Part shown: positions 1-64,000 of the stretch, piece after piece | Layout: each line of letters begins with the position of its first letter | How positions within the stretch are numbered: the first letter of the stretch is position 1 | DNA from: an uncultured Candidatus Saccharibacteria bacterium | GTDB taxonomy: Bacteria > Patescibacteriota > UBA1384 > JAGGWG01 > CAZAJM01 | Direction of reading: 5' to 3' | NCBI GenBank assembly: GCA_964485625.1 | Contig: CAZAJM010000004.1 | Coordinates: 3,349 to 67,348 of the forward strand | Length of the DNA stretch: 64,000 bases | Program-made: the position numbers and the translations under genes | Notes under the pieces: generated by a model | The model's input: only the letters and a program-made list of their open reading frames with translations | Databases searched by the model: none | Told to the model about the DNA's origin: nothing

Positions 1-179
1 ACTAATCCTTCTTTATTAAGTAGAGCAGAGATTAGCTCATATACAGCATAATACGAACGACTAACAGAATCTTTATGGAGGGATTCATCTAAAAGTAACT
101 TTGCGGCCTTGAGATGGTCGCTTGATAATTTTCTTGCCGCAGAAATCTCTTTTTTGTCTAATTTGGTTTCCTTAGACAT
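1..179 (-). CDS. HEPN-domain protein (COG2250-like), N-terminal 59 aa only; the gene continues past the window start. Putative toxin of a HEPN/MNT pair.
   Basis: Minus-strand ATG at 177-179 translates to MSKETKLDKKEISAARKLSSDHLKAAKLLLDESLHKDSVSRSYYAVYELISALLNKEGL, open to the window edge. The D-LKAAKLLLE...SRSYYAVYE pattern matches the N-terminal half of HEPN proteins that pair with MNT. The start overlaps the stop of the upstream MNT gene by 8 nt. Confidence 0.6.
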   Translation of the reverse strand, partial: MSKETKLDKKEISAARKLSSDHLKAAKLLLDESLHKDSVSRSYYAVYELISALLNKEGL

Positions 180-504
180 TTATCAAATCCTTTTTAATTG
201 TCTGAAAAAAGAAAGTAGGCTCGCTCTTCATCTGTTTTATTTTTTTCTTACTGTAGATCATTGCTGAAAAATATATCTCATATTTCAATAGAGTATCAGC
301 TATGGAATTGTAGATTATATCTTCAGTACTTTTTTCTTTCTTTTCAACAACTATGATCAGATCAATATCCGACTCTTCATGATAGTCGCCTCTAGCTTTT
401 GAGCCATATAGTTTAAGACCAATAAAACTACTTCCCAGCTTCTTTTCTAACTGTTCTTTAAGGTATTCTAAGGCCTTTTTTTCGATTTTATTTAAGTGTT
501 TCAT
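172..504 (-). CDS. Minimal nucleotidyltransferase (MNT), putative antitoxin of a HEPN/MNT pair
   Basis: 110 aa. Carries the GSKARGDYHEESDIDL motif (GS-x9-13-DxD of the pol-beta-type nucleotidyltransferase fold). It sits directly upstream of the HEPN ORF and overlaps it. Confidence 0.75.
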   Translation of the reverse strand: MKHLNKIEKKALEYLKEQLEKKLGSSFIGLKLYGSKARGDYHEESDIDLIIVVEKKEKSTEDIIYNSIADTLLKYEIYFSAMIYSKKKIKQMKSEPTFFFQTIKKDLINV

Positions 505-628
505 AACAACTATATTATACTGTAATTATCGTTTTATGGCAAACTATTCTGTCATTTTAATAGGTGTTTGTATTCCTCTGACCGCTCTGATAAGATAGAA
601 CAGATAGTTGAATTAATAGAGATCTATT

Positions 629-1900
629 ATGCTTGATATTAAGTATCTAATTGAGAACAAAGAAGAAGTAGAGAAAGCTTTATCTAAAAAACACACCAGC
701 TTCGATATCGATGGATTAATTAAGTCCTATGAGATTTATAGTGACTTAAAAAAGGAAGTCGATGATTTAAGAGCTGAAGCTAATAGGCTTAGTGATGAGA
801 TTGGGAAGGCAGAAGAGAGCAAAAGAGAGGAGAAGATTGCTAAGGCCAAGATTCTAAAAGAGAAACTCAAAGGCTTAGAAGATGATTTGGAAGATGCCAA
901 GAAAGATTATTTTGAGCGGATGAGTCAGATCCATAACATTCCTCACGAGTCTACTCCTGCTGGGCCGGATGAGTCAGGCAATGAGGTGGTTAAGAAGTGG
1001 GGTAAGCCGACTGTCTTTGATTTTGAGCCTAAGTCACATATGGAGTTAGGCAAGAAGCTAGATATTATTGATAAGAAAAGAGCGGTTAAGATTTCTGGTT
1101 CTAGGTTTACTTTTTTAAAAAATGAGGCCTTTAGTCTGCAGTTTGGTTTAGTTAGATATCTGGAAGATAAACTTACTAAGATGGGTTACTCGCCGATGAT
1201 TCCCCCGGTGATGGTAGAAGAGAAGGCAATGTATGGTAGTGGTTTCTTCCCGGCAGAGAAAGGGGAGTATTACAAGACCCAGGAGGATGATCTCTACTTA
1301 GTCGGCACAGCTGAAGTACCACTGGCTTCTTATCATAGTGGAGAGATGTTGAAGCTAGATGATCTACCACTTAAATATATGGGCTATTCTAGTTGTTTTA
1401 GACGAGAGGCTGGTAGTTATGGCAAAGATACCAAAGGAATTTTGCGAGTCCATCAGTTTGATAAGATAGAGATGTTTATCTATGCCAGCCAAGAAGATTC
1501 TTGGCAAATCTACGAGGAAGAGTTAGCGGCAATAAGTGAGGAGATATTACAGGAGCTAAAGCTTCCTTACCAAAAGGTATTGATGTGTGGTGGAGATATC
1601 GGTATGCCCAATGCCAAAAAATATGATTACGAGGTCTGGATGCCATATCAGCAGAAGTATAGGGAGACGATGAGTTGCTCTCATGATACTGAGTTTCAGG
1701 CTAGAAGGTTAGGCATTAAATACAAAGATAAGCAGGGCAAGAAGAAATATGCTCACACTATGAACAATACTGCTCTAGCAATTGGCCGAACATTGATTGC
1801 TATTCTAGAGAACTATCAGAACGAAGATGGCAGCGTTACTATCCCGGAGGTTTTACGAGACTATGTTAACTTCTCTACTATAGAAATAAAAAATAAATAG
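629..1900 (+). CDS. serS: Seryl-tRNA synthetase
   Basis: 423 aa. N-terminal coiled-coil arm plus a class II core with FRREAGSYGKDTKGILRVHQFDKIEMF motifs. Confidence 0.93.
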   Translation: MLDIKYLIENKEEVEKALSKKHTSFDIDGLIKSYEIYSDLKKEVDDLRAEANRLSDEIGKAEESKREEKIAKAKILKEKLKGLEDDLEDAKKDYFERMSQIHNIPHESTPAGPDESGNEVVKKWGKPTVFDFEPKSHMELGKKLDIIDKKRAVKISGSRFTFLKNEAFSLQFGLVRYLEDKLTKMGYSPMIPPVMVEEKAMYGSGFFPAEKGEYYKTQEDDLYLVGTAEVPLASYHSGEMLKLDDLPLKYMGYSSCFRREAGSYGKDTKGILRVHQFDKIEMFIYASQEDSWQIYEEELAAISEEILQELKLPYQKVLMCGGDIGMPNAKKYDYEVWMPYQQKYRETMSCSHDTEFQARRLGIKYKDKQGKKKYAHTMNNTALAIGRTLIAILENYQNEDGSVTIPEVLRDYVNFSTIEIKNK

Positions 1901-1906
1901 AGAACA

Positions 1907-2275
1907 ATGAAATTGATAATCAATGACAAAAATGTAGAGATTACTGATCAGGAAAGATCATTTATTAACAAAAAGATGGAGTCGATGGCAAAATTTCTAA
2001 GTAGCAATGCTAAACTAGAGATCTATCTAAATGATATTAGAGAAGGGGATAAAGAAGGCATGGATAAGCAGGTTGAGGCGGTGGTGAAGAGTTTTGGCAA
2101 GGTGATTAGAGTTTCAGAGAAAGGTGCCGATACCAGACAGACTATTGAGAGATTGAAAGATAAACTGGAGAGAGCCTTACGGAAAAGAAAAGAGAAGCGG
2201 GTGGATAGACTAAGAAAGACCAAAGCTTTTTTAAAAAGAATGATTCCGACCAATTGGTTTAGAAATGAAGAGTAG
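1907..2275 (+). CDS. hpf: Ribosome hibernation promoting factor / ribosome-associated inhibitor (S30AE family)
   Basis: 122 aa, basic C-terminus. The N-terminal KLIINDKNVEITDQERSFINKKMESMAKFL resembles the sigma-54 modulation / RaiA fold. Assigned by resemblance only. Confidence 0.6.
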   Translation: MKLIINDKNVEITDQERSFINKKMESMAKFLSSNAKLEIYLNDIREGDKEGMDKQVEAVVKSFGKVIRVSEKGADTRQTIERLKDKLERALRKRKEKRVDRLRKTKAFLKRMIPTNWFRNEE

Positions 2276-2281
2276 AGCTAT

Positions 2282-2310
2282 TTGACAATTATAACAGAAT
2301 TTGTTATAAT
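2282..2310 (+). promoter_or_regulatory. Consensus sigma-70-type promoter upstream of secA
   Basis: TTGACA, 17-nt spacer, TATAAT. Confidence 0.6.
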
Positions 2311-2407
2311 ATAGATAATAAAACTTTAATTAGTTTTTTGGGAGTCCCTCGGGGCTTCTTTTTTTCTATTGAAATTATATCCCATCTATTGTACTCTTTA
2401 ATAAGCA

Positions 2408-5083
2408 ATGGGATTATATAATCTAATTTTTGGTGATCCAAATAAGAAAGAGCTGAATAAGCTTGAGCCAATTGTTGAAAAAGTAAATAGTTTTAAAGAT
2501 AGATACTCTGATTTAAGTGACGAGGAGTTAGCTGGCCATACCAATGATTTTAAACGCCGATTAAGTGAGGGGGAGAGTTTGGACGATATCTTGCCCGAGG
2601 CTTTTGCTTTGGTTAAAGAGGCGGCTAAACGTACGGTCGGCATGGTCCATTATGATGAGCAGGTTTTAGCCGGTATTGCTATGCATCAAGGCAAGATAGT
2701 TGAACAGAAGACCGGTGAGGGTAAGACCTTGGCGGCGACCTTACCGTTGTATCTAAACGCATTGGAAGATTCGGTTCATTTAGTCACGGTTAATGATTAT
2801 CTAGCCAGAATAGGTGCTTCTTGGATGGGGCCAATTTACAAGATTTTGGGTCTCTCTGTCGGAATTATCCAAAACGAACAGAAAAGTTTCCTATATAAGC
2901 CGGAGGGTGAACAAAGCTACCAGTCAGATCAAGAAGAGGTTCAAGTTGATGTTGGGGGAATAGTTCCTTGTTCGCGGAAAGAAGTATATAAGTGTGATGT
3001 TATCTACGGTACTAACAATGAGTTTGGCTTTGATTACTTGCGGGATAATATGGCTAAATCAACTGAAGAGATTGTTCAATCAAAACCCGATCAGCCATCG
3101 AAAAAATCTCTTAACTTTGCCATTATTGATGAGGTCGATTCGATTTTAATTGATGAGGCTCGAACTCCCTTGATTATCTCTGCTCCGGATGAAAAATCCG
3201 GTTCGATGTACCAGCGTTTTGCCAGTATTGTTAAGAGATTAGATGAGGAGACAGACTACAATATAGATGAGAAGGATAGGGTGGTAAATATTACTGATAA
3301 GGGTATAGAGAAGATTGAAAAGATTCTAGATATCGATAATATTTACGATCCCAACCAGACCAAAGAGCTTGGTGGAATAGCCCTAGTTCATCATTTAGAG
3401 GAATCCCTCAAGGCCCAAGCCCTATTTAAGCGCGATCGAGATTATGTAGTTAAAGAGGGCGAGGTGGTGATAGTTGATGAGTTCACGGGCAGAATGATGC
3501 CGGGCAGACGTTACTCAGAGGGTTTACATCAAGCGATTGAGGCTAAAGAGGGAGTTGAGGTCCAAAGAGAGAGCTTAACTTTAGCCACCATCTCTTTTCA
3601 GAACCTATTCAGGCTCTACGACAAGCTATCGGGCATGACTGGTACTGCTAAAACAGAAGAGGAAGAGTTCTTCAAAATCTATGGTTTGGAAGTCTTGGTA
3701 ATACCATCTCATGAGCCACTAATTAGAAAAGATCAGTCCGATTTAGTCTACCAAAATAGGGCCGGTAAACTGAAAGCTATCGCTGCAGAGATAAAGGATA
3801 GAAATGAGAAAGGCCAGCCAATTTTGGTTGGAACTCTTTCTATTGAGAAGTCTGAAGAACTTTCGGCTCTGCTTAAAAAGAAAGGTGTCAAGCACGATAT
3901 TCTAAATGCTAAACATCACGAGAAAGAGGCTAAGATCATCGCCAATGCCGGTAAGAAGGGTGCCGTAACTATTGCTACCAATATGGCCGGTAGGGGTGTT
4001 GATATTATCTTGGGAGAGGGAGTTAAAGAGCTTGGAGGACTCTATGTTATTGGCACGGAAAGACATGATGCTAGGCGGATCGATAATCAGCTTAGAGGGC
4101 GGGCCGGTCGACAAGGAGATCCAGGCGAGTCTCGGTTTTTCTTATCTTTAGAAGATGATTTGATGAGAATATTTGGTGGCGATCGGATACAGGGTTTGAT
4201 GAGCACTCTCAATCTGCCCGAAGATCAGCCGATAGAGAACAGGATGGTCAACAATGCGATTAAGAATGCTCAAAACAAAGTTGAGGGGATTAACTTTGAT
4301 ATTAGAAAGCACTTGCTTGAGTATGACGATGTTCTAAATAAGCAGCGTGAAGTAATCTATCGGCTAAGAAGAGAACTGCTTACCGCTAGTGAAAAGAAGA
4401 AAATTGATAAAACGGTTAAATTAGTTAAGGATTATCTTGAATTTATTGTTGATATTAACTCCAAAGAGGGCAGAGATGTAGAAGTAGAGGATATTATCAG
4501 TGAGGCCAATACGGTTTTGGCTGAGAAGAAGATAGATAAGAAAGATTTGGAGGGAAAGAGTAGGGATGAGGTTAAGAAAGTTATTAACATCAGGATCGAT
4601 GAGCTCAGGCAAGCTCGAGTAGAGAGTTTTGGTGAATCTGTCTTTGGAGGCTTGTGCAAAGAGGTGAATCTAAGAACTATTGATCAGCTCTGGATAAATC
4701 ATTTGACCATGATGAGCGACTTGCGTCAAGGGATTGGTTTGAGGGGCTATGGCCAACAAGATCCTCTGGTCGAGTACAAGAAAGAGGGTAAGCATATGTT
4801 TAATCAGCTTGTTAATGAGATCGATCAGAAGGTGGCTGGACTAGTCTTTAATCTTCAAGTACAATTAGAAAGCCAGGGTGAGCAGAAAGTTGAGACAAAG
4901 GGAGCGCCGGAGGCCTTGGCGGCAGGTAATTTTAGCAATTTGAAAGAGCAGGCTCAAACAAACAGTGGTGAGAATACTATTGAGACTGTTGAGAATACCG
5001 GAGAGTATAAGGATGTTGGTAGAAACGACCCCTGTCCTTGTGGCAGTGGTAAAAAGTTTAAAAAGTGTTGTCTAAATAAGTAA
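2408..5083 (+). CDS. secA: Preprotein translocase ATPase SecA
   Basis: 891 aa. DEAD-like motor with a GEGKTLAATLP Walker A and a C-terminal zinc-binding tail CPCGSGKKFKKCC. Confidence 0.95.
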   Translation: MGLYNLIFGDPNKKELNKLEPIVEKVNSFKDRYSDLSDEELAGHTNDFKRRLSEGESLDDILPEAFALVKEAAKRTVGMVHYDEQVLAGIAMHQGKIVEQKTGEGKTLAATLPLYLNALEDSVHLVTVNDYLARIGASWMGPIYKILGLSVGIIQNEQKSFLYKPEGEQSYQSDQEEVQVDVGGIVPCSRKEVYKCDVIYGTNNEFGFDYLRDNMAKSTEEIVQSKPDQPSKKSLNFAIIDEVDSILIDEARTPLIISAPDEKSGSMYQRFASIVKRLDEETDYNIDEKDRVVNITDKGIEKIEKILDIDNIYDPNQTKELGGIALVHHLEESLKAQALFKRDRDYVVKEGEVVIVDEFTGRMMPGRRYSEGLHQAIEAKEGVEVQRESLTLATISFQNLFRLYDKLSGMTGTAKTEEEEFFKIYGLEVLVIPSHEPLIRKDQSDLVYQNRAGKLKAIAAEIKDRNEKGQPILVGTLSIEKSEELSALLKKKGVKHDILNAKHHEKEAKIIANAGKKGAVTIATNMAGRGVDIILGEGVKELGGLYVIGTERHDARRIDNQLRGRAGRQGDPGESRFFLSLEDDLMRIFGGDRIQGLMSTLNLPEDQPIENRMVNNAIKNAQNKVEGINFDIRKHLLEYDDVLNKQREVIYRLRRELLTASEKKKIDKTVKLVKDYLEFIVDINSKEGRDVEVEDIISEANTVLAEKKIDKKDLEGKSRDEVKKVINIRIDELRQARVESFGESVFGGLCKEVNLRTIDQLWINHLTMMSDLRQGIGLRGYGQQDPLVEYKKEGKHMFNQLVNEIDQKVAGLVFNLQVQLESQGEQKVETKGAPEALAAGNFSNLKEQAQTNSGENTIETVENTGEYKDVGRNDPCPCGSGKKFKKCCLNK

Positions 5084-5086
5084 AGA

Positions 5087-5785
5087 TTGATGTCCATTAT
5101 AGAAGTAGAAGATCTAGCTAAAAGTTACAATCACATAGATGTACTAAAGGGGGTTAGTTTTGCTTTGGAAGAAGATGAATTTGTTAGCTTGATCGGTTCT
5201 TCAGGTGCCGGTAAATCTACTCTAGTTAGATTGATGATCTCTGAGGAGAGACCAACTAGAGGGCATATCTATGTTGCTGATAAAGATATTACCCAGCTTA
5301 AACCTAGTGAGGTGCCCTACTATCGTCGAAGAATTGGGGTTGTTTTTCAAGATTTTAAACTTCTGCCCAGAAAGAACGTCTATGAGAATGTTGCTTTTGC
5401 CCTAGAGGTTTGTGGTGCGCCGGGCAGAGAGATTGAAGAGAAGGTTCCATCGATTTTAGAGCTGGTTGGTTTAGAGGACCGTTGTAACAACTTTCCTGAT
5501 GAGCTATCTGGCGGAGAGAGGCAGAGGGTAGCAATTGCTCGGGCAGTGGTTAATGGCCCCAAGCTATTGATTGCCGATGAACCAACTGGAAATCTAGATC
5601 CCAAGACTGCCTGGGGGATTGTTGAGTTGCTTACTGAGATTAACAAGAGAGGTACCATTGTTCTGCTAGCCACTCATGATAACGAGATTGTTGATAAACT
5701 TGGCAAGCGAGTGATTAGGCTCGATGATGGTAAGGTAGCTTCAGACAAGAAGAAAGGTAAGTATGAAGGAGGCAAGAAAGAGTAA
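5087..5785 (+). CDS. ftsE: Cell-division ABC transporter ATP-binding protein FtsE
   Basis: 232 aa with GSSGAGKST Walker A, LSGGERQRVAIARA signature and LLIADEPTGNLD Walker B. It is followed directly by ftsX. Confidence 0.88.
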   Translation: MMSIIEVEDLAKSYNHIDVLKGVSFALEEDEFVSLIGSSGAGKSTLVRLMISEERPTRGHIYVADKDITQLKPSEVPYYRRRIGVVFQDFKLLPRKNVYENVAFALEVCGAPGREIEEKVPSILELVGLEDRCNNFPDELSGGERQRVAIARAVVNGPKLLIADEPTGNLDPKTAWGIVELLTEINKRGTIVLLATHDNEIVDKLGKRVIRLDDGKVASDKKKGKYEGGKKE

Positions 5786-6717
5786 TGATAACAAATATAT
5801 TTAGAGTACTAAAATTAGGCTTTAATAACTTCTATCGCAATGGCCTTCTATCAATGGCTGCGACTTTGATTTTAACAATCACCCTCTTTACTATCAGTAT
5901 CTTTATCACTTTAGTTTTGGTTGGTAACTCAGCTATTCAAAATGTTAGCTCACGGATCGATGTGGTAGCTTACTTAAAAGACGATGTTAGCGAGGCACAG
6001 ATAACAGAGATTAGAAAGGAGTTATCTCTCTTAGACGGAGTTCGTAGCGTGGAATATATTGATAAGAATATGGCCTATGAGAAATGGCAGGGTCAAGATC
6101 AGGATCAGCGACTCAAAGATGTTGTTACCAAAGAGGACAACCCCTTGCCTAGAAGTTTGGAAGTAAAGATGGCCGATCCGGAGAAGACCGAAGCCGTGGC
6201 CCAGTATCTGGATAATGAGGAGATAAAACCATTAATGCACCGAGTGAGGTACAATAAGGAATTAATTGAGAAGCTTAATAAATATATCTCAATTATTAAA
6301 AGAGTTGGAATTGGCTTAGTTAGTATCTTTGTAGCCATATCTGTCTTAGTAGTCTTTAACACTATCAGGCTAGCCATATTTTCTCGAAAAGACGAAATTG
6401 AAATTATGAAGCTGGTCGGGGCCACCCCCGGCTTTATCAGAACCCCATTTCTAGTTGAAGGAACTCTGTTTGGCATTCTAGCAGCGGTCTTTGCCAGTTT
6501 GATAATTCTATTGGGAGTAGAGTACTTACAAATTAGTGGAATATTAAATGCTCAAACAACCCAAGAGATAGTGAAGTTTCTCGGTCCGGAAGCGACCAAC
6601 TACTTTAGTCAACATAAATTTCTAATATTTATCTACCAAGTGCTGGCCGGTATATTAATTAGCGTCGCTTGTTCTTGGGCAGCGGTCTACAAGCATCTGG
6701 ATTTTAGGAGGAAGTAG
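5785..6717 (+). CDS. ftsX: Cell-division permease FtsX
   Basis: 310 aa. N-terminal TM, a large extracellular loop, then three C-terminal TMs (FtsX-like fold). Its start overlaps the ftsE stop (ATGA). Confidence 0.85.
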   Translation: MITNIFRVLKLGFNNFYRNGLLSMAATLILTITLFTISIFITLVLVGNSAIQNVSSRIDVVAYLKDDVSEAQITEIRKELSLLDGVRSVEYIDKNMAYEKWQGQDQDQRLKDVVTKEDNPLPRSLEVKMADPEKTEAVAQYLDNEEIKPLMHRVRYNKELIEKLNKYISIIKRVGIGLVSIFVAISVLVVFNTIRLAIFSRKDEIEIMKLVGATPGFIRTPFLVEGTLFGILAAVFASLIILLGVEYLQISGILNAQTTQEIVKFLGPEATNYFSQHKFLIFIYQVLAGILISVACSWAAVYKHLDFRRK

Positions 6718-6745
6718 TTAGCAAAAATAACTTTTTTAATTTTTA

Positions 6746-6781
6746 ATTACCCTTGACTTTAGGGTAATTTTTTGATATAAT
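6746..6781 (+). promoter_or_regulatory. Promoter of EnvC-like paralogue A with an 8-bp perfect inverted repeat overlapping the -35
   Basis: ATTACCCTtgactttAGGGTAAT spans the TTGACT -35. A 17-nt spacer leads to TATAAT at 6776-6781. Confidence 0.55.
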
Positions 6782-6791
6782 ATTATCAGTT

Positions 6792-8084
6792 ATGAATAAA
6801 GGAATTGGGGCTGTAGTCTTAAAATATACTCTGGTGATTATGCTCATAGCCAGCTTTGGCGGCTATCCTCTTTTGGCTAATTCTGCCAGTCTAAATAAGC
6901 AGCTGGAAGAGACTAGGGAGCAGAAAAGTGAGCTATCTAAGAAAGAAGATAAGGCAGAGAATGAAGCCCAGACTCTAGCTGCTAGAGTGGCTGAGATGGA
7001 CGAGCAAATAAAACAAGTTAGTAAAGAGATTAAAAGAACCCAAAAAGAGATAGAAAGAATAAAAGAAGAGTCTGTTAGGACTAATAAACAGATTGAGTTA
7101 AATAGAGACGAACTTATCAACCAAGAAGAACTCTTGGATCAGGCTTTACTCTACCTATATGAAGAGCAGGACCAACCCTTGCTCTACCAGCTTTTTAGTT
7201 TCGATACTTTTAGCCGTATTTTAGATAGACAGGAATATATCGGTGCAGCTGAAGAGAAAGTGAGTGATACTATCACGGAAATCAACCGAATTAAAGAGGA
7301 GCTAAATCAGAAGCAAGAATCTTTAGTTCAAGATAAGAAAGACCTAAAAGAGCTAACTATTCAACTGAAGGTCTCAAAGAAGTCTATTAAAAAAGAGCAG
7401 CAAAAGAAAGAGAAACTTCTTAAAAAGACCAAAGGCAGAGAAGATAAGTACGAGATGCTCTTAGCTGCTAAGCAGGCTGAAGAGGCGAATATTATCAAAC
7501 GTATCCAGGATCTATCTAGAAGCAAAGAGGGCAAGCATTACAATGGTAGAAAGAACAAGGACAACAAAGATAGTCAGAAGGAAGACAAAAAACAAGAGAC
7601 CAACTTTGTCTGGCCAATTAAAATAGTAGGAAATTATCAAGCTCAGGTTGGGCAGTACTATGGCATGACCGACTATGCTAAATCTGGCGCCTATAACGGA
7701 GCTCCTCACAATGGAATTGATCTTTCCTCAATCCCAAACAAGAATGGTTTTCTAGACCTAAGAGTCAGATCGGTTAGTAAGGGAGAAGTGATTATGGTAA
7801 CCCATGAATCTATCTCAGGGGGCTGGGGTAATGCGGTGGTTGTTGCTCACCCCAATGGGCTATTTAGCCTCTATGGTCATCTAAGTAGAGTAGTAGTAAA
7901 AGAAGGTCAGAAAGTAGAACAGGGCCAGATGCTTGGTATTGAGGGCAATACTGGTGCTTCTACCGGCAGACACTTGCACTTTAGCATCTATATGAAAATA
8001 ACTATCTACAAGACTCCTTGGTACTACGGCCCCGGCTATGACTATCACTGGACTCTAAACCCCCTAAACTTCATGCCTAAGTAA
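6792..8084 (+). CDS. EnvC/PcsB-like coiled-coil M23 (LytM) peptidase, paralogue A
   Basis: 430 aa with signal peptide and a long coiled-coil. The C-terminal M23 domain is in canonical order: PHNGIDLSS ... SLYGHL ... GNTGASTGRHLHFSIY. Confidence 0.8.
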   Translation: MNKGIGAVVLKYTLVIMLIASFGGYPLLANSASLNKQLEETREQKSELSKKEDKAENEAQTLAARVAEMDEQIKQVSKEIKRTQKEIERIKEESVRTNKQIELNRDELINQEELLDQALLYLYEEQDQPLLYQLFSFDTFSRILDRQEYIGAAEEKVSDTITEINRIKEELNQKQESLVQDKKDLKELTIQLKVSKKSIKKEQQKKEKLLKKTKGREDKYEMLLAAKQAEEANIIKRIQDLSRSKEGKHYNGRKNKDNKDSQKEDKKQETNFVWPIKIVGNYQAQVGQYYGMTDYAKSGAYNGAPHNGIDLSSIPNKNGFLDLRVRSVSKGEVIMVTHESISGGWGNAVVVAHPNGLFSLYGHLSRVVVKEGQKVEQGQMLGIEGNTGASTGRHLHFSIYMKITIYKTPWYYGPGYDYHWTLNPLNFMPK

Positions 8085-8095
8085 AGTATTAAGTA

Positions 8096-8183
8096 CCGGA
8101 AGCCTGCCCACCACCCACCTGCCATTGCTGTGCTCAGGCACTAGCGGGCAGGTCACCAGCTTCAGTCTTTGGCAGGCGGGTCC
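8096..8183. repeat. GC-rich hairpin element, copy A (long variant) of a three-member family
   Basis: ~88 bp at ~65% GC: cctgccattgctgtgctcaggcactagcgggcagg...ggcaggcgggtcc. It shares ccgccattgNctgag...caggcgatgNcaggcgg with copies at 26099-26139 and 31242-31282. Confidence 0.6.
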
Positions 8184-8315
8184 GACTTCGAAACACAAAT
8201 ATTGCAAATAATAATATTTAACTGGTTAAGCTTAAAATCGGAAGTCCGACTTCCGATTTTGTGTTTTTAATAATAGTTTAATTACTATAAATAGGCCAAA
8301 AAGTAGTCTTAACTA

Positions 8316-8344
8316 TTGACAAATTTAGACTATTAGTATATAAT
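8316..8344 (+). promoter_or_regulatory. Perfect-consensus promoter driving the high-GC lipoprotein gene
   Basis: TTGACA (8316-8321), 17-nt spacer, TATAAT (8339-8344). GGAGGG lies 7 nt before the ATG at 8390. Confidence 0.6.
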
Positions 8345-8389
8345 CAGGACAGTTTTGTACACCATAGTCGTGCTTTGGAGGGAACATAG

Positions 8390-8857
8390 ATGAAGAAGGT
8401 AATCGTTGTTCTGTTGTTTGTCGTTGTCGTGGTCATCGCTGGTTGTGCCGGCGATGACAACTACTACAATCTCGAGCCTGAGAATGGCACCATCGTCATC
8501 AGGCTTGCCTTCCAGTCGGACATCGACTGGCAGGACCTCGACCCCGGTCTCCGCTTCGTGGATGTTACTCGCGAATGCGGAAATTGCGTTCCCGTTCCAG
8601 TGGAGATCCGCTGGGACGAGGACTTCTACGGCGTAGTTGGCCAGATTGAGCGCCCCGCAGGCGGTCATCTGGTCAGCTGGTACTTTGAGACCAGCGACTA
8701 CGAGTACTACGCCATGGGTGAAACGTTCGTGGAAGTCCGGCCTGGGGAAGAAACAGCGGTTGAACAGACCGTTGGTTTCAACCTCTGGGACGACGAAGCT
8801 TGGGCCTATACGGCTCAGGCTCGGGAGAGAGCAGAGAGCTACGGCTCATCTCCCTGA
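8390..8857 (+). CDS. Lipoprotein of unknown function, encoded in a high-GC island (probable recent horizontal acquisition)
   Basis: 155 aa. Signal peptide with lipobox VIAGC. Codon usage is GC3-rich (atc, gtc, ctc, gac, tac, ggc), unlike all neighbours. Preceded by a consensus promoter and a GGAGGG RBS. Confidence 0.55.
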   Translation: MKKVIVVLLFVVVVVIAGCAGDDNYYNLEPENGTIVIRLAFQSDIDWQDLDPGLRFVDVTRECGNCVPVPVEIRWDEDFYGVVGQIERPAGGHLVSWYFETSDYEYYAMGETFVEVRPGEETAVEQTVGFNLWDDEAWAYTAQARERAESYGSSP

Positions 8858-9031
8858 TCTTTTTCACGACATTTTGGTGCGGCTTTGGACTGTTTGGTCC
8901 GTTTGACATCAGCCCTGAGCCGCACCTTTTCTATAATCAAAAAGTTATCCATTTTTATCCACACTTTTGGCTAGTTGACATCTGTGTGGGTGTGCTATAC
9001 TAGTTAGTGCCAGTAGGGAAAGCTGGTTAGT

Positions 9032-10228
9032 ATGAAACAAAAGGATAAACAAACCCTCTATATAAAAGGAGGGGCAAGACAATTAAAAGAGATAGCAAAG
9101 AAAGCACTTTTTGGAGTGTTGTTTTTATTTATGATCTTACTACCCGTGGTTGACGCCTCGGCTTCTCTGTTAGATGAAAAGCGGGCTGAACTAGACTCAA
9201 TTAGAGAAGATCTAGATGTCTATGAAGCAGAGGAGCAGCGATATGCCAGCGAGGCTAATACTCTAGAGAATAAGATTGCTGCTTTGAATACTGAGATTAA
9301 TAAGATTGAGTCAAAGATTGATTTAACGGAAGGTAAGATTGATGAGGCTCGGTTGAAGATAAATGAATTAAACGATCAGATTAAAGAGAAACAGAAAGAG
9401 CTTCTAGAGCAGAAAGAGATTTTAGGTCAGGCGATTAAATATATGTATGAGGAAGGAGAGACACCATTTGTGGAGACCCTATTCTCTTCAGATACTTTCT
9501 CCCAAATTTTAGATCGTACGGAATATTTAAATACTGCCCAGATGAAAGTAGAGAAGGCGATGGGAGAGATCGATGCTATTAAGCAACAGCTTAAAGATAA
9601 AAGAAAAGAACAGAGAGAGAAGAAGAGAGAGCAACAGAAGTTGCGGAAAGAACTTCAAGGTGAGAGAAATAACTTAAGTAACGCTATTAGCTCAAAGCAA
9701 TACATTTTAAATCAAACCAAGGAGAAGGAATCTAAATATCAGGCCCTAGTAGCTAAGATGCAGAGAGCAGAAGAGGCAGCTCAAGCCGAAGTTAACAGAA
9801 TTTTATCGAGCGTTGGTAGCGGCAGTTACGTCAGCCATGGCCATGTAAACAGGGGAGATATTGTTGGCTATATGGGTAGTACTGGTAATTCTACCGGTGT
9901 TCACCTCCATTTTGAGGTTAGATTAAATACTTCATTTTTCTCTCATACTAATCCTCAACCATATATTAATAATGGCACTTTCATGAGACCGGTGCCCGGG
10001 CCGATTACCCAGCCTTACGGCTATACTAGTTTTGCCCGTCAGGGTTGGTATGGTGGAGGGCCTCATATGGGCATAGATTATGGCGCATATAATTGGGGAG
10101 CTAACAACCCAATCCATGCTGCCGGTAGTGGAGAGATAATATTTAGAGGTTGGCTAGGCGGTTATGGCAATGCAGTGATGATTCTTCATCCGAGTGGTTT
10201 AGTTACTCTTTATGGGCATATGCAGTAA
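9032..10228 (+). CDS. EnvC-like coiled-coil M23 peptidase, paralogue B, with permuted order of M23 motifs
   Basis: 398 aa with signal/TM and coiled-coil. YEEGETPFVETLFSSDTFSQILDRTEYL parallels YEEQDQPLLYQLFSFDTFSRILDRQEYI in paralogue A. The M23 C-half motif GSTGNSTGVHLHFEV precedes the N-half motif PHMGIDYGA ... TLYGHM. Confidence 0.75.
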   Translation: MKQKDKQTLYIKGGARQLKEIAKKALFGVLFLFMILLPVVDASASLLDEKRAELDSIREDLDVYEAEEQRYASEANTLENKIAALNTEINKIESKIDLTEGKIDEARLKINELNDQIKEKQKELLEQKEILGQAIKYMYEEGETPFVETLFSSDTFSQILDRTEYLNTAQMKVEKAMGEIDAIKQQLKDKRKEQREKKREQQKLRKELQGERNNLSNAISSKQYILNQTKEKESKYQALVAKMQRAEEAAQAEVNRILSSVGSGSYVSHGHVNRGDIVGYMGSTGNSTGVHLHFEVRLNTSFFSHTNPQPYINNGTFMRPVPGPITQPYGYTSFARQGWYGGGPHMGIDYGAYNWGANNPIHAAGSGEIIFRGWLGGYGNAVMILHPSGLVTLYGHMQ

Positions 10229-10323
10229 GTGTTTATCCTCTTCAGATAAGTCTGTTGGAGAGTTCATTTCCCAGAAAGACTTCGCTTGCTAAGAGCGGAG
10301 TTTTTCTTTAAGCTTTTAGTTAT

Positions 10324-11763
10324 ATGAGTAGACGAAAAGTATTTCTAATAGGAATTGATGGTGGAGACTGGCAAGTTTTAGATCCTTTAATTAAGGCAGG
10401 TTATCTTAAAAACATTGCTAGGTTTAGGGACAAATATACCAGCGGAGTGCTTAACTCAACCATCCCTCCGGTGACTGCTCCTGCTTGGAGTAGTGTTTTA
10501 ACCGGAGTTGATCCCGGCAAGCATGGGATCTTTTTCTGGCAGAGTCGTTGGAGAGAGAATAGTTCTAGAAGAATATTGACCAATAGAGATATTAAGGTGC
10601 CTCAGATCCCGGATGTTTTAAGTGGTAGGGGAGTTAGTATCGGTATGATGAATGTTCCTTTCAGTTTCCCGGTTAGGAAGGTTAAGGGGTTTATGGTTTC
10701 GGGTATGCTTAATAAGGAGATTGATTCTCGGAGCTGTTATCCGACTGAGAATATTGATTACCTTAAATCAATTGATTACCAGGTAGATTTGTCAACAGAG
10801 ACCAGTGAGTTTAACTATAGTCGATACTATAGGTACTATGACAAATGGCAGGAGATAGTTAGAAAGAGAGGAGAGGCTTTTATACACCTATATCACAAAC
10901 ATAATCAGCCTCAGTTTAATTTCATGGTTTTTGTCGCCCTAGACAGGATCTTGCATGGCCTTATGGGGCTACTAGTTAAAGGCTCTAGTGATTATGACAG
11001 ATTGAGTAGTAATGAGCAGAAGCTATTTGATTTGATTATTGATATTTTAGAAGAACTTGATAAACAGGTTGGCAAAATTATTGAACTTGCAAGTAAGGAA
11101 GATTTAGTAATGATAATTTCTGATCATGGTTTTGCCCAGACTAAAGCGGTGGTAAATATTAACAAACATCTTTTTCAAGAGGGTTTTATTAAGCCCAAAA
11201 GCAAAGCCTATTTAACAAGCCTTCTTTGGAAACTATCTAAAGGATTTTCTCTAAATGAGTTAACCAAAAGAAAATTAAAACAATCTCTAGGTCTAACTCG
11301 GGGCTCTGTGGTTAAGTCTCATCAGACGTTTGTAGATTTTTCCGATCTGGTTGATACCATGCAGAGTGCTGCTTTGGCTGCTCAGGGAGGTGAGTTTGGT
11401 ATCTACCTTCTTGATAAGAGTAAAAGAGAACAGGTTGTTGAGAGTTTGGCTAAGTTAAGAAACAATGAAGGTAAAAATATTTTTAAGAAGGTTGGTAGTA
11501 GAGAAGATTTCTTGAAAGGAGATCAGTTAGAAAAATTTCCTGAAATTATGTTCTTGCCCAATGAGGGTTTTGAGGTGGCCGGCTTAGCTTCGTATATTAG
11601 CGAGTTATTTAGAGAGCCAAAAAATGACTATCGAGGTTGGCATAGAAGAGAAGGGGTCTACATCATTAATCAACCATTAGACGGTAATTTGGTTGACTTG
11701 GTTGATATTGCTCCTAGTATCTATAGTTTTTTAGGAATAGATAATAGGCATTTGGGAGGATAA
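10324..11763 (+). CDS. Alkaline-phosphatase-superfamily enzyme (type I phosphodiesterase / nucleotide pyrophosphatase family)
   Basis: 479 aa. N-terminal IGIDGGDW and NSTIPPVTAPAWSSVLTG, a Thr-nucleophile motif typical of PF01663-like enzymes. Confidence 0.6.
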   Translation: MSRRKVFLIGIDGGDWQVLDPLIKAGYLKNIARFRDKYTSGVLNSTIPPVTAPAWSSVLTGVDPGKHGIFFWQSRWRENSSRRILTNRDIKVPQIPDVLSGRGVSIGMMNVPFSFPVRKVKGFMVSGMLNKEIDSRSCYPTENIDYLKSIDYQVDLSTETSEFNYSRYYRYYDKWQEIVRKRGEAFIHLYHKHNQPQFNFMVFVALDRILHGLMGLLVKGSSDYDRLSSNEQKLFDLIIDILEELDKQVGKIIELASKEDLVMIISDHGFAQTKAVVNINKHLFQEGFIKPKSKAYLTSLLWKLSKGFSLNELTKRKLKQSLGLTRGSVVKSHQTFVDFSDLVDTMQSAALAAQGGEFGIYLLDKSKREQVVESLAKLRNNEGKNIFKKVGSREDFLKGDQLEKFPEIMFLPNEGFEVAGLASYISELFREPKNDYRGWHRREGVYIINQPLDGNLVDLVDIAPSIYSFLGIDNRHLGG

Positions 11764-11827
11764 TTATTTTTGTGAAGAGTATTTTAATTGGTTGGAAATA
11801 AGTAAGTTTTCTTGATAGAATTAGCTT

Positions 11828-12424
11828 ATGAGTAGAAATTATCACATTTGGCGTAAAATTGTTTCCTTTTTACTAATACTCTTTTTAGTAGAGGGATCAA
11901 TACTATTAGTTGATTATTTTAGAAGCCCAAAGTACAGTTCTCAAGCAAAATATATTGTAGTAATCGATCAGGACAAGAGAAATGATAGTGTAGCTAGTAT
12001 TAATGATACTTCTCAGGCAGCGAGCCATTTTGCTGAACTTACTGCTCAGATTATTAATACCTCTTCATTTGTTAAGGATACCTATCGTCGCTCAGGGATG
12101 ATCTACACTCAAGAAGAAATCTATGAGAATAGAGATAGTGTTAAGGCAGAGGTTATCAAAGACACTGAGATAGTTGAATTAGAAGTAATAGATGAGACGC
12201 CGAGAAAGTCCAAGCTTCTAGCTCAAGCTGTTTTTGATCAGTTAGAAGAAGAAATTTCGGGTGATAAATGGAAGGATAGGTCCTTTAGTATTGAGTTGAT
12301 AGACTCGCCTTCTGAGCCGATAGAACCTGTTAGCCCTCAAGTCGGCAGAGACTTGATAATCGGTCTGGTCTCGGTTCTAATACTAACTAGTTTCTATTAT
12401 CTTGTTTGGTCTGATAGAAATTGA
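11828..12424 (+). CDS. Polysaccharide chain-length determinant (Wzz/PCP-like), short form
   Basis: 198 aa. N-terminal TM, soluble domain, then a proline-rich segment (SPSEPIEPVSPQ) followed by a C-terminal TM with LIIGLVSVL, as in PCP proteins. Confidence 0.5.
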   Translation: MSRNYHIWRKIVSFLLILFLVEGSILLVDYFRSPKYSSQAKYIVVIDQDKRNDSVASINDTSQAASHFAELTAQIINTSSFVKDTYRRSGMIYTQEEIYENRDSVKAEVIKDTEIVELEVIDETPRKSKLLAQAVFDQLEEEISGDKWKDRSFSIELIDSPSEPIEPVSPQVGRDLIIGLVSVLILTSFYYLVWSDRN

Positions 12425-13669
12425 TTGATCGGCATGAGAAACAAACAAACTTTAATACTAGTGCTAATTTTGACATTTTCTGCTTTTATTTTCTTTTGGT
12501 CACTTGCTTTTGTTCCAAAAATTTTAAGTTTTACAAATTCAGATTTTGATTATCTCTCAGTTTTTTTTAACTATCAACCTTCTTTTGAAGCCTCAATATA
12601 TTATCTTCTTGGTTTGGCAGTTATCTTAGCGTCTATGGTTATTGGGTATCTTTCAGTTACTAGAATTAAAATGGCTAGAGAAAAGCTTTTTGGTTCTGTA
12701 AAAGTGAAAGAAAGCTGGTTATGGATTGGATATTTTATTACCTTGTTGTTTGGTTTAGCTGCTTATCTACAAGTTGGTGGTTTACCACTATTTGAAATGC
12801 CTTTGAGATGGGAGACTGATCCGAAGTTTATGTTCGTTACATTTTGGCAGTTCTTTTTTCTTTCCGCCTTATTGATCTTTCGTTTTAGAAACAAGAAACC
12901 AATCATGCCAATATTTATTGTTTTCTTTTTTTCGTTAATTTTTATTGCAATTATGGGTGGAGCCAGACATTATCTCGTAAGAGCGACTTTGTTGATTTCA
13001 ATATCAGCATTGTTTGTTTCAAAGAGTTTATTTAGAAAAACGTTTATAGTTTTTATAACTGTAATTATATTGACATATGCGTTTGTTGGGGTTATTTCCA
13101 AGTCAGTTATTAGTAATCAAGAGACCGATAATTATAATGACACTGCCGTCAAGCTATTAACTAATGACTCTTCTGCTTCTTTTTGGTATCTGGATCAGAT
13201 AATTGATCAAAGTAAAAAAAATGGTTTCATGGGTGGGCGGATATTCACTGAAAGTTTACTTAGTGTTATCCCGGGTACAGAATCTGTTTATGGCAACACT
13301 TATGTTTACGATTATTTATTTAATCAAGAGAAGACTGAGAAGAGAATTATTGACGGTCAGGAGATAGAGGCCCCGGTATCTATCGCTTGTACATATTTTT
13401 CTATTCCATTTATGGATTTTGGTAGCTGGTCTTTTCTGTTTTTTGGTTTGGTCGGCTTGGTAGCTGGGGCAATGATCTATATGGCTTTTTTCCGTTGGTG
13501 GTTTATACCTTTTGTTAGTTTGTATTCAACTGAATTAATATATGGTATCTACGGAGGTTTTTACGGACCAAATTTTATTATTATATATATTATCAATTTG
13601 CTTATTTTGGTTTTAGCTTTAATTTATATTATTAATTATAATCAGCGAACAAAAGTTGGTTTAGCTTAG
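12425..13669 (+). CDS. Polytopic membrane protein, O-antigen polymerase (Wzy)-like
   Basis: 414 aa, ~10 predicted TM helices, large external loop. Position inside a glycan locus supports the call. Confidence 0.45.
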   Translation: MIGMRNKQTLILVLILTFSAFIFFWSLAFVPKILSFTNSDFDYLSVFFNYQPSFEASIYYLLGLAVILASMVIGYLSVTRIKMAREKLFGSVKVKESWLWIGYFITLLFGLAAYLQVGGLPLFEMPLRWETDPKFMFVTFWQFFFLSALLIFRFRNKKPIMPIFIVFFFSLIFIAIMGGARHYLVRATLLISISALFVSKSLFRKTFIVFITVIILTYAFVGVISKSVISNQETDNYNDTAVKLLTNDSSASFWYLDQIIDQSKKNGFMGGRIFTESLLSVIPGTESVYGNTYVYDYLFNQEKTEKRIIDGQEIEAPVSIACTYFSIPFMDFGSWSFLFFGLVGLVAGAMIYMAFFRWWFIPFVSLYSTELIYGIYGGFYGPNFIIIYIINLLILVLALIYIINYNQRTKVGLA

Positions 13670-13684
13670 TACTTCTTTTAGCTT

Positions 13685-14731
13685 ATGAATAAAATATTTT
13701 TTATAACAAATTATTTAGGTAGATCTGATAAATCAAAAACCTATTCTTCTAGAATTAGGATTATTAATAACTCTAAGTATAAATTTTTAATTCTCTCAAA
13801 TAGAAAAATCAATAACCCGTTCATCAAATTTATTAATTATCTATCACTATGTTTAATAATATTACTAGGCGTTTTCAAAGATTTTAATTTAATAGAGTTA
13901 CACTATATTAACCCTCTAGGACCTTTGGCAGTTATTGTCAAAAAAATATCCGGAAAACCTCTTTTGCTTTTTATTCAAGGTAGTGATTTAGAGCTTCTTC
14001 CAGAAAAGTATTGGTTCTTTAGAAAGTTGACTCAATATACCCTTAAAAATGCCGATAGAATAATTGTTCTTTCAAAACAACACAGGAACAAGTTGGTTGA
14101 TAGTTATAAAGTTGATAAAGATAAAATTGTTTTATGTAAATTTGGACCGCTAGTTGAGGACTTAGTAAGAGTGGAAGGATTAAAACAAGAAAGTAATAAA
14201 AAGAAATTGATTTTTGTTGGCAGCAATTACATAAAAGGAGGAAAGGTCTTTATTGAATCATTTAGATACTTGCCAGGCAACTATTCTGGAGTAATGGTTA
14301 TTGCTGATAGAAAGTATCGGCAAAATATGGAGAAGATAATCAATGGTTTTGGTTTAAAAGGGAGAATAAAGATGTTTTCTGAGATGGAACATCGTCAACT
14401 AGTCGAAGAGATTAGCAAGTCTGATATTACCGTTATCCCTTCAAAGTGGGAGACCCTTTGTTTGGTTGGTCTGGAGTCCTTGACGATTGGTCGGCCGATA
14501 GTTGGGACAAAAGTAGGAAGGATAGCTGAGTATCTAAAGCCAGGTAGGAATGGGGAGTTTATCAAGCGGGAACCAAGAGATATTGCAAACAAAGTAGGGA
14601 AGATTGTTAGTGATTATTCAATTTATCAAGACTATCTTCAAAAAAACTCAAAGAGGTTGTTAGAAGAGTATAACTTTGATAGTTTTAGTAATAGGTTAGA
14701 TGAGATAAGAGGTGAATTAATGCATAAGTAG
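13685..14731 (+). CDS. Glycosyltransferase family 1 (GT4-type)
   Basis: 348 aa. C-terminal EXFG-like motif region (GLESLTIGRPIVGTKVGRIAEYL) typical of GT-B group 1 enzymes. Confidence 0.7.
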   Translation: MNKIFFITNYLGRSDKSKTYSSRIRIINNSKYKFLILSNRKINNPFIKFINYLSLCLIILLGVFKDFNLIELHYINPLGPLAVIVKKISGKPLLLFIQGSDLELLPEKYWFFRKLTQYTLKNADRIIVLSKQHRNKLVDSYKVDKDKIVLCKFGPLVEDLVRVEGLKQESNKKKLIFVGSNYIKGGKVFIESFRYLPGNYSGVMVIADRKYRQNMEKIINGFGLKGRIKMFSEMEHRQLVEEISKSDITVIPSKWETLCLVGLESLTIGRPIVGTKVGRIAEYLKPGRNGEFIKREPRDIANKVGKIVSDYSIYQDYLQKNSKRLLEEYNFDSFSNRLDEIRGELMHK

Positions 14732-14734
14732 TCT

Positions 14735-15154
14735 ATGATCAAGATTATTATTAGAATTTATCGAATAATTTTACTGCCATTTTGCTGGTTTGCTCCAGCT
14801 AGCTTTCTAAGAGTGTTTTTTCATCGCTTAAGGGGAGTAAATATTGGCAAAGGAGTCGAGATTGGGTATTTTGTTATTATCGATAATCTAATGCCCGAGA
14901 AGGTATTTATTGGTGATGGCAGTGTAGTGGCTCCCAGAGTAACAATCTTAGCGCATGATGACACCTATGGTAGGAGCGGCAGAGTTAAGAGTGGTGTTAG
15001 TATTGGTAGAGATGTATTTATTGGCACAAACAGCGTTATTCTGCCGGGAGTTGAGATTGGGCAAGGTGCTAAGATTGGTGCCTGTAGTTTGGTTAACAAG
15101 TCAGTCGGTGTAGGTGAGGTTGTTGGAGGAGTGCCCGCAAGAAAGCTAAAGTAA
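14735..15154 (+). CDS. Hexapeptide-repeat (left-handed beta-helix) acetyltransferase
   Basis: 139 aa with tandem [LIV]G-x4 hexapeptides (IGKGVEIG, IGDGSVVA, IGRDVFIGTNSVILPGVEIGQGAKIGACS). Confidence 0.8.
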   Translation: MIKIIIRIYRIILLPFCWFAPASFLRVFFHRLRGVNIGKGVEIGYFVIIDNLMPEKVFIGDGSVVAPRVTILAHDDTYGRSGRVKSGVSIGRDVFIGTNSVILPGVEIGQGAKIGACSLVNKSVGVGEVVGGVPARKLK

Positions 15155-15160
15155 TTTAGG

Positions 15161-16960
15161 TTGTTGATGAAAAAGAAAATACTTTTATATGTAAAAAATG
15201 ACCCCTTTAAGGATAGCCGGGTTAATAAGATTACTAGGACTTTACTAAATAATAACTATCAAGTAGACCTTATTGGCGTTAATCGTAGTCAAGATAAACC
15301 ACCAAGTAAGTTTTTAGGTAGGGCAAACTATTATCCGGTGTATGTAAGTAAGGCAGGATCTTTGTTGGGAAAAATATTTGAGATTTGTTTCTTTGTTTTT
15401 GCTACAAGCATAAGGTCGATAATATTGACAATATTTAACAAATATAGCATAGTCTATATTAACAGCCCACCTGAATTTTTAATAATCCCGGCACTATTAG
15501 TTAAGATTCTATCTTTTAATCGGGTTAAAATTGTTTCTGATCTCCATGACTTAGGCCCTGAATTTTATCAGTCAAGATTTTCTAATCGAGGATTAATTTA
15601 CCGGATGATCTGTTGGTCTGAGTATTTATTGGTTCGTTTTTCTGATTCGATTATTGTAACCAATCAAAGCTATAGAGAGACTATTTTGGAAAGATATGGT
15701 TTTGTTGAAAAAGATAATGTGTATATTGTAAAAAACTATCCTAATATATCTGACTACAATATTTTTAGGAAAGCTAAATCTAAAGTAAAAAAACAAGATA
15801 AAAATGTTCTTCTTTATTTGGGCTCCATTAATCCTCAGGACGGAATAATTGGTGCCATAGATAGTGTTAAGAGCATTGTTAATGACAGGGAAAGAAAAGA
15901 TGTTGAGTGCTGGATCGTTGGTGAAGGGGAGGATTTAGAGAGGGCTAAAGATATGGTCGAAAGCCTGGGGCTGGCAGATAATTTTAGATTCTGGGGTGGG
16001 ATCTGGGATCGTAACCGATTAGCAGAAATTGTAAAATCGGCCGATATTTGTTTAGAGCCTGCCCCAAGTAATCCACTTAACTCAAAGTCAACTTTTATTA
16101 AAATATTTGAGTACATGCTAGCTGGTAAACCGATAGTGTCTTATGATCTAAAAGAGACTAGAGTTAGCGCTAAGGATGCCTCAATATATGTTGATCCAAA
16201 AGAGGAAGGCGATTTCTCAAAGGCGATTCTCAAACTTCTTAACAGCAACAACTTAGCTAAGCGTTTGGAGAAAAATTCTACTAAATTAAGCTCCGGATAT
16301 ATCTGGGAGTATGGCCCTGAAAAGAGACTATTAGAATCTTTAGAATCAATTGGAGGTTATAGAAGTAGTGTTTTGGGAAGAGATATCCTAATCCGTATTC
16401 TTGATATATTGATATCTTCCGTTCTTCTAACTGTTCTTCTACCTTTATTGTTATTAATAGCCTTAATTATTAAAATTAGCTCAAAAGGGCCGGCTATCTT
16501 TAAGCAAAGAAGAGTTGGTTTTAAAGAGAGAGATTTTTATATATATAAGTTTAGGACGATGGTAGATGGAGCTAGTGAGGAAGATGTTGAGATAGATCCT
16601 AAAAACCCTAATATCCAGATTGAAGATGACCCTAGAGTGACTAAGGTTGGTAGATTTTTGAGAAAGTATAGCCTAGATGAGCTGCCTCAGTTGATAAATG
16701 TAATAAAAGGAGAGATGAGCTTAGTTGGCCCTAGGCCCCTTGTTAGAAAAGAGGTAGACTACTTTTCTGATAGGTGGAAAGCTAGATTTCGGGTTAAGCC
16801 GGGCTTGACTGGATTAGCTCAGATTTCAGGTAGAAACAATCTAGATGTTAAAAAAGCGATTAGGTTAGACTTGAAAATGATCAATAATTTTAGTTTTAGC
16901 AAATATATAAGTATTCTAATAAGAACAGTTATGGAGGTTTTTTATGGTCGTGGTACTTAA
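15161..16960 (+). CDS. Fusion protein: N-terminal GT1 glycosyltransferase plus C-terminal bacterial sugar transferase (polyprenyl-phosphate hexose-1-phosphate transferase) domain
   Basis: 599 aa. The C-terminal 200 aa have one TM followed by KGPAIFKQRRVGFKERDFYIYKFRTM ... DELPQLINVIKGEMSLVGPRPL, the PF02397 catalytic signature. The N-terminal 380 aa look like GT-B. Confidence 0.75.
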   Translation: MLMKKKILLYVKNDPFKDSRVNKITRTLLNNNYQVDLIGVNRSQDKPPSKFLGRANYYPVYVSKAGSLLGKIFEICFFVFATSIRSIILTIFNKYSIVYINSPPEFLIIPALLVKILSFNRVKIVSDLHDLGPEFYQSRFSNRGLIYRMICWSEYLLVRFSDSIIVTNQSYRETILERYGFVEKDNVYIVKNYPNISDYNIFRKAKSKVKKQDKNVLLYLGSINPQDGIIGAIDSVKSIVNDRERKDVECWIVGEGEDLERAKDMVESLGLADNFRFWGGIWDRNRLAEIVKSADICLEPAPSNPLNSKSTFIKIFEYMLAGKPIVSYDLKETRVSAKDASIYVDPKEEGDFSKAILKLLNSNNLAKRLEKNSTKLSSGYIWEYGPEKRLLESLESIGGYRSSVLGRDILIRILDILISSVLLTVLLPLLLLIALIIKISSKGPAIFKQRRVGFKERDFYIYKFRTMVDGASEEDVEIDPKNPNIQIEDDPRVTKVGRFLRKYSLDELPQLINVIKGEMSLVGPRPLVRKEVDYFSDRWKARFRVKPGLTGLAQISGRNNLDVKKAIRLDLKMINNFSFSKYISILIRTVMEVFYGRGT

Positions 16961-17044
16961 TACCGAAGAATAAGCTCAGAGACATATTAGACACTAATAG
17001 TTGATTTTTCTTATCTCTTTCAGGTATAGTATATGTAATAAACC

Positions 17045-18415
17045 ATGAAAAAGACGGATATATTTTTTTCGATAATTTTGGTCCCTTTAGACGCCGTAGT
17101 TTTAGTAGGAGCCTTTTTAATTGGTTGGTTTCTACGTTTTAAATATGATCCGACCGCTTTGCCAGTTGGCCAAGAGATGGAGATAGCGGAGTTTGTTCGG
17201 ATTATGATCTATCTTATCCCTGTTTGGGTGGCCATATTTGCTTTCAGCGGACTCTATCAAATATCTTTGGTCGGCAAACGGATTAGTAGTGAGGCCGTTA
17301 AAATATTTATTGCCTCTTCTGCTAGTGTTTTGGTGGCAATAATTGTCTTATTTGGTATCAGAGAGGCGACCTTTTCTAGATTGCTTCTTATCTACATGTG
17401 GCTCTTTTCATTTCTACTTGTTTTTATCGAGCGTTCTTTTATGATCTACCTGCAGAGATTGCTCTATAGGCAGAAAATTGGTTTGAAAAACGTTCTGCTT
17501 CTTAGAAATGGTGGGGCAATTGAAGATAGGCTCAGAAAGAGACTTAGTCGGCCTAATAATCTCGGTTATAATTTAGTAGGAGAGGAGAAGGCTAAGGCTT
17601 TGGACAAAAGAAAGCTTTCTGAGATTATTACTCAAAAAAAACCTGATATTGTTCTGCTAGTTGATACTAAACTAGATGAAGTTAAGACCAGTTCATTTAT
17701 GGAGGCCTGTTTGGATCAGGGGGTTAAGTTTACTTTTGTTCCTAACTTGCTTGATATCATTCAGACTAAGACCGAGTTAGCCGATTTCTTCTCTACGCCA
17801 ATATTTATTGTCCATAGTTCTCCACTAGAGGGTTGGGGCAGGGTAGTCAAAAGAATTTTTGATATTATTGGTTCTTTTTTGGCTATTATTATTCTATCTC
17901 CACTGTTTATTATTATTTCAGCTCTAGTCAAGTTAACTAGCCTTGGCCCTGTTCTATATATCCAGCAAAGAGTCGGTAGGGATGGTAGGGAGTTTCCTCT
18001 CTACAAGTTTCGTTCTATGAGTAAGGGGGCAGATAAGCAGGCCGATTGGACTACTAAGAATGATCCTCGTATTACTCCATTGGGCGAGTTTTTAAGAAAG
18101 ACCAACCTTGATGAGATACCTCAATTTTTTAATGTCTTGTTTGGCCATATGAGCTTGGTTGGTCCTAGACCAGAACAACCAAAATATGTCAAGGAGTTTA
18201 GCAACTCTATTCCTAAGTATTTTTCTCGTCACCGGGTAAAATCAGGTATTACTGGCTGGGCACAGATCAATGGCCAGAGGGGAGATAAGCCGATTGAAGA
18301 CCGAGTGCCTTATGATATGTACTATGTAAATAACTGGACGCTTGGTTTAGATTTAAAAATCATATTCATTACCATCTGGCAGATAATATCTTTTTCAAAT
18401 AAGGGAGAAGTTTAA
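17045..18415 (+). CDS. Undecaprenyl-phosphate sugar phosphotransferase (WbaP/WcaJ-like initiating transferase)
   Basis: 456 aa. Four N-terminal TMs, a central Rossmann-like domain, and C-terminal GPVLYIQQRVGRDGREFPLYKFRSM ... DEIPQFFNVLFGHMSLVGPRP. Confidence 0.85.
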   Translation: MKKTDIFFSIILVPLDAVVLVGAFLIGWFLRFKYDPTALPVGQEMEIAEFVRIMIYLIPVWVAIFAFSGLYQISLVGKRISSEAVKIFIASSASVLVAIIVLFGIREATFSRLLLIYMWLFSFLLVFIERSFMIYLQRLLYRQKIGLKNVLLLRNGGAIEDRLRKRLSRPNNLGYNLVGEEKAKALDKRKLSEIITQKKPDIVLLVDTKLDEVKTSSFMEACLDQGVKFTFVPNLLDIIQTKTELADFFSTPIFIVHSSPLEGWGRVVKRIFDIIGSFLAIIILSPLFIIISALVKLTSLGPVLYIQQRVGRDGREFPLYKFRSMSKGADKQADWTTKNDPRITPLGEFLRKTNLDEIPQFFNVLFGHMSLVGPRPEQPKYVKEFSNSIPKYFSRHRVKSGITGWAQINGQRGDKPIEDRVPYDMYYVNNWTLGLDLKIIFITIWQIISFSNKGEV

Positions 18416-18418
18416 ACT

Positions 18419-19570
18419 ATGAATGATTTAAGTACGCTAAATACAGCTTATGTTCATGAATGGCTGGTGAACTATACTGGTTCGGAGAGAGTATTAAAAT
18501 CTCTTTCTCAGTCAATTGACAAATCAGCCCCAATCTATACTACAGTCTATAATCGTGAGAAGGTGCCCCAGTTTGCTAATCGAATAGTTAGAACCAGTTT
18601 TATTCAAAGAGTGCCTCTAGGCCTTAGGTTCTATCAGTATTTCTATCCATTTATGCCTTATGTTTTTGAATCTTTTGATTTCTCAGAGTACGATTTAGTG
18701 ATCTCAGACTCCCATTCTTGTGCTAAAGGTATATTGACCGATCCCAGTACTTGTCATATCTGCTATCTTCATACCCCAACCAGATACCTTTGGCAGCCTT
18801 GGCTTGATGATCGAGCGGAGGGTGGCTTAGTTAAAAAAAGTATTTTAAGTTATATGAGAGTCTGGGATTATCAGGCGGCCAGTCGACCGGACTATTATAT
18901 TGCTAACTCAAAGAATGTTGCCAGAAGAATTAGAAAATACTATCAGCGTCCTGCTAGAGTAATTTATCCTCCGGTTGATACTAACTATTTTGAACCAACC
19001 GAAAATCCTAGTAAAGATTACTACCTCATAGTCTCCCGCTTAGCCGGTCAGAAAAAAATTGAGTTAGCAGTCAAGGCTTTTGTTAAGATGAAGAAAAGAT
19101 TGGTTGTGATCGGTGATGGGCCAATGAGAAAGCATTTAGAAAAACTAGCCCAGGGAAGTAAAGTTGAAATATTAGGCTTTAAGCCTGATAATGTAACTAG
19201 AAGGCACTATCAAAACTGCAAAGCGTTTATCTTTCCTCAGGAAGAGGATTTCGGTATCACTCCTTTAGAGGCAATGGCTTGTGGCCGACCGGTAATTGCC
19301 TATGGCAAGGGTGGAGTTTTGGAGACAGTTGTCGAAGGTAGAACCGGTATATTTTTCAAAGAGCAGACAGTAGAGTCTTTAATCGAAGCAGTGAAGAGTT
19401 TTGACGAGAGTAGGTTTGATCAGCCAGATATCCGTAAGCGAGCAGAGGAGTTTAGCGAGGAGCGTTTTAAGAACGAAATCGATCAAACTATTAGTGAGTT
19501 ATACTTAAAATATCAAGAGGGGCTAAATGGCAAAGAAGAGAGAAGAGAAGAAAAAGAAGGACCTAGTTAA
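18419..19570 (+). CDS. Glycosyltransferase family 1
   Basis: 383 aa, GT-B with EDFGITPLEAMACGRPVIAYGKGG (E-x7-E motif region). Confidence 0.75.
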   Translation: MNDLSTLNTAYVHEWLVNYTGSERVLKSLSQSIDKSAPIYTTVYNREKVPQFANRIVRTSFIQRVPLGLRFYQYFYPFMPYVFESFDFSEYDLVISDSHSCAKGILTDPSTCHICYLHTPTRYLWQPWLDDRAEGGLVKKSILSYMRVWDYQAASRPDYYIANSKNVARRIRKYYQRPARVIYPPVDTNYFEPTENPSKDYYLIVSRLAGQKKIELAVKAFVKMKKRLVVIGDGPMRKHLEKLAQGSKVEILGFKPDNVTRRHYQNCKAFIFPQEEDFGITPLEAMACGRPVIAYGKGGVLETVVEGRTGIFFKEQTVESLIEAVKSFDESRFDQPDIRKRAEEFSEERFKNEIDQTISELYLKYQEGLNGKEERREEKEGPS

Positions 19571-21722
19571 CAGAACTATTTTTCTGGATGGTCTTTCAGG
19601 TGGTCAAAAAAACAACTCCTCTTCAATTAGCTATAGCAAAGAGAATACAGTTGAGTCTGCAGGGGAAAATACTAGTGCTGATAAGAGCGTTAAAAACTCG
19701 GTAGAAAAAGAAAACAATAGTAGTTTTCTTTTCTCAGCCGGAGATGAAGGCTTTTTTGATGTTGAAGTAGAAAGAAATAAAAAGGGAACTAGATTTAGTG
19801 AAGTATTTACTAATTTTATCAATAGGGTCTCATTTACTAAAATTGCTACAGTCTGCTTCCTTCTGTTTTTCTCTCTTGGTGGCTGGTCTCTATATAGTCA
19901 GGCAAGTGATTTAGGAGGAGAAGTTAAAGGTGCTGCTTATCAGGGTAAACAACATCTAACCCAGGCAAGAGAGGCGGTTGATAATTATGATCTGTTGCTA
20001 GCCTCAGAAGAGTTTAAATTAGCTTCAGACCAAATCGGCAAAGCAAGTGAAGAGTTAATCAGAAAAGGCCAATATATGCCCTATTGGGACCAACTCTCTT
20101 ATCAGAATGAACAGAGTTCAATGGTTGCTTCTGTGATATTGATAGATCGGACAATATCTAATCTCAACATGCTTTATAGTAGTTTCTTGGGCCTAACAGA
20201 AAGAGGTGATTTTAGTCAGCAGAGTCAAATTAGAGTATCGAGAAATTTGGATCAATTAAGTAGAAATCTCTCTATATTGGGGGAGAAGATTGATAGTCTG
20301 GGCAGTAGCCAGTACTTTTTTCCAAGCGAAATTGAGGCTTACAATAAAGATATCGAGCTATTAGAAAACCAAATTATATTGATTAAAAGATTTGTTGATC
20401 AAAGCCCAAAGCTTCTGGGTTATAATGGTGAGAAGAAGTATCTTCTATTGTTCCAAAATAATGCTGAGCCTAGGCCGACAGGCGGGTTTATCGGTACTTT
20501 TGGCTACCTAACTGTTGATAATGGTAGGATAGCTGATCTTAAAGTTGATGAGATCTATGGTCCCAGAGATAGGCTAAGGGCAACTAAGCTTGATGGTATA
20601 AAAGCCAGTGAGCTTGGTTATCCGGAGGGTTTTCCTGAAGAGCTAATACCAAATGATCAAATTAAGCAGGAGTATCTTCATTCTTTCTATGTGCAAAATA
20701 CAAATGTAACTCCTGATTTTGGTGAAAGTGCTAGAAGAGCCTTGTGGTCTTTTGAGAATGTTTTAGAGCAACCTGAGGCTGAGGAAGTGATTGCAATTAA
20801 TCCTAATGTTATTGAAAGCATCTTAGAGATTGTTGGCCCAATTGAGGTGGGGGAGCATGGAGTAGAGTTAGATAGTAGTAATTTTAGAGATGTTGTCCAG
20901 TATAAAGTAGAGATAGATAATCCTTTTAAAAAAGAAGACCAAGAAGATTATAACCCAAAGCAAATTCTAGTTGATTTCACTCCTAAGTTTCTAGAAAAAA
21001 TCACTAGCTTAGATATTGAAGATAAGGCAGAGGTATTTGCCTCAATTTTAGATCAAGCGAAAAACAAACATATCTTGGCCTATTCCCAAGATCAAGCCCT
21101 AGAGCAACTAATCACCAGTTATGGGATGGATGGGAGGGTAGACCAATCAAATAGTGACTATCTGCAAATTAATCTAGATGCCTTAAATGCTACTAAGTCA
21201 GGTCTCTTTTTAGAGAAGGACTACCAACTAAATTCCGCCCTTGACAAAGAAGGTAATATTAGACATAATCTAGAAATTACTCTGGAAAATTTGGCTGATG
21301 GTAGTAGAAAATATTACTCCGAGATAGATCTTCTTGTTAGAGTAATGGTGCCTTACGGCAGTGATCTTGAAAGAGTTTTGATCGAATCCAAAGATCAAAT
21401 AGGTGATATTGATAAAATCGCTGAGTCAGGCAAAACAGTCTACTTGATTCCAGTTAGTCTCGATCGGGGAGAGAGAAAAATAATAAATCTTAGTTACCAA
21501 AGCCAGTATTTGCTAGAGGGCGGGGAGAGGTATAGTTTTATCTATCAGACTCAGCCCGGTTCAATTAAGACGGACTTTAGCTGGCGTTTTAGCTCTCCGG
21601 AACGTAGCCGAATTACTAACTACTATCCAAAGATAATAAATTTTATCGATCAATCGACTCTTGGTTATAGTCAGAAGGCTATAAATAAAGACTTCAGAGT
21701 AGATTTAGGTCTCTTGCCTTAG
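19527..21722 (+). CDS. Large membrane-anchored extracytoplasmic protein of the polysaccharide locus (possibly DUF4012-like); start uncertain
   Basis: 731 aa with a single TM near residue 100 (IATVCFLLFFSLGGWSLY) and a large hydrophilic domain. It overlaps the upstream GT by 44 nt. Family assignment is from memory of capsule-locus proteins, not verified. Confidence 0.4.
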   Translation: MAKKREEKKKKDLVNRTIFLDGLSGGQKNNSSSISYSKENTVESAGENTSADKSVKNSVEKENNSSFLFSAGDEGFFDVEVERNKKGTRFSEVFTNFINRVSFTKIATVCFLLFFSLGGWSLYSQASDLGGEVKGAAYQGKQHLTQAREAVDNYDLLLASEEFKLASDQIGKASEELIRKGQYMPYWDQLSYQNEQSSMVASVILIDRTISNLNMLYSSFLGLTERGDFSQQSQIRVSRNLDQLSRNLSILGEKIDSLGSSQYFFPSEIEAYNKDIELLENQIILIKRFVDQSPKLLGYNGEKKYLLLFQNNAEPRPTGGFIGTFGYLTVDNGRIADLKVDEIYGPRDRLRATKLDGIKASELGYPEGFPEELIPNDQIKQEYLHSFYVQNTNVTPDFGESARRALWSFENVLEQPEAEEVIAINPNVIESILEIVGPIEVGEHGVELDSSNFRDVVQYKVEIDNPFKKEDQEDYNPKQILVDFTPKFLEKITSLDIEDKAEVFASILDQAKNKHILAYSQDQALEQLITSYGMDGRVDQSNSDYLQINLDALNATKSGLFLEKDYQLNSALDKEGNIRHNLEITLENLADGSRKYYSEIDLLVRVMVPYGSDLERVLIESKDQIGDIDKIAESGKTVYLIPVSLDRGERKIINLSYQSQYLLEGGERYSFIYQTQPGSIKTDFSWRFSSPERSRITNYYPKIINFIDQSTLGYSQKAINKDFRVDLGLLP

Positions 21723-21752
21723 CAATCGCTGGTTGATTAGAGTTTTTTTAGT

Positions 21753-21781
21753 TTGACAAACGGCTTTATTTGTGATAAAAT
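21753..21781 (+). promoter_or_regulatory. Promoter upstream of the first L,D-transpeptidase gene
   Basis: TTGACA, 17-nt spacer, TAAAAT. Confidence 0.5.
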
Positions 21782-21813
21782 ATAGTTAGTTTTGGACGTT
21801 AATAATCAATATC

Positions 21814-22635
21814 ATGGAGAATAGGCAGCTTAAACAAGAGCAAGGAAACCAAATTCCTTTCTGGCAGGAGAAGGGTGAACGTGAATTTATTCTTATCTTA
21901 GGACTATCTTTAATTGTTATCGGTTTGGTCTTGTGGTTCTCCTTTACTAATCTAGGCCGTCATGTAGGCAACCGAGCCTTGAACTATATTGGTCAGAAAA
22001 CGACCGCCTCCTATGATTATCTAAGAGACTACTTCTCTGATTCTAATAATTTTCAAATTAAGGCCGATGAGAGCATCGATCAGTCTTCTGACAATTTAAT
22101 TGAGTCTGATCCAACTTTTTTCTATGATCCAAAGATTAACCAAATAAAGCCAAAAATAGCTAAGGCTCAAACTTTCTCTTTGGACAAGATAAAAAATAGT
22201 GTATATAATGAGAGGGAGGAGAGTATAGAAACGGCCGTTGCTAGCGGAAAGCCGGTCTATAGCAAAGGAAGGTATATCGATGTTGATCTCTCTTCTCAAA
22301 AGATGACCCTTTATAAAAACGGGGTGAATAAAGGCAACTACATAGTCTCAACTGGTAGCGCCTATCATCCAACACCGACAGGAGAGTACTCGATTAATTC
22401 TAAAGCTCTTAATGCTTATTCTGCTCCTTATGGCCTATATATGCCCTATTGGATGGCCTTTATTGGGTCAAGTTATGGTATTCATGAGCTGCCCGAAACA
22501 GCCAGTGGTGTAAAAGAGGGAGAGAGTTCTCTGGGTGTGCCCGTTAGTCATGGTTGTATCCGCTTAGGCGTTGGGGCTGCTGCTAGAGTTTATCAATTTG
22601 CGCCGGTTGGGACCAAAGTTTTTATCCATCAGTAA
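21814..22635 (+). CDS. L,D-transpeptidase (YkuD-domain)
   Basis: 273 aa. N-terminal TM and a C-terminal catalytic motif VSHGCIRLG. Confidence 0.75.
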   Translation: MENRQLKQEQGNQIPFWQEKGEREFILILGLSLIVIGLVLWFSFTNLGRHVGNRALNYIGQKTTASYDYLRDYFSDSNNFQIKADESIDQSSDNLIESDPTFFYDPKINQIKPKIAKAQTFSLDKIKNSVYNEREESIETAVASGKPVYSKGRYIDVDLSSQKMTLYKNGVNKGNYIVSTGSAYHPTPTGEYSINSKALNAYSAPYGLYMPYWMAFIGSSYGIHELPETASGVKEGESSLGVPVSHGCIRLGVGAAARVYQFAPVGTKVFIHQ

Positions 22636-22659
22636 AGTTATCTAAAAAAGAATTAAATT

Positions 22660-23355
22660 ATGCGGGGATTAATAATCTTCTCTTCAATCTTTATCTTCAT
22701 TGCTGGAGCTTTCCTTTTTTATTTTGGAGGATTTAATTTGCTTGTTCTGGCCCAAGACGATGGTCAGGTAGAGGAAGAGTATCTAATTGGCAACGGCAGC
22801 TCTGATAAATATGAGCTGTTTGAATTAACTGAGGAGGACTCGGAAAAAGTAAATAAAAAGAAAAAGAACAAGATACTTGTCTTTCCTCAAGCCGATGGTT
22901 TTGCTCCTGAGTCTGATGTAGAAAGTTGGGAAGGGATTGCTCCTCTTAAGAAAGGTAAAGTCATTGAGATAATTCTCTCTACTCAAAGACTTCTAGCTTG
23001 GGAGGATGGTAGATTGCTTGGTAACTATCTGGCTTCAACTGGTAAGCCCTCAACACCGACCAAGCAAGGTGAGTTTGAAGTTCTGACCAAACTACCTATG
23101 GCCTACGGTGCCGGCGATGGACAGACTTGGGCCATGCCGTTTTGGCTAGGCATCTATACAGCTGGGGGCAGTGAGAATGGTATCCATGGCTTGCCTTATA
23201 TAGATGGTTATAAAGAAAGTTCGGCCTCTTTAGGCACACCTGTTAGCCACGGTTGTATTCGGATAGCCGATACAAATCAAGAGTGGCTCTATTCTTGGGC
23301 AGAGCTTGGTACGCCAGTACATGTTAGTTGGTCTCCAACCTATGATCAGGAGTAA
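22660..23355 (+). CDS. L,D-transpeptidase (YkuD-domain), tandem paralogue
   Basis: 231 aa with signal/TM and VSHGCIRIAD catalytic motif. Confidence 0.75.
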   Translation: MRGLIIFSSIFIFIAGAFLFYFGGFNLLVLAQDDGQVEEEYLIGNGSSDKYELFELTEEDSEKVNKKKKNKILVFPQADGFAPESDVESWEGIAPLKKGKVIEIILSTQRLLAWEDGRLLGNYLASTGKPSTPTKQGEFEVLTKLPMAYGAGDGQTWAMPFWLGIYTAGGSENGIHGLPYIDGYKESSASLGTPVSHGCIRIADTNQEWLYSWAELGTPVHVSWSPTYDQE

Positions 23356-23390
23356 TTTACATATCTTATTAATTAGATATAATTGAGTAA

Positions 23391-23990
23391 ATGAGTTTAA
23401 AACCAAAGCCTTACCGGCCAGAGAGAGAGGATGGTGAGGAAAAACCGAATAAACCAGCTGCTTCTAATGAGAGAGAAAAAATCTCAACTAGGGGTATGCC
23501 CTTAAGGAATAAATTGTTGGTTTTTCTTATTACAATAATTGGTTTAGTAATTGTTGTTTTAGCTCTGGTTTATTTAAATGGTGGTGATATCAATATCCTT
23601 GCTGATCGAGCAGGTTATGTCTCAAACGATCCCGGAAAGGCCGCAAGCAACTTATTTGAGCATGGCAATGTCAAGGGTGAATCCGGCAGAATTTGTGGGA
23701 TTGTCAGAAATCAATATAATAGTATCATTAGTGGGGCTAAGGTACAGATAAGTGGAGGCGAGATAGATTGGTCGACTCAAACCGATCAATCTGGCCAGTT
23801 CTGTATTCCGCCTCTAGATAGTCAGGCCCAATCTATTCTAGGAGAGGTCTTGGTTGGAGATTATAAGCTCAAGGCAAGTGCTTCTGGCTATAATAGTGAG
23901 ACACAGTCAGTGACAATTGATTCAGGAGAGAAGAAAGAGGTAAGTTTTCATTTGAGTTATTCTAAAGATAAGATGTTGCCTGGAATTTGA
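23391..23990 (+). CDS. Membrane-anchored protein with carboxypeptidase-regulatory-like (CarboxypepD_reg) beta-sandwich domain
   Basis: 199 aa. TM, then ICGIVRNQYNSIISGAKVQISGG ... GDYKLKASASGYNSETQSVTI, typical of the CarbopepD_reg fold. Confidence 0.45.
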   Translation: MSLKPKPYRPEREDGEEKPNKPAASNEREKISTRGMPLRNKLLVFLITIIGLVIVVLALVYLNGGDINILADRAGYVSNDPGKAASNLFEHGNVKGESGRICGIVRNQYNSIISGAKVQISGGEIDWSTQTDQSGQFCIPPLDSQAQSILGEVLVGDYKLKASASGYNSETQSVTIDSGEKKEVSFHLSYSKDKMLPGI

Positions 23991-24129
23991 TAGCAACCAA
24001 TGATTTAAGCTAGGTTGCAAATGAGCTAATATTGGCTCATTTTTTGCTTGCATCAAATATTATTTATGTTAAAATAAGATTGTAGTTAATAAAGTTTAAC
24101 AGGTAAAAAGGGGCATCTAAATTTTAAAT

Positions 24130-26049
24130 ATGGCAAAAAAAGAAGCAAATTATGACGCAAGTGCGATAGAAGTACTAAAAGGCCTAGATCCAGTTAGAAA
24201 GAGACCGGGAATGTATATTGGAGGAACTGGTAAACAAGGGCTTCATCACTTAATCTGGGAGGTTATCGATAATTCCATAGATGAAGCTATGGCTGGTTAC
24301 TGTGATAAGATCGTCTTGATTTTAAATAACGATGGTAGTGTTAAAATTACTGATAATGGCAGAGGTATACCTGTGGAGAAGCATAAAGATAGCGGCAAGT
24401 CTGCTCTGGAAACTGTGCTGACTACACTTCATGCAGGTGGTAAGTTTGGCTCTAAAACCTATCAAGTTTCTGGTGGTTTACATGGTGTTGGTGTCTCGGT
24501 AGTTAATGCTCTTTCTAGCAAGCTAGAAGCCAAGGTTTATCGGGATGGTAAAGTCTATCAACAAGAATATTCTAGAGGTAAATCTAAAGGCAAGATGAAA
24601 AGCTCATCTAAAAAAGATAGTGATTTTTTTGGTGATAGTGGTACAGCGATCAGTTTCACTCCTGATGAGAAGATATTTGATGAAGTGGAGTTTGATTTTG
24701 AGACAATTCTTAATCGGCTTCGCCAACAGGCCTATCTAACCAAAGGAGTCAAGATGAAAATTATTGATCGCAGAGCTAAAGAGGAGAGCGAGTATAATTT
24801 CTATTTCCAAGGCGGGGTTAGGTCCTATGTACGATATTTAACTAAATCTAAGGAAAAGATATCTGAGCCAATATATATTGAAGGTGAGATGGATAAAATT
24901 GGTATTGAGATTTCACTAAGATATACTGACGATTTTAATGAGCAGGTAATCACTTTTGCTAATAATATCTATACTGAAAATGGTGGTACTCATCTTACCG
25001 GATTTAGGTCGGCCCTAACTAGGGTGATCAATGACTATATTAAGAAAAACGAGATGGGGGAGAAGGGTTTAAATAAAGTCTCCGGCCAAGATACTAGAGA
25101 GGGTTTAACAGCTGTGATCAATGTTAAGCTAGGTGAGGCCCAGTTTGAAGGTCAGACCAAAGGAAAGCTTGGTAATCCTGAAGTCCGTTCGGCGGTGGAG
25201 TCTCTAACAAATGATGTCCTTTCGACATACTTTGAAGAGAACCCCCAAGAGGCCAATAATATTAGTGAAAGATCCTTTTTGGCGGCTAGGGCTAGGACAG
25301 CAGCCAAGAAGGCAAGAGAGACAGTTATTAGAAAAGGTGCTCTAAGTGGTTTGGCTTTGCCGGGCAAATTAGCTGATTGTTCTTCAAGAAAGCCGGAGGA
25401 TTCTGAAATATTTATTGTCGAGGGTGATTCAGCCGGTGGTTCCAGTAAGCAGGGTAGGGATAGAGGCCATCAAGCGATATTACCTCTTAGGGGTAAGGTT
25501 TTGAATGTTGAGAGGAAACGACTTGATCGCATTCTGGAAAACAATGAATTAAAATCATTGATTTTAGCTCTAGGTATGGGTGTAGGAGAGGAGAAAGATA
25601 TCGAATCTCTAAGATATGATCGAGTGATAATTATGACCGATGCTGATATTGATGGTGCCCATATTGACACTTTGCTGTTAACGTTTTTCTATCGATACTT
25701 TAAAGAATTAATAACTGAAGGCCACCTCTACTTAGCTAAAGCCCCGCTTTACAAGGTAGAGAAAGGGAAAGAGTCAATCTATGCCTATAGTGAAGAAGAG
25801 CGGGAGAAGGCACTAGATAAATTAGGCGAAAATGCAAAGGTCCAGAGATACAAAGGTCTAGGTGAGATGAACCCAGGGCAACTATGGGAGACTACTATGG
25901 ATCCTGAGACTAGAATTCTTAGAAGAGTCAATGTTGAGGATGCTCAGCAGGCAGATCAAGTCTTTTCTACCCTCATGGGTTCTGAGGTTGAGCCAAGAAA
26001 GAGATTTATCCAAACCCATGCCAAGTCTGTAGAAAATCTAGATGTATAG
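24130..26049 (+). CDS. gyrB: DNA gyrase subunit B
   Basis: 639 aa. GHKL ATPase (LHHLIWEVIDNSIDEA, LHAGGKFG), Toprim (EGDSAGGS) and C-terminal tail. Confidence 0.95.
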   Translation: MAKKEANYDASAIEVLKGLDPVRKRPGMYIGGTGKQGLHHLIWEVIDNSIDEAMAGYCDKIVLILNNDGSVKITDNGRGIPVEKHKDSGKSALETVLTTLHAGGKFGSKTYQVSGGLHGVGVSVVNALSSKLEAKVYRDGKVYQQEYSRGKSKGKMKSSSKKDSDFFGDSGTAISFTPDEKIFDEVEFDFETILNRLRQQAYLTKGVKMKIIDRRAKEESEYNFYFQGGVRSYVRYLTKSKEKISEPIYIEGEMDKIGIEISLRYTDDFNEQVITFANNIYTENGGTHLTGFRSALTRVINDYIKKNEMGEKGLNKVSGQDTREGLTAVINVKLGEAQFEGQTKGKLGNPEVRSAVESLTNDVLSTYFEENPQEANNISERSFLAARARTAAKKARETVIRKGALSGLALPGKLADCSSRKPEDSEIFIVEGDSAGGSSKQGRDRGHQAILPLRGKVLNVERKRLDRILENNELKSLILALGMGVGEEKDIESLRYDRVIIMTDADIDGAHIDTLLLTFFYRYFKELITEGHLYLAKAPLYKVEKGKESIYAYSEEEREKALDKLGENAKVQRYKGLGEMNPGQLWETTMDPETRILRRVNVEDAQQADQVFSTLMGSEVEPRKRFIQTHAKSVENLDV

Positions 26050-26136
26050 ACAAAATGAAAGTAAATATATTATTAAAAAACGTATATAAAAGTAGCTTGT
26101 CCGCCATTGTCTGAGACTTCAGGCGATGACAGGCGG
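26049..26136. repeat. GC-rich hairpin element copy B (AT-rich ~50-bp arm plus 41-bp GC hairpin), flanked by 29-bp perfect direct repeats at 26020-26048 and 26137-26165
   Basis: Direct repeat gccaagtctgtagaaaatctagatgtata is the last 9 codons of gyrB. Hairpin: gtccgccattgtctgagacttcaggcgatgacaggcgggcc. Confidence 0.65.
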
Positions 26137-26187
26137 GCCAAGTCTGTAGAAAATCTAGATGTATAAGTAGATTAAAAATAATTAAAT

Positions 26188-29100
26188 ATGGCAAAAAAAT
26201 CAAATAAAGAAAAAGAGATCAAGAAGAAGGTAGATGAGATTGCAAATAAGCTTGAGGAAGTACAGATTGCTGAAGAGATGGAGACGAGCTATTTAGATTA
26301 CTCTATGAGCGTGATTGTCTCCCGTGCCTTGCCGGATGTAAGAGATGGTCTAAAACCTGTTCATAGAAGAATTCTCTATGCAATGAACCAGATTAAGCTA
26401 GGTCACTCAGGTAGATTTAGAAAGTCTGCTACTGTGGTAGGTGAGGTTCTTGGTAAGTATCATCCACATGGTGATACAGCTGTCTATGATAGTCTTGTTC
26501 GTATGGCTCAGGATTTTTCTATGAGATATATGTTGGTTAATGGTCATGGTAATTTTGGCTCAATTGATGGCGATGCAGCAGCGGCTATGAGATATTGCAT
26601 TACCGGAGATAGCCTTATAGCTACCGATTCCGGCTTGATACCAATATGTACTATTTCTGACAAGGAAGAAGAAGATATTAATATTGAAGTGCAATCAAGA
26701 AATATTAAGACAAACAAAGCAACTAAATTTTTTAATTCCGGTGAACACCCAGTGATAAGTGTTGAGACAGAATTGGGATATCAAATTAGTGGTTCTTATA
26801 ATCATCCTTTGCTGTGCTGGGTAAACAAGGGAGGAACTCCCAAACTTGAGTGGAGATTGTTGGAAAACTTAACCGAAGGTGATCATGTTGTTTTGAATAG
26901 AGAGTCAAATTTGTTTTCTAGCAACATTCCAAATTTAACCGAGTATTATTACAGCTCAAGTAAGACGGAGAAAATTGGTATGCCTAAAGAGATGAATTCA
27001 GATTTAGCATTTTTACTAGGAGCTTTAGTTGCAGAAGGGTCTTTCCATCAAGATAAGATTATTTTTAATAATTCTGATAAAGATTTCTATAAGAAAGTTA
27101 AACAAATTATTACTAGTCAATTTAAAGGTATTAAGTTGTATGAAAGAGATATCAAAGGGAACTGTTTAGAGTTAGAAATTTACCATCAAGAAGTTGTTAA
27201 TTTTCTTATTAACATTGGTTTAAATAATGTAAAATCCCATAAAAAAGAGATACCGTTTATTGTTCTTTCATCTCCCAAAGCAATAATTACTTCTTTTTTG
27301 AATGGTTTGTTTGAGGGTGATGGTTCAGTTTTAGCTAAAACTGACAAAAGGCACCAGGGCAAATCTATTGAATTAACTTATAATTCAAAAAGTAAAAAGC
27401 TAATTAAGCAATTAAAGATAATATTGCTCCATTTGGGGATATTAACTACCAATCCTTATCGAGATAAACGTAGTGATTGTTTTAAGTTAATTATTTCCGG
27501 TGTTGAATCGATTAAAAGATATAAAGAGGAAATAGGATTTTTTTCAGAAAAGAAGAAACAAAGACTTGCCGAAGTTGATAATATAAATTCAGAAAGGATG
27601 AGTAAGAATGATTATATTCCCTATTTAAATGAATATTTAAGAGGGAAGTATGATTTTGTGGAAGTAAAAAAGTACAATTTTGACAGATATAATAGATTAG
27701 AAAAAAATCTTTCCAAAATTATCGATAAAATTGATGATAGTGACAAAAGATTACTTGAATCAGTAATAAAAAAACACTACGTTTTTAACAAGATAGCTCA
27801 AATTAAAAAGGAGCAACCGGAAAATGTCTATTCTGTTAAGGTTGATAGTAAGTGCCATTCTTTTGTAGCTAATGGCTTTGTTAACCACAACACTGAGTGC
27901 AAGATGGAGAAGATCTCTTCATATATTCTCAAAGACATAACTATGGATACGGTCGATTTTGTTGATAACTACGATGGATCTATTCAAGAGCCTTCGGTTC
28001 TGCCAACTAGGGTTCCTAGCCTACTTCTAAATGGTTCGCTTGGTATAGCTGTTGGTATGGCGACCAATATCCCTCCCCATAATTTAAACGAACTTATCGA
28101 TGCCTCTATAGCTCTACTAAACGACGACGACTTAGGAGTTGAAGATTTAATGGAATATGTCAAGGGGCCTGATTTTCCTACGGGAGCTCAGATTTATGGT
28201 ATTGATGGTATTAAGCAAGCTTATTCAACGGGTAAGGGCAAGGTTGTTGTGAGGGCAAAAGCCAACATTGAAGAGGGCAAGAAGGGCAAGCACCAGATAG
28301 TAATTACGGAGATTCCATATCAGGTTAATAAGGCGGAGCTAATTAAAAAGATTGCCGATCTGGTTAAAGAAGATCGGGTTAAAGGAATCTCAGACCTCAG
28401 AGATGAGTCAGATAAAGATGGATTAAGAGTCGTGATTGAGCTTAAGAAAAATTCTTTCCCAAAGAAAGTTCTCAATAACCTATACAAGTTTACCCGTCTA
28501 CAGGACGCCTTTCATATTAACATGCTAGCCCTTATTGATGGCATCCAGCCCAGAGTACTAACACTAAAAGAGGCCTTAAAGCAATTTCTAGAGCATAGGC
28601 GAGTAGTTGTTACTAGAAGGTCAGAGTATGAATTAAAGAAAATTGAGGCTAGATTACATATTTTAGAGGGTCTCAAGATTGCCTTAGACAATATTGATAA
28701 GATTATCCAGACCATTAAAAAATCTAGTAACAGAAAAGACGCTAGTAAGAAGTTGGTTAAAAATTTTGATCTTAGTAAAAAACAGGCCGAGGCAATTTTG
28801 GATATGAGACTGTCCCAGCTCTCGGCTCTGGAAAGACAAGAGATAGAAGATGAGTATAAGGCAAAAAAAGAGCGGAAAGAGGAATTGGAAGCGCTTCTAG
28901 CTTCTGATAAGAAGATGAGAGAGAAAATCCAGGAAGAGTTGGAAGAGGTGAAAGAAGAGTTTGGCGATGAGCGAAGAACTAAGATCTACAAGACTGAAGT
29001 GGGTGAGATTGGCAAGGAAGAACTAATTGCTAAGAAGCCAGCTATAATCACTCTGACCAAAGACAACTATATTAAAAGAATGCCTATCAATACATATAAG

Positions 29101-30093
29101 TCTCAGGCAAGAGGCGGTAAAGGTGTGGTCGGTATGACTACTAAAGAAGAAGATGTTGTTGACAGGATGTTGGTGACCAATACTCATTCATCCCTGTTGT
29201 TCTTTACCGATCAAGGCAAGGTATATCAGTCTCCAGTTCATGAGATACCGGAGGCTAGCCGTAGAGCTAAAGGGAACGCTATTGTTAACTTGCTTCAAAT
29301 CAAGCCTAGCGAGAAAGTAACCGGGGTTTTGGATATTGGTGATATTGAGAAGTCCGATGCTAAGTATCTGCTTATGGCTACTCAGGGTGGCAGAGTAAAA
29401 AAGACCAAAATAGAAGACTATCAGGGTATTAGGCAATCCGGTTTAATTGCCATTCGGTTAAAAGATGAAGATAAGCTTAAGTGGGTTAAGCCAACTAGTG
29501 GCAAAGATAATGTTATTTTAGTTTCAGCCAAGGGTAAGTCGATTAGATTTAGTGAAGAAGATGTTCGTCCGATGGCTAGGAATACCCAGGGCGTAAAAGG
29601 AATTGACTTAAACAAAGATGACCAGTTAGTCGGCATGGATATTATTGCTTCCAAGCAGCAGAAGGCTGATAAGCAGATAAAAGACAAAAAGAAAGAGCTA
29701 GAGAAAGAGAAGGGCATGGACGAAGAAGATGCCAGAGCTCTAGCCGAAGAGACAGGCGAGGCCAAGAAAGGTCTTTCAGATGATCTGCTGGTAGTTATGA
29801 GTAAGGGTTACGGCAAGAGATCTAAGCTAAAGGACTATCCTTTGCAGAACAGAGGTGGCAAAGGAGTTAAATCGGCCAACGTTAAAGATAAAACAGGAGA
29901 TATAGTTCAGATGATGATAGTACCGCCTAGAGGCAAGGGCGATCTAGCCATGGTCTCGGCCAAAGGCAAAGTAATTAGAATACCATTAACTTCTGCGAAA
30001 AAAATGGGCCGCAATACTCAAGGAGTAAGACTGATGAAGTTAAACCAGGGAGATAAAGTAGCTTCAGTCACCTATATGGCTAAGGGCAAGTAA
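26188..30093 (+). CDS. gyrA: DNA gyrase subunit A interrupted by an intein (extein 869 aa plus intein 432 aa)
   Basis: 1301 aa. The extein sequence AAMRY / [29 protein letters not shown] ... [18 protein letters not shown] is colinear with GyrA around the catalytic Tyr. The insert between them has intein termini. Confidence 0.95.
26596..27891 (+). mobile_element. Intein in GyrA, inserted immediately after the catalytic tyrosine (gyrA-a site), with LAGLIDADG homing-endonuclease domain
   Basis: Starts with Cys ([13 protein letters not shown], block A) and ends VANGFVNHN followed by the +1 Thr. Two LAGLIDADG motifs are present, [14 protein letters not shown] and [15 protein letters not shown]. 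In-frame, 1296 nt. Confidence 0.9.
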
Positions 30094-30120
30094 AATACCA
30101 CTTTAAGGACTAATATAGAG

Positions 30121-30150
30121 AAGCCCTGTCAATTGACGGGGCTTTTTCTT
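30121..30150 (+). terminator. Rho-independent terminator after gyrA
   Basis: aaGCCCtGTCaattGACgGGGCtttttctt. Confidence 0.6.
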
Positions 30151-30219
30151 GCCAAAACAAGTTTTATGTGATATAGATAGACCAGACTTGTACCAAACGA
30201 TGCAGCAGGAGTGATCACC

Positions 30220-31062
30220 ATGGCAGCAATAAAACAATATTATAGTCGACGGACTCCATTGGGAGAGATGCTTAAAGAGGCTAGAGATGAGGCTGAGTTG
30301 ACTCAAATTGATGTTGCTGATAGATTGGCTGAGGATTATGGTAAGTCAATTGGAGTACAGGTGATTAGAGATTTGGAATATCTTGGGCCGAGAAATGAAG
30401 ATCATCTTCAGTTGATAAAGCTTATAGACCAAGTCTATGGTTCAAATGTTGCTGAAGAGATTGAGAAGTATGGTTTAGGTTACCGATTGCCATGTGGGGA
30501 TGATTTTGTAAATGCAATTGAATACTCGGGTCTAAGCGGCAACAAATTATCCCAAGAGATCGCTTCACAGCTTAACTATTCTGTATCATCTATGCCAACA
30601 TACATTCGAATCTGGAGGGTTGTCGGTCTGCCAAATATCCGCGTGGCTGAGGAGATCGATGATATTCTTGGTACGGATTTTGCAGATAATTTTGAGGAGA
30701 GCGAGAGAAAGTCTGCAAGGATATTAGAAAGAGCAAGGGCTAAGAGAAAGTCGGATGATTCAGGTTCTAAAACAAGCCAAGATCCTGAAGTGGTTGAAGT
30801 GAATACTGATGAGGAGCGAGTTGAGTTCGACGCAGATGAGCTTTTTGCCGATATGGAATTTGATTTAGAGATGTTAGTCAGATCTTGGAGGGTTGAAGGT
30901 TTCGAGCCTCATATTGAACTAGTGGCGGAAGAGATTGGGGTTTTGGTTAATATGAAGGATGAGTTGTTGGATAAGCTGATTGAGGTGATTGGTATGAGAG
31001 AAGAGATGATTGGCTTAAGAGATGAGATTAGGGCAAAACTTGAAGAGAGAATAAGCAATTAA
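30220..31062 (+). CDS. Hypothetical protein with two XRE-like HTH segments and an acidic C-terminal tail
   Basis: ATG at 30220 sits 9 nt after AGGAG; the GTG at 30211 proposed by the ORF track is less likely. LGEMLKEARDEAELTQIDVADRL is HTH-like. Confidence 0.5.
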   Translation: MAAIKQYYSRRTPLGEMLKEARDEAELTQIDVADRLAEDYGKSIGVQVIRDLEYLGPRNEDHLQLIKLIDQVYGSNVAEEIEKYGLGYRLPCGDDFVNAIEYSGLSGNKLSQEIASQLNYSVSSMPTYIRIWRVVGLPNIRVAEEIDDILGTDFADNFEESERKSARILERARAKRKSDDSGSKTSQDPEVVEVNTDEERVEFDADELFADMEFDLEMLVRSWRVEGFEPHIELVAEEIGVLVNMKDELLDKLIEVIGMREEMIGLRDEIRAKLEERISN

Positions 31063-31241
31063 AGCGACAGTTAATATATATCTTAATAGCAACACGCATT
31101 GTTATTGACTCATATTTTCTGTCGTTTTTTCTTTTTGATTAACTTTTGACTTTTAACCAGAAATAAGGTAGAGTTTAAATTACAAAACAATTTTTTTGAT
31201 TAATGTTTTTTAAATATGGCTATAAAGCTAACTGATCTGGC

Positions 31242-31332
31242 CCTGCCCGCCATTGGCTGAGCCGCAGGCGATGGCAGGCGAGTTAATCATAATTATCCAC
31301 TATAACCAATAAAAGCATTTAAGCAATATAAA
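31242..31332. repeat. GC-rich hairpin element copy C (41-bp GC hairpin plus AT-rich ~50-bp arm, inverted relative to copy B), flanked by 26-bp direct repeats at 31216-31241 and 31333-31358
   Basis: Direct repeat atggctat[a/t]aagctaactgatctggc is the first 9 codons of infB, 25/26 identical. Hairpin: cctgcccgccattggctgagccgcaggcgatggcaggcgag. Confidence 0.65.
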
Positions 31333-33303
31333 ATGGCTATTAAGCTAACTGATCTGGCAGATAAGCTAAAATTAACTAAACTTCAACTTAAGCGAGAGCT
31401 TAAGAATCTTGATATTGAAGGTCTTGATCCAAAGAAGACCTTTTTTGAACGTCAGATTGCAGATCAGATAATTGAAGAGCTTAGAGAGGATAAGGGAGAA
31501 AAAGAAGAAGTAAAGAAAGCTCCAGAAAAACCCAAAGTTAGGGAAGATGAAAAATCCATTGAAATAGGTGAGACAATTACAGTTAAGAATTTTGCCTCTA
31601 AACTTAATTTGCCGGTGACTGATGTGATTAAGGAATTAATGCGTAATGGTGTAGCAGCAACAATTAATGAGAAGATTGATTTTGATACAGCAAGTATTAT
31701 TGCTTCAGACTTTGGTTACTCTGCTGCTCAAGAGCAAGAGGCCAAAGGTATTTTAGAAGAAGACTGGCAGGGCAAGAAACTAGAAGAGAGGCCTCCTGTT
31801 GTTACTATCTTAGGTCATGTCGATCATGGCAAGACCACCTTATTAGATAGAATCAGAGAGAAGAATGTCGCAGGTGGCGAGTCCGGTGGTATTACTCAGC
31901 ATATTGGTGCTTACCAGGCAGAGGTTAAAGTAGAGGGAGATAAACGCAAAATTACCTTCATCGATACTCCCGGCCATAAGGCCTTTACGGCTATGAGGGC
32001 TCAGGGAGCCAAGGTAACCGATATTGCTGTTCTTATTATTGCTGCCGATGATTCGGTTCAGCCTCAAACCAAAGAGGCAATAGATCATATTAAGCAAGCC
32101 GGTGTGCCGATAGTGGTAGCGATTAACAAGATTGATTTGCCCGGTGCTGATGTCAATAAAGTTAAGCAAGATTTAATTGAACTTGGTTTGAATCCAGAAG
32201 ATCTTGGCGGTACTACCCCAACTGTCGAAGTTTCAGCCGAGAAAGGGACTAATATTGATAGTCTTTTGGAGATGATTATTCTAACTGCTGACTTACAAGA
32301 CCTAAAGGCCCCTCTTGATATCCAGCCTAAGGGAGTAGTGATTGAGAGCCATAAGCACAAAGGGGCCGGGGTATTAGCTACTGTCTTGATTAAGCAGGGA
32401 ATTTTAGAGCAAGGTAAGCCAGTCTTGGCAGGAACCATTGTTGGTACCGCTAGAATTCTAGAAGATGAGAATATGGATCGTATCGATAAAGCATACCCCA
32501 GTCAGCCAGTAAGAGTGGTTGGTTTCGATGAGGTGCCGGGAGTTGGCACGATTGTAGAGCAGCTTGGTGATATTAAAGAGGCTCGAAAAGTTGCTCAAAA
32601 AAGGATTGAGGAGGCAAGAAAAGAGGGCAAAACTACAGGTACAGGTTTGGCAGAAGCATCAAAGTCTATTAAGAAAGGTGAGAGTAAGCAGTTGAAGATA
32701 ATCCTTAAGGCCGATGTGGCCGGTTCTCTAGAAGCCCTAAGACAGTCAATTAATGCCCTAGGAGATAAAGAGACGAGTGTGGAAATTATTAGAGCCGGGG
32801 TGGGTCCGGTAAATGAGTCTGACATTGAAATGGCAACTGCTTCAGACGCGGTAATAATTTCATTTAGAATGCCAGTTGATAAAGCCGCAGGTAGTTTGGC
32901 TAAGCAGAACAATATTGAGATTAGTGAGTATGATGTTATCTACAAACTTATCGATGACCTACAAGCCGCTCTAGAAGGTATGCTCGAGCCAACTATTACC
33001 AAAGAGAAGCAGGGTGAGGCAAAAGTATTAAAGGTCTTCTTCTCCAGCAAGAATAGGACGATTGTTGGTGGCAGAATGCTCGAGGGTGAGGCAAATAAGG
33101 CTTTGGATGTTGAGATCCAACGAGGTGAAGATATTATCGCTAAAGGCAAGATTAATACTTTGCAGAGAGAACAGAAAGAAGTAGATAGTGTTAAAAAAGG
33201 TCAGGAGTTTGGTATTGGTTTAGAAACTGACGGCAAGATTAAGCCAGATGATAGATTGCTCTTTTATAGTTTGAAAAAAGAAGTAAGGAAGCTTCCCAAG
33301 TAG
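31333..33303 (+). CDS. infB: Translation initiation factor IF-2 (short form)
   Basis: 656 aa. G domain GHVDHGKTTLLD, DTPGH, NKID, followed by beta-barrel domains. Confidence 0.95.
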   Translation: MAIKLTDLADKLKLTKLQLKRELKNLDIEGLDPKKTFFERQIADQIIEELREDKGEKEEVKKAPEKPKVREDEKSIEIGETITVKNFASKLNLPVTDVIKELMRNGVAATINEKIDFDTASIIASDFGYSAAQEQEAKGILEEDWQGKKLEERPPVVTILGHVDHGKTTLLDRIREKNVAGGESGGITQHIGAYQAEVKVEGDKRKITFIDTPGHKAFTAMRAQGAKVTDIAVLIIAADDSVQPQTKEAIDHIKQAGVPIVVAINKIDLPGADVNKVKQDLIELGLNPEDLGGTTPTVEVSAEKGTNIDSLLEMIILTADLQDLKAPLDIQPKGVVIESHKHKGAGVLATVLIKQGILEQGKPVLAGTIVGTARILEDENMDRIDKAYPSQPVRVVGFDEVPGVGTIVEQLGDIKEARKVAQKRIEEARKEGKTTGTGLAEASKSIKKGESKQLKIILKADVAGSLEALRQSINALGDKETSVEIIRAGVGPVNESDIEMATASDAVIISFRMPVDKAAGSLAKQNNIEISEYDVIYKLIDDLQAALEGMLEPTITKEKQGEAKVLKVFFSSKNRTIVGGRMLEGEANKALDVEIQRGEDIIAKGKINTLQREQKEVDSVKKGQEFGIGLETDGKIKPDDRLLFYSLKKEVRKLPK

Positions 33304-33341
33304 CTTGAATAATATTTAAGTATAGTTTAGTTTAGAAAGTA

Positions 33342-33836
33342 ATGAATAGATTACTTTCTTTTTTATTCAACCAAAGAAACCAGACCACCTTCTTAACTGA
33401 GCTTGTTAGAGCAGCCAGAGTTTTGTCTAAGAAGAATATCTCTGGCATATTAGTTGTTGATATGGCATCAGTTAAAAACGATCAGCCATCTTTGATTAAT
33501 TCAATCGAGCTAGTTAGCAATTTTGTTAGGAAAAAAAGAGAGTCTTTGGTTATCGAAGGCCAGCAGATAGTTGATAGTAATATCACGCCTCCTTTCCCAG
33601 AAAATATCTACTACCATAGCCTAACTGATCGTCAATTGGCTTGTTTGGGTATTAGCCAAACTAGAGAAGATTTTGCTATTTTGGTTGAAAAGGATGGCAA
33701 AATTAGCTTAGCTTATCAAAGCTCAATTAAGACCGATCTTAATTCTGCTCAATTAGAGAGTATTATTAGGACTATTACTAACTCTAGTTATGAGCAGAAG
33801 AAAGTTCTGGCTGTTAGTAGTAGCAGCCAAATATGA
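33342..33836 (+). CDS. Hypothetical protein
   Basis: 164 aa, no recognisable motif. It sits where rbfA would be expected but does not resemble RbfA. Confidence 0.35.
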   Translation: MNRLLSFLFNQRNQTTFLTELVRAARVLSKKNISGILVVDMASVKNDQPSLINSIELVSNFVRKKRESLVIEGQQIVDSNITPPFPENIYYHSLTDRQLACLGISQTREDFAILVEKDGKISLAYQSSIKTDLNSAQLESIIRTITNSSYEQKKVLAVSSSSQI

Positions 33837-33871
33837 TATAATAGCAGTAAGTAGTAAACTGTTAATATATC

Positions 33872-34951
33872 ATGGCTGATTTTTCAGATAATTTAGAAGA
33901 CTTAGGCCTGACACCGGAAGAGAAATCTCTTGAGCCACAGAAAGAAGCAAGCAAGTTAGATTCTCTTAGCAGGGATAATGCTTTAGAGTCCCTTAAGAAA
34001 AGGATCTTGGGATCAAAGAAGAAAAACGAGAGGCTCTCTACTGCTTGGGAGCTGGGAAAAACCGGAGAGAGAAGGGCAGCCAAGATTTTACTTGAGGCAG
34101 CTAAAAGCGAGTCCGATTTAGATGTTAAGGATGAGATAATCTCTGCTTTGGGTTGGCTGGGAGACCAAATCGCCGGAGATTTTTTAGTAGAAATACTAAT
34201 TAAAGATAAAGAGCCACACTTAAGAAGGAAAGCTGCCTGGGCTATCTCTCATATTGGAGAGACCAAGACGGTTGTAGATAGTCTGGTAAAAGTGTTAACA
34301 AGTGATCAGGATCAGAAGGTGAGGGAAGAGGCGGCTTGGGCTCTAGGAGAGATGAATTGTCAGGAAGGAATGAGTATACTGGCCGATGTTGTTCTGACTG
34401 ACGAGTCGGCTAAAGTTAGGAAGATGGCTGTCTGGGCGATTGGACAGATAAAGGGAGAGAAAACTTTAGAGTTGCTTTTAGAAGCTCTTGAGGCTGATAT
34501 GAGTGAGGAAGTAAGACGGGAATCTGCTTGGGTAATAGGCCGAGAGAAAATTGAGGAAGCTAGAGATAGATTAGCAAAGATGCTTAGAAGAGAGGAGCAC
34601 CCGGAGACTCTGAAACTTATCATTTGGTCTTTGGCGCAAATTGGTACTAAAGAAGAAGTAAATTATTTCGACCATATTTTCGAAGAGAATTATCCAGAGT
34701 CAGTTAAAGAAGAGGCTGCTTGGAGCTTGGCTCAGATTGGAGAAGGCAAAGGCTCCCGAATTATTGAAAAACATTTAGAAGACCAAGGTAGTAGCGAAGT
34801 AGTTAGAGTAATGGTCTGGGCCCTGGGTCAAATAGGGGATAGTAAGTCAATTAAAAAAATTGAACAATTAAAAAGAACCACTAAGGATGAAGAGGTGGTT
34901 GATGAGATAATTTGGGTAGTTAATCAGATTAAAGAGAGAGAAGATAAGTAG
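33872..34951 (+). CDS. HEAT-repeat (PBS-lyase-type) protein
   Basis: 359 aa with at least 8 tandem ~31-aa repeats of the form VR.xAAWALGxIG. Confidence 0.7.
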   Translation: MADFSDNLEDLGLTPEEKSLEPQKEASKLDSLSRDNALESLKKRILGSKKKNERLSTAWELGKTGERRAAKILLEAAKSESDLDVKDEIISALGWLGDQIAGDFLVEILIKDKEPHLRRKAAWAISHIGETKTVVDSLVKVLTSDQDQKVREEAAWALGEMNCQEGMSILADVVLTDESAKVRKMAVWAIGQIKGEKTLELLLEALEADMSEEVRRESAWVIGREKIEEARDRLAKMLRREEHPETLKLIIWSLAQIGTKEEVNYFDHIFEENYPESVKEEAAWSLAQIGEGKGSRIIEKHLEDQGSSEVVRVMVWALGQIGDSKSIKKIEQLKRTTKDEEVVDEIIWVVNQIKEREDK

Positions 34952-34973
34952 TTTGGTGAATGTTTAGGATATA

Positions 34974-35003
34974 AAAAAGCCATCAATAGATGGTCTTTTT
35001 TTA
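34974..35003. terminator. Bidirectional Rho-independent terminator between the HEAT-repeat gene and the 16S 3' end
   Basis: aaaaaaGCCATCaataGATGGtCttttttt: the stem is flanked by an A-run and a T-run. Confidence 0.6.
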
Positions 35004-35241
35004 ATCTCTTAAGATCTAAGATTCGGACAAGAATGTTCCTCGGCTTCACAAATGTGAAGACGGGATCAACCTTGCGCCACCGATAAGTATATCGGCGACA
35101 TTCCTATTAGAAAGGAGGTATTCCATCCGCAGATTCCCCTACGGAAACCTTGTTACGACTTTGTCCCAGTCACTGGCTTCACCTTTATTCCACACAAGGT
35201 GGAATGTCCAGTGCCTCCAGCTTCTTTGACATGACGGGCGG

Positions 35242-36054
35242 ATTCTGATAGTTGAAGCAAACTTCAGGTTCCCACTAAGCATGCAGATTTCCCGCACTTA
35301 GCGAGTCCTTAATGCATTTTGTTTTTTAGATTAATAATTTTATCTAGTCCTTTCTCCGTGTAATGCTCCTTGTTTTCAATTAATTCCATAATTCTGGAAA
35401 ATAATTCAAAATCATTTCTTTTGGAGTTACTTCTTAAAGGATTTTCTCTAAAAAACTTGATGATTTTTTTGACGTCTTCAAGTCTTGAGGCTTGATATCG
35501 GTAGCACGTAGAATGATTTTTTCTACGATCTCTTTGAATGTATACAATGCCAAACCCTAAATATTCTTTTATCTGATAGAGCACCTGTTTGTCAAATGCT
35601 TTTAGCTTGATAACAAACATAGGCACAACTCTATTTCTGGTGCCATCGTCTTTTTTCTTTTTTACATAGACGTGAAAACACCCTTCTCCATCAGTTAAAC
35701 CGACTAAATAATCATCAGTAAGCATTAGGTTTTGTCCTTCCCTCGGCAAGTTTTGCCGGGTACTATGACTCAGCTGACTTCTTATGTTATTCATTTGCTT
35801 CTAGTATAACATAAGATCTCCCTGGATTAAATAAATTACTATTCCACACATCCCACGAATTTCTATAATATATTTTTACTTCCCTAACACACACCGGTTA
35901 GGTCGTAAAAAATGGTTTTAATGAAGTAATGATGGGCTATGTTTTGCCGTTGAGTCCTACAGTCAGTATCTCACGATAATTGACCTACTCTTGGCTATAT
36001 AAAAGGATTTTAACCTTTTAGCAAAATATCCTGCCAGGCGTCTTTATTAATTTT
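35242..36054 (-). mobile_element. 16S intervening sequence 1 at the decoding-centre helix (E. coli ~1398/1399), encoding a LAGLIDADG endonuclease
   Basis: Exon sequence ...gacgggcgg stops at 35241 and resumes tgtgtacaag at 36055. Boundaries are +/- a few nt. No terminal G is evident, so the intron class is undetermined. Confidence 0.7.
35309..35794 (-). CDS. LAGLIDADG homing endonuclease (single-motif type) inside 16S insertion 1
   Basis: 161 aa with LVGLTDGEGCFHVYV. Confidence 0.8.
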   Translation of the reverse strand: MNNIRSQLSHSTRQNLPREGQNLMLTDDYLVGLTDGEGCFHVYVKKKKDDGTRNRVVPMFVIKLKAFDKQVLYQIKEYLGFGIVYIQRDRRKNHSTCYRYQASRLEDVKKIIKFFRENPLRSNSKRNDFELFSRIMELIENKEHYTEKGLDKIINLKNKMH

Positions 36055-36381
36055 TGTGTACAAGACTCGAGAACATATTCACCGTAATGTGGCTGACTTA
36101 CGGTTACTAGCGATTCCATCTTCATGGAGTCGAATTTCAGACTCCAATCCGTACTGGGGTACATTTTAAGGGATTAGCTCCGTCTCGCGACTTGGCGAAA
36201 CCCATTGTATGTACCATTGTAGCGCGTGTGTCGCCCAAGACATAAGGGTCATGCTGATTTGGCGTCATCTCCACCTTCCTCCGTGTTGACCACGGCAGTC
36301 CTCTATGACAGATTTAACATAGAGCAGAGGTTGCGCTCGTTCAGGGACTTAACCCGACGTTTCACAACACGAGCTGACGAC

Positions 36382-37243
36382 CATGTTATTCCATTATTGC
36401 TAATGGCATGGACTATACCATCTTCCTTCATGAGGAAGTCAATGATTAATAGCAGTTACAGCCTGCTATTAGGACTACTAGACCTTTAGTAATAGTCACA
36501 AGTCTCTAAGGGCAATTTTATCTGATATTTTAATTGAGTATTTTTTCATTTCACTTATAGCTTTTTTTGCTGTATCTATTGTGAAATATAGACAATACGT
36601 TCCAGCAGATTTGTAATAATAGACTCTTGTATCAAGATTTAGCTTTTTTAACAAACCCTGATCAGTTTTAGTCTCTTGCTCATTTCCATAAACAATCCTC
36701 ATGTCATTTACCAGATTGTTACTTATTGAGCCGTCACCATCAAATCTTCCGCTGACATAAGAATATATGTCAGTCTTATTGTCTAGATTACGTATCAGTT
36801 TCTTAGATTTTTTGAAATTATATAACAGTTTTCTGTCATTTACATAAATTTGATAAGCAACCAATTTTCCGTTTTTATTTGGATAAATTTTATAGTTACG
36901 TATTTTTTCAGCTAACAGATTGTCAATATTTCTGTTTAAAGGCCGATATATTCTTAATTTTATTCTTTCGTTAGAATAATTAGCCTTTTTGAAAAAATTA
37001 TAAAACTTCCAAATGAGTTTAACGTTACAGTTGGTTAAGCCTACACTACTGGTTCTGTGGTATCCATCTGCACACCAAAGCCCAATAATATATTTATGTT
37101 TCAGTAAATCATAATTGCCCACGGAATTACCTTATTAATACTATTACTATTGTAACATGAATCGTATTAATTTGCTATAAGGTTTCTCCGTTTTGAATTG
37201 ATTTTTCCACTAGAAATTACTTTCTAGGGGGTCATTATTAAAT
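36382..37243 (-). mobile_element. 16S intervening sequence 2 (E. coli ~1052-1056 region), encoding a LAGLIDADG endonuclease
   Basis: Exon ...gagctgacgac stops at ~36381 and resumes aaccatgcaacacctgt at ~37244. The catg on both sides makes the junction ambiguous by 4 nt. Confidence 0.65.
36496..37122 (-). CDS. LAGLIDADG homing endonuclease (double-motif) inside 16S insertion 2
   Basis: 208 aa with IIGLWCADGYH and SGRFDGDGSI. Confidence 0.8.
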   Translation of the reverse strand: MGNYDLLKHKYIIGLWCADGYHRTSSVGLTNCNVKLIWKFYNFFKKANYSNERIKLRIYRPLNRNIDNLLAEKIRNYKIYPNKNGKLVAYQIYVNDRKLLYNFKKSKKLIRNLDNKTDIYSYVSGRFDGDGSISNNLVNDMRIVYGNEQETKTDQGLLKKLNLDTRVYYYKSAGTYCLYFTIDTAKKAISEMKKYSIKISDKIALRDL

Positions 37244-37520
37244 AACCATGCAACACCTGTCATCTGGCTCCCAAAGGGCACCTCCGATTTTCATCAGAGT
37301 TCCAGAGATGTCAAGTCTTGGTAAGGTTCTTCGCTTATTATCGAATTAAACCACACGCTCCACCGCTTGTGCGAGTCCCCGTCAATTCCTTTGAGTTTCA
37401 ATCTTGCGATCGTACTTCCCAGGCGGATCACTTAACGCGTTAGCTTCGAGACCAAACGGGGTCGATGCCGCCTAATCTCTAGTGATCATCGTTTACAGCT
37501 TTGACTACAGGGGTCTAAAT

Positions 37521-38535
37521 ATTTGCTCACATTGCTGTGAGGATTGGACTATATCATTTTCTAAAAATTTTCCATTTATTTTTTCTACTGCTAACAATTT
37601 TTTCAATTGTTGAATGAGAAAAATTTGTTAAATGGCTTATTCTAGAAATCCAGTTTTGTTGGCGTTTATGATCTTGATAAAGCAGTAAAATTTTATACAA
37701 CATACTTATTTGTTGTATGTTCGGCGCAATTATTGTAAAAAACCTTTTAAGGGCTTTTTCTGAATACAGGTTTAACCTGATTCTTTTATTTACAATTCCA
37801 ATTTTAGTTTCAATATTCCATTTTACTTGTAAATACTCTTTCAATAACTGAACTTCATTTTTTGAAAAACTATCTGTGCAAAAAACTCCTTTTCTAGCGT
37901 TGCCTATTATTGAACCGTCGTCTAGCCACCATACAGCTAAAGATAATTTGTCTAGATTATCTAGCCATTCTTTACTTATGGTTTTTACGTTGTTTGGATT
38001 CGTTATTTTCCAAATCTTAGTTAATTCAGGCAAAGCTCTACTTTGAAATCTTAGTTTTTTGTATCCGTAACTGCTATTGTCATTGCTTTCATCTTGTTCC
38101 CATACTGCATTGTTTGATGAAATAACCGACAATTTGGCAGCTTTCCAAAAAAAGTATTCTTGTTGTTTCTTTGAATGTCTATATGAGAATCTGGCATTTT
38201 TATACCCATTATGTATTTTTAAACTGCCATCTCCTAATAAAGATCCAAATATTATTGCTTTAGCTTGATCTGAATTAAATAATTTATCCATACTTGTTAG
38301 TATTATATCATAACAAACTATTTAATTCTCAGACACCATAGTCTCTACAGGGCCCGATATCATTTGCATAATATCAGACTCCCTCGGAATTGCCTTAAAA
38401 CACATGCTGTAGTAATCATGTTTTAAATTAAGGTTTCTCCGATAAAACTGAATGCACACTTTAGCATTGCTGCTAAAGGGGACACCTTTTGTTACTATTT
38501 ATTGAATAACGTCTATGAGACGTCAACGCGGTAAC
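37521..38535 (-). mobile_element. 16S intervening sequence 3 near the 790 loop (E. coli ~790-800), encoding a LAGLIDADG endonuclease
   Basis: Exon ...gactacaggggtctaaat stops at ~37520 and resumes gggatttatctaatccctttcgctacc at ~38536. Both flanks carry GGGTATCTAAT-like sequence, so the boundaries are +/- 15 nt. Confidence 0.6.
37554..38291 (-). CDS. LAGLIDADG homing endonuclease (double-motif) inside 16S insertion 3
   Basis: 245 aa with IIFGSLLGDGSL and WWLDDGSI. Confidence 0.8.
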   Translation of the reverse strand: MDKLFNSDQAKAIIFGSLLGDGSLKIHNGYKNARFSYRHSKKQQEYFFWKAAKLSVISSNNAVWEQDESNDNSSYGYKKLRFQSRALPELTKIWKITNPNNVKTISKEWLDNLDKLSLAVWWLDDGSIIGNARKGVFCTDSFSKNEVQLLKEYLQVKWNIETKIGIVNKRIRLNLYSEKALKRFFTIIAPNIQQISMLYKILLLYQDHKRQQNWISRISHLTNFSHSTIEKIVSSRKNKWKIFRK

Positions 38536-38955
38536 GGGATTTATCTAATCCCTTTCGCTACCAAAGCTTTCGTGCCTCAGCGTCAGAACAGACCTAGCAA
38601 ATTGCCTTCGCTTTCGGTGTTCCCTGTGATATCAACGGATTTCACCCCTACACCACAGGTTCCATTTGCCTCTGTCTGCCTCAATTTTGATAGTTTCCTT
38701 GGCGCTTTTCCTGTTAGGCAGGAAAATTTAACCAAAGACTTATCAAAACGCCTACGCACCCTTCACGCCCAATGATTCCGGATAACGCTCGCCCTCTATG
38801 TATTACCGCGACTGCTGGCACATAGTTAGTCAGGGCTGATAGCATGGTAAGTTCAAGATTTATTCCCATGCATTAGAACTTTACAATCCGAAGACCGTCT
38901 TCGTTCATGCGGTGTCGCTGCATCACCCGTTAGGGCATTGTGCAAGATTCCCCAT

Positions 38956-39001
<46 letters not shown>

Positions 39002-39605
39002 GGGGTCACGCTCTCACGTCCCCTAGCCGTCATAGCCTTGGTAAGCTTTTACCTTACCAACAAGCTGATAGCGAGCAGGTTCCTCTCAAAGCGCCGGAGC
39101 ATTTACTGCTAAGAAAATTAATTCATAGCAGACTATCAGGAATTGTTCCCAGTTTCCCGGGGTTATTCCTGTCTTTGAGGTAGATACCTACCTGTTACTC
39201 ACCCGTCCGCCGAGCAACCGAAGTTGCTCTCGACTTGCATATGTTAGGCACACCGCCAGCGTTAATCCTGAGCCGGGATCAAACTCTCCATAAAAATTGT
39301 CTTCTTTTTATCTTTATTTTTAACTCGTCTTAAAAAAGAAAGGGAAGACGAGTATTCTTGTCCGAGTCTCAGATCTTAACACTATTTGTTAAAGTACTAT
39401 TTAAAAAGCCTCTAACGAGAGGCGGTTAAAGCTACCAATATTTGTAATATTTTCTACAAATGCCTCCCAATACTTATTACTTTCTAAATTATAGTCTTAG
39501 TCTAAACAATCTAATTGCTGTTGTCAAGGGTATTGATATGAGTAGTTAATAGAACAAAAAAAGCTCGAATATGTAACAATTTATATTATATGTTAATATT
39601 ACGAG

Positions 39606-40127
39606 CTAGTCCTCTTCTTCGGGTGGTAGATATTTGTCCAGCCAGGGTTTCATAGTATGGTTCCAGCGATATTTACTGATACCAAGAGAAAAACCATAGT
39701 CTCTTCCGTCGTTAATTGATATCATAACGGAGCACAGAGGGAATAAGTCAGTATCTCTTTCTGGTATTTCTCGTATCGATAACCCACTTAAATATCTGTC
39801 TTGAGGGTAAAAAGTTTTGTCGAGGAATAGGCAGCCATGACGTTCTTCCCTTAGAAGTAAGCCGTCCAAATATGGATCATCTCGAAGTAACGTCCTGCAG
39901 TAGACAATTCCTGGAACCACTCCATATAAGATTGCCGGAACTCTTTCAACTAACCGTTTTGAGTTAGAAGCCTGTTGCCCCAAAAGAGCTACTTCTTCAG
40001 TTCTTGCTCTTTCCGAGCCAAATCTCCCTGTCAGCCAGACATGAAACATTAAGCTGTGGTTGAAAAAAGCCTCTTTAATCTCCTCAAATAATTCATCAGT
40101 AACCTCAACAACTTCCTCTTTACTCAT
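39606..40127 (-). CDS. Hypothetical protein encoded between tRNA-Ile and the 16S 5' end on the same strand
   Basis: 173 aa ORF with GC slightly above background; no recognisable motif. Confidence 0.4.
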   Translation of the reverse strand: MSKEEVVEVTDELFEEIKEAFFNHSLMFHVWLTGRFGSERARTEEVALLGQQASNSKRLVERVPAILYGVVPGIVYCRTLLRDDPYLDGLLLREERHGCLFLDKTFYPQDRYLSGLSIREIPERDTDLFPLCSVMISINDGRDYGFSLGISKYRWNHTMKPWLDKYLPPEEED

Positions 40128-40222
40128 GATTGTCTCCTTTCTGGCTTTGGTGGTGCGTTTGTAATTTGAACTTAATCAAAAAACAGGTATTTGTCAATAC
40201 CTGTTAGCGATTGCTCTTAAGA

Positions 40223-40298
40223 TGGTGCGCCTACCTGGATTTGAACCAGGGACCTCGTCATTATCAGTGACGCGCTCTAACCCCTGAGCTATAGGCGC
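40223..40298 (-). tRNA. tRNA-Ile (anticodon GAT), CCA encoded
   Basis: The reverse complement is GCGCCTATAGCTCAGGGGTTAGAGCGCGTCACTGATAATGACGAGGTCCCTGGTTCAAATCCAGGTAGGCGCACCA. It has a 7-bp acceptor stem, a TTCAAAT T-loop, and anticodon loop CTGATAA. Confidence 0.9.
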
Positions 40299-40363
40299 AA
40301 ATATATCCAGATTATTACACAATCTCAATTGATTTTCAAGCCTAGTTTTAATATCATTACTTA

Positions 40364-41614
40364 ATGGACAAGCTTATTAATCAATTCAAGAAGACTTTCA
40401 AAGCCGATCCTAGTTATCTACTAACTGCTCCTAGTCGGGCTAATCTTTCCGGGGCCCATGTCGACTACTTTGAGGGAGTAACAGTCTCAATTGCCTCCTC
40501 AAACTTAGTAATGAAGGCCTTGGTTAGGCCTCGAGATGATGGCAAGGTCAGGCTTTGCTCTATTGATCTAGACAATAAAACTCATATTTTAGATGAAGGT
40601 AGAAAAAGAGCTGGTTTTCAGTCTCTAGAGTACTTGCAGGGTGATAGAGAGGCATATAAGAAAAGGAGGGGTAATAATATGATAAAAGGTTTTAATATTC
40701 TAATCTCTTCTTCTATACCAATTGGCGGAGGCATGTCCTCTTCTTCAGCTCTTTCAGTAATTGGAGCCACTGCCTTCTCTTTAGCTAATGACTTTATTCT
40801 TAACAAGAGAGTCGAAGAGACTAAAGACGATATTATTACTTGGATTGGCGAGCAGGATAAAAAAGCCGACCAGTATCTTGAAGAGATTGCCCATATTGCC
40901 GGTGAGGCAGAGTGGTGGTATGGGACCAAAGGAGGCAAAATGGATCAGTTTACTATTAGCCTAGCCAAAGATGGTCAGGCCTTTATTTTAGATAATAGGA
41001 ATTTCACCTATAGCTATGCTAGTTGGCCAGAAGATTCTGCTATTGCAGTCTGTAATACCAATGTGCCTCATGACCAAAAAAAATCCGGTTTTGCCAATCG
41101 TAGGGAGCAGGCCGAGAAGGCTTTTAGTAAAATTAAAAAATATTTTAAGGATAAGAAGATCGAGACCTTTAGAGATGTTAGTTTGGATATGCTTGAAGAA
41201 GTCAAAGGTAGCCTGAGTAGTTTGGAGTACAAACGGGCTTTGCACCCGGTTAGTGAGATGGAGGAGAGAGCACCTAAGTTTATTAAGGCGCTAAATAATA
41301 GAGATTCAGTTCTAATTGGCAAGATACTATCTCAGACCTACTATAGCCTTAGAGATAATTATGGCACATCCTGCACGGAGTTAGATACAATGTACTCTTT
41401 GGCAGAAAAATTAGATGGTTTTTTGGGAGCTAGAATCACGGGTGGAGGTTTTGGTGGTTGCTTGGTCGCCTTAGTTGAGAGAGATAAGCTGGATTGCTTT
41501 TTGGATAATATCGGGAGAGAGTACAATAATCATAAGGAGATAAAAGAGAGGGATATTAAAGGTAAGTTTGTTGGTTTGGTCTCCGGCAGAGGTCTAAATA
41601 TCAAGACTCTTTAA
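40364..41614 (+). CDS. GHMP-family sugar kinase, galactokinase-like
   Basis: 416 aa. PSRANLSGAHVDYFEG (GalK-like N motif), PIGGGMSSSSALSV (GHMP ATP-binding motif) and GARITGGGFGGCLVAL. Confidence 0.75.
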   Translation: MDKLINQFKKTFKADPSYLLTAPSRANLSGAHVDYFEGVTVSIASSNLVMKALVRPRDDGKVRLCSIDLDNKTHILDEGRKRAGFQSLEYLQGDREAYKKRRGNNMIKGFNILISSSIPIGGGMSSSSALSVIGATAFSLANDFILNKRVEETKDDIITWIGEQDKKADQYLEEIAHIAGEAEWWYGTKGGKMDQFTISLAKDGQAFILDNRNFTYSYASWPEDSAIAVCNTNVPHDQKKSGFANRREQAEKAFSKIKKYFKDKKIETFRDVSLDMLEEVKGSLSSLEYKRALHPVSEMEERAPKFIKALNNRDSVLIGKILSQTYYSLRDNYGTSCTELDTMYSLAEKLDGFLGARITGGGFGGCLVALVERDKLDCFLDNIGREYNNHKEIKERDIKGKFVGLVSGRGLNIKTL

Positions 41615-41676
41615 TGATTGGAGTTAATCTGTGGTATAATAGCTTTAAAATATATAAGTATTAAAGGAGAGGCGAT

Positions 41677-42042
41677 ATGCTTTCTGCTTTTGTTGGTTGG
41701 TACTATCTAGATATCCCCAAAAGGCTTTTAGATTACTTTAAAGTCTGGCTATTTCACCTATATGATCTTTTTTCTGTAAAAATAATTCTTAAAACCTACC
41801 TTGCTCCCTGGAAGAGAGACTTGCTCTCTACTAGAAACCTGTCTCTTAACGAGCGGGTTAGGGTTTGGTGGATGAATGTAATTTCAAGGATGATCGGTGC
41901 TTTTATCAAGACTGCCACTTTAATTGGTTTTCTAATTAGCACCATTGGTTGGCTGGTGTTTTCACTAATCTATTTTTTTGGATGGTTACTTTTTCCATTA
42001 ATATTTATTCTTCTAATAATTGGCTACTCAAATATCCTATGA
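41677..42042 (+). CDS. Small membrane protein (3 TM), translationally coupled to the downstream Clp-like ATPase
   Basis: 121 aa. Its stop TGA overlaps the ATG at 42039 (ATGA). Confidence 0.45.
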   Translation: MLSAFVGWYYLDIPKRLLDYFKVWLFHLYDLFSVKIILKTYLAPWKRDLLSTRNLSLNERVRVWWMNVISRMIGAFIKTATLIGFLISTIGWLVFSLIYFFGWLLFPLIFILLIIGYSNIL

Positions 42043-44507
42043 ACCAGTTTGATATTAAAAAATCAGTTAACTACTCAGCTTACCGTCTTAGGAAGTTCTG
42101 CGGTTCTTGGTTTGGTAAGGTCCTAATAATATTATTTAATCTTATCGGTCTAGTTGGTTTGGGCCTGCTAATCTATCTAGTTTTTAACTACCAGCCCCTA
42201 GTTCTTGATTGGGCTCTAAGGGCAGGAGCAGCCTACTTGGCCTTTAAGATATTTCATATTTTTTATCTAGACTATCTATTGGGGCCAAAACTTAAAGTTG
42301 ATCAGGCTTTGAAATTTGTTAACAGTGGCAAAGAGTTCAACTTGGCCGATGGGCTAGATCCCTGTCTGTTAGGAGTCTTTGAGCAAGAAAAATATCTAGC
42401 TAAAGATATTGCTTTGGGTTTAATAGAGCTCGATGAACTCAACTTTGTCCTAAACCGAGCCGGAATTAGCCGTGATGAGATCAGGAGAAGAATCGAGGAG
42501 AACATTAACGGCGAACAGGTTGGTAGTAGAGAAGAGGTGGTTATTAAGGCCTTTCAAGTAGCCAAAGCTGAGGGGCATGGTGATGTTGGCCCCGGAGACT
42601 TGTTTATTGCTCTAACTATGATCGAACCGGCCTTAAAAAGATTGGTCGATGAACTGGGCTTGAGGTTAGAAGATCTACTTAATATTGTTTACTGGTATAA
42701 CCTAGTTAAGAGGAAGAATTTTAATTTTTTAGATACTAGTGATTTTATCTTCAATGGCGGGGTAGGCAAGGACTGGATCTTTGGCTATACCAGATACCTA
42801 AATCGGTACAGTCAGGATATTACTGACTTAATTAGACAGAATAGGAATAATCTAAAATACATTGGTCATCAGTCAGTTATTGACAAAATAGAGAAATCAT
42901 TACTTAGTAGTCAAGGCAAGAATATGGTTCTGGTCGGTTCGGAGGGTTCCGGTAAGCGTACTTCCGTCTATGGCTTAGCTAGAAGAATAGCTCTGGGCCA
43001 GGCCTATGGTGCTATTAATTTAAAGCGGGTTTTAGAGTTAGATCTGGAAGCTCTACTCTCAGGAGCGACTAGTAGAGGCGAGATTGTAGGAAGGTTGAAC
43101 CGAGTTTTTGGAGAGGCAGCCAGAGTTGGTAATCTAGTTCTTCTTATTGACAATTTTGATAATATATTGTCTACTAAAGCACTTGGGCAGGTTGATGCCA
43201 GCCAGATATTAATACCATACTTAAGCTCACCTGAATTTAATGTGATTGGTACCAGTCAACCGGGTCCATATCATCGGTATGTTGAGAATAACCCGGCTCT
43301 AGATCAACGAATTGAGAAAATTGAGATAGAGGAGCCTGGGGAGCAGGAGATGATTAGAATTTTAGAGGACTCTGTACCGTTGCTTGAAGCTAGAACGGGA
43401 TGTTTTTTCCGTTATCTTGCTATTAAAGAAGTTCTGTTTTTGGCCAATAAGTATGTCTTCAATCAACCTAACCCCCAAAAATCTTTAAAACTTCTAGATA
43501 AAGTGGCTAGTGAGAGTCGGGGTCAGATTGTGACTAGAGAGAGAGTAAGAGAGATTGCCTCTAGCGCCTACAAAGTGCCAGTTGGTGAAGCGGGTCAAAG
43601 GGAGAAAAGAAGACTTCTTAATTTAGAGGAGATACTTCATAGGAGAGTGATTAACCAAAATCAGGCAATTGAAGAGATAGCCCAGGCGATGAGAAGAGCC
43701 AGAGCCGAGATTGGCCAGAAAGGTAAAAAACCGATTGGTAGCTTCTTATTTATTGGACCTACTGGAGTTGGCAAGACAGAAACAGCTAAAGCTTTGGCAT
43801 CAAGTTACTTTAGTGGAGAAGAGAATATGGCTCGGTTTGATATGGGTGAGTACCAGAACAAACAAGATCTCTATCGACTAATTGGGGATAGTCAAGAGGG
43901 AGGCAGGCCCGGAGAACTTTCCCGAAAGTTAAATGAAAGCCCCCACAGCCTGCTCCTGTTTGATGAGGTAGAGAAAGCCCATCCGGATATTTTGAATCTG
44001 TTTTTACAAATTTTAGACGAGGGTGTAGCTACTACCAGCCAGGGTAAGAAATTAGTATTTTCCAACACTATAATTATTGCCACTTCAAATGCTGGTGCCG
44101 AGTATATTAGAAAGAAGATTGAAGAAGGAGTCAACCCAGCTGAGATAAGTGATGAGATCCAAGACTACTTGATGGATAAGGGTATCTTTAAACCAGAGTT
44201 TTTAAATAGGTTTAGTAGCGTGGTCTCTTTCTCCCCATTAACTAGAGCTCAGATTGAAAAGATAGCTAAGATAAAATTAGATAAGCTAAAAAGACAGATA
44301 AAATCAGAGAAAGATATTCAGATAAACTTCGGAGAGAACGTAGCTTCGGAGATAGCCAGCCGGGGTTATAACCCGGAGATGGGTGCCAGACCGATGGAGC
44401 GAACCATAGAGAGACTAATCGAGAACTTAATTGCTAAAAAAATACTTGCCAACGATCTAAAACGAGGCGAGAGTCTAACTATTAAAGTAGAGGATTTTGA
44501 GAATTAA
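42039..44507 (+). CDS. Membrane-anchored Clp/Hsp100-family AAA+ ATPase with degenerate first nucleotide-binding domain
   Basis: Start chosen at the ATGA-coupled ATG (the ORF track starts at 41949). It has two N-terminal TM helices. D1 Walker A is GSEGSGKRT (non-canonical). D2 is canonical ([41 protein letters not shown]), followed by a C-terminal ClpB_D2-small-like region. Confidence 0.65.
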   Translation: MNQFDIKKSVNYSAYRLRKFCGSWFGKVLIILFNLIGLVGLGLLIYLVFNYQPLVLDWALRAGAAYLAFKIFHIFYLDYLLGPKLKVDQALKFVNSGKEFNLADGLDPCLLGVFEQEKYLAKDIALGLIELDELNFVLNRAGISRDEIRRRIEENINGEQVGSREEVVIKAFQVAKAEGHGDVGPGDLFIALTMIEPALKRLVDELGLRLEDLLNIVYWYNLVKRKNFNFLDTSDFIFNGGVGKDWIFGYTRYLNRYSQDITDLIRQNRNNLKYIGHQSVIDKIEKSLLSSQGKNMVLVGSEGSGKRTSVYGLARRIALGQAYGAINLKRVLELDLEALLSGATSRGEIVGRLNRVFGEAARVGNLVLLIDNFDNILSTKALGQVDASQILIPYLSSPEFNVIGTSQPGPYHRYVENNPALDQRIEKIEIEEPGEQEMIRILEDSVPLLEARTGCFFRYLAIKEVLFLANKYVFNQPNPQKSLKLLDKVASESRGQIVTRERVREIASSAYKVPVGEAGQREKRRLLNLEEILHRRVINQNQAIEEIAQAMRRARAEIGQKGKKPIGSFLFIGPTGVGKTETAKALASSYFSGEENMARFDMGEYQNKQDLYRLIGDSQEGGRPGELSRKLNESPHSLLLFDEVEKAHPDILNLFLQILDEGVATTSQGKKLVFSNTIIIATSNAGAEYIRKKIEEGVNPAEISDEIQDYLMDKGIFKPEFLNRFSSVVSFSPLTRAQIEKIAKIKLDKLKRQIKSEKDIQINFGENVASEIASRGYNPEMGARPMERTIERLIENLIAKKILANDLKRGESLTIKVEDFEN

Positions 44508-44530
44508 AACTATTTAATAGATAAATTCTT

Positions 44531-44557
44531 GTTTTGAGCTAAAATCGGAAGTCGGAC
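44531..44557. terminator. 27-bp palindromic hairpin; a second copy of the same palindrome is at 8234-8260
   Basis: aaaatcggaagtcggacttccgatttt just after the stop of the Clp-like gene. The other copy is aaaatcggaagtccgacttccgatttt followed by gtgttttt. Confidence 0.55.
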
Positions 44558-44584
44558 TTCCGATTTTGTTGGCTTTGGTATGGC

Positions 44585-44613
44585 TTGACAAGATGTAAAG
44601 TATGCTTTACATT
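44585..44613 (+). promoter_or_regulatory. Putative promoter with an operator palindrome (TGTAAAG-N4-CTTTACA) for the HTH-Hsp20 gene
   Basis: TTGACA at 44585-44590, a 17-nt spacer containing the inverted repeat tgtaaagtatgctttaca (44594-44611), and TACATT as the -10. Confidence 0.5.
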
Positions 44614-44636
44614 ATATATAGCAACTAATTTAAATT

Positions 44637-45308
44637 ATGGCTGAAGATAAGTTTTCTAACAGATTAAAGGAGCTAAGAAGTGAGATGGAGCTAACCCAGA
44701 AAGAGCTGGCTAAATCTCTTGACATAAGTAGGCAATCGTTGTCTAACTTAGAGAAGGGACAGTTTTTTCCTTCTTTTGGTCTGATTATGGATCTAGAAGA
44801 CTTTTTTGAGATGCCAATTAGAGAGATATATAAATCTAATAAGAAGCCTCAATCCCGTAATTACGGGAAGAGGCAAGGAGGTAAAATGGATAAAAATCAC
44901 TCACCTTTTGACGAACTAAATCGAATGCGGGAAGAGTTTGACAAGATGTTTTCCGATTCTTTTGGCTCTGTTTCTACATCTTTTCCTAAGATAAATCTTT
45001 ATCAAGACGATTCCGATTTAGTAATTGAGGCTGAAGTTCCGGGAATGAGCAAAGATGATCTGGAGATCAATTTAACTTCTGGCTCGGTAAGTATTAGTGG
45101 CGAGCGTAAAGATTCTCAAGAAGTAAAGGAAGATAGCTATGTCAGAAAAGAGAGCTCTTTTGGCAAATTCCATCGCCAGGTGGATCTGCCAGTTGAGGTT
45201 GATGATTCCAAGGCCAAGGCAACTATTAAGGATGGCAGAGTGAAGATTGTTGCTCCGGTCAAAAATTCTAAGTCTAGCGAGAAAGGTTTAGAAATACAGG
45301 AGGAGTAA
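44637..45308 (+). CDS. Fusion of XRE-family HTH DNA-binding domain and Hsp20/alpha-crystallin small heat-shock domain
   Basis: 223 aa. The N-terminus NRLKELRSEMELTQKELAKSLDISRQSLSNLEKGQ is an HTH_XRE. The C-terminus LVIEAEVPGMSKDDLEINL ... ISGER ... RKESSFGKFHRQVDLPVEVD ... DGRVKIVAPV is an alpha-crystallin domain. Confidence 0.75.
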   Translation: MAEDKFSNRLKELRSEMELTQKELAKSLDISRQSLSNLEKGQFFPSFGLIMDLEDFFEMPIREIYKSNKKPQSRNYGKRQGGKMDKNHSPFDELNRMREEFDKMFSDSFGSVSTSFPKINLYQDDSDLVIEAEVPGMSKDDLEINLTSGSVSISGERKDSQEVKEDSYVRKESSFGKFHRQVDLPVEVDDSKAKATIKDGRVKIVAPVKNSKSSEKGLEIQEE

Positions 45309-45368
45309 GATTATCCCTCCTATTTTGGGAGGAATTGAGTTTATACAAAAAAATTAATTAAAATATTT

Positions 45369-48041
45369 ATGAAATGTGATCGATGTCAGAAAAATTCAGC
45401 TCAAATTCAAGTTACTAGAATTAAAGACGGCAAAAGAGTAACCGAGAAGATCTGCCAAGAGTGTGCTCAGAAAGACTCTTCCATTAGCGGCTTTGGTTCT
45501 GCCAGTGGTTCGCCTTTTTCTAGTGGGGGAGACGATATTGGCTCTCTTTTTGATGCTTTCTTTGGTGGAGGCGGTCAATCACCTTTCTCTGCTGCCAGAC
45601 AACCCCGAAGTGAGTCGATAAATATTGCTGATAATTTTAGCTCCGAACTCCAATCGGTAGTTGAAACAGCTAGTGATGTAGCTAGTAAGAAAAATAATCA
45701 ACAAATAGATACTGAGCATCTATTGATTGCTCTAACCGGAGATGATTTAGCTAAGAAGATATTTAAGCGTTTGAAGATTAAACCGACCGAGCTGAGAAAG
45801 AAAGTTAACCAGCAGATTAAAAAAGATAGTTACAGTCAGGAGCCTGATTTTTCTCCTAGAGCCAAGCGAGTCTTTAATATTGCCTACCAAGAGAGTTATA
45901 AGCTAGGTCATAGTTATGTCGGCCCGGAACACTTACTAATGGCTTTGGCCAAAGAAGGTGAAGGCTTAGCTGCTCAAATATTGAAAGAAGTCGGTGCTGA
46001 CTATAAATCAATTAAGAACGCTGTTGTTAAAGTTGTCGGTAAGGGAGAAGAGTATGGCAAAGGTGATCGAACGATGACGCCAACTTTGGATGAGTTTAGT
46101 CGAGATCTGACCGGCCAAGCTAGAGAGGGCAAGCTTGATCCTGTAATTGGTAGAGTAGATGAGATGAACGCTACTATGGAGATACTATCTAGAAGGACCA
46201 AGAACAATCCAGTTCTAATTGGTGAGGCCGGAGTAGGCAAGACCGCAATTGTAGAGGGCTTGGCTACCAAAATTATTAAAGATGAGGTACCGGCTCCTTT
46301 GAAGAACAAAAGACTTTTGGAGCTTGACTTAACGGGAGTAGTGGCCGGAACGAAGTATAGGGGGCAGTTTGAAGAGAGATTAAAGAAAATACTAAAAGAG
46401 ATTGAAGAGAATCAAGAAGATTTGATTGTTTTTGTCGATGAGATGCATTTAGTAGTTGGTGCCGGAGGATCTGGTGAGAGCGGAGGAATGGATGCCAGTA
46501 ATATTTTAAAACCTGCTTTGGCTAGAGGTGATCTACATATGATAGGTGCTACTACTTTAGATGAGTATCAGAAATATATTGAAAAAGATGCTGCTTTAGA
46601 GAGAAGATTTCAGCCGGTAATGGTCGATGAGCCAAATGTGGAGCAGACCATCAGTATTTTAAGAGGCCTAAAGGATGCCTACGAGGCTCACCATCGGGTT
46701 AAGTTAACTGACCAATCTTTGGTAGCTGCTGCTGAGCTATCAGACCAATATATCTCCGATAGATATTTGCCTGATAAAGCGATTGATCTAGTAGATCAAG
46801 CGGCTGCTAAAGTAAGATTGGCCCAAGTTTCAGATCCGGAGAAGTTAAAAGAAGTTAACAAAAAAATTAAGGAGGCGACCAAGGAGAAAGATCAGGCAGT
46901 CGCTGCCCAGAACTTTAAGAAGGCCAATAAATTAAAAAGTGAGATAGAGGATCTTAAGAAAGAGAAAGAGAAAATTGATGTTGGTGTCAAAAAAGACCAA
47001 GCAACCGGACAACCAAAAGTGACTACTCAAGAAGTAGCGGAGATAGTTTCAAGAAGAACCGGGGTGCCTGTCTCTAAATTAGCTGAAGAAGAGAAAGCTA
47101 AGCTACTTGATTTAGAAAAAAGAATCCACAAGCGAGTGATTGGTCAGGAAGAGGCAGTTGAGTCAATTAGCGAGGCAGTAAGAAGAGGCAGAGCGGGTCT
47201 TAAAAGCAAGAATAGACCGGTCGGTTCGTTTATCTTTCTAGGTCCCACCGGTGTAGGTAAGACGGAGCTAGCCAAGACCTTGGCCTATCAACTCTTTGGA
47301 GACGAGGAGGCTCTAATCAGAGTAGATATGAGTGAGTATATGGAGAAACACGCTGTCTCTAGATTAATTGGTGCTCCTCCTGGATATGTTGGTTATGAAG
47401 AGGCCGGCCAACTGACAGAAGCTGTTCGTAGAAAACCATATAGCGTAATACTTCTAGATGAAATTGAGAAAGCTCATCCGGATGTCTTTAATATTTTACT
47501 CCAAGTTTTGGAGGATGGCCGATTAACAGACGGCAAGGGTAGGGTGGTGGATTTTAAAAACACCATTATTATTGCTACTTCCAATATTGGCTCTAGTTTA
47601 ATTAGAGAGAGAAGCGAAAAAGAGGCAAAAGCTAAAACAAAGAAGAAAAAAGAAGAGATCTATGAAGAGACCAAAGAGGATTTAATGGAGCGGCTCAAAG
47701 AAGAGCTTAGGCCTGAGTTTCTAAACAGACTCGATGAGGTGATTGTCTTCCATAGTCTAGGTAAGGAGCAGATTAGAGAGATTGTAGAGCTAGAACTTGA
47801 TAAGACACGAAGATTATTGCGTGGCCAGGGCATTGAGTTGGAAGTAAGTAAGAAAGCCAAAGACAAAATTGCTAGTGAAGGCTATGACCCGTCTTTTGGT
47901 GCCAGACCACTAAGAAGGGTGGTTCAGACCAAGATAGAGAACCCAATCTCTAGTCTAATTTTAAAAGAAGAGGTTGATAAAGGCGATACAATCAAAGTTG
48001 ATCTAGATAAAAAGAAAGACTTTAGTTTTAAGAGTAAATAA
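45369..48041 (+). CDS. clpC: ClpC/ClpE-type Hsp100 ATPase with N-terminal C4 zinc finger
   Basis: 890 aa. N-terminal CDRC ... CQEC zinc ribbon and Gly/Ser linker, two Clp_N repeats, D1 [15 protein letters not shown], a short middle domain, D2 [15 protein letters not shown], and a ClpB_D2-small region. Confidence 0.9.
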
Positions 48042-48077
48042 AAAGACCTAGAAGTAATTTGGTAAGTAGTTAAACAA

Positions 48078-48551
48078 CTAGGCTTTGGTTGGATTTGATT
48101 TACTACCAAGCTTCTTTATGGTATAGATCGGGACGATTATTAAGATATATGCTGCTAGATGGCCGGTTATTAAATATATCCAACTCTCTAGTGCTAAATT
48201 TGAACCGAGATTTATCCAAGTAGAGAGATATATTGCCAATACAATTCCGTTATCAATGATAAACAGAATGTCTTGCTGGTTGGTGGTGACTACATTGTCG
48301 CATAAAATAAAAAGTACCATACCAATAGCAAAACCGGTAACAGTCAATGTTGTTAGCATATTTTCTTCTGTAATTGCCTCAGGATTTCCCAGCAAAACTA
48401 TCGCCAGCAAGGCTATTCCAAGTGTAGCCAGTAATATTATGGAATTACTCTTGTATCTTATAGCAAAGTATTGGATCCCAATAATTATTCCAAAAACAAG
48501 TAGGGCAAGAATAGTGGTGATGATACTCATTTTGTTCCTCCCATGGGTCAA
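48078..48551 (-). CDS. Hypothetical membrane protein (4-5 TM)
   Basis: 157 aa, hydrophobic throughout. Preferred over the antisense ORF 48256-48567. Confidence 0.45.
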   Translation of the reverse strand: MTHGRNKMSIITTILALLVFGIIIGIQYFAIRYKSNSIILLATLGIALLAIVLLGNPEAITEENMLTTLTVTGFAIGMVLFILCDNVVTTNQQDILFIIDNGIVLAIYLSTWINLGSNLALESWIYLITGHLAAYILIIVPIYTIKKLGSKSNPTKA

Positions 48552-48635
48552 GGTGCTGATACTGTAATCTAGATTAGGTTAGCATAGCTTGCTTGTCAAC
48601 AAAAAAGGGCTCGAATAATAGTCAAAAAAATGTTT

Positions 48636-49178
48636 TCAACTAAACGAGCCGTTTAGGTAGAAGGCGGCAACTACATTAGCGTAGATTAATGTCGTTATCA
48701 GCAAAGAAGGTATCAAGATGCTGCTTTTCTTTGTAATGTTGTTTTTTTCAATTGAGATATCTGCACCTTGTCCATTGTAGCATTCTTCAATCATTAGATC
48801 ATTCATCTCAGATCCCAAAATAAAGCTATAACAGAAATAGAATATGAGAATTGCTAGGCTTGTGATAATAGTAGCTATAATGATGTTTGTTAACTGAACA
48901 AAAACCATAAAGAGAAGTGAAATTACAACTCCTGCAGTAATTGATATCAATAGGAAGTTTTTTGTAATCTGTGAAGTGAATTCAGCGGCGCTTGATCTAA
49001 TTAATAGCAGTGCTATTAAAAGAATAACTAAGCTTGAGATTATCATGTAAGTACTACTGTTATCATCAATAGCAAAATTTTGAAAAAACATTAGTGCGAT
49101 AATAAGCACAATAATAATGTTAAAGTTTATTATGCTATAATCAACTTCCGTTCTTGTTTGGTCTACTTTCTTTTCCAT
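48636..49178 (-). CDS. Hypothetical membrane protein
   Basis: 180 aa with multiple TM helices. Confidence 0.45.
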   Translation of the reverse strand: MEKKVDQTRTEVDYSIINFNIIIVLIIALMFFQNFAIDDNSSTYMIISSLVILLIALLLIRSSAAEFTSQITKNFLLISITAGVVISLLFMVFVQLTNIIIATIITSLAILIFYFCYSFILGSEMNDLMIEECYNGQGADISIEKNNITKKSSILIPSLLITTLIYANVVAAFYLNGSFS

Positions 49179-49263
49179 TTCTTCTCCTTCCTGGGGCTGG
49201 TTGTGAGGCTACTAGACTGATATAATAAAGATTAGTTAAATTAATTAATTTTGTCAATAAGCT

Positions 49264-49713
49264 ATGCTAGTAACTACTCATTTAATAGCCGGAGCGACAG
49301 TTGGCTCTCTGGTTGCTAACTTACCACTCTCAATTTTGTTGGCAATAATCTCTCACTATAGTCTGGATTTAATACCTCATCTCGATCAGGGAGTATTTAA
49401 AGATAATAGAAAAAAGTTCTATTTTTGGGCAGCGGTAGATTTTATCGTTGGCGGCTTAGCTCTATATCTAATATTTTCTCAAATTGGTTTTCAACTAAAT
49501 GTATTAATAGTTGCTTTAGCGGCTATAGTGCCTGATTTGATGGATAGCAGTCCAGTAATCTTTAACTACATTCATAGAGTAGGAATTTTTAACAAGTTAT
49601 ATCGATTCCATGAGGCAATCCAGAAGCCAGGCAAGAAGTATATCTATAGTTTGGGCATAGTTAGCCAGATTTTAATTGTTGGAATTTCTCTCTATCTATT
49701 GCTAAAATATTAA
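49264..49713 (+). CDS. Hypothetical membrane protein
   Basis: 149 aa, 4 TM. Confidence 0.45.
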   Translation: MLVTTHLIAGATVGSLVANLPLSILLAIISHYSLDLIPHLDQGVFKDNRKKFYFWAAVDFIVGGLALYLIFSQIGFQLNVLIVALAAIVPDLMDSSPVIFNYIHRVGIFNKLYRFHEAIQKPGKKYIYSLGIVSQILIVGISLYLLLKY

Positions 49714-49723
49714 GCAGGTATTT

Positions 49724-49951
49724 ATGGTATCAAAGATTATAATTTTTGTTTTATCTATAGTTGTAGGCCTTTACTTTTTGGTTAAGAGCGAGTATATTGT
49801 GCGAGTAATCGGTCACAACGCTTGGGTTGATAGTTATTTAGGAAGAGGAGGAAGTTACTTGATGTGGAAAGTGATCGGGATAGCAGTAATGATTCTAGGA
49901 TTCCTCTACTTATTAGGAGACCTTGATCCGTATATTAGTTGGGGGCCGTAG
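49724..49951 (+). CDS. Small hypothetical membrane protein
   Basis: 75 aa, 2 TM. Its 3' end overlaps a tRNA-like fragment. Confidence 0.3.
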   Translation: MVSKIIIFVLSIVVGLYFLVKSEYIVRVIGHNAWVDSYLGRGGSYLMWKVIGIAVMILGFLYLLGDLDPYISWGP

Positions 49952-50030
49952 CTTGATTTGGGGTTGTAGCTTCCCGCCAAGGTGGGAGTAGAGCGGTCCG
50001 GTGTCCACCGGACAGGTAATTAAAAAATAT
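49942..50030 (+). pseudogene. Two tandem tRNA-5'-half-like fragments (pseudo-tRNA) upstream of tRNA-Ala
   Basis: gggggccgtagcttgatttg and ggggttgtagcttcccgcc...gtagagcggtccggtgtccaccggac repeat the acceptor/D-arm start GGGGYYGTAGCT of the adjacent tRNA-Ala. The second has a D-stem and an anticodon-like hairpin but no T-arm. Confidence 0.45.
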
Positions 50031-50046
50031 AGTAAGAAAATTTTTT

Positions 50047-50119
50047 GGGGTCGTAGCTCAATTGGTAGAGCGCCTCGCTTGCACCGAGGAGGTAGCGGGT
50101 TCGAATCCCGCCGACTCCA
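50047..50119 (+). tRNA. tRNA-Ala (anticodon TGC), CCA not encoded
   Basis: GGGGTCGTAGCTCAATTGGTAGAGCGCCTCGCTTGCACCGAGGAGGTAGCGGGTTCGAATCCCGCCGACTCCA. G3:U70 is present. Anticodon loop CTTGCAC. Confidence 0.9.
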
Positions 50120-50253
50120 CTTTTTTATTAAAAAAAGAGGCGGGAATGAAGAACCCGCTAGCCTGTCAGATAAAACTAAAATATATTTTAAAATATCTCG
50201 GCTTAGATGAGCATTAACTAAGACTAAGCCAATGGAAGAAGGGCCTTGGGCCC

Positions 50254-50273
50254 ATCGAATCCCGCCGACTCCA
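50254..50273 (+). repeat. Exact 20-bp direct repeat of the tRNA-Ala 3' end (T-loop half to discriminator), att-site-like
   Basis: tcgaatcccgccgactccac at 50101-50120 and again at 50254-50273. Confidence 0.7.
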
Positions 50274-50443
50274 CCAAAAAAAAGCACTCTGGTGTTACAT
50301 TAGAGGTACAGAGTGTTCGAATTCCTTCAACCTCATAATCGATAAATCTAGTTATTAAACTGGATTTCTCTCTTGACTTTAATTGATTATTAATTGTATT
50401 ATTAAATTGTTCTGTACCGCCAAATCTGAAAGGAGCAGGGAGC

Positions 50444-51049
50444 ATGGCAATAACCTATGATATAAATAGAAGAAAAGCTGAACAAATTCTTAAACTTTTA
50501 GAGAGAATTACAGGTAATAATTGGGAACTTAATTTTGAGGCTTTTGTTTGTACTGATAGTGAGCAAGAGTTGACCTTTGTTCGTGAGCCACTTTCTGAAG
50601 ATGGAGTTGTTGATTTAGAAGAGTGGAAAGAAATTTTTGGTGAACAGATAGAGCATATTCTAGAAGCTGTTAGGCTTGCTCATAGCAGACCGCCTTATTA
50701 CAAGAATGATTGGCAGGTTGCCGCTGGTCCTGACCTTAAAAAGATTGTTCTATTGTTGTCTTGCTTGGGATTAGGAGTGAATATATATGATGGTAGTTTA
50801 GCTAGTGGTGATACAGTAATCATTGATCCCGAGGATAATAATTGGGGTGGACAGCTATGTAGGCGATGTCAAATTTTTGACAAGTTAGGCGGAAGACAAA
50901 ACTTACTTTCTGCCTCAGGACTGCTTTTGCACAGAAGGTATTCAGGTCTCTACAAATTGGCTGCTCAGTTATATATTCTTCTACCTCCCATTATCAAACT
51001 TTCTGAAGGTTCTTTAGTTGATGATGACTCAAATGTAGAGTCAGCTTGA
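50444..51049 (+). CDS. Hypothetical protein
   Basis: 201 aa, no recognisable motif. Confidence 0.4.
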   Translation: MAITYDINRRKAEQILKLLERITGNNWELNFEAFVCTDSEQELTFVREPLSEDGVVDLEEWKEIFGEQIEHILEAVRLAHSRPPYYKNDWQVAAGPDLKKIVLLLSCLGLGVNIYDGSLASGDTVIIDPEDNNWGGQLCRRCQIFDKLGGRQNLLSASGLLLHRRYSGLYKLAAQLYILLPPIIKLSEGSLVDDDSNVESA

Positions 51050-51075
51050 TTATTGTTAACTATTTAACCTTCTTT

Positions 51076-51636
51076 TTATTTTACATTTTTAATAAATTTT
51101 TTAATTTGGTTTTCAAGTTCTTTAACTGTTCCGTTATTATCAACCACTAAATCTGCTTTATCTCTCAATTTCTCAATTTTTAATTCAGTTTCTCTTAAGT
51201 GATCTTTTTTGAACTCCTCAAAAGTTTTATTCTTATCATCCCCTTTCTCTCTGCGGCCGGTGATCCTTTTGTATCTAGTTCTAAGGTCGGCCTTGACATA
51301 GATTAAGTAGAAATTACTATTTTTCTTCAAATTTGTAATATCTTCATTTCTTCTAACTCCGTCTACTACGATCATTTTATTGCTAATATTTTCAATATCT
51401 TTCTCAATTACTCTAGCCAGAATATTTTCACCGTAGATTTCTCTTAAGCTAGTAGAGAGTTTCTGTAAGTTGTCCCTGTTTACTTCTAAGTAAAGCCTCT
51501 CAACTATTTCTTTTAGTACATCAGAGTATTTAATTACTTTCGCCCCATGGTTATTCTCTAGATAGTCTGCAACCTTGCCTTTACCTGAAGCAATCTGTCC
51601 GGCTAAGCCGATGATGATATTTTTCTCTTTATTCAT
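51076..51636 (-). CDS. P-loop nucleoside/nucleotide kinase (dNMP-kinase / dephospho-CoA-kinase-like)
   Basis: 186 aa with IIGLAGQIASGKGKV Walker A and a DGVRR motif as in NMP kinases. The exact substrate is not inferable. Confidence 0.5.
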   Translation of the reverse strand: MNKEKNIIIGLAGQIASGKGKVADYLENNHGAKVIKYSDVLKEIVERLYLEVNRDNLQKLSTSLREIYGENILARVIEKDIENISNKMIVVDGVRRNEDITNLKKNSNFYLIYVKADLRTRYKRITGRREKGDDKNKTFEEFKKDHLRETELKIEKLRDKADLVVDNNGTVKELENQIKKFIKNVK

Positions 51637-51761
51637 CTTTTTGATAGTTTAATTTTGTATTTTGGAACATATCTTTTATATTTAATTTCACTAGCATCTA
51701 GCATTTTTCTGGCGGCTTGCCATTCCTTTTGATTGTGATATTTATCGCTAGCATAAACTAG

Positions 51762-52118
51762 TTATTTTATTCCCGATTGAATAATAGTTTTTACACATTC
51801 ATTACATGGAAATAGGGTACAGTAGAGTATACAGTTTTTGGGTTTTTTATTAGTATTATAGATTGCGTTCTCCTCTGCATGGACTACATAGGGATATTTG
51901 GTCTGGCAGAAGCTTCCTTCTCTGCACCAAGGAAACTTATCATCCGAGCAACCTCTAGGAAAACCATTGTAACCCAGCCCAACTACAATGTTATTTTGAT
52001 CGACAATTACTGCACCTGCTTGAGTTGAGGGGTCTTTAGACCTCTGTGCAATTAAAAAGGCCATCTGCATAAAAGTTTCGTGCCAATCTAAGTAGTTTTT
52101 TCTTTTCTTACTCTTCAT
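51762..52118 (-). CDS. dCMP/CMP deaminase (zinc-dependent cytidine-deaminase fold)
   Basis: 118 aa with HAEENAI and PCNECV zinc-binding motifs. Confidence 0.75.
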
Positions 52119-52234
52119 AACATATCTATGATATCAAAGAACATTTGACATCGCAATTAAGCATTAGGTAAAATGTAGGTAGAGAATATTAATTAATATA
52201 TTAACTATTTGGGGGAGAAAGGATTTAAAAGATT

Positions 52235-52978
52235 ATGACTTGGCAAGATGTACAAGATGCTATCGTTGCTTCTTGGGAAGAGGTGATTACTAGGATTATC
52301 AATTTTATTCCTAGCCTTCTAGCCGCTATCGTTATCTTGGTTGTCGGTTGGATCGTCGGCGTACTACTAGATCGTCTATTTGATAGGATTCTGCGATCAG
52401 TCGGCTTGCAGGACCTATTTGAAAGTATCAAGGTAGAAGATTTAGTTAGTAAAACAGGAATTGAGCTGGATACCACCGCTTTGCTAGGCAAGTTGGTTAA
52501 ATGGATTGTTCTGATTATCGCCTTCCTAGCTTCAGCTGAAGTGCTTGGTTTAGAGAGCGTGGCAGGATTTTTTGATGCTATTTTAGCCTACGTGCCTAAT
52601 GTGATTGTTTCTGTAGCCGTTCTAATTATTGCCGCTGTGCTGGCACAGTTTTTGGCAGAAGTTGTTCGAGGCAGTCTTAAGGCAGGAAATCTAGGTTATG
52701 CCGATTTTCTATCTGAAGTTGTTCGATGGGCTATTTGGGTTTTTGCAATTCTAATTGCTCTAAATCAGTTAGGCGTAGCTAGAGAACTAATTCAGACAAT
52801 ATTCACAGGTTTTGTTGCTATGGTTGCCATTGCCGGTGGACTAGCCTTTGGTTTAGGTGGGCAGGATCATGCCCAAGAGCTAATAGAGAACGTTAAAGAT
52901 GGTATTTCTAGCGGAGAAGAGATGATGGAAGAAGAGCCCGGAATGATGGAAGAGGATGAAGAGGAGATTGAGCTTTAA
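52235..52978 (+). CDS. Membrane protein with repeated TM-helix modules (MscS-N-terminal-like) and acidic C-terminal tail
   Basis: 247 aa with repeated amphipathic/TM helices and a C-terminal EEMMEEEPGMMEEDEEEIEL tail. Confidence 0.45.
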   Translation: MTWQDVQDAIVASWEEVITRIINFIPSLLAAIVILVVGWIVGVLLDRLFDRILRSVGLQDLFESIKVEDLVSKTGIELDTTALLGKLVKWIVLIIAFLASAEVLGLESVAGFFDAILAYVPNVIVSVAVLIIAAVLAQFLAEVVRGSLKAGNLGYADFLSEVVRWAIWVFAILIALNQLGVARELIQTIFTGFVAMVAIAGGLAFGLGGQDHAQELIENVKDGISSGEEMMEEEPGMMEEDEEEIEL

Positions 52979-55245
52979 ATATTGAGCTTTTAATAAGGAG
53001 GGGAGCCTTATTGGGCCATATTTAACTTATGGTTACTTGTAGTCCTTGACAAAGTGTTTTTAGTTGTTTAGACTTAAACCATGATAATTAGAGAACAATT
53101 TAGCAAGAGGGGGATATCGAAGTAGGCATAGATTCAATTACGGTTTCTTTTCTAGAATGCCTAAAAATTTAAGGCATTTTTTCATTGACTTGAGAATTGG
53201 CTAGTAGCTAGAAGCCCTCACTTAGAGCCTAGATTGAGCTCTATCTGAAGGTTTCTAACTGTTAGCCAGATTGGCTAGCGCAAAAATGAACTTTAACAAC
53301 TCGGTTGATAAGTAAAATAAATAGATAAAAATAGAAAATATTTCTATTTGCAATTTCTCGATTATGAAGTAGTTACTTTTGTAAATATATATGCGTATGG
53401 TGGATGTCTTGGTAGAAAGAGCCTATGAAGGACGTGGCAGGCTGCGATAAGCCTCGGTGAGTCGCCAAACAGACTTTGACCCGAGGATTTCCGAATGAGT
53501 TAACTCAGCTTGGTGAAAGCCAAGTTAATCCCGCTTTTTGTGGGATAGGGCACCCGTTGAATTGAAACATCTTAGTAAACGGAGGAAGAGAAAATAATAA
53601 TGATTTCCCTAGTAGTGGCGAGCGAACGGGAAACAGTCTAAACTTCTCGATTTATCGAGAAGGGTTGTGGGGTTTGCAATGTTTAGATCTATCTGTTAGT
53701 TGAAGGTCCCTGGAAAGGGCCGCCAAAGAGGGTAATAGCCCCGTAAACGAAAATAGAAAGATCTAATAGCATTTTCCCCAAGTACCATCGGACACGTGAA
53801 ACCCGGTGGGAATCTAGCTGGGACAACAGCTAAGACTAAATACTCTTTATGCCGATAGTGAACTAGTACCGTGAGGAAAAGATGAAAAGAACCCCTGTTA
53901 GGGGAGTGAAATAGAACCTGAAGCCATATGCTTACAATGAGGTGAAGTCGCGCTTTTGCGTGGTGACACCGTGCTTTTTGCAGAACGAGCCAACGAGTTA
54001 GCTGTATACGGCAAGCTTAATCCCGCTAAGCGGGAGAAGGCGTAGCGAAAGCGAGTTTTAACTAGCGTTTAGTCGTATGCACTAGACCCGAAACCAGGCG
54101 ATCTATCTATGGCCAGGGTGAACCCCGCCGAAAGGCGTGGGGGAGGCCCGAACACGTGAGAGCTGCAAATCTCTGTGATGAGCTGTGGATAGCGGTAAAA
54201 TGCCAATCGAGCCTGGCAATAGCTGGTTCTCTTCGAAATATATTTAGGTATAGCCTTTGTTAATTGCTAAGAAGAGGTAAGGCTCTGGATCGGTCTAGGT
54301 TCCTTTGTGAACCTAAACCGAATCAAACCTCAAATTCTTCTTAGTTTAGACAAAGAGTCAGAACGCGGGGGCTAAGCTTCGCGTTCGAAAGGGAAACAAC
54401 CCAGATCGTCATCTAAGGTCCCCAAATAAGATCTAAGTGGTAAAGGAAGTAGTTCGCCGAAGACAGGCAGGAGGTTAGCCTAGAGGTCGCAATCCTTTAA
54501 AGAGTGTGTAACAACTCACTGCCCAATCCGGTATGGATTGGCGGGCTGCGCCTAAAATGTAACGGGGCTAAGATCTTTACCGAAGATGCGACGTCCGGTT
54601 TTTCGGACGGGTAGAAGAGCGTTCTCATCGCACTGAAGCTCAGACTGTGAGGTCGGGTGGAGCGTTGAGAAGTGAGAATGTTGGCATGAGTAACGAATTA
54701 ATTCGATGAGAAATCGGATCACCCAATATCTAAGGTTTCCTCCGCAATGCTAATCAGCGGAGGGTTAGTCGGTCCTAAGCCCAACCCCGCCTGTGGCGGG
54801 GTCAAGCGATGGGCATGTGGTTAATATTCCACAACTATCACTTGTTCGCTACTATTGCTATAGATGACTTCCGCCATTTGGCGGAACTAGAAAAATTTAT
54901 AGCAAGAGAACAAGCGGTATCCGTACCGCAAACCGACGCAGGTAGATGGGTCGAGAAGACCAAGGTGATCGGAAGAACCCTCTCTAAGGAACTCGGCAAA
55001 AAAGCGTTCGTAACTTAGGGATAAGGACTGCCACGTAAAATTTTTCTTCGGAAAAACTAACGTGGCCGCAGCGAATGTGCCCGAGCGACTGTTTACCAAA
55101 AACACAGGTCTCTGCGAACTCGCAAGAGTATGTATAGAGACTGACCCCTGCCCAATGCCAGTGTGTTACGGGGATATCGTCACTTCGGTGACGGTTGAAC
55201 CTAAGCCCTGGTGAATGGCGGCGATAACTATAATCGTCCTAAGGT

Positions 55246-55843
55246 GGAATAGCTGCCTTAGTAAAATCTAGCTATATGCTGGAACATCTGAGTATAATTT
55301 GGTACTATGGTAGTATGTATCCTTAGATATGTACTATGTTAAGTAAAAAATCAAATTTGCAGGCAACCAGCAGGAAAGACCAATCTTTTGCCTGGTGGCT
55401 AGTAGGATTTACTGACGGAGAAGGATGCTTCTCTGTTAGTAAGTTTAGAAATCCTACAACAAGATCTGGATGGCAAGTATTTCCAGAGTTTGTAGTTACC
55501 CAAGGTGAGAGCAGCAAGCAATCACTTGATGAAATTAAGGATTTCTTCAAGTGTGGAGGTGTATATATTAACCGTAGAAATGATAATCACAAAGAAGATC
55601 TATATCGGTACTGTGTAAGATCGGTTGATGATCTAATCAATGTGATTATTCCATTTTTTGAAAAGCACCCGCTTAAGACTGCTAAACAAAAATCTTTTAT
55701 GGATTTCAAGAAAAAAGTCGAAGCTATAAAAGAAAAACGAAGTAAAAGATAGGAATCCTCAGAGACTATACGCTAGAGTCTGATATTCTATCAGATAAGA
55801 TATAGTCCGAACTTTAGTGCGAGCTAAAGACTAACAAATAATG
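55246..55843 (+). mobile_element. Group I intron at the E. coli L1931-equivalent site, encoding a LAGLIDADG endonuclease
   Basis: 5' exon ends CCTAAGGT (U at -1) and the intron ends in G before AGCGAAATTCC. An S-like element agatatagtccgaac lies ~35 nt before the 3' splice site. Confidence 0.75.
55336..55752 (+). CDS. LAGLIDADG homing endonuclease (single-motif) in 23S intron 1
   Basis: 138 aa with LVGFTDGEGCFSVS. Confidence 0.8.
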   Translation: MLSKKSNLQATSRKDQSFAWWLVGFTDGEGCFSVSKFRNPTTRSGWQVFPEFVVTQGESSKQSLDEIKDFFKCGGVYINRRNDNHKEDLYRYCVRSVDDLINVIIPFFEKHPLKTAKQKSFMDFKKKVEAIKEKRSKR

Positions 55844-55863
55844 AGCGAAATTCCTTGTCAGGT

Positions 55864-56121
55864 AAAATGTCAGAATTTGCCTGAGCAGTGTCGTGAGATG
55901 CTGTTAGTAATCCGGCTAATAACGAGGGAATCCCACAATTGTGGGACAACCCCGTGGGAAGTCTAGACCACTAGTTAGTGGATGGACCCCGTAACGACTG
56001 AGTCGAAAGACGAGATCTAAGACTTAAAGCTTAGATAATACGCCGGCACTCCAATTTATATTTTGGAGTTGAAGAGATAGTCTAATTCTAGTTGAATATA
56101 AAAACTAGTTCTAATTAAATG
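55864..56121 (+). mobile_element. ORF-less group I intron at the L1951-equivalent site
   Basis: Exon GTCAGGT ends in T, the intron ends ...aattaaatG, and the exon resumes AAGTTCTGACC. Internal core ccgtgggaagtc...ggatggaccccgtaacgactgagtcgaaaga and S-like gagatagtctaattc. Confidence 0.7.
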
Positions 56122-56677
56122 AAGTTCTGACCTGCACGAAAGGGGTAACGGTTTGGGCTCTGTCTCGGAGAGGGATCCGGTGAAATTGCAATGTGGGTGA
56201 AAATGCCCACTACTTACGGCAGGACGGAAAGACCCCGTGAAGCTTTACTACAGGCTGGTATTGGATTGAGGGGGCTTTTGTCGAGAATAGGTGGGAGACT
56301 TTGAAGTTAGGACGCCAGTCCTAATGGAGTCGCCAGTGGAATACCACCCTTAAGACCTTTTAATTCTAACCTTGGTTCGTTTCATAGATTGACTGAGGAA
56401 CAGTGCTTGCTGGGTAGTTTATCTGGGGCGGATGCCTCCTAAATAGTAACGGAGGCGTGCTAAGGTTCTCTAGTCCAGTATGGAAATCTGGATGATAGTG
56501 CAAAAGCATAAGAGAGCCTCGACTGCAAGACTTACAAGTCGAGCAGGTGCGAAAGCAGGCTTTAGTGATCCGACGTTTCCCTTTGTACAGGGGCGAAGCT
56601 CAACGGATAAAAGCTACTCCGGGGATAACAGGTTAATCGGGCCCAAGAGCTCATATCGACGGCCCGGTTTGACACCT

Positions 56678-57000
56678 CAACATAGTCGACGATCCACGCA
56701 AGTGGATTATGGGGTGTAACGTTAAGCAATTAGCGTTTAGTAATTCGATCAAAACGGTGGAACCTTCTTTATGTAATCTATATTGTATTGTATAATATAG
56801 GTGTAAATAGAAAGGCAATACCGTGGGAGATCCAGAAAATGGATAACCCGTAGAGACTTAATTGTAATTAAATACAATTAGATTCAGTGTATTTTTGCTG
56901 GATAATACGTCGAACTCTCCGATTTTATCGGAGATGAAGGTATAGTCCAAACCTATTGGAAACATTAGGTAGTAACATTAGAAAATGTTATGTAAATTTG
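56678..57000 (+). mobile_element. ORF-less group I intron at the L2500-equivalent site (peptidyl-transferase loop)
   Basis: Exon ...GACACCT ends in T, the intron ends ...aaatttG, and the exon resumes CGATGTCGGCTC. It carries ccgtgggagatcc...ggataacccgtagagactt and S-like gaaggtatagtccaaacc. Confidence 0.7.
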
Positions 57001-57032
57001 CGATGTCGGCTCATCTCATCCTGGGGCTGAAG

Positions 57033-57730
57033 CAAACATAACTGCTTTCTCTGGTGGAAACACTAGAGTAATTAAACAAGCTCAAAACGGTGAAGGCCAC
57101 TAGTTATATTAATAATGGTTAATACCGTGAGAAAAAAAGTTTTTGAAGTCAATAAAGCTTATTTAGCAGGTTTATTTGATGGTGATGGATCAATCATGGC
57201 AATGATTGAGAAACATCAACAGATGAAGTTTGGATTTAGATTAAGAGTAATTTTTAAAATATCACAAAAAGAGAGAAAATCTTTAATGAAGCTAAAAAAG
57301 AAATTTCTCTTCGGTAAGATCGTATCTAATCGCAAAGCATATGATTGGATAATTAGAGATCAATGTAATATTAAGAAAATTCTTAATTACCTATCACCAT
57401 ATGTGATAGTTAAATCTAAACAAGTTAAGTTAGCATTGAAGATTATTAATGCTAATAAAGACACAAAAGATAACTTTCTAAACACAGCCAAATTGACTGA
57501 TTCATTGGCAAAATTAAACGTTAGGTCTAAAGGCCGACGCAAAAATTATTCAACAATGGTCAAAGAATCTTTTTCTCGTAACGACTGATTGTTACATTTA
57601 TTTGTAACATGAGATATGTTCTAAATTAAGGACATATCACACGGCTTGCACCTAAATTGAATTCAGCAATGAATATCAATATGGTGAAGGTATAGTCTGA
57701 TACTTGTAGCAATACAAGCGAACGTGAATG
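57033..57730 (+). mobile_element. Group I intron at the ~L2532-equivalent site, encoding a LAGLIDADG endonuclease
   Basis: Exon ...GGGGCTGAAG, then the intron, resuming AGGTCCCAAGGGT after ...gtgaatG. S-like gaaggtatagtctgatac ~40 nt before the 3' end. Confidence 0.65.
57115..57588 (+). CDS. LAGLIDADG homing endonuclease (single-motif) in 23S intron 4
   Basis: 157 aa with LAGLFDGDGSIMA. Confidence 0.8.
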   Translation: MVNTVRKKVFEVNKAYLAGLFDGDGSIMAMIEKHQQMKFGFRLRVIFKISQKERKSLMKLKKKFLFGKIVSNRKAYDWIIRDQCNIKKILNYLSPYVIVKSKQVKLALKIINANKDTKDNFLNTAKLTDSLAKLNVRSKGRRKNYSTMVKESFSRND

Positions 57731-57781
57731 AGGTCCCAAGGGTCTAGCTGTCCGCTAGTTAAAGAGGTACGCGAGCTGGGT

Positions 57782-58059
57782 AAGTGAATATGAGCCCAGT
57801 AAAAATCGACTCATAACGGAGAAGTTCATTAGTATGTGATATAATGAATACTGTATGAATAATTCCGTGGGAAGTCCGGTCCGCCAGTTGGCGGATGGAC
57901 CCCGTAAAGACTGACTCGAAAGAGAAGGATTGAGGAAACATAAACTCAATCAATACGTCGATCTTAGTTGTTAAGAATTGATTATGGCAAGTATTAGCCT
58001 AAAATCAATAACTAAGAAAGGTATAGTCTGTACTTTTAGTAATAAAAGATAAATATACG
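57782..58059 (+). mobile_element. ORF-less group I intron near the L2584/2585-equivalent site
   Basis: Exon ...GCGAGCTGGGT ends in T, the intron ends ...aaatatacG, and the exon resumes TCAGACCGTCGTAAGACAGGTCGGTCC. Core ccgtgggaagtccggtccgccagttggcggatggaccccgtaaagactgactcgaaaga and S-like aaaggtatagtctgtac. Confidence 0.65.
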
Positions 58060-58461
58060 TCAGACCGTCGTAAGACAGGTCGGTCCTAATCCGCCGTAAG
58101 CGTTTTAGCTTGAGGGAGGTTGCCTCTAGTACGAGAGGACCGAGGTGAACAAGCCTCTAGTGTACCAGTTGTTAACTCCATTTTCGGATGGAATTACGCA
58201 TCGCTGGGTAGCTATGCTTGGTCGAGATAAGCGCTGAATGCATATAAGCGCGAAGCTCATCCCAAGATTAGGCAAAATGCTTCCTTGAAGATTACGAGGT
58301 TGATAGGCTGCAGGTGTAAGTGGAGCAATCCATTCAGCCGAGCAGTACTAATAGCTGCATTTCTCCATTCTCCCGCTTAATTGGCGGGAAATCGAGTCTG
58401 CTTCATAATCGGAAAATTGCAAATAGATTTATTTATACTATTTTACACTTCGAAGGCATTG

Positions 58462-58580
58462 TTCTGGTGCCCATAGCGAGATGGCCACACCTGTTCTCAT
58501 TCCGAACACAGAAGTTAAGCATCTCAGCGCTGATGATACTTGCTCGGCAACGAGCTGGGACAGTAAGTCGGCGCCAGAAC
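58462..58580 (+). rRNA. rrf: 5S rRNA
   Basis: ttctggtgcccatagcgagatggccacacctgttctcattccgaacacagaagttaagc...gggacagtaagtcggcgccagaac. The terminal helix ttctggtg/caccagaa (reverse complement of the 3' end) and loop C CCGAAC are present. It lies ~95 nt after the 23S 3' end. Confidence 0.85.
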
Positions 58581-58664
58581 AATTTTTTCGAGGTGTTTTT
58601 TTGTTTTTTTAATTTAATTTGTATATAATGTTAGTAGACTTAGTTAATTAACATTGGCGATATT

Positions 58665-58871
58665 ATGAAAAGGACTCAATTTATCTATTCATTAGCAGTT
58701 TTTCTACTCGGTGGATTTTTAACAGCGATTGGTTTTTGGGGTCAGATGTCCGTTAGCGCCGATACTCCTGCTCTTGCCGGGCAAGTAGAGATGTTTACGA
58801 TCTCTCTAATTGTTGGTGCTGCCATGATAGTGGTTAGCGTAATCTTGTTCGCTATGGCTGTTTCTAGCTAG
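58665..58871 (+). CDS. Small two-TM membrane protein
   Basis: 68 aa, two hydrophobic helices. Confidence 0.35.
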   Translation: MKRTQFIYSLAVFLLGGFLTAIGFWGQMSVSADTPALAGQVEMFTISLIVGAAMIVVSVILFAMAVSS

Positions 58872-58991
58872 CAGACAACCTTTTTTGTTATAGGAATATT
58901 GTTTCCAAGTGCTTTGGAGGCAGTATTTTTTTATGATATAATTAAAATATATTTTAGTAATGCTCAGTTTTAATTGAGTTAAAATTTTATC

Positions 58992-59762
58992 TTGAATAAT
59001 AATATTGTAATAAAAATCAAAGACCTCCATAAAACTTTCGGTTCTGGAGAAAGTACCAATCATGTTTTAAAGGGGGTGGATTTAGATATCTATTCAGGAG
59101 ATTTTACGATAATCTTTGGCCCTTCTGGTTGTGGCAAGACCACATTATTGAACACCATGATCGGTTTAGAGCCTCCTACAAGGGGTAAGATATATGTTAG
59201 GGGCAAAGAGATTACAGATATGGAAGATGATAAGCGAGCGAAGTTTAGGGCGAAGAAGTTTGGTATAGTCCATCAAATGCCATATTGGATAAAGTCTTTG
59301 AATGTTCTAGAGAATGTTTCTTTACCTCTAACAATTGCCGGGTCTACTGAAGAAAATGCTTTGAAGAGAGCTAGAAAAACTCTTAGAGAAGTTGGGCTAG
59401 ATGATCAGCAGATGCAGATACCAACAGAGCTTTCCGGAGGTGAGCAGCAGAGAGCCGGTCTAGCTCGTGCCTTGGTCTCTTGGCCCTGGATAATAGTTGC
59501 GGATGAGCCGACTGGTAACTTGGATGTAGAATCTGGCAAAAAGATCATGGATCTACTCAAATCTTTAAGTCAGGAACAGAAGAGAACGGTTGTTTTAGTG
59601 ACCCACAATATTGACTACTTATCTTATGCTAGCAGGACAATTGCTATGGAGGATGGAGAAATTATTGGTGATAGCAGTAAGGATAGCTCTGCAGATATTG
59701 CTCAGAAGCTTAATAGTAAGATAGAAATTCTCAGAAAGAAGAAAGAGGAGTTCAATCAATAA
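58992..59762 (+). CDS. ABC transporter ATP-binding protein (MacB/LolD/FtsE-like)
   Basis: 256 aa with GPSGCGKTT, LSGGEQQRAGLARAL and IVADEPTGNLD. Confidence 0.85.
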   Translation: MNNNIVIKIKDLHKTFGSGESTNHVLKGVDLDIYSGDFTIIFGPSGCGKTTLLNTMIGLEPPTRGKIYVRGKEITDMEDDKRAKFRAKKFGIVHQMPYWIKSLNVLENVSLPLTIAGSTEENALKRARKTLREVGLDDQQMQIPTELSGGEQQRAGLARALVSWPWIIVADEPTGNLDVESGKKIMDLLKSLSQEQKRTVVLVTHNIDYLSYASRTIAMEDGEIIGDSSKDSSADIAQKLNSKIEILRKKKEEFNQ

Positions 59763-59763
59763 A

Positions 59764-60963
59764 ATGAGATTAGGATATATAATAAAATTAAGTTTTAAGA
59801 ATCTGGTCTCAAATCGGCTTCGAACATATCTAACAATTGGAGCAGTTCTAATTGGTATAGGTTCGATTGTCTTTTTAGTCTCTCTCGGCTTTGGTCTTCA
59901 AAGACTTGTTACTTCCGAAGTAGCTACTTTGGAGGAGATGAAGATAATAGATGTTAGCCCTGGCGACTCTGAAATTTTAAGATTGAGTGATCAGTCTCTA
60001 GAAATAATAGGTTCAAATGACCTAATTGAGTCTTTTGGAAAAATGATTAATGTTGCTGGTCGGGCCGGTTATCGAGATTCAGTTATTGATACTGTCGTAT
60101 ATGGTATTGATAATAATTATTTAAACTTAAAGAATATTAAGATCAAAGAAGGAAGAATTTTTGCTTCCCAAGATTCAAAAGAGGTGGTAGTGAATAAGAC
60201 TGTTTTGAATTTGCTTGGCGTAGAGCAGAATCAAGAGAGTATGATTGGTAAGGAGGTTGTTTTTGATTTTATCATTACCTCCGAGTTATTAGATAAGGAG
60301 GGAAGGGAGGTTATCGAGGGTGAGACTTTTGAAATTGTCGGCATTGAGGATGTCAATAAAACACCGGCTATTTATTTGCCCATAAAGTATTTCGAAGATA
60401 AACAGATTTCTTATTATTCAGATCTAAAAGTAAAAGTCAGTAATTCGGACGATGTTAAAGCCGTTAGAGAGAGCATTGAAACTGCTGGTTATAAGACGGA
60501 GTATGTTGGCGACACTGTTACCCAGATTAACCAAGTTTTTGATATCTTTAAGGTTGTTCTGGCCGGTTTTGGTGGTGTAGCAATGGTCGTAGCGGCTCTA
60601 GGTATGTTTAATACATTGACTGTTTCTCTTCTTGAAAGAATTAGAGAGGTCGGATTACTTAAAACTTTAGGAATGAGTAAGAGAGATATTAGAAACCTAT
60701 TTTTATCGGAGGCCTTAATCATTGGAGTGGGTGGCGGTTTAATGGGGCTTATTCTAGGTTTATTAATTGGCAATGGACTAAACTACATAATAAATGTCTT
60801 GGCCGAGGCCTCTGGAGCTTCGACTGTAGCTTTCTTCTATATGCCTTGGTACTTTGCGGTTGGTATGGCGCTTTTTTCCGTAATTTTAGGTATTGTAACC
60901 GGAATCTATCCGGCTAAAAGAGCAGTTAGAGTCAGTGCCTTAGATGCTCTAAGGTACGAGTAA
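59764..60963 (+). CDS. ABC transporter permease, FtsX/MacB-like fold
   Basis: 399 aa. N-terminal TM, a large periplasmic domain, and three C-terminal TMs. Confidence 0.8.
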   Translation: MRLGYIIKLSFKNLVSNRLRTYLTIGAVLIGIGSIVFLVSLGFGLQRLVTSEVATLEEMKIIDVSPGDSEILRLSDQSLEIIGSNDLIESFGKMINVAGRAGYRDSVIDTVVYGIDNNYLNLKNIKIKEGRIFASQDSKEVVVNKTVLNLLGVEQNQESMIGKEVVFDFIITSELLDKEGREVIEGETFEIVGIEDVNKTPAIYLPIKYFEDKQISYYSDLKVKVSNSDDVKAVRESIETAGYKTEYVGDTVTQINQVFDIFKVVLAGFGGVAMVVAALGMFNTLTVSLLERIREVGLLKTLGMSKRDIRNLFLSEALIIGVGGGLMGLILGLLIGNGLNYIINVLAEASGASTVAFFYMPWYFAVGMALFSVILGIVTGIYPAKRAVRVSALDALRYE

Positions 60964-60992
60964 ATTAATTTAGTTTCTTGGGATTTTTTTTT

Positions 60993-61013
60993 GAGCCGAT
61001 TTGGCTCTTTTTT
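60993..61013 (+). terminator. Rho-independent terminator after the ABC permease
   Basis: GAGCCgatttGGCTC followed by ttttttg. Confidence 0.55.
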
Positions 61014-61060
61014 GCTTTAAATATGTGCTATAATAGTGGTAGAAAAAATAATTTCCGTCT

Positions 61061-64000
61061 ATGGTTGGGGATAAGTTAAGGAGCAACTTAATCAGGTTTG
61101 GTTTGTTTGGTTTTATCTTTTTCTTTATTTTACTTAGTCTGATCGTAATATTTATCAATAATGGTGGGCCCGGCTCTGTTCTTGGCACTCAAACAACTCA
61201 AGTCGATAAGACTACTAGTGCTCATTTTGATCAAGGTAATTTAAGTGATGCTGTCACATACGATGATGGGGGAGATGGCGCGGTCCATTTGGATGACTAC
61301 GATAATTGGTATAACGACGATTGGCAATATCGAAAACAGATTACAGTTGATAGTGATCAGGTGGAAGAAGACGTAACTGATTTCCCAGTATTAGTTGAAC
61401 TAAGTAGCGACGCTCAATTAGCGGCCAGCGCCCAAGCTGATGGAGATGATATTCTGTTCACGGATAGTGATGGCAACAAGCTATCTCATGAGATTGAAAA
61501 CTTTGACTCAGGAACAGGCGCTCTAACCGCTTGGGTTAAAGCTGATCTGTCTTCAAGCTCAAATACTAATCTGTTTCTATACTACGATAACGACACAATT
61601 TCAAGCCAGCAGAACGTGGCCGATGTTTGGTCCAATGGTTATCAGTCGGTATTACATGTTAACCAAGATCAGGGCATAGTATTAGGGGAGACAGGCGAGA
61701 TATCGGCTAGTGATAATAGCTGGCAAGAGGTTAGCTTCTCTAACAGTTACACAACCACACCAGTAGTTTTAGCCACTCCAGTTACAGATAGCAATGGAAA
61801 TTACTATCCTTTGGCGGCAATTAGAAATATTGACGAGGAAGGTTTTGAGATAAAAATATCAATGGATGATGGTTCTAGCGGTGAGGTGGCCTCATTTAAC
61901 GAAGAGACGATTAATTGGTTCGCTATTGATCCGGATAGGGCCAATAATTTTGATTGGATGGATGTAGGTACAGTGTCGGTTGCTTCCAATGGTAGCACTG
62001 CCGGCTTATCTTTCAATAAAACTTTGTCGGGTACGCCGATGGTTTTTCTCCAGCCCCAAACTTATAACCAAGGCGCATTAGCTATGACTACCTGGACTGA
62101 TGGCGGTGAATCTACAACTGGTACTGGAGTTATTGGCTGTGTTCATAATAATACTACGGATAGTTGTCTAAGTGGCCAGCCTTCAGAGACCGTCGGCTAT
62201 TTGGCTATAGATGTTAGTGAGTCGGAAATAAGCAGTTTTCAGTCAGGAAGTTATAATATTTCAAATAGCGATTGGCAAAATGCAAATTTTAGCCCTGAAT
62301 ATACTAACCCAAGAATGATGGTCTCTCAGAATGACGACGATGGTGCTCAGGACCCTCAATATGCTTGGGCTAGAAACCTGTCTACTACTGGAGCTCAATT
62401 TAGATATTGTGAAAAAGATGCTGCTGATTACTGCGATAGCCATACTGATGAAGTAACGGTCTGGTTTGCTTTGGAGGATGGTGATATTACGGTTCCGGGC
62501 TCGGCCGACTCTAGTGGCAATGGTAACTTCGGACTTCATTCAATCTCGGCCGGTGGTCAAACTGGGCAGATCCATCTAGGTCAGCAATTTGATGGTAGTG
62601 ACGACTATATCTCTATAAGTTCTGATTCATCTATCAGCCCTAGCAACCTAACTGTTCAGGCTTGGGTCAATCATAGCCGATCTAACCCGGGAGGTACTAG
62701 GTCAATTATTTCTCAAGATAGAGGTAGCAGTACCGATAATTCATATTATCTAGGTTTAGCCGATGGTAGTAATAGTCCAACTTTCTTCTTAAAAGACAGC
62801 GATGGTACAGACAGATCTGTAGTTGGCGCCGGGACATTGGTTCAGGATAGTTGGCACTTTTTAGCAGCGACTCATGATGGTTCCAATTTAGATCTATATT
62901 TAGATGATAGTGACCAGGGTAATAGTGCTAGTGGAGCCTTGAGTTATCCCAGCAACCAACCGGTTAGTATTGGAGCAGATTATAATAACAATTCAACGCC
63001 CTCAACAGATTTCTTTGGTGGCTATATTGATGAGGTAAGAATCTCTAACGTTGCTAGAACCCAAAATTGGTTAAAAACGGAGTATAACAATCAATCTGAT
63101 CCCTCAAGTTTTTACAGTCTAAGTAGTCAAATGATTAATTTGGCACCCAGTGGAACTTACACCTCGCCCTCATCTGGGGATAATGTTATTGATACAACTT
63201 GGAATGGGGGTTGGGGCGATGGCACTGCCGGGTCGACCGCTTTTGAAGCCGATGTAACGATTCCTGCTGATACTTCGATTGGTTTCCAATTCAGGTCATC
63301 GGCAACGGGGGGCATAGATGTTAATTGGTCTAGTTGGTATCCGGCCGACACCACTACCTATGAGGCTAGCTCAACCGGTACCTACAGTCTTACTGCGGAC
63401 CAGCTAAGCAGTGTGCCGTCCGGTATTAATCGATATATTCAAGTAAGAGCAACCTTGAAATCTCCCAATCAGACCAATAACCCAACAATCTCAGGCTATA
63501 GTCTCTATTATCTAGAAGATGCTGATAATCCGGTTAATCCAACCTCAGTAAGTGGTTATCAGGATGAGACCAAGGCCGACTCAATAGTTGATGGTAGCTG
63601 GACCAATGATGACCAGCCATACTTTGAGTTTAGTGGGGCGGACGACGACGATTCTGGAGTAGATGGTTACTATGTTTATTTTGGCACCGATGGTACTAGT
63701 GATCCTTCCACTGCTGGAGATTGGCAGGATCAAGAGGCCGATCCTCAAAGCTACACACCGGCTCAATTGAATGAGGATGATTCTGGCAAAACATTCTACC
63801 TAGGCATTAGAACTCAAGATAACGCAACAAGAAAATATACCAACGGCGACCCAAACTATTATCAGGAGTTTACCTATAAGTTTGATAGTACTTTGCCAAG
63901 CAGGCCGGACTATGTTGATGTTTCTCCAATCGGTTGGGCGACTGTTAATAATTTTGATTTTAGCTGGCCGGCTGCCAGTGACCCTGAAAGTAATGGAGCG
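61061..64000 (+). CDS. Giant membrane-anchored surface protein (DUF2341-like N-domain plus LamG/concanavalin-A-like domain plus beta-rich repeats), 5' part only; runs off the window
   Basis: ATG at 61061, open for at least 980 codons to the window end. The ORF table omits it because no stop lies in the window. It has an N-terminal TM (FGLFGFIFFFILLSLIVIF), DWQYRKQITVD...FPVLVEL...ILFTD (DUF2341-like), and a LamG_3-like core QFDGSDDYISI...WHFLAATHDG...FFGGYIDEVRISNVARTQNWL. Confidence 0.7.
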   Translation, partial: MVGDKLRSNLIRFGLFGFIFFFILLSLIVIFINNGGPGSVLGTQTTQVDKTTSAHFDQGNLSDAVTYDDGGDGAVHLDDYDNWYNDDWQYRKQITVDSDQVEEDVTDFPVLVELSSDAQLAASAQADGDDILFTDSDGNKLSHEIENFDSGTGALTAWVKADLSSSSNTNLFLYYDNDTISSQQNVADVWSNGYQSVLHVNQDQGIVLGETGEISASDNSWQEVSFSNSYTTTPVVLATPVTDSNGNYYPLAAIRNIDEEGFEIKISMDDGSSGEVASFNEETINWFAIDPDRANNFDWMDVGTVSVASNGSTAGLSFNKTLSGTPMVFLQPQTYNQGALAMTTWTDGGESTTGTGVIGCVHNNTTDSCLSGQPSETVGYLAIDVSESEISSFQSGSYNISNSDWQNANFSPEYTNPRMMVSQNDDDGAQDPQYAWARNLSTTGAQFRYCEKDAADYCDSHTDEVTVWFALEDGDITVPGSADSSGNGNFGLHSISAGGQTGQIHLGQQFDGSDDYISISSDSSISPSNLTVQAWVNHSRSNPGGTRSIISQDRGSSTDNSYYLGLADGSNSPTFFLKDSDGTDRSVVGAGTLVQDSWHFLAATHDGSNLDLYLDDSDQGNSASGALSYPSNQPVSIGADYNNNSTPSTDFFGGYIDEVRISNVARTQNWLKTEYNNQSDPSSFYSLSSQMINLAPSGTYTSPSSGDNVIDTTWNGGWGDGTAGSTAFEADVTIPADTSIGFQFRSSATGGIDVNWSSWYPADTTTYEASSTGTYSLTADQLSSVPSGINRYIQVRATLKSPNQTNNPTISGYSLYYLEDADNPVNPTSVSGYQDETKADSIVDGSWTNDDQPYFEFSGADDDDSGVDGYYVYFGTDGTSDPSTAGDWQDQEADPQSYTPAQLNEDDSGKTFYLGIRTQDNATRKYTNGDPNYYQEFTYKFDSTLPSRPDYVDVSPIGWATVNNFDFSWPAASDPESNGA

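Follow-up and report, generated by a model that had tools for sequence, protein, structure and literature searches.

Gene content of the locus

The window (the whole 64-kb stretch of DNA that was analysed) contains, on its plus strand, consecutive genes for a small membrane protein, a membrane-anchored Clp/Hsp100-like ATPase, an HTH-Hsp20 fusion protein and a zinc-finger ClpC-like ATPase (Table 1). The original prediction treated the last three of these as one compact module, which was only partly borne out: the fusion gene and the zinc-finger Clp gene may be co-transcribed, but the membrane Clp gene is separately transcribed, with an extended –10 promoter region of its own upstream. Because this gene lacks the operator described below and is closed by a strong terminator, it lies outside the regulated unit. 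Its product has the degenerate D1 that had been attributed to it (Walker A GSEGSGKRT at residues 300–308), together with a D1 Walker B reading LLIDN (Glu to Asn), a canonical D2 and a D2-small domain. Two N-terminal transmembrane (TM) helices had also been proposed, of which one is strong (residues ~27–50) and the second weak. Translational coupling to a small membrane protein could be retraced to the TGA of the 121-aa gene overlapping the ATG of the Clp gene (ATGA, 42039–42042), but only two clear TM segments were predicted in the small protein rather than three. This protein had no Pfam or NCBIfam match, and the synteny around it is kept in the related loci L001–L007.

The 223-aa fusion protein had been read as an N-terminal XRE-type helix-turn-helix (HTH) joined to a complete C-terminal Hsp20 (sHSP), and both domains were recovered above their Pfam cutoffs: residues 10–64 match HTH_3 (PF01381, 6.5e-10, 39.3 bits vs. 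a cutoff of 23, with profile positions 1–55 all covered), and residues 123–221 match HSP20 (PF00011, 1.7e-18, 67 bits vs. a cutoff of 20.8). No match to an HrcA, CtsR or MerR-type domain was obtained for this protein with Pfam or NCBIfam. The AlphaFold model, for which the alignment was built from database proteins, revealed two domains with pLDDT above 90, the HTH forming a five-helix bundle, on either side of a disordered linker (residues 70–85; pTM 0.43). PDB relatives of the HTH include a PbsX-family protein (9k3w, 3e-9) and CylR2 (6e-7), while the closest PDB sHSP is HspA (6ewn, 1.3e-14), and all top 50 Foldseek matches of the model were sHSP or alpha-crystallin-domain proteins. The alpha-crystallin domain is preceded by an sHSP N-terminal region (SPF motif and a helix at residues 90–106), with the segment M84-DKNHSPFDELNRMREEFDKMF aligning to the N-termini of free-standing sHSPs, and is followed by an IXI-type anchoring motif that reads L-E-I in the window and K-I-x-I-K in relatives. 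With this N-terminal region and an I/V-x-I/V motif flanking the domain, the sHSP part is complete, and it is probably active as a chaperone.

The 890-aa Clp protein consists of an N-terminal zinc ribbon (CxxC-N22-CxxC at C3, C6, C29 and C32, as had been proposed), a Gly/Ser-rich linker, two Clp_N repeats, D1, a short UVR-type M-domain and D2 (Pfam: Clp_N twice, AAA, AAA_lid_9, UVR, AAA_2 and ClpB_D2-small), and its zinc ribbon resembles McsA (NCBIfam NF053706, 6e-6, residues 1–44). Its closest PDB match is B. subtilis ClpC (1.9e-269, aligned in a single stretch), and its two Clp_N domains, two AAA+ domains with intact Walker A and B motifs and short UVR domain make up the architecture of ClpC. 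The ClpP-docking loop, however, is missing: the tripeptide (I/L/V)-G-(F/L) is absent, the whole sequence is free of even the wider pattern [ILVM]G[FL], and the VGF of B. subtilis ClpC aligns opposite A-K-A-K. Since this loop is missing, the protein is probably a ClpP-independent unfoldase or disaggregase, and it may work like ClpG/ClpK, with which it has an N-terminal zinc-binding region and the missing ClpP loop in common. As a family assignment, ClpC, ClpE, ClpB and ClpG each fail one defining feature. NCBIfam scores for ClpG and ClpK were 968.7 and 990.1 bits against a cutoff of 1900, and that for ClpB (TIGR03346) was 1026.6 bits against a cutoff of 1232.1, with the match split in two around the middle domain.

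Control of the zinc-finger Clp gene by read-through from the fusion promoter is likely, with room for doubt left by the weak hairpin between both genes and by a promoter-like site. The hairpin has a counterpart of different sequence in L001, L005 and L006 and is absent in L008; the fusion-Clp gaps without a hairpin measure 34 nt (L008) and 8 nt (L124). The weak promoter-like site is located at 45335–45364, ahead of the Clp gene. This Clp adjacency is lineage-specific, being found at 2 of 23 other fusion loci.

Table 1. Features of the locus, with positions in the window
Feature	Position	Strand	Evidence
Small membrane protein, 121 aa, two clear C-terminal TM segments	41677..42042	+	TM prediction
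Membrane-anchored Clp/Hsp100-like ATPase, 822 aa, no Clp_N domain	42039..44507	+	Pfam, NCBIfam, motif and TM prediction
Intrinsic-terminator-like hairpin (13 pairs and T-run), end of membrane-Clp transcription unit	44540..44568	+	Hairpin search
Sigma-70-type promoter TTGACA-17-TACATT of HTH-Hsp20 gene	44585..44613	+	10/12 match; –35 invariant in orthologues
Putative operator, inverted repeat TGTAAAG-N4-CTTTACA	44594..44611	.	Sequence, orthologue footprint, recurrence
HTH-Hsp20 fusion gene, putative heat-shock repressor (223 aa)	44637..45308	+	ORF, profile matches, AlphaFold
XRE/Cro-C1 helix-turn-helix domain (residues 10–64)	44664..44828	+	Pfam, PDB profile matches, model
RNA hairpin in linker-coding region, directly 5′ of internal ribosome-binding site	44846..44874	+	Compensatory changes in L001, L006, L008
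Internal Shine-Dalgarno AAGGAGG, 4 nt and in-frame ATG (Met84), putative start of free sHSP of ~140 aa	44875..44888	+	SD scan, codon bias, relatives
Alpha-crystallin domain (residues 117–208)	44985..45260	+	Pfam, PDB match, Foldseek
Weak hairpin, poor U-tract, between fusion gene and zinc-finger Clp gene	45316..45332	+	Hairpin search
ClpC-like Hsp100, 890 aa, may be co-transcribed with fusion gene	45369..48041	+	Pfam, NCBIfam, PDB alignment, motifs

Promoter, putative operator and putative internal start of the fusion gene

The fusion gene has a near-consensus sigma-70 promoter of its own, in line with the original prediction. Its –35 (TTGACA, 44585–44590) and –10 (TACATT, 44608–44613) hexamers are separated by 17 bp and constitute the best promoter match within 41500–48300 (10/12 positions). 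The start codon lacks a Shine-Dalgarno (SD) sequence and follows a leader of about 17 nt. The palindrome TGTAAAGtatgCTTTACA was found inside the promoter spacer exactly where, and exactly as, it had been reported, and can be extended to 8-bp arms (ATGTAAAG/CTTTACAT). Its half-site centres are 11 bp apart, and it occupies the –35/–10 spacer and overlaps the –10 hexamer. MerR-type activation of this promoter could be rejected because the spacer measures 17 bp and the –35 is consensus.

On its own, this single copy is insignificant, since 40 of 100 shuffles of the 64 kb yielded at least one site at two or fewer mismatches. No further copies were found in the window, even at 2–3 mismatches, and neither were dnaK, groES or grpE genes. 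The significance of the palindrome derives instead from its conservation in orthologues and its recurrence elsewhere. In seven orthologous promoters, down to 45–49% protein identity, the palindrome is invariant while the N4 spacer (tatg, gatg, tatc, catc or cttg) and the flanks diverge, leaving the invariant blocks CTTGACA / GTAAAG / TTTACA within a TTGACA-17-TACAnT geometry. This is the pattern of a phylogenetic footprint, marking the palindrome as a putative operator. An unbiased test of the operator was provided by 17 homologues that a metagenome protein scan retrieved by protein similarity alone (relatives at no more than 52% identity, outside the window's lineage): in 15 of them a perfect copy lies no more than 150 nt upstream, compared with a background of 1.7% of random 180-nt windows counted at up to 2 mismatches. 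The GTDB matches included no close relatives of the window, blastn yielding rRNA and Clp similarity only. The fusion gene thus carries a conserved inverted repeat in its own promoter, overlapping the core elements, as in autoregulated repressors, and binding is predicted.

A second start appears to be embedded in the gene, at the junction of linker and sHSP. In 17/26 fusion genes, the best anti-SD match of the whole gene lies before the junction Met, whereas the main start has none; L005 reads AAAGGAGG-N4-GTG at the same junction. Codon choice is biased here as well, with the K-E codons being AAG-GAG in 7/7 cases (vs. 4/26 elsewhere) and the first Gly codon being GGA in 12/12 cases (vs. 31% overall), and free-standing sHSP relatives begin exactly at the residue equivalent to Met84. 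The internal SD and ATG therefore probably yield a free sHSP besides the long repressor, but could also be a relic of gene fusion. The hairpin 5′ of the internal SD is lineage-specific (window's sublineage and a few others; among the top 3 in 4/27), which rules it out as a general feature. An RNA thermometer was also considered, since in the window the internal SD can base-pair with CCUUUU in the S-P-F codons further along, but the idea was dropped because this pairing is not reproduced in L001, L006, L008 or L010.

Recurrence of the operator and distribution of the family

An exact scan with TTGACA-N3-TGTAAAG-N4-CTTTACA (20 specified bases) across 185,579 species genomes (596 Gb) revealed at least 119 sites vs. 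4–6 expected (estimate at 30–40% GC). The pattern includes the –35 hexamer, so the scan covers regulon members of this geometry; the counts are a sample, taken among the matches listed. Among the matches listed, 68 sites belong to CPR or unclassified genomes, of which 25 precede fusion genes (23 full-length and 2 cut by contig ends), 26 dnaK, 8 groES, 2 grpE and 5 small TM-plus-XRE operons. Sites with one mismatch were present upstream of dnaJ in L017, L054, L090 and L096. The palindrome was thus found before other chaperone genes in CPR genomes encoding the fusion, a check for which the original prediction had called. At least 8 genomes among the matches listed carry the operator on the fusion gene as well as on dnaK or groES (CAYPDD01, DATEAX01, JAPLVH01, CAZOJE01, CAZHFJ01, CAYSSM01, CAZGWE01 and JAUSIS01). 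These regulon sites come from other CPR lineages, with fusions 27–39% identical, rather than from the window's own genome, and the contig of P0264 (972 kb) added nothing on the regulon within 10 kb. No CIRCE element (TTAGCACTC-N9-GAGTGCTAA, at up to 4 mismatches) was detected in the 68 CPR or unclassified loci, including the dnaK, groES and grpE promoters, and no CtsR box (A/GGTCAAA-NAN-A/GGTCAAA direct repeat) in the CPR loci with operator sites, which fits the suggestion that the fusion takes the place of HrcA or CtsR logic. Since the promoter/operator cassette also lies on dnaK, dnaJ, grpE and groES, the fusion protein is likely the master heat-shock repressor in the CPR lineages carrying it, a role that elsewhere falls to HrcA, HspR or CtsR.

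The family itself turned out to be widespread, comprising at least 362 clusters at 90% identity, the best 120 of which all combine HTH_3 and HSP20; among the best 150 representatives at 50% identity, about 55–60 contain the fusion in full length. Databases annotate its members only as "Hsp20 family protein". The recognition helix ISRQSL and the operator recur with XRE proteins of 62–81 aa in Planctomycetota, Bacteroidota, Chloroflexota, Acidobacteriota, Gammaproteobacteria and others. In many phyla, the promoters of small XRE genes contain the same palindrome, often as tandem copies 21 bp apart, as is typical of autoregulators. Outside CPR they are co-transcribed with a membrane protein (DUF2178-like plus HTH_3 operons) and have the same –35/–10 geometry. 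HTH module and operator are common to the CPR fusions and the small XRE plus membrane-protein operons of many other phyla. Some CPR genomes (L012, L069, L085 and L107) also encode a small XRE with the same operator, separate from the fusion, and where both occur the operator could be shared between them.

A candidate repressor with a proposed built-in chaperone sensor

The best explanation of the whole, to which we assign a probability of roughly 0.7, is that the 223-aa protein is a heat-shock repressor with a covalently attached sHSP as its sensor. The fusion gene and palindrome from which this idea had started were confirmed, and its interpretation is supported by the recurrence described above. 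A dimer of the XRE-type HTH would bind TGTAAAG-N4-CTTTACA and block RNA polymerase at the near-consensus promoter, because the operator fills the –35/–10 spacer and overlaps the –10 hexamer. In the window, this would repress the regulator's own gene and probably also, via read-through, the zinc-finger ClpC-like unfoldase, while in the CPR lineages with the fusion the same cassette would drive dnaK, dnaJ, grpE and groES. Under proteotoxic stress, the sHSP part, with its N-terminal region, alpha-crystallin domain and IXI tail, would be recruited into sHSP-client assemblies or, alternatively, change its oligomeric state, and either event would take the HTH off the DNA and derepress the regulon. 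DnaK/J/GrpE and the Clp unfoldase would subsequently clear the clients and free the fusion protein, closing the loop. A scarce long repressor, made from a start without SD and often leaderless, would in addition be accompanied by abundant free sHSP from the internal SD and ATG, which might co-assemble with the long form or compete with it for clients and so tune the feedback, although long/short heterodimers could act opposite to the proposed direction.

A less favoured and rather unlikely explanation is that of an autoregulated XRE repressor in which Hsp20 serves as a non-sensing scaffold or co-expressed chaperone, with induction occurring through thermolability of the HTH-DNA complex or through another factor. 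The DNA complexes of RheA and CtsR are intrinsically thermolabile. The 62–81-aa XRE relatives use the same operator without any sHSP, and DNA binding would therefore be independent of the sHSP part; the flexible linker and the lack of predicted interdomain contact (pTM 0.43) likewise agree with this explanation. However, the client-binding N-terminal region and IXI tail have been retained, for which a protein serving only to dimerise would have no use, the in-frame fusion persists across at least 362 clusters despite very different linker lengths, and it is kept precisely in the lineages with the operator on chaperone genes. Moreover, E. coli IbpA sets a precedent for an sHSP as titratable aggregation sensor (bioRxiv 10.1101/2020.04.20.050740; PMC10410725).

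The junction raises the question of whether the long ORF is a by-product, the real products being a short XRE and a separate sHSP, in which case the system would be an hth-hsp20 operon of two genes and its autoregulator an ordinary one. The strong conserved SD and ATG at the junction, the free sHSP relatives starting at the junction Met, and the hairpin ahead of the SD in the window's lineage, which resembles an old intergenic element, all hint in that direction. In an unselected fusion, however, stops and frameshifts would be expected to be common, and none separate the two parts: no stop intervenes in 29/29 genes read as DNA, nor in hundreds of database clusters, the frame stays unbroken despite 27–39% identity and variable linker length, and neither a stop-codon-like nor a slippery feature is conserved. 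We consequently regard this explanation as improbable. Least probable of all is a DNA-tethered chaperone guarding the nucleoid or DNA-bound proteins, with the palindrome as a promoter element instead of a binding site. In its favour, the sHSP is complete and probably chaperone-active, and part of the palindrome falls on the –10 hexamer. Against it, sigma-70 promoters show no conservation in the spacer, which is where the left half-site lies, and the two half-sites are exact inverted complements of each other. In addition, XRE HTH domains recognise specific sequences, small XRE homologues across phyla have the palindrome in their own promoters, and the sites concentrate on chaperone genes.

CPR/Patescibacteria account for a large share of bacterial diversity and have tiny genomes with few regulators. 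To our knowledge no heat-shock regulator has been described for them, and none was found in the literature searched. That literature, outside of which most subscription journals fell, also held no paper describing an HTH-sHSP regulator or its operator, in agreement with the original impression of novelty, and we know of no other case in which a misfolding-sensing chaperone is physically part of a transcription factor. The fusion provides CPR with a concrete candidate, for which the operator is defined and a regulon can be predicted (dnaK, dnaJ, grpE, groES-EL, its own gene and, in this lineage, the Clp unfoldase), and in vitro work on it would require only a single 223-aa protein and a duplex of 20 bp. 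The odds seem evenly balanced that one undescribed sHSP-XRE repressor governs the entire heat-shock response in a large part of CPR (Saccharibacteria, Berkelbacteria and other Patescibacteria), the same mRNA also giving a free sHSP for tuning. If the repressor model is true, the fusion would form a proteotoxic-stress circuit that is minimal and self-contained, and a compact, portable stress-responsive switch, in which the chaperone-titration model becomes directly testable. A widespread membrane-signal XRE system would have supplied the DNA-binding module, with its deeply conserved operator, that was grafted onto a chaperone and re-wired to a cytoplasmic folding sensor, and hundreds of "Hsp20 family protein" entries would need re-annotation.

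Bacterial heat-shock regulation is known from a handful of systems (sigma-32, HrcA, HspR, CtsR and RheA). The window locus resembles the CtsR-McsA-McsB-ClpC operon of Bacillus in that a repressor gene is followed by a ClpC-type ATPase, here with a McsA-like zinc ribbon, but it lacks CtsR, the McsB kinase and the CtsR direct repeat, and its Clp has no ClpP-docking loop. In Actinobacteria, ClgR is an XRE-family protein that activates clp and lon genes from a different operator and lacks a chaperone domain; by description, it shares with the fusion the use of an XRE-type HTH for proteostasis genes. The same type of HTH is found in CylR2 of the Enterococcus pair CylR1/CylR2 and in the DUF2178-like plus HTH_3 operons, but those proteins are 62–81 aa, are accompanied by a membrane protein presumably giving the signal, and have the operator on their own operon only, whereas in CPR a fused sHSP replaces the membrane partner and chaperone genes, too, have acquired the operator.

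HrcA/CIRCE and HspR/HAIR are inverted-repeat repressor systems controlling dnaK, grpE, dnaJ, groES-groEL and their own gene, with GroEL or DnaK as co-regulators. The fusion system likewise combines an inverted repeat in the sigma-70 promoters of chaperone genes and of its own gene with, as proposed here, feedback from the folding state. Unlike HrcA and HspR, it contains no HrcA or MerR-type domain, has another operator with no CIRCE in the loci examined, and carries its chaperone fused to the DNA-binding domain instead of as a separate partner; in place of GroEL or DnaK, this chaperone is an sHSP that works without ATP. For the sensing step, the closest precedent is E. coli IbpA, which as a free sHSP represses translation of itself and of rpoH at mRNA 5′ UTRs and upon sequestration on aggregates allows derepression (bioRxiv 10.1101/2020.04.20.050740; PMC10410725; PMC10474464). 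Both would employ an sHSP as titratable sensor, but whereas IbpA acts on translation and has no DNA-binding domain, the fusion has an HTH and a DNA operator and would exert its control at transcription initiation.

The fusion protein, its putative operator and the predicted CPR regulon

The original prediction described the 223-aa product as an XRE helix-turn-helix (HTH) joined to an alpha-crystallin domain, and Pfam confirmed both parts: HTH_3 at residues 10–64 (39.3 bits against a cutoff of 23; E = 6.5e-10) and HSP20 at residues 123–221 (67 bits against a cutoff of 20.8; E = 1.7e-18). An AlphaFold model, built on an alignment with 68 homologues, contained a five-helix HTH (pLDDT 90–98), a disordered linker (residues 70–85), a helix (residues 90–106) and an alpha-crystallin sandwich (residues 117–208; pLDDT about 90), and its pTM of 0.43 marks the HTH and small heat-shock protein (sHSP) parts as independent domains joined by a tether. 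The top 50 Foldseek hits were all (50/50) sHSP or alpha-crystallin-domain proteins, and the closest solved HTH proteins by sequence were the PbsX-family regulator 9k3w (3e-9) and CylR2 (6e-7). The sHSP part is complete, with an N-terminal segment alignable with those of free-standing sHSPs and an IXI-type tail after the domain. The family comprises at least 362 clusters at 90% identity, the best 120 of which all carry HTH_3 plus HSP20, and of the 150 best representatives at 50% identity about 55–60 are full-length fusions. Homologues bear Patescibacteria or Berkelbacteria protein names, family members are called only "Hsp20 family protein" in the databases, and NCBIfam holds no model describing an HTH-Hsp20 family.

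Upstream of the fusion gene, the predicted private promoter with a perfect TGTAAAG-N4-CTTTACA repeat in its spacer was found as described (see table). A single palindrome copy in 64 kb carries little weight alone; its weight comes from conservation and recurrence. In orthologous genes retrieved via protein rather than DNA, the arrangement CTTGACA-N3-(T/A)GTAAAG-N4-(C/T)TTTACA was kept in seven distinct promoters, with protein identity down to 45–49%, and the N4 spacer (tatg, gatg, tatc, catc or cttg) and the flanks were unalignable across them. In a second, independent, protein-derived metagenome set, the 150 nt upstream contained a perfect copy of the palindrome for 15 of 17 HTH homologues, against a background of 1.7% of random 180-nt windows even when up to two mismatches were allowed. 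Because its left half-site sits where sigma-70 promoters are normally unconstrained, the conserved palindrome is, judged by sequence, the footprint of a sequence-specific binder and a putative operator. Its geometry, with half-site centres 11 bp apart inside the spacer, fits an XRE dimer repressing by occlusion; a MerR-type activator is disfavoured by the 17-bp spacer, the consensus –35 and the position of the operator over the –10. Six metagenome loci (L142, L143, L146 and L149–L151) encode, behind a perfect operator, HTH proteins of 137–150 aa that share the recognition helix and match the query over its N-terminal 109–136 residues only; they may represent a third architecture of the DNA-binding module, with another C-terminal part.

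A scan of 185,579 species, each represented by a single genome, for exact matches to TTGACA-N3-TGTAAAG-N4-CTTTACA, a pattern that specifies 20 bases, yielded at least 119 loci, compared with an estimated 4–6 by chance even for AT-rich DNA. Among the 68 sites listed in CPR or unclassified genomes, 23 lie upstream of full-length HTH-linker-Hsp20 genes (27–39% identical to the window protein) and two precede HTH genes interrupted by a contig end; the downstream gene is dnaK at 26 sites, groES at eight and grpE at two, and a further five sites head an operon of a small membrane protein and a small XRE protein. In four dnaK loci a second site with one mismatch precedes dnaJ, and at least eight genomes have the operator site both at the fusion gene and at dnaK or groES. 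No CIRCE-like or CtsR-type element was found in these listed loci. The original prediction had been staked beforehand on the operator recurring at other heat-shock promoters, as it does here before dnaK, groES and grpE. These genes are what a classical HrcA or HspR regulon contains, here seemingly placed under a different regulator. Within the 64-kb window there is neither a second operator site nor another chaperone gene, and no close relative of the window is among the scan matches. Overall, we put the probability that in CPR the fusion protein binds the operator and represses heat-shock genes at roughly 0.7–0.8.

Among the listed matches, the same promoter and operator also precede other genes in Planctomycetota, Bacteroidota, Chloroflexota, Acidobacteriota, Gemmatimonadota, Elusimicrobiota, Spirochaetota, Gammaproteobacteria, Bacillota and a few Parcubacteria and Microgenomates-type CPR. 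The gene behind the operator in these non-fusion loci encodes either a 62–81-aa XRE protein or a small multi-TM protein with a weak DUF2178 match, the XRE gene overlapping or directly following the membrane-protein gene in 24 of 45 listed cases. The HTH of the small XRE proteins (LTQ..LA..LGVSRQTI.AIE.GKY.PSL.LA.KIA..F...IE.IF) belongs to the same subfamily as that of the fusion, and in non-CPR loci a further operator is frequently present 21 bp upstream, where it overlaps the –35. Found in at least ten non-CPR phyla (loci L013 and L018–L129 of the comparison), the pair appears to be an uncharacterised, autoregulated module of two genes that is very widespread and whose operator is deeply conserved. 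On our reading, such a CylR1/CylR2-type module of membrane partner plus XRE protein would have donated HTH and operator to the fusion; in CPR the fused sHSP would have taken the place of the membrane partner, and the operator would have spread to chaperone promoters.

A candidate internal start and second product

Nearly all fusion genes contain an in-frame ATG at the linker/sHSP junction (Met84 in the window), preceded at 4–10 nt by a Shine-Dalgarno-like AAGGAGG, GGAGG or AAGGAG. The start of free-standing sHSP relatives coincides exactly with this methionine, and L005, a locus of the window's lineage that has no junction Met, carries AAAGGAGG-N4-GTG in the equivalent position. The junction is conserved at the nucleotide level, residues and codon phases differing between genes (QGGK, RGGN, KEVI, KELA, KENE, EEV and others). 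Junction Lys-Glu codons are AAG-GAG in 7/7 cases, compared with 4/26 elsewhere in the same genes, and the first junction Gly is GGA in 12/12, compared with 31% overall. In 17 of 26 genes the junction is the strongest anti-SD match of the gene, the annotated start having none. CCUCC is probably present at the 3′ end of the window's 16S rRNA (35112–35124), and the chaperone genes in the scanned loci have SD sequences.

In 12 listed scan loci, nine of which are full-length fusion genes, the main ATG lies 8 nt past the end of the operator and about 6 nt past the –10, suggesting that the long-form mRNA is often leaderless. Most likely, the fusion mRNA would yield little of the long repressor and plenty of a free sHSP of about 140 aa, and we consider it probable, with less assurance than for the repressor itself, that the start at Met84 is used. 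The linker-coding region also forms a stable RNA hairpin, with stems GCCUC/GAGGC and CCCGUA/UACGGG in the window and GCCCC/GGGGC and GCUCUC/GAGAGC in L001, a locus of the same lineage. Kept by compensatory changes in L001, L006 and L008, it is restricted to this sublineage and a small number of others; it may be left over from an intergenic element or may act as a signal for mRNA processing or stability.

The neighbouring Clp genes and the rest of the window

Features of the fusion locus and of the wider window
Feature	Coordinates	Strand	Remarks
gyrA	26188-30093		1301-aa product
rRNA gene (16S)	35112-39294	-	matches in pieces, 36057-37392 and 38501-39294; ORFs between, 36496-37122 and 37554-38291; 3′ end probably near 35112
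Membrane protein, 121 aa	41677-42042	+	ATGA overlap with start of membrane Clp
Clp/Hsp100-like protein (membrane Clp), 822 aa	42039-44507	+	
Terminator hairpin	44540-44568		13 pairs and T-run; end of membrane Clp gene
Sigma-70-type promoter of fusion gene	TTGACA 44585-44590; TACATT 44608-44613	+	17-bp spacer; best of region
Putative operator TGTAAAG-tatg-CTTTACA	44594-44611		perfect inverted repeat; occupies promoter spacer, overlaps –10 hexamer
Fusion gene, 223 aa	44637-45308	+	
RNA hairpin	44846-44874		abuts internal SD on its 5′ side
Internal Shine-Dalgarno and in-frame ATG	44875-44888 (ATG 44886-44888)		also in L001, L006, L008, L010, L016-L123
(A)ATATT(T)-ATG	45335-45368		directly before zinc-finger Clp start
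ClpC-like ATPase (zinc-finger Clp), 890 aa	45369-48041	+	60 nt past fusion gene; weak hairpin in gap
rRNA gene (23S)	53377-56723	+	covers 3347 nt against a 2925-nt model

The membrane Clp has one strongly predicted N-terminal TM helix, a degenerate D1 (Walker A GSEGSGKRT; Walker B LLIDN, in which the catalytic Glu is replaced by Asn), canonical D2 and D2-small domains and no Clp_N domain. It forms a translationally coupled pair with the 121-aa protein, kept in loci L001–L008 of the window's lineage, and the pair could extract or unfold membrane proteins. The zinc-finger Clp aligns with B. subtilis ClpC in a single stretch (1.9e-269) that includes the short UVR middle domain; its N-terminus carries a CxxC...CxxC ribbon like that of McsA, ClpE or ClpG and a Gly/Ser-rich linker, and no ClpP-docking tripeptide was found in it. 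It is best classed as a ClpC-like unfoldase that probably works without ClpP. Its architecture resembles that of the stand-alone disaggregases ClpG and ClpL, whose family thresholds its scores miss; ClpB and ClpK were likewise rejected, as was ClpG, on scores under the family cutoffs.

Operator control of the zinc-finger Clp is plausible. In L008 a hairpin-free gap of 34 nt follows the fusion gene, and in locus L124 the gap is 8 nt; such control is less certain in the window, where the gap contains the weak hairpin and a weak promoter-like site. An SD precedes the zinc-finger Clp start in L005 and L008, and is lacking in the window, L001 and L006. The (A)ATATT(T)-ATG element is present in the window, L001, L005, L006 and L008 (all five lineages), and it may reflect either an internal promoter with a leaderless start or a signal for initiation independent of an SD.

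A compact proteostasis module had been proposed for these genes. Their adjacency stood, the order of TM protein, membrane Clp, fusion, zinc-finger Clp and two membrane proteins (149 and 75 aa) being conserved in the window's lineage; a single regulated unit did not, since the membrane Clp is flanked by a promoter and a terminator of its own and lacks an operator. As a Clp gene also adjoins the fusion in only 2 of 23 other fusion loci, the module is better described as a lineage-specific neighbourhood.

Other genes of the window are serS, secA, gyrB, infB, a gyrA with an intein bearing a LAGLIDADG homing endonuclease (Intein_splicing and LAGLIDADG_3 inside DNA_topoisoIV), and split 16S and 23S rRNA genes. 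The rRNA genes do not form one operon and contain large insertions, a pattern typical of CPR rRNA introns; a LAGLIDADG-like ORF is present in the locus of a relative (L002). Taken together with the Patescibacteria or Berkelbacteria names of the homologues, the gene content of the window assigns the organism to the Candidate Phyla Radiation (CPR).

Proposed mechanism and relation to known systems

Sequence and comparison show the two domains, the operator with its promoter position and conservation, the CPR regulon and the internal ribosome-binding site; on this basis the following loop is proposed. The long form, as a dimer or oligomer, would occupy the operator and repress; under proteotoxic stress its sHSP moiety would be drawn into sHSP-client assemblies, or temperature would shift the oligomer equilibrium. 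With the operator vacated, DnaK/J/GrpE, GroES-EL and sHSP would be made, and in the window's lineage a Clp unfoldase as well, until clients are cleared and the repressor returns to DNA. The short free sHSP could compete for clients or co-assemble with the long form, and would thereby set the loop gain, in one direction or the other. That the sHSP part acts as the sensor through client titration is a possibility we advance tentatively.

The central claims of the original prediction are supported, the regulon comparison being drawn from related CPR genomes and the sensing step being the part we infer. In the full-text literature searched, which lacks most subscription journals, no description of an HTH-sHSP regulator, a TGTAAAG-N4-CTTTACA operator or CPR heat-shock regulation was found, and a transcriptome paper on TM7x makes no mention of a heat-shock regulator in that organism. 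Chaperone-gene repressors with folding-state feedback have well-known analogues; the novelty would lie in the protein family that regulates, in its operator, in the covalent joining of chaperone and repressor and in a gene with two isoforms. As a titratable sensor of the sHSP type, E. coli IbpA comes nearest; it represses its own and rpoH translation until aggregates sequester it (bioRxiv 10.1101/2020.04.20.050740; PMC10410725; PMC10474464). Whereas IbpA acts on translation, the fusion would wire this logic directly to transcription.

Follow-up and report, generated by a model that had tools for sequence, protein, structure and literature searches.

A 23S rRNA gene with five predicted group I introns from a probable CPR bacterium

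The interrupted 23S rRNA gene

The window, the whole stretch of 64,000 nt that was analysed, very probably contains one functional 23S rRNA gene that carries five group I introns, and the host was probably a CPR/Patescibacteria bacterium. The best 23S matches were CPR metagenome-assembled genomes, at an identity of only ~80 %. The gene (53377-58370, + strand, 3' end approximate) was located by Rfam LSU_rRNA_bacteria (1871 bits, start at 53377) and by blastn, the match to E. coli rrlH extending to 58352, which corresponds to E. coli position 2884. A 5S rRNA gene follows downstream (58463-58579, +; Rfam 5S_rRNA, 98.8 bits). With exon 6 taken to end at 58365, the spliced 23S rRNA amounts to 2835 nt. 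Five insertions were mapped by blastn against rrlH and by reading of the junctions. The exon concatenate, on whose alignment across the junctions the original prediction had staked itself, was colinear with E. coli 1872-2664 without a gap at any junction. Exon mapping delimited three short internal exons of 20 nt (55844-55863, +; E. coli 1932-1951), 33 nt (57001-57033, +; 2501-2533) and 51 nt (57731-57781, +; 2534-2584). The predicted placement of five group I introns in the H69-H71 and peptidyl-transferase regions was borne out by mapping and anatomy: the sites L1931, L1951 and L2500 stood, the approximate L2584 was exactly 2584, and only the fourth site had to be moved from ~L2532 to L2533, C57033 being an exon base. 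Intronless alleles elsewhere read ..AAGC/AGGT.. at this site (slash, insertion point). The 5' exon ends in U at introns 1, 2, 3 and 5, in agreement with the expected minimum of four, and in C at intron 4; the last base of all five introns is G.

Structure of the introns

Group I anatomy was present in all five insertions: P1 with an internal guide sequence (IGS), the P3/P7 pseudoknot, P4-P6, P8, P9 and the terminal G. The P1/IGS complementarity fits the own exon at each site, with a U•G pair at four of them. Introns 2-5 are one IA-type family with P7.1/P7.2, the IA assignment being made by architecture alone, without a subgroup-specific model. Intron 1 is a separate type with classic R and S elements, lacking P2 and P7.1/P7.2, and all that it shares with introns 2-5 is the generic P7/S motif present in many group I introns.

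Intron 1 (L1931, after U1931; 598 nt, 55246-55843, +) forms P1 from CUAAGGU (55239-55245) and the IGS GCCUUAG (55255-55261), followed by P3 (55268-55272 with 55772-55776), P4 (55278-55282 with 55367-55371), the 3' strand of P6 together with the R element (55757-55771), P8 (55779-55795), the S element (55797-55808), P9 (55812-55829) and the terminal G (55843). Compensatory changes in P3 and P7 were observed across its L1931 cognates, the closest being those of L115 and L075. Its P6 loop holds a gene for a single-domain LAGLIDADG homing endonuclease of 138 amino acids (55336-55752, +), the 5' part of which overlaps the 3' strand of P4 and the 5' strand of P6. The product matched Pfam LAGLIDADG_1 above the curated cut-off (5.9e-25), halves of I-OnuI-family enzymes in the PDB (down to 1e-32) and, with 51-56 % amino acid identity, the proteins encoded in L1931 introns elsewhere.

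Introns 2, 3 and 5 are free of open reading frames. In intron 2 (L1951, after U1951; 258 nt, 55864-56121, +) we assigned the IGS GCCUGA (55879-55884), P3 (55912-55916 with 56042-56046), P4 (55922-55928 with 55950-55955), P6 through P7 (55956-55999), P7.1 (56002-56011), P7.2 (56015-56036), P8 (56049-56068), the S element (56072-56083) and P9 (56088-56108); its closest relatives are ORF-bearing L1951 introns of L009, L010 and L035. Intron 3 (L2500, after U2500; 323 nt, 56678-57000, +) is AT-rich and diverged, with an extra hairpin within the P1 loop, the IGS GGGGUG (56711-56716), P3 (56744-56748 with 56910-56914), P4 (56754-56758 with 56820-56824), P6 through P7 (56825-56858), P7.1 (56859-56880), P8 (56915-56934), the S element (56937-56948) and P9 (56952-56969). 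Intron 5 (L2584, after U2584; 278 nt, 57782-58059, +) pairs CUGGGU with GCCCAG (57794-57799) in P1 and comprises P3 (57805-57810 with 57957-57962), P4 (57816-57821 with 57863-57868), P6 through P7 (57869-57912), P7.1 (57915-57924), P7.2 (57928-57951), P8 (57963-58016), the S element (58018-58029) and P9 (58033-58048). A minimum-free-energy fold of intron 5 recovered P1, P3, P4, P5, P6, P7.1, P7.2 and P8, but paired the P7 pseudoknot strand and P9 differently from this assignment. Cognates at L2584 were found in L093 and L006.

The common fold was evaluated on a family alignment of 37 sequences (A2), in which the helices P3, P4, P5, P6, P7, P8 and P9 were scored. Paired cells made up 94.2 % of these helices, against 34-45 % with the partners slid, and both sides change in 18 of 32 pairs. 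The covariation score of 0.337 compares with 0.135 for shuffled alignments and was reached by none of 500 shuffles. Rfam Intron_gpI, the search proposed with the original prediction, yielded four matches below the gathering score of 50 bits, to intron 3 (38.6 bits, the best), intron 2 (35.3), intron 1 (32.8, at 55634-55829) and intron 4 (22, 3' half), and no match to intron 5 even at E<=10. Family members in other genomes pass the gathering score, among them the top blastn relative of intron 3, L003_2500, with 57.1 bits. The group I reading was thus not refuted, and its support comes from comparative structure instead of the Rfam score.

Two sequence elements had been ascribed to the introns. 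An S-like element is indeed present in all five, as GGTATAGTC(C/T) in introns 3, 4 and 5, GATATAGTCC in intron 1 and GAGATAGTCT in intron 2, but the wording has to be corrected: the string common to all is only ATAGTC, ending 31-53 nt from the intron 3' end. The longer block CCGTGGGA..CCCGTAR.GACT matched in introns 2, 3 and 5 and in none of 100 shuffles; in intron 4 it is interrupted by the ORF, with CCGTGAGA ending at ~57132 and CTCGTAACGACT at 57575-57586. A search for the block in intron 1 gave no match. Its occurrence in four introns was therefore confirmed, while the claim of one core for all five has to be dropped.

Intron 4 and its 5' splice site

Intron 4 (57034-57730, +; 697 nt) is inserted after position 2533, which we take to be the loop of helix 91. 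P1 is formed by the exon bases GAAGC and the IGS UGCUUU (57043-57048), and the cleavage-site pair is C-G, not U•G. There follow P2 (57049-57068), P3 (57077-57082 with 57643-57648), P4 (57087-57092 with 57123-57128), P6 (57129-57131 with 57575-57577), J6/7 and P7 (57578-57586), P7.1 (57589-57609), P7.2 (57613-57638), P8 (57649-57686), the S element (57687-57698), P9 (57703-57718) and the terminal G (57730), an architecture repeated in cognates of L075, L060 and 64 metagenome contigs. The intron encodes a single-domain, I-CreI-like LAGLIDADG homing endonuclease of 157 amino acids (57115-57588, +). The gene starts in the 3' strands of P5 and P4 and occupies the P6 loop; the U of its UGA stop codon (57586-57588) is also the final base of the 5' strand of P7. 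Matches were obtained to Pfam LAGLIDADG_1 above the curated cut-off (1.9e-12), to I-CreI and I-MsoI in the PDB (1e-16 to 1e-19) and, with 44 % amino acid identity, to the protein encoded in the L2533 intron of L060.

The lack of the U•G pair in this intron and its ~65 cognates is the one remaining oddity. In the Tetrahymena ribozyme the U•G wobble is described as a conserved requirement, and its change to C-G raised the undocking rate ~80-fold (PMC1891724). Among 67 L2533 cognates the pair was A-U in 62, C-G in two and U•G in none. Intron 4 may then be crippled or protein-dependent, inefficient in the first step on its own and in need of its LAGLIDADG protein as maturase or of another factor, and most cognates have 700-800 nt, consistent with a retained ORF. 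We consider this rather unlikely, yet worth keeping in mind. The pair covaries from A-U to C-G and is therefore under selection, and conservation extends to the remainder of the core, to P10 and to the terminal G (61 of 61). Furthermore, L2533 cognates without ORF (371-500 nt) are known, e.g., in L075 and L171, so the protein cannot be essential in cis.

Relationships of the introns and their endonuclease genes

At least 120 genome loci contained the family motif. Of these, 112 were examined for location, and there it lay almost always within 23S rRNA genes, at L1951, L2500, L2449, L2656, L2533 or L2584. The IA-type P7.1/P7.2 family is found at many conserved sites of bacterial 23S rRNA genes. 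As predicted, two introns of the window (1 and 4) have a LAGLIDADG gene, with Pfam LAGLIDADG_1 matches and intact ORFs, and three are without. The cognates elsewhere carry different genes in different places: LAGLIDADG_1 near the 3' end at L1951 (intron positions ~215-670, the P9 region mapped onto intron 2), LAGLIDADG_2 near the 5' end at L2584 (positions 73-687, the P5 loop mapped onto intron 5) and an I-CreI-like gene in the P6 loop at L2533. From these site-specific endonuclease families and positions, the spread of the ribozyme family was separate from that of its endonuclease genes.

The original prediction implied a recent burst, in which one intron was copied into new 23S sites within the lineage, e.g., by reverse splicing, and the endonucleases were lost afterwards. 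Four related introns do lie inside 2.2 kb, introns 2 and 5 share a 59-nt block with 84.7 % identity, and reverse splicing is a proposed route between rDNA sites (PMC3984707). However, the closest relatives of each window intron are same-site introns of other genomes, and the mutual identity of introns 2, 3 and 5 is only 51-57 % (194 core columns); they rank 5th to 33rd of 36 as one another's relatives. The block is equally similar in unrelated genomes, e.g., 84.8 % between L002 and intron 2, the cognates at separate sites have separate endonuclease families in separate intron parts, and a search of introns 2, 3 and 5 for ORF remnants detected none. A recent burst is very improbable and already largely refuted; spread followed by endonuclease loss may hold in deep time, not as a history within this genome. 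Since same-site introns elsewhere are the nearest relatives in every case, the block common to these introns is best seen as a conserved family core and not as the sign of such a burst.

Proposed splicing and homing

Once transcribed, each intron would fold into a group I ribozyme core. Cleavage of the 5' splice site by external guanosine would be followed by entry of the terminal G into the P7 pocket, and exon ligation, aided by P10, would give back an unbroken H69-H71 region and peptidyl-transferase ring. The single-domain LAGLIDADG enzymes of introns 1 and 4 presumably work as homodimers, cleaving alleles without the intron and so driving homing; introns 2, 3 and 5 represent forms lacking the endonuclease gene of introns that harbour one elsewhere.

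Excision by host RNases without ligation would instead leave a fragmented 23S rRNA. RNase III-processed intervening sequences do fragment 23S rRNA in bacteria and have been proposed for part of the CPR insertions (PMC11270868). Such sequences usually reside in variable helices, whereas the insertions here interrupt the best conserved stretches of domains IV and V and hold complete covarying group I cores, with guides matched to their sites, a conserved terminal G and P10 pairing. A ribosome is also unlikely to hold exon fragments as small as 20 and 33 nt, and we give this explanation very little weight against self-splicing. That the gene is a pseudogene or a chimera of reads of several organisms is hardly credible: metagenomic rRNA regions readily mis-assemble, and Logan contigs with the neighbouring ABC-transporter gene end within ~0.6 kb upstream of that gene, just short of the rRNA genes, but the exons give a single coherent 23S with every junction exact, both endonuclease ORFs are intact, and over 100 independent assemblies show the same multi-intron architecture, including the rare L2533 and L2500 pair in L075.

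Comparison with known introns

Insertions in CPR rRNA genes were reportedly first noted by Brown et al. in 2015. Multi-intron CPR rRNA genes have been described (Tsurumaki et al. 2024, PMC11270868), and apart from the L2533 pairing the five-intron gene is ordinary. According to that paper, 82 % of CPR 23S genes have insertions and one rRNA gene may hold up to 16; Rfam classes 45 % of the 23S insertions as group I, and the encoded proteins are mostly single-domain LAGLIDADG. The paper agrees with the window in the clustering of group I introns in the 3' half of the 23S rRNA and the peptidyl-transferase centre, in the sites 1931 and 1952 (the paper's label, L1951 here), in ORF-bearing beside ORF-less introns, in single-domain LAGLIDADG_1 proteins and in an interrupted 16S rRNA gene, with an element near position 1400 that is group-II-like. 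The window does not differ essentially and is another instance; subgroup structure, site-to-site relationships and the 2533 splice-site pairing are not described in that paper.

The site of intron 2 is shared with the L1951 intron of Coxiella burnetii (table in Haugen et al. 2007, PMC1995217), likened here by its published description, from which intron 2 differs in being ORF-less and only 258 nt long. L1931 introns of Thermotoga, Simkania and Synechococcus share the site of intron 1 and, like it, lack P2 and have a complex P5 (PMC1995217). The L1931 and L1951 introns of that study have ~700 nt and LAGLIDADG ORFs of 157-167 amino acids, similar to the cognates of intron 2 (702-717 nt, 150-154 amino acids), and ORFs overlap core elements there as well as in the window. 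IA introns (phage Twort, cyanobacterial L2593; PMC1995217) resemble the family in two extra hairpins between P7 and the 3' strand of P3, in a short P2 with GNRA loop, seen in intron 4 and most family members, and in a GNRA-capped P9, seen in introns 3 and 4.

In the literature searched, no mention of the family sites under the labels L2533, L2584 and L2500 was found. The match of the intron 4 protein to I-CreI is full-length (residues 15-147, E ~1e-16). Like I-CreI and I-MsoI, homodimeric enzymes of chloroplast 23S introns, to which it is similar in size, the protein has one LAGLIDADG motif. The presumed target site of the intron 4 endonuclease, 2533, differs from that of I-CreI, 2593.

Layout of the 23S rRNA gene

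The bacterial LSU rRNA of the window was found by Rfam to start at 53377, and the gene is trailed by a 5S rRNA gene only (58463-58579). Comparison of the region with E. coli rrlH (blastn) revealed six colinear blocks. Together with a reading of the junctions, these define exon E1 at 53377-55245 (E. coli to U1931), E2 at 55844-55863 (1932-1951), E3 at 56122-56677 (1952-2500), E4 at 57001-57033 (2501-2533), E5 at 57731-57781 (2534-2584) and E6 from 58060 to ~58370 (2585 onward). Five introns, designated by the E. coli position after which they are inserted, separate the exons: I1 at 55246-55843 (598 nt, L1931), I2 at 55864-56121 (258 nt, L1951), I3 at 56678-57000 (323 nt, L2500), I4 at 57034-57730 (697 nt, L2533) and I5 at 57782-58059 (278 nt, L2584). 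Junctions were set by hand with the U|...G rule; automatic refinement misplaced some of them, e.g., that of I1 at 1933, the true site being 1931. The coordinates and sites of the original prediction were thus right, with one correction: the site called ~L2532 is L2533. With the end of E6 taken as 58365, the spliced length was 2835 nt, and this exon concatenate aligned to E. coli 1872-2664 with none of the five junctions gapped. The internal exons E2, E4 and E5 are 20, 33 and 51 nt long, each with an intron on either side. During splicing the guide sequences of the introns next to them must keep these exons in place, and the order of excision could be important for that reason. The equivalent of E. 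coli 23S positions ~1400-1600 is a stretch of only ~90 nt (54831-54921) without a blastn match, a reduction of domain III in keeping with reports of shortened rRNAs in CPR bacteria (Patescibacteria).

Group I identity of the insertions

The group I anatomy was complete in all five introns, in the order P3, A-rich J3/4, P4-P5-P4', P6, J6/7, P7, P3', P8, J8/7 with the ATAGTC strand of P7, and P9; the last nucleotide of every intron is a guanosine (omega-G). Each guide sequence complements the upstream exon of its own site, the 5' exon/guide pairs of I1 to I5 being CUAAGGU/GCCUUAG, UCAGGU/GCCUGA, CACCU/GGGUG, GAAGC/GCUUU and CUGGGU/GCCCAG. The cleavage site is a U•G wobble in I1, I2, I3 and I5; in I4 P1 is present, but the pair is C-G. 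The minimum-free-energy fold of I5 independently recovered P1, P3, P4, P5, P6, P7.1, P7.2 and P8. The main claim, five group I introns, had been correctly read: the introns are real, and guanosine-dependent self-splicing is predicted from their sequences. RNase III-processed 23S intervening sequences, which form a simple extended stem in variable helices (23IS2, 23IS4; PMC11270868) without ribozyme core or ligation, were rejected, as each of the five insertions contains a group I core and interrupts a strongly conserved part of the gene (positions 1931-2584).

The Rfam model Intron_gpI (RF00028) had been proposed as a check, and all five introns fell short of its gathering score of 50: I3 reached 38.6 bits, I2 35.3, I1 32.8 and I4 22, while I5 gave no match even at E<=10. 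At the gathering threshold the window presented no group I match, and the LSU match was given a misleading end at 56723. By themselves these scores do not settle the group I identity. Family members elsewhere passed the threshold, e.g., the closest blastn relative of I3, the L2500 intron of another locus (L003_2500), with 57.1 bits. Genes of this kind will be wrongly called by automated annotation, given that each of the five introns is either missed by the model or scored too low. Six IA-type copies outside 23S genes scored 55-70 bits (loci L040, L052, L053, L061, L092 and L097); the copy of L040 adjoins the 3' end of a 16S gene and a match to group II D1-D4.

Two intron types

In I1 the R (UCAGAGACUAUAC) and S (AAGAUAUAGUCC) elements are of the classic form, and P2 and P7.1/P7.2 are lacking, in agreement with the published account of bacterial L1931 introns (PMC1995217). 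Eight L1931 cognates were compared by eye. P3 reads CUAGC/GCUAG in I1 and CUGGC/GCCAG, UUGGC/GCCAA, AUCAC/GUGAU or UCGGC/GCUGA in cognates; P7 showed a compensatory change, GACUA/UAGUC versus GGCCA/UGGUC. Because I1 is of a different type, the conserved core ascribed to all five introns amounts to no more than the generic P7/S motif of group I introns.

I2, I3, I4 and I5 carry two hairpins between P7 and P3', P7.1 and P7.2, that are absent from I1; on this architecture the family is assigned to class IA. P7.2 of I3 was read by eye at ~56883-56904. P7.1 is GUC-GAAA-GAC in I2 and CUC-GAAA-GAG in I5, base pairing being kept in what is a two-intron comparison rather than a formal covariation count. 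Both hairpins were also seen in an alignment of 37 ORF-less family members that included I2, I3, I5 and an L2533 cognate (L075_2533) representing I4; onto it the structure of I5 was mapped with P3 written as a pseudoknot. In this alignment 94.2 % of the cells paired, versus 34-45 % with the partners slid by 1-3 columns, and both-sided change occurred in 18 of the 32 pairs. The covariation score was 0.337 versus 0.135 in shuffles, and none of 500 shuffles reached the observed value. Covariation was strong in P3, P5, P8 and P9; P7 and most of P4 and P6 were invariant.

A family motif spanning P4'-P6-J6/7-P7, CCGTGGGARNTC..CCCGTARNGACT, matched I2, I3 and I5 in the window and nothing in 100 shuffles. 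It was present at at least 120 loci in GTDB (one genome per species), and in the 112 loci examined it lay almost always within 23S genes, at L1951, L2500, L2449, L2656, L2533 and L2584. The motif was mostly lacking from co-resident introns at L1917, L1923, L1931, L2593 and L2604. The hosts, all MAGs, were affiliated to Patescibacteria, Actinomycetota, Thermoleophilia, Chloroflexota, Eremiobacterota, Gemmatimonadota, Omnitrophota and Gammaproteobacteria. One record labelled 'uncultured archaeon' (locus L026) has bacterial-type 23S exons with an L2584 intron and another insertion near 2512; the taxonomic label of this bin may be wrong.

Endonuclease genes and history of spread

The ORFs of I1 (55336-55752, 138 aa) and I4 (57115-57588, 157 aa) matched the Pfam family LAGLIDADG (PF00961) with 88.5 and 48.4 bits at a cut-off of 23.1, and their translations retain intact motifs with the acidic residue (LVGFTDGEG, LAGLFDGDG). 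The proteins are predicted single-domain LAGLIDADG_1 homing endonucleases. The I1 protein resembles the halves of I-OnuI-family enzymes and is 51-56 % identical to the ORFs of L1931 introns elsewhere; its predicted intron-less target reads ..CCUAAGGU|AGCGAAA... The I4 protein is similar to I-CreI and I-MsoI over its full length and shares 44 % identity with the ORF in the L2533 intron of locus L060; ..GCUGAAGC|AGGUCCC.. is its predicted intron-less target. Both ORFs occupy the P6 loop and share sequence with the ribozyme core, an overlap noted before (PMC1995217; PMC3984707). The I4 ORF opens within P5'/P4' and closes with a UGA stop, the first base of which is also the final base of the 5' strand of P7. 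The middle pair of I4 P6 is A-U (57129-57131 with 57575-57577, GAG/CUC), where the family is otherwise invariant with GGG/CCC; this compensated change falls in endonuclease-coding sequence (..T V R K.. and ..S R N D stop).

The best matches of the window introns were same-site introns of other genomes: for I1 the L1931 introns of loci L115 and L075, for I2 the ORF-containing L1951 introns of L009, L010 and L035, for I4 the L2533 introns of L060 and L075, and for I5 the L2584 introns of L093 and L006. The mutual identity of I2, I3 and I5 was only 51-57 % (194 core columns), and they ranked 5th to 33rd among each other's 36 relatives. The block of 59 nt shared by I2 and I5 at 84.7 % is the conserved P6-J6/7-P7-P7.1 core, and its similarity does not exceed that with members in unrelated genomes. 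A recent burst of the introns within this genome, implied by the original prediction, is very unlikely, the nearest relatives being at the same sites elsewhere.

Endonuclease family and ORF place within the intron vary by site among the cognates, as mapped onto the ORF-less window introns. L1951 cognates have a LAGLIDADG_1 ORF at about 215-670 of ~706 nt in the P9 region, L2584 cognates a LAGLIDADG_2 ORF at 73-687 of 824 nt in the P5 loop, and L2533 cognates an I-CreI-like LAGLIDADG_1 ORF in the P6 loop. No endonuclease relic was detected in I2, I3 and I5 by tblastn with 48 cognate endonucleases. These observations fit the standard picture of an old ribozyme family present at many sites, with homing genes gained and lost independently; reverse splicing is possibly the route to the many sites (PMC3984707). 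With many conserved 23S sites, several phyla, site-specific guides and independently acquired endonuclease genes, the IA-type family is useful comparative material for the separate movement of ribozyme cores and homing genes.

The 5' splice site of the L2533 introns

At the other sites, the large majority of the introns sampled follow an exon ending in U and themselves end in G; the exceptions mostly look like artefacts of automatic boundary setting. The last exon base of I4 is C (region 57029-57048), paired with a G of the guide sequence. A metagenome scan with a motif that left this exon base free (CCTGGGGCTGRAGNAAACA) yielded at least 120 loci, and 68 non-redundant true introns were among the matches listed. 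The L2533 loci include L060 and L124-L243. In an alignment of 67 L2533 introns, comprising the two genome copies (window and L075) and 65 metagenome copies, the cleavage-site pair was A-U in 62, C-G in two, another combination in three and U•G in none. A terminal G was present in all 61 cognates with an identifiable 3' end, the adjacent P2 covaried at all eight of its pairs, and in many copies P10 (ACCU with AGGU) was seen by eye to be continuous with the guide sequence. The lineage has kept the IA core and an A-rich J4/5 as well as P10 and the terminal G.

Among intronless alleles, A, U and C are about equally frequent at position 2533, and AGGU always follows. The splice-site assignment is therefore considered sound. 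U-alleles occur, but the intron carriers are other alleles. The alternative, a 5' splice site of I4 after U2528 or G2532, was rejected, since it would leave the introns without a conserved last base; the ligated sequence ..GAGG|AGGT.. was found in no intronless allele, while ..GAGA|AGGT.. and ..AAGC|AGGT.. were common. Apparent U-A pairs at some other sites, reported by a crude automated guide-sequence finder, were treated as register errors, and only the last exon base U was used there.

Rare catalogued exceptions to the wobble pair exist. We see about an even chance that the L2533 introns are a natural lineage in which the near-universal U•G has been replaced by a covarying Watson-Crick pair, mostly A-U and in this genome C-G. 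The U-1•G22 pair of the Tetrahymena intron has been described as conserved and required, and its change to C-G raised the undocking rate about 80-fold (PMC1891724). A lineage without the textbook-required U•G is therefore a ready-made natural test of the contribution of the wobble. If the L2533 introns splice efficiently, the cleavage site would be recognised without the wobble-receptor contact, or a protein would fill that role. In the literature searched, the coverage of which was incomplete, neither a report of this splice-site peculiarity nor a mention of the site labels L2533, L2584 and L2500 was found. The splice-site pairing at L2533 is the sole part of the finding worth following up.

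16S rRNA gene and comparison with known systems

[quoted passage not shown] The 16S gene (35110-39294, minus strand) has three insertions, each with a LAGLIDADG ORF: after ~Ec 794 at 37529-38541 (ORF 37554-38291, LAGLIDADG_2, 2e-37), after ~Ec 1058 at 36382-37245 (ORF 36496-37122, weak LAGLIDADG_3) and after ~Ec 1398 at ~35242-36054 (ORF 35309-35794, LAGLIDADG_1). The last of these contains a sub-threshold group II D1-D4 match (35734-35816, 33.3 bits versus a gathering score of 35).

As one more instance of a described CPR trait, the intron-laden 23S gene changes little. The IA-type family resembles Twort and the cyanobacterial L2593 intron in the possession of P7.1/P7.2 (PMC1995217). The ~Ec 1398 insertion is like the LAGLIDADG-bearing group-II-like element near position 1400 described in PMC11270868. 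According to the same paper, Tsurumaki et al. 2024, 82 % of the 23S genes in CPR are interrupted by insertions, a single rRNA gene can have as many as 16 of them, and the group I introns are biased to the 3' part of the 23S gene around the peptidyl-transferase centre. ORF-containing and ORF-less introns are mixed there, with highly similar non-ORF sequence, and the intron proteins are mostly single-domain LAGLIDADG (PMC11270868). The window fits this description of CPR rRNA insertions.
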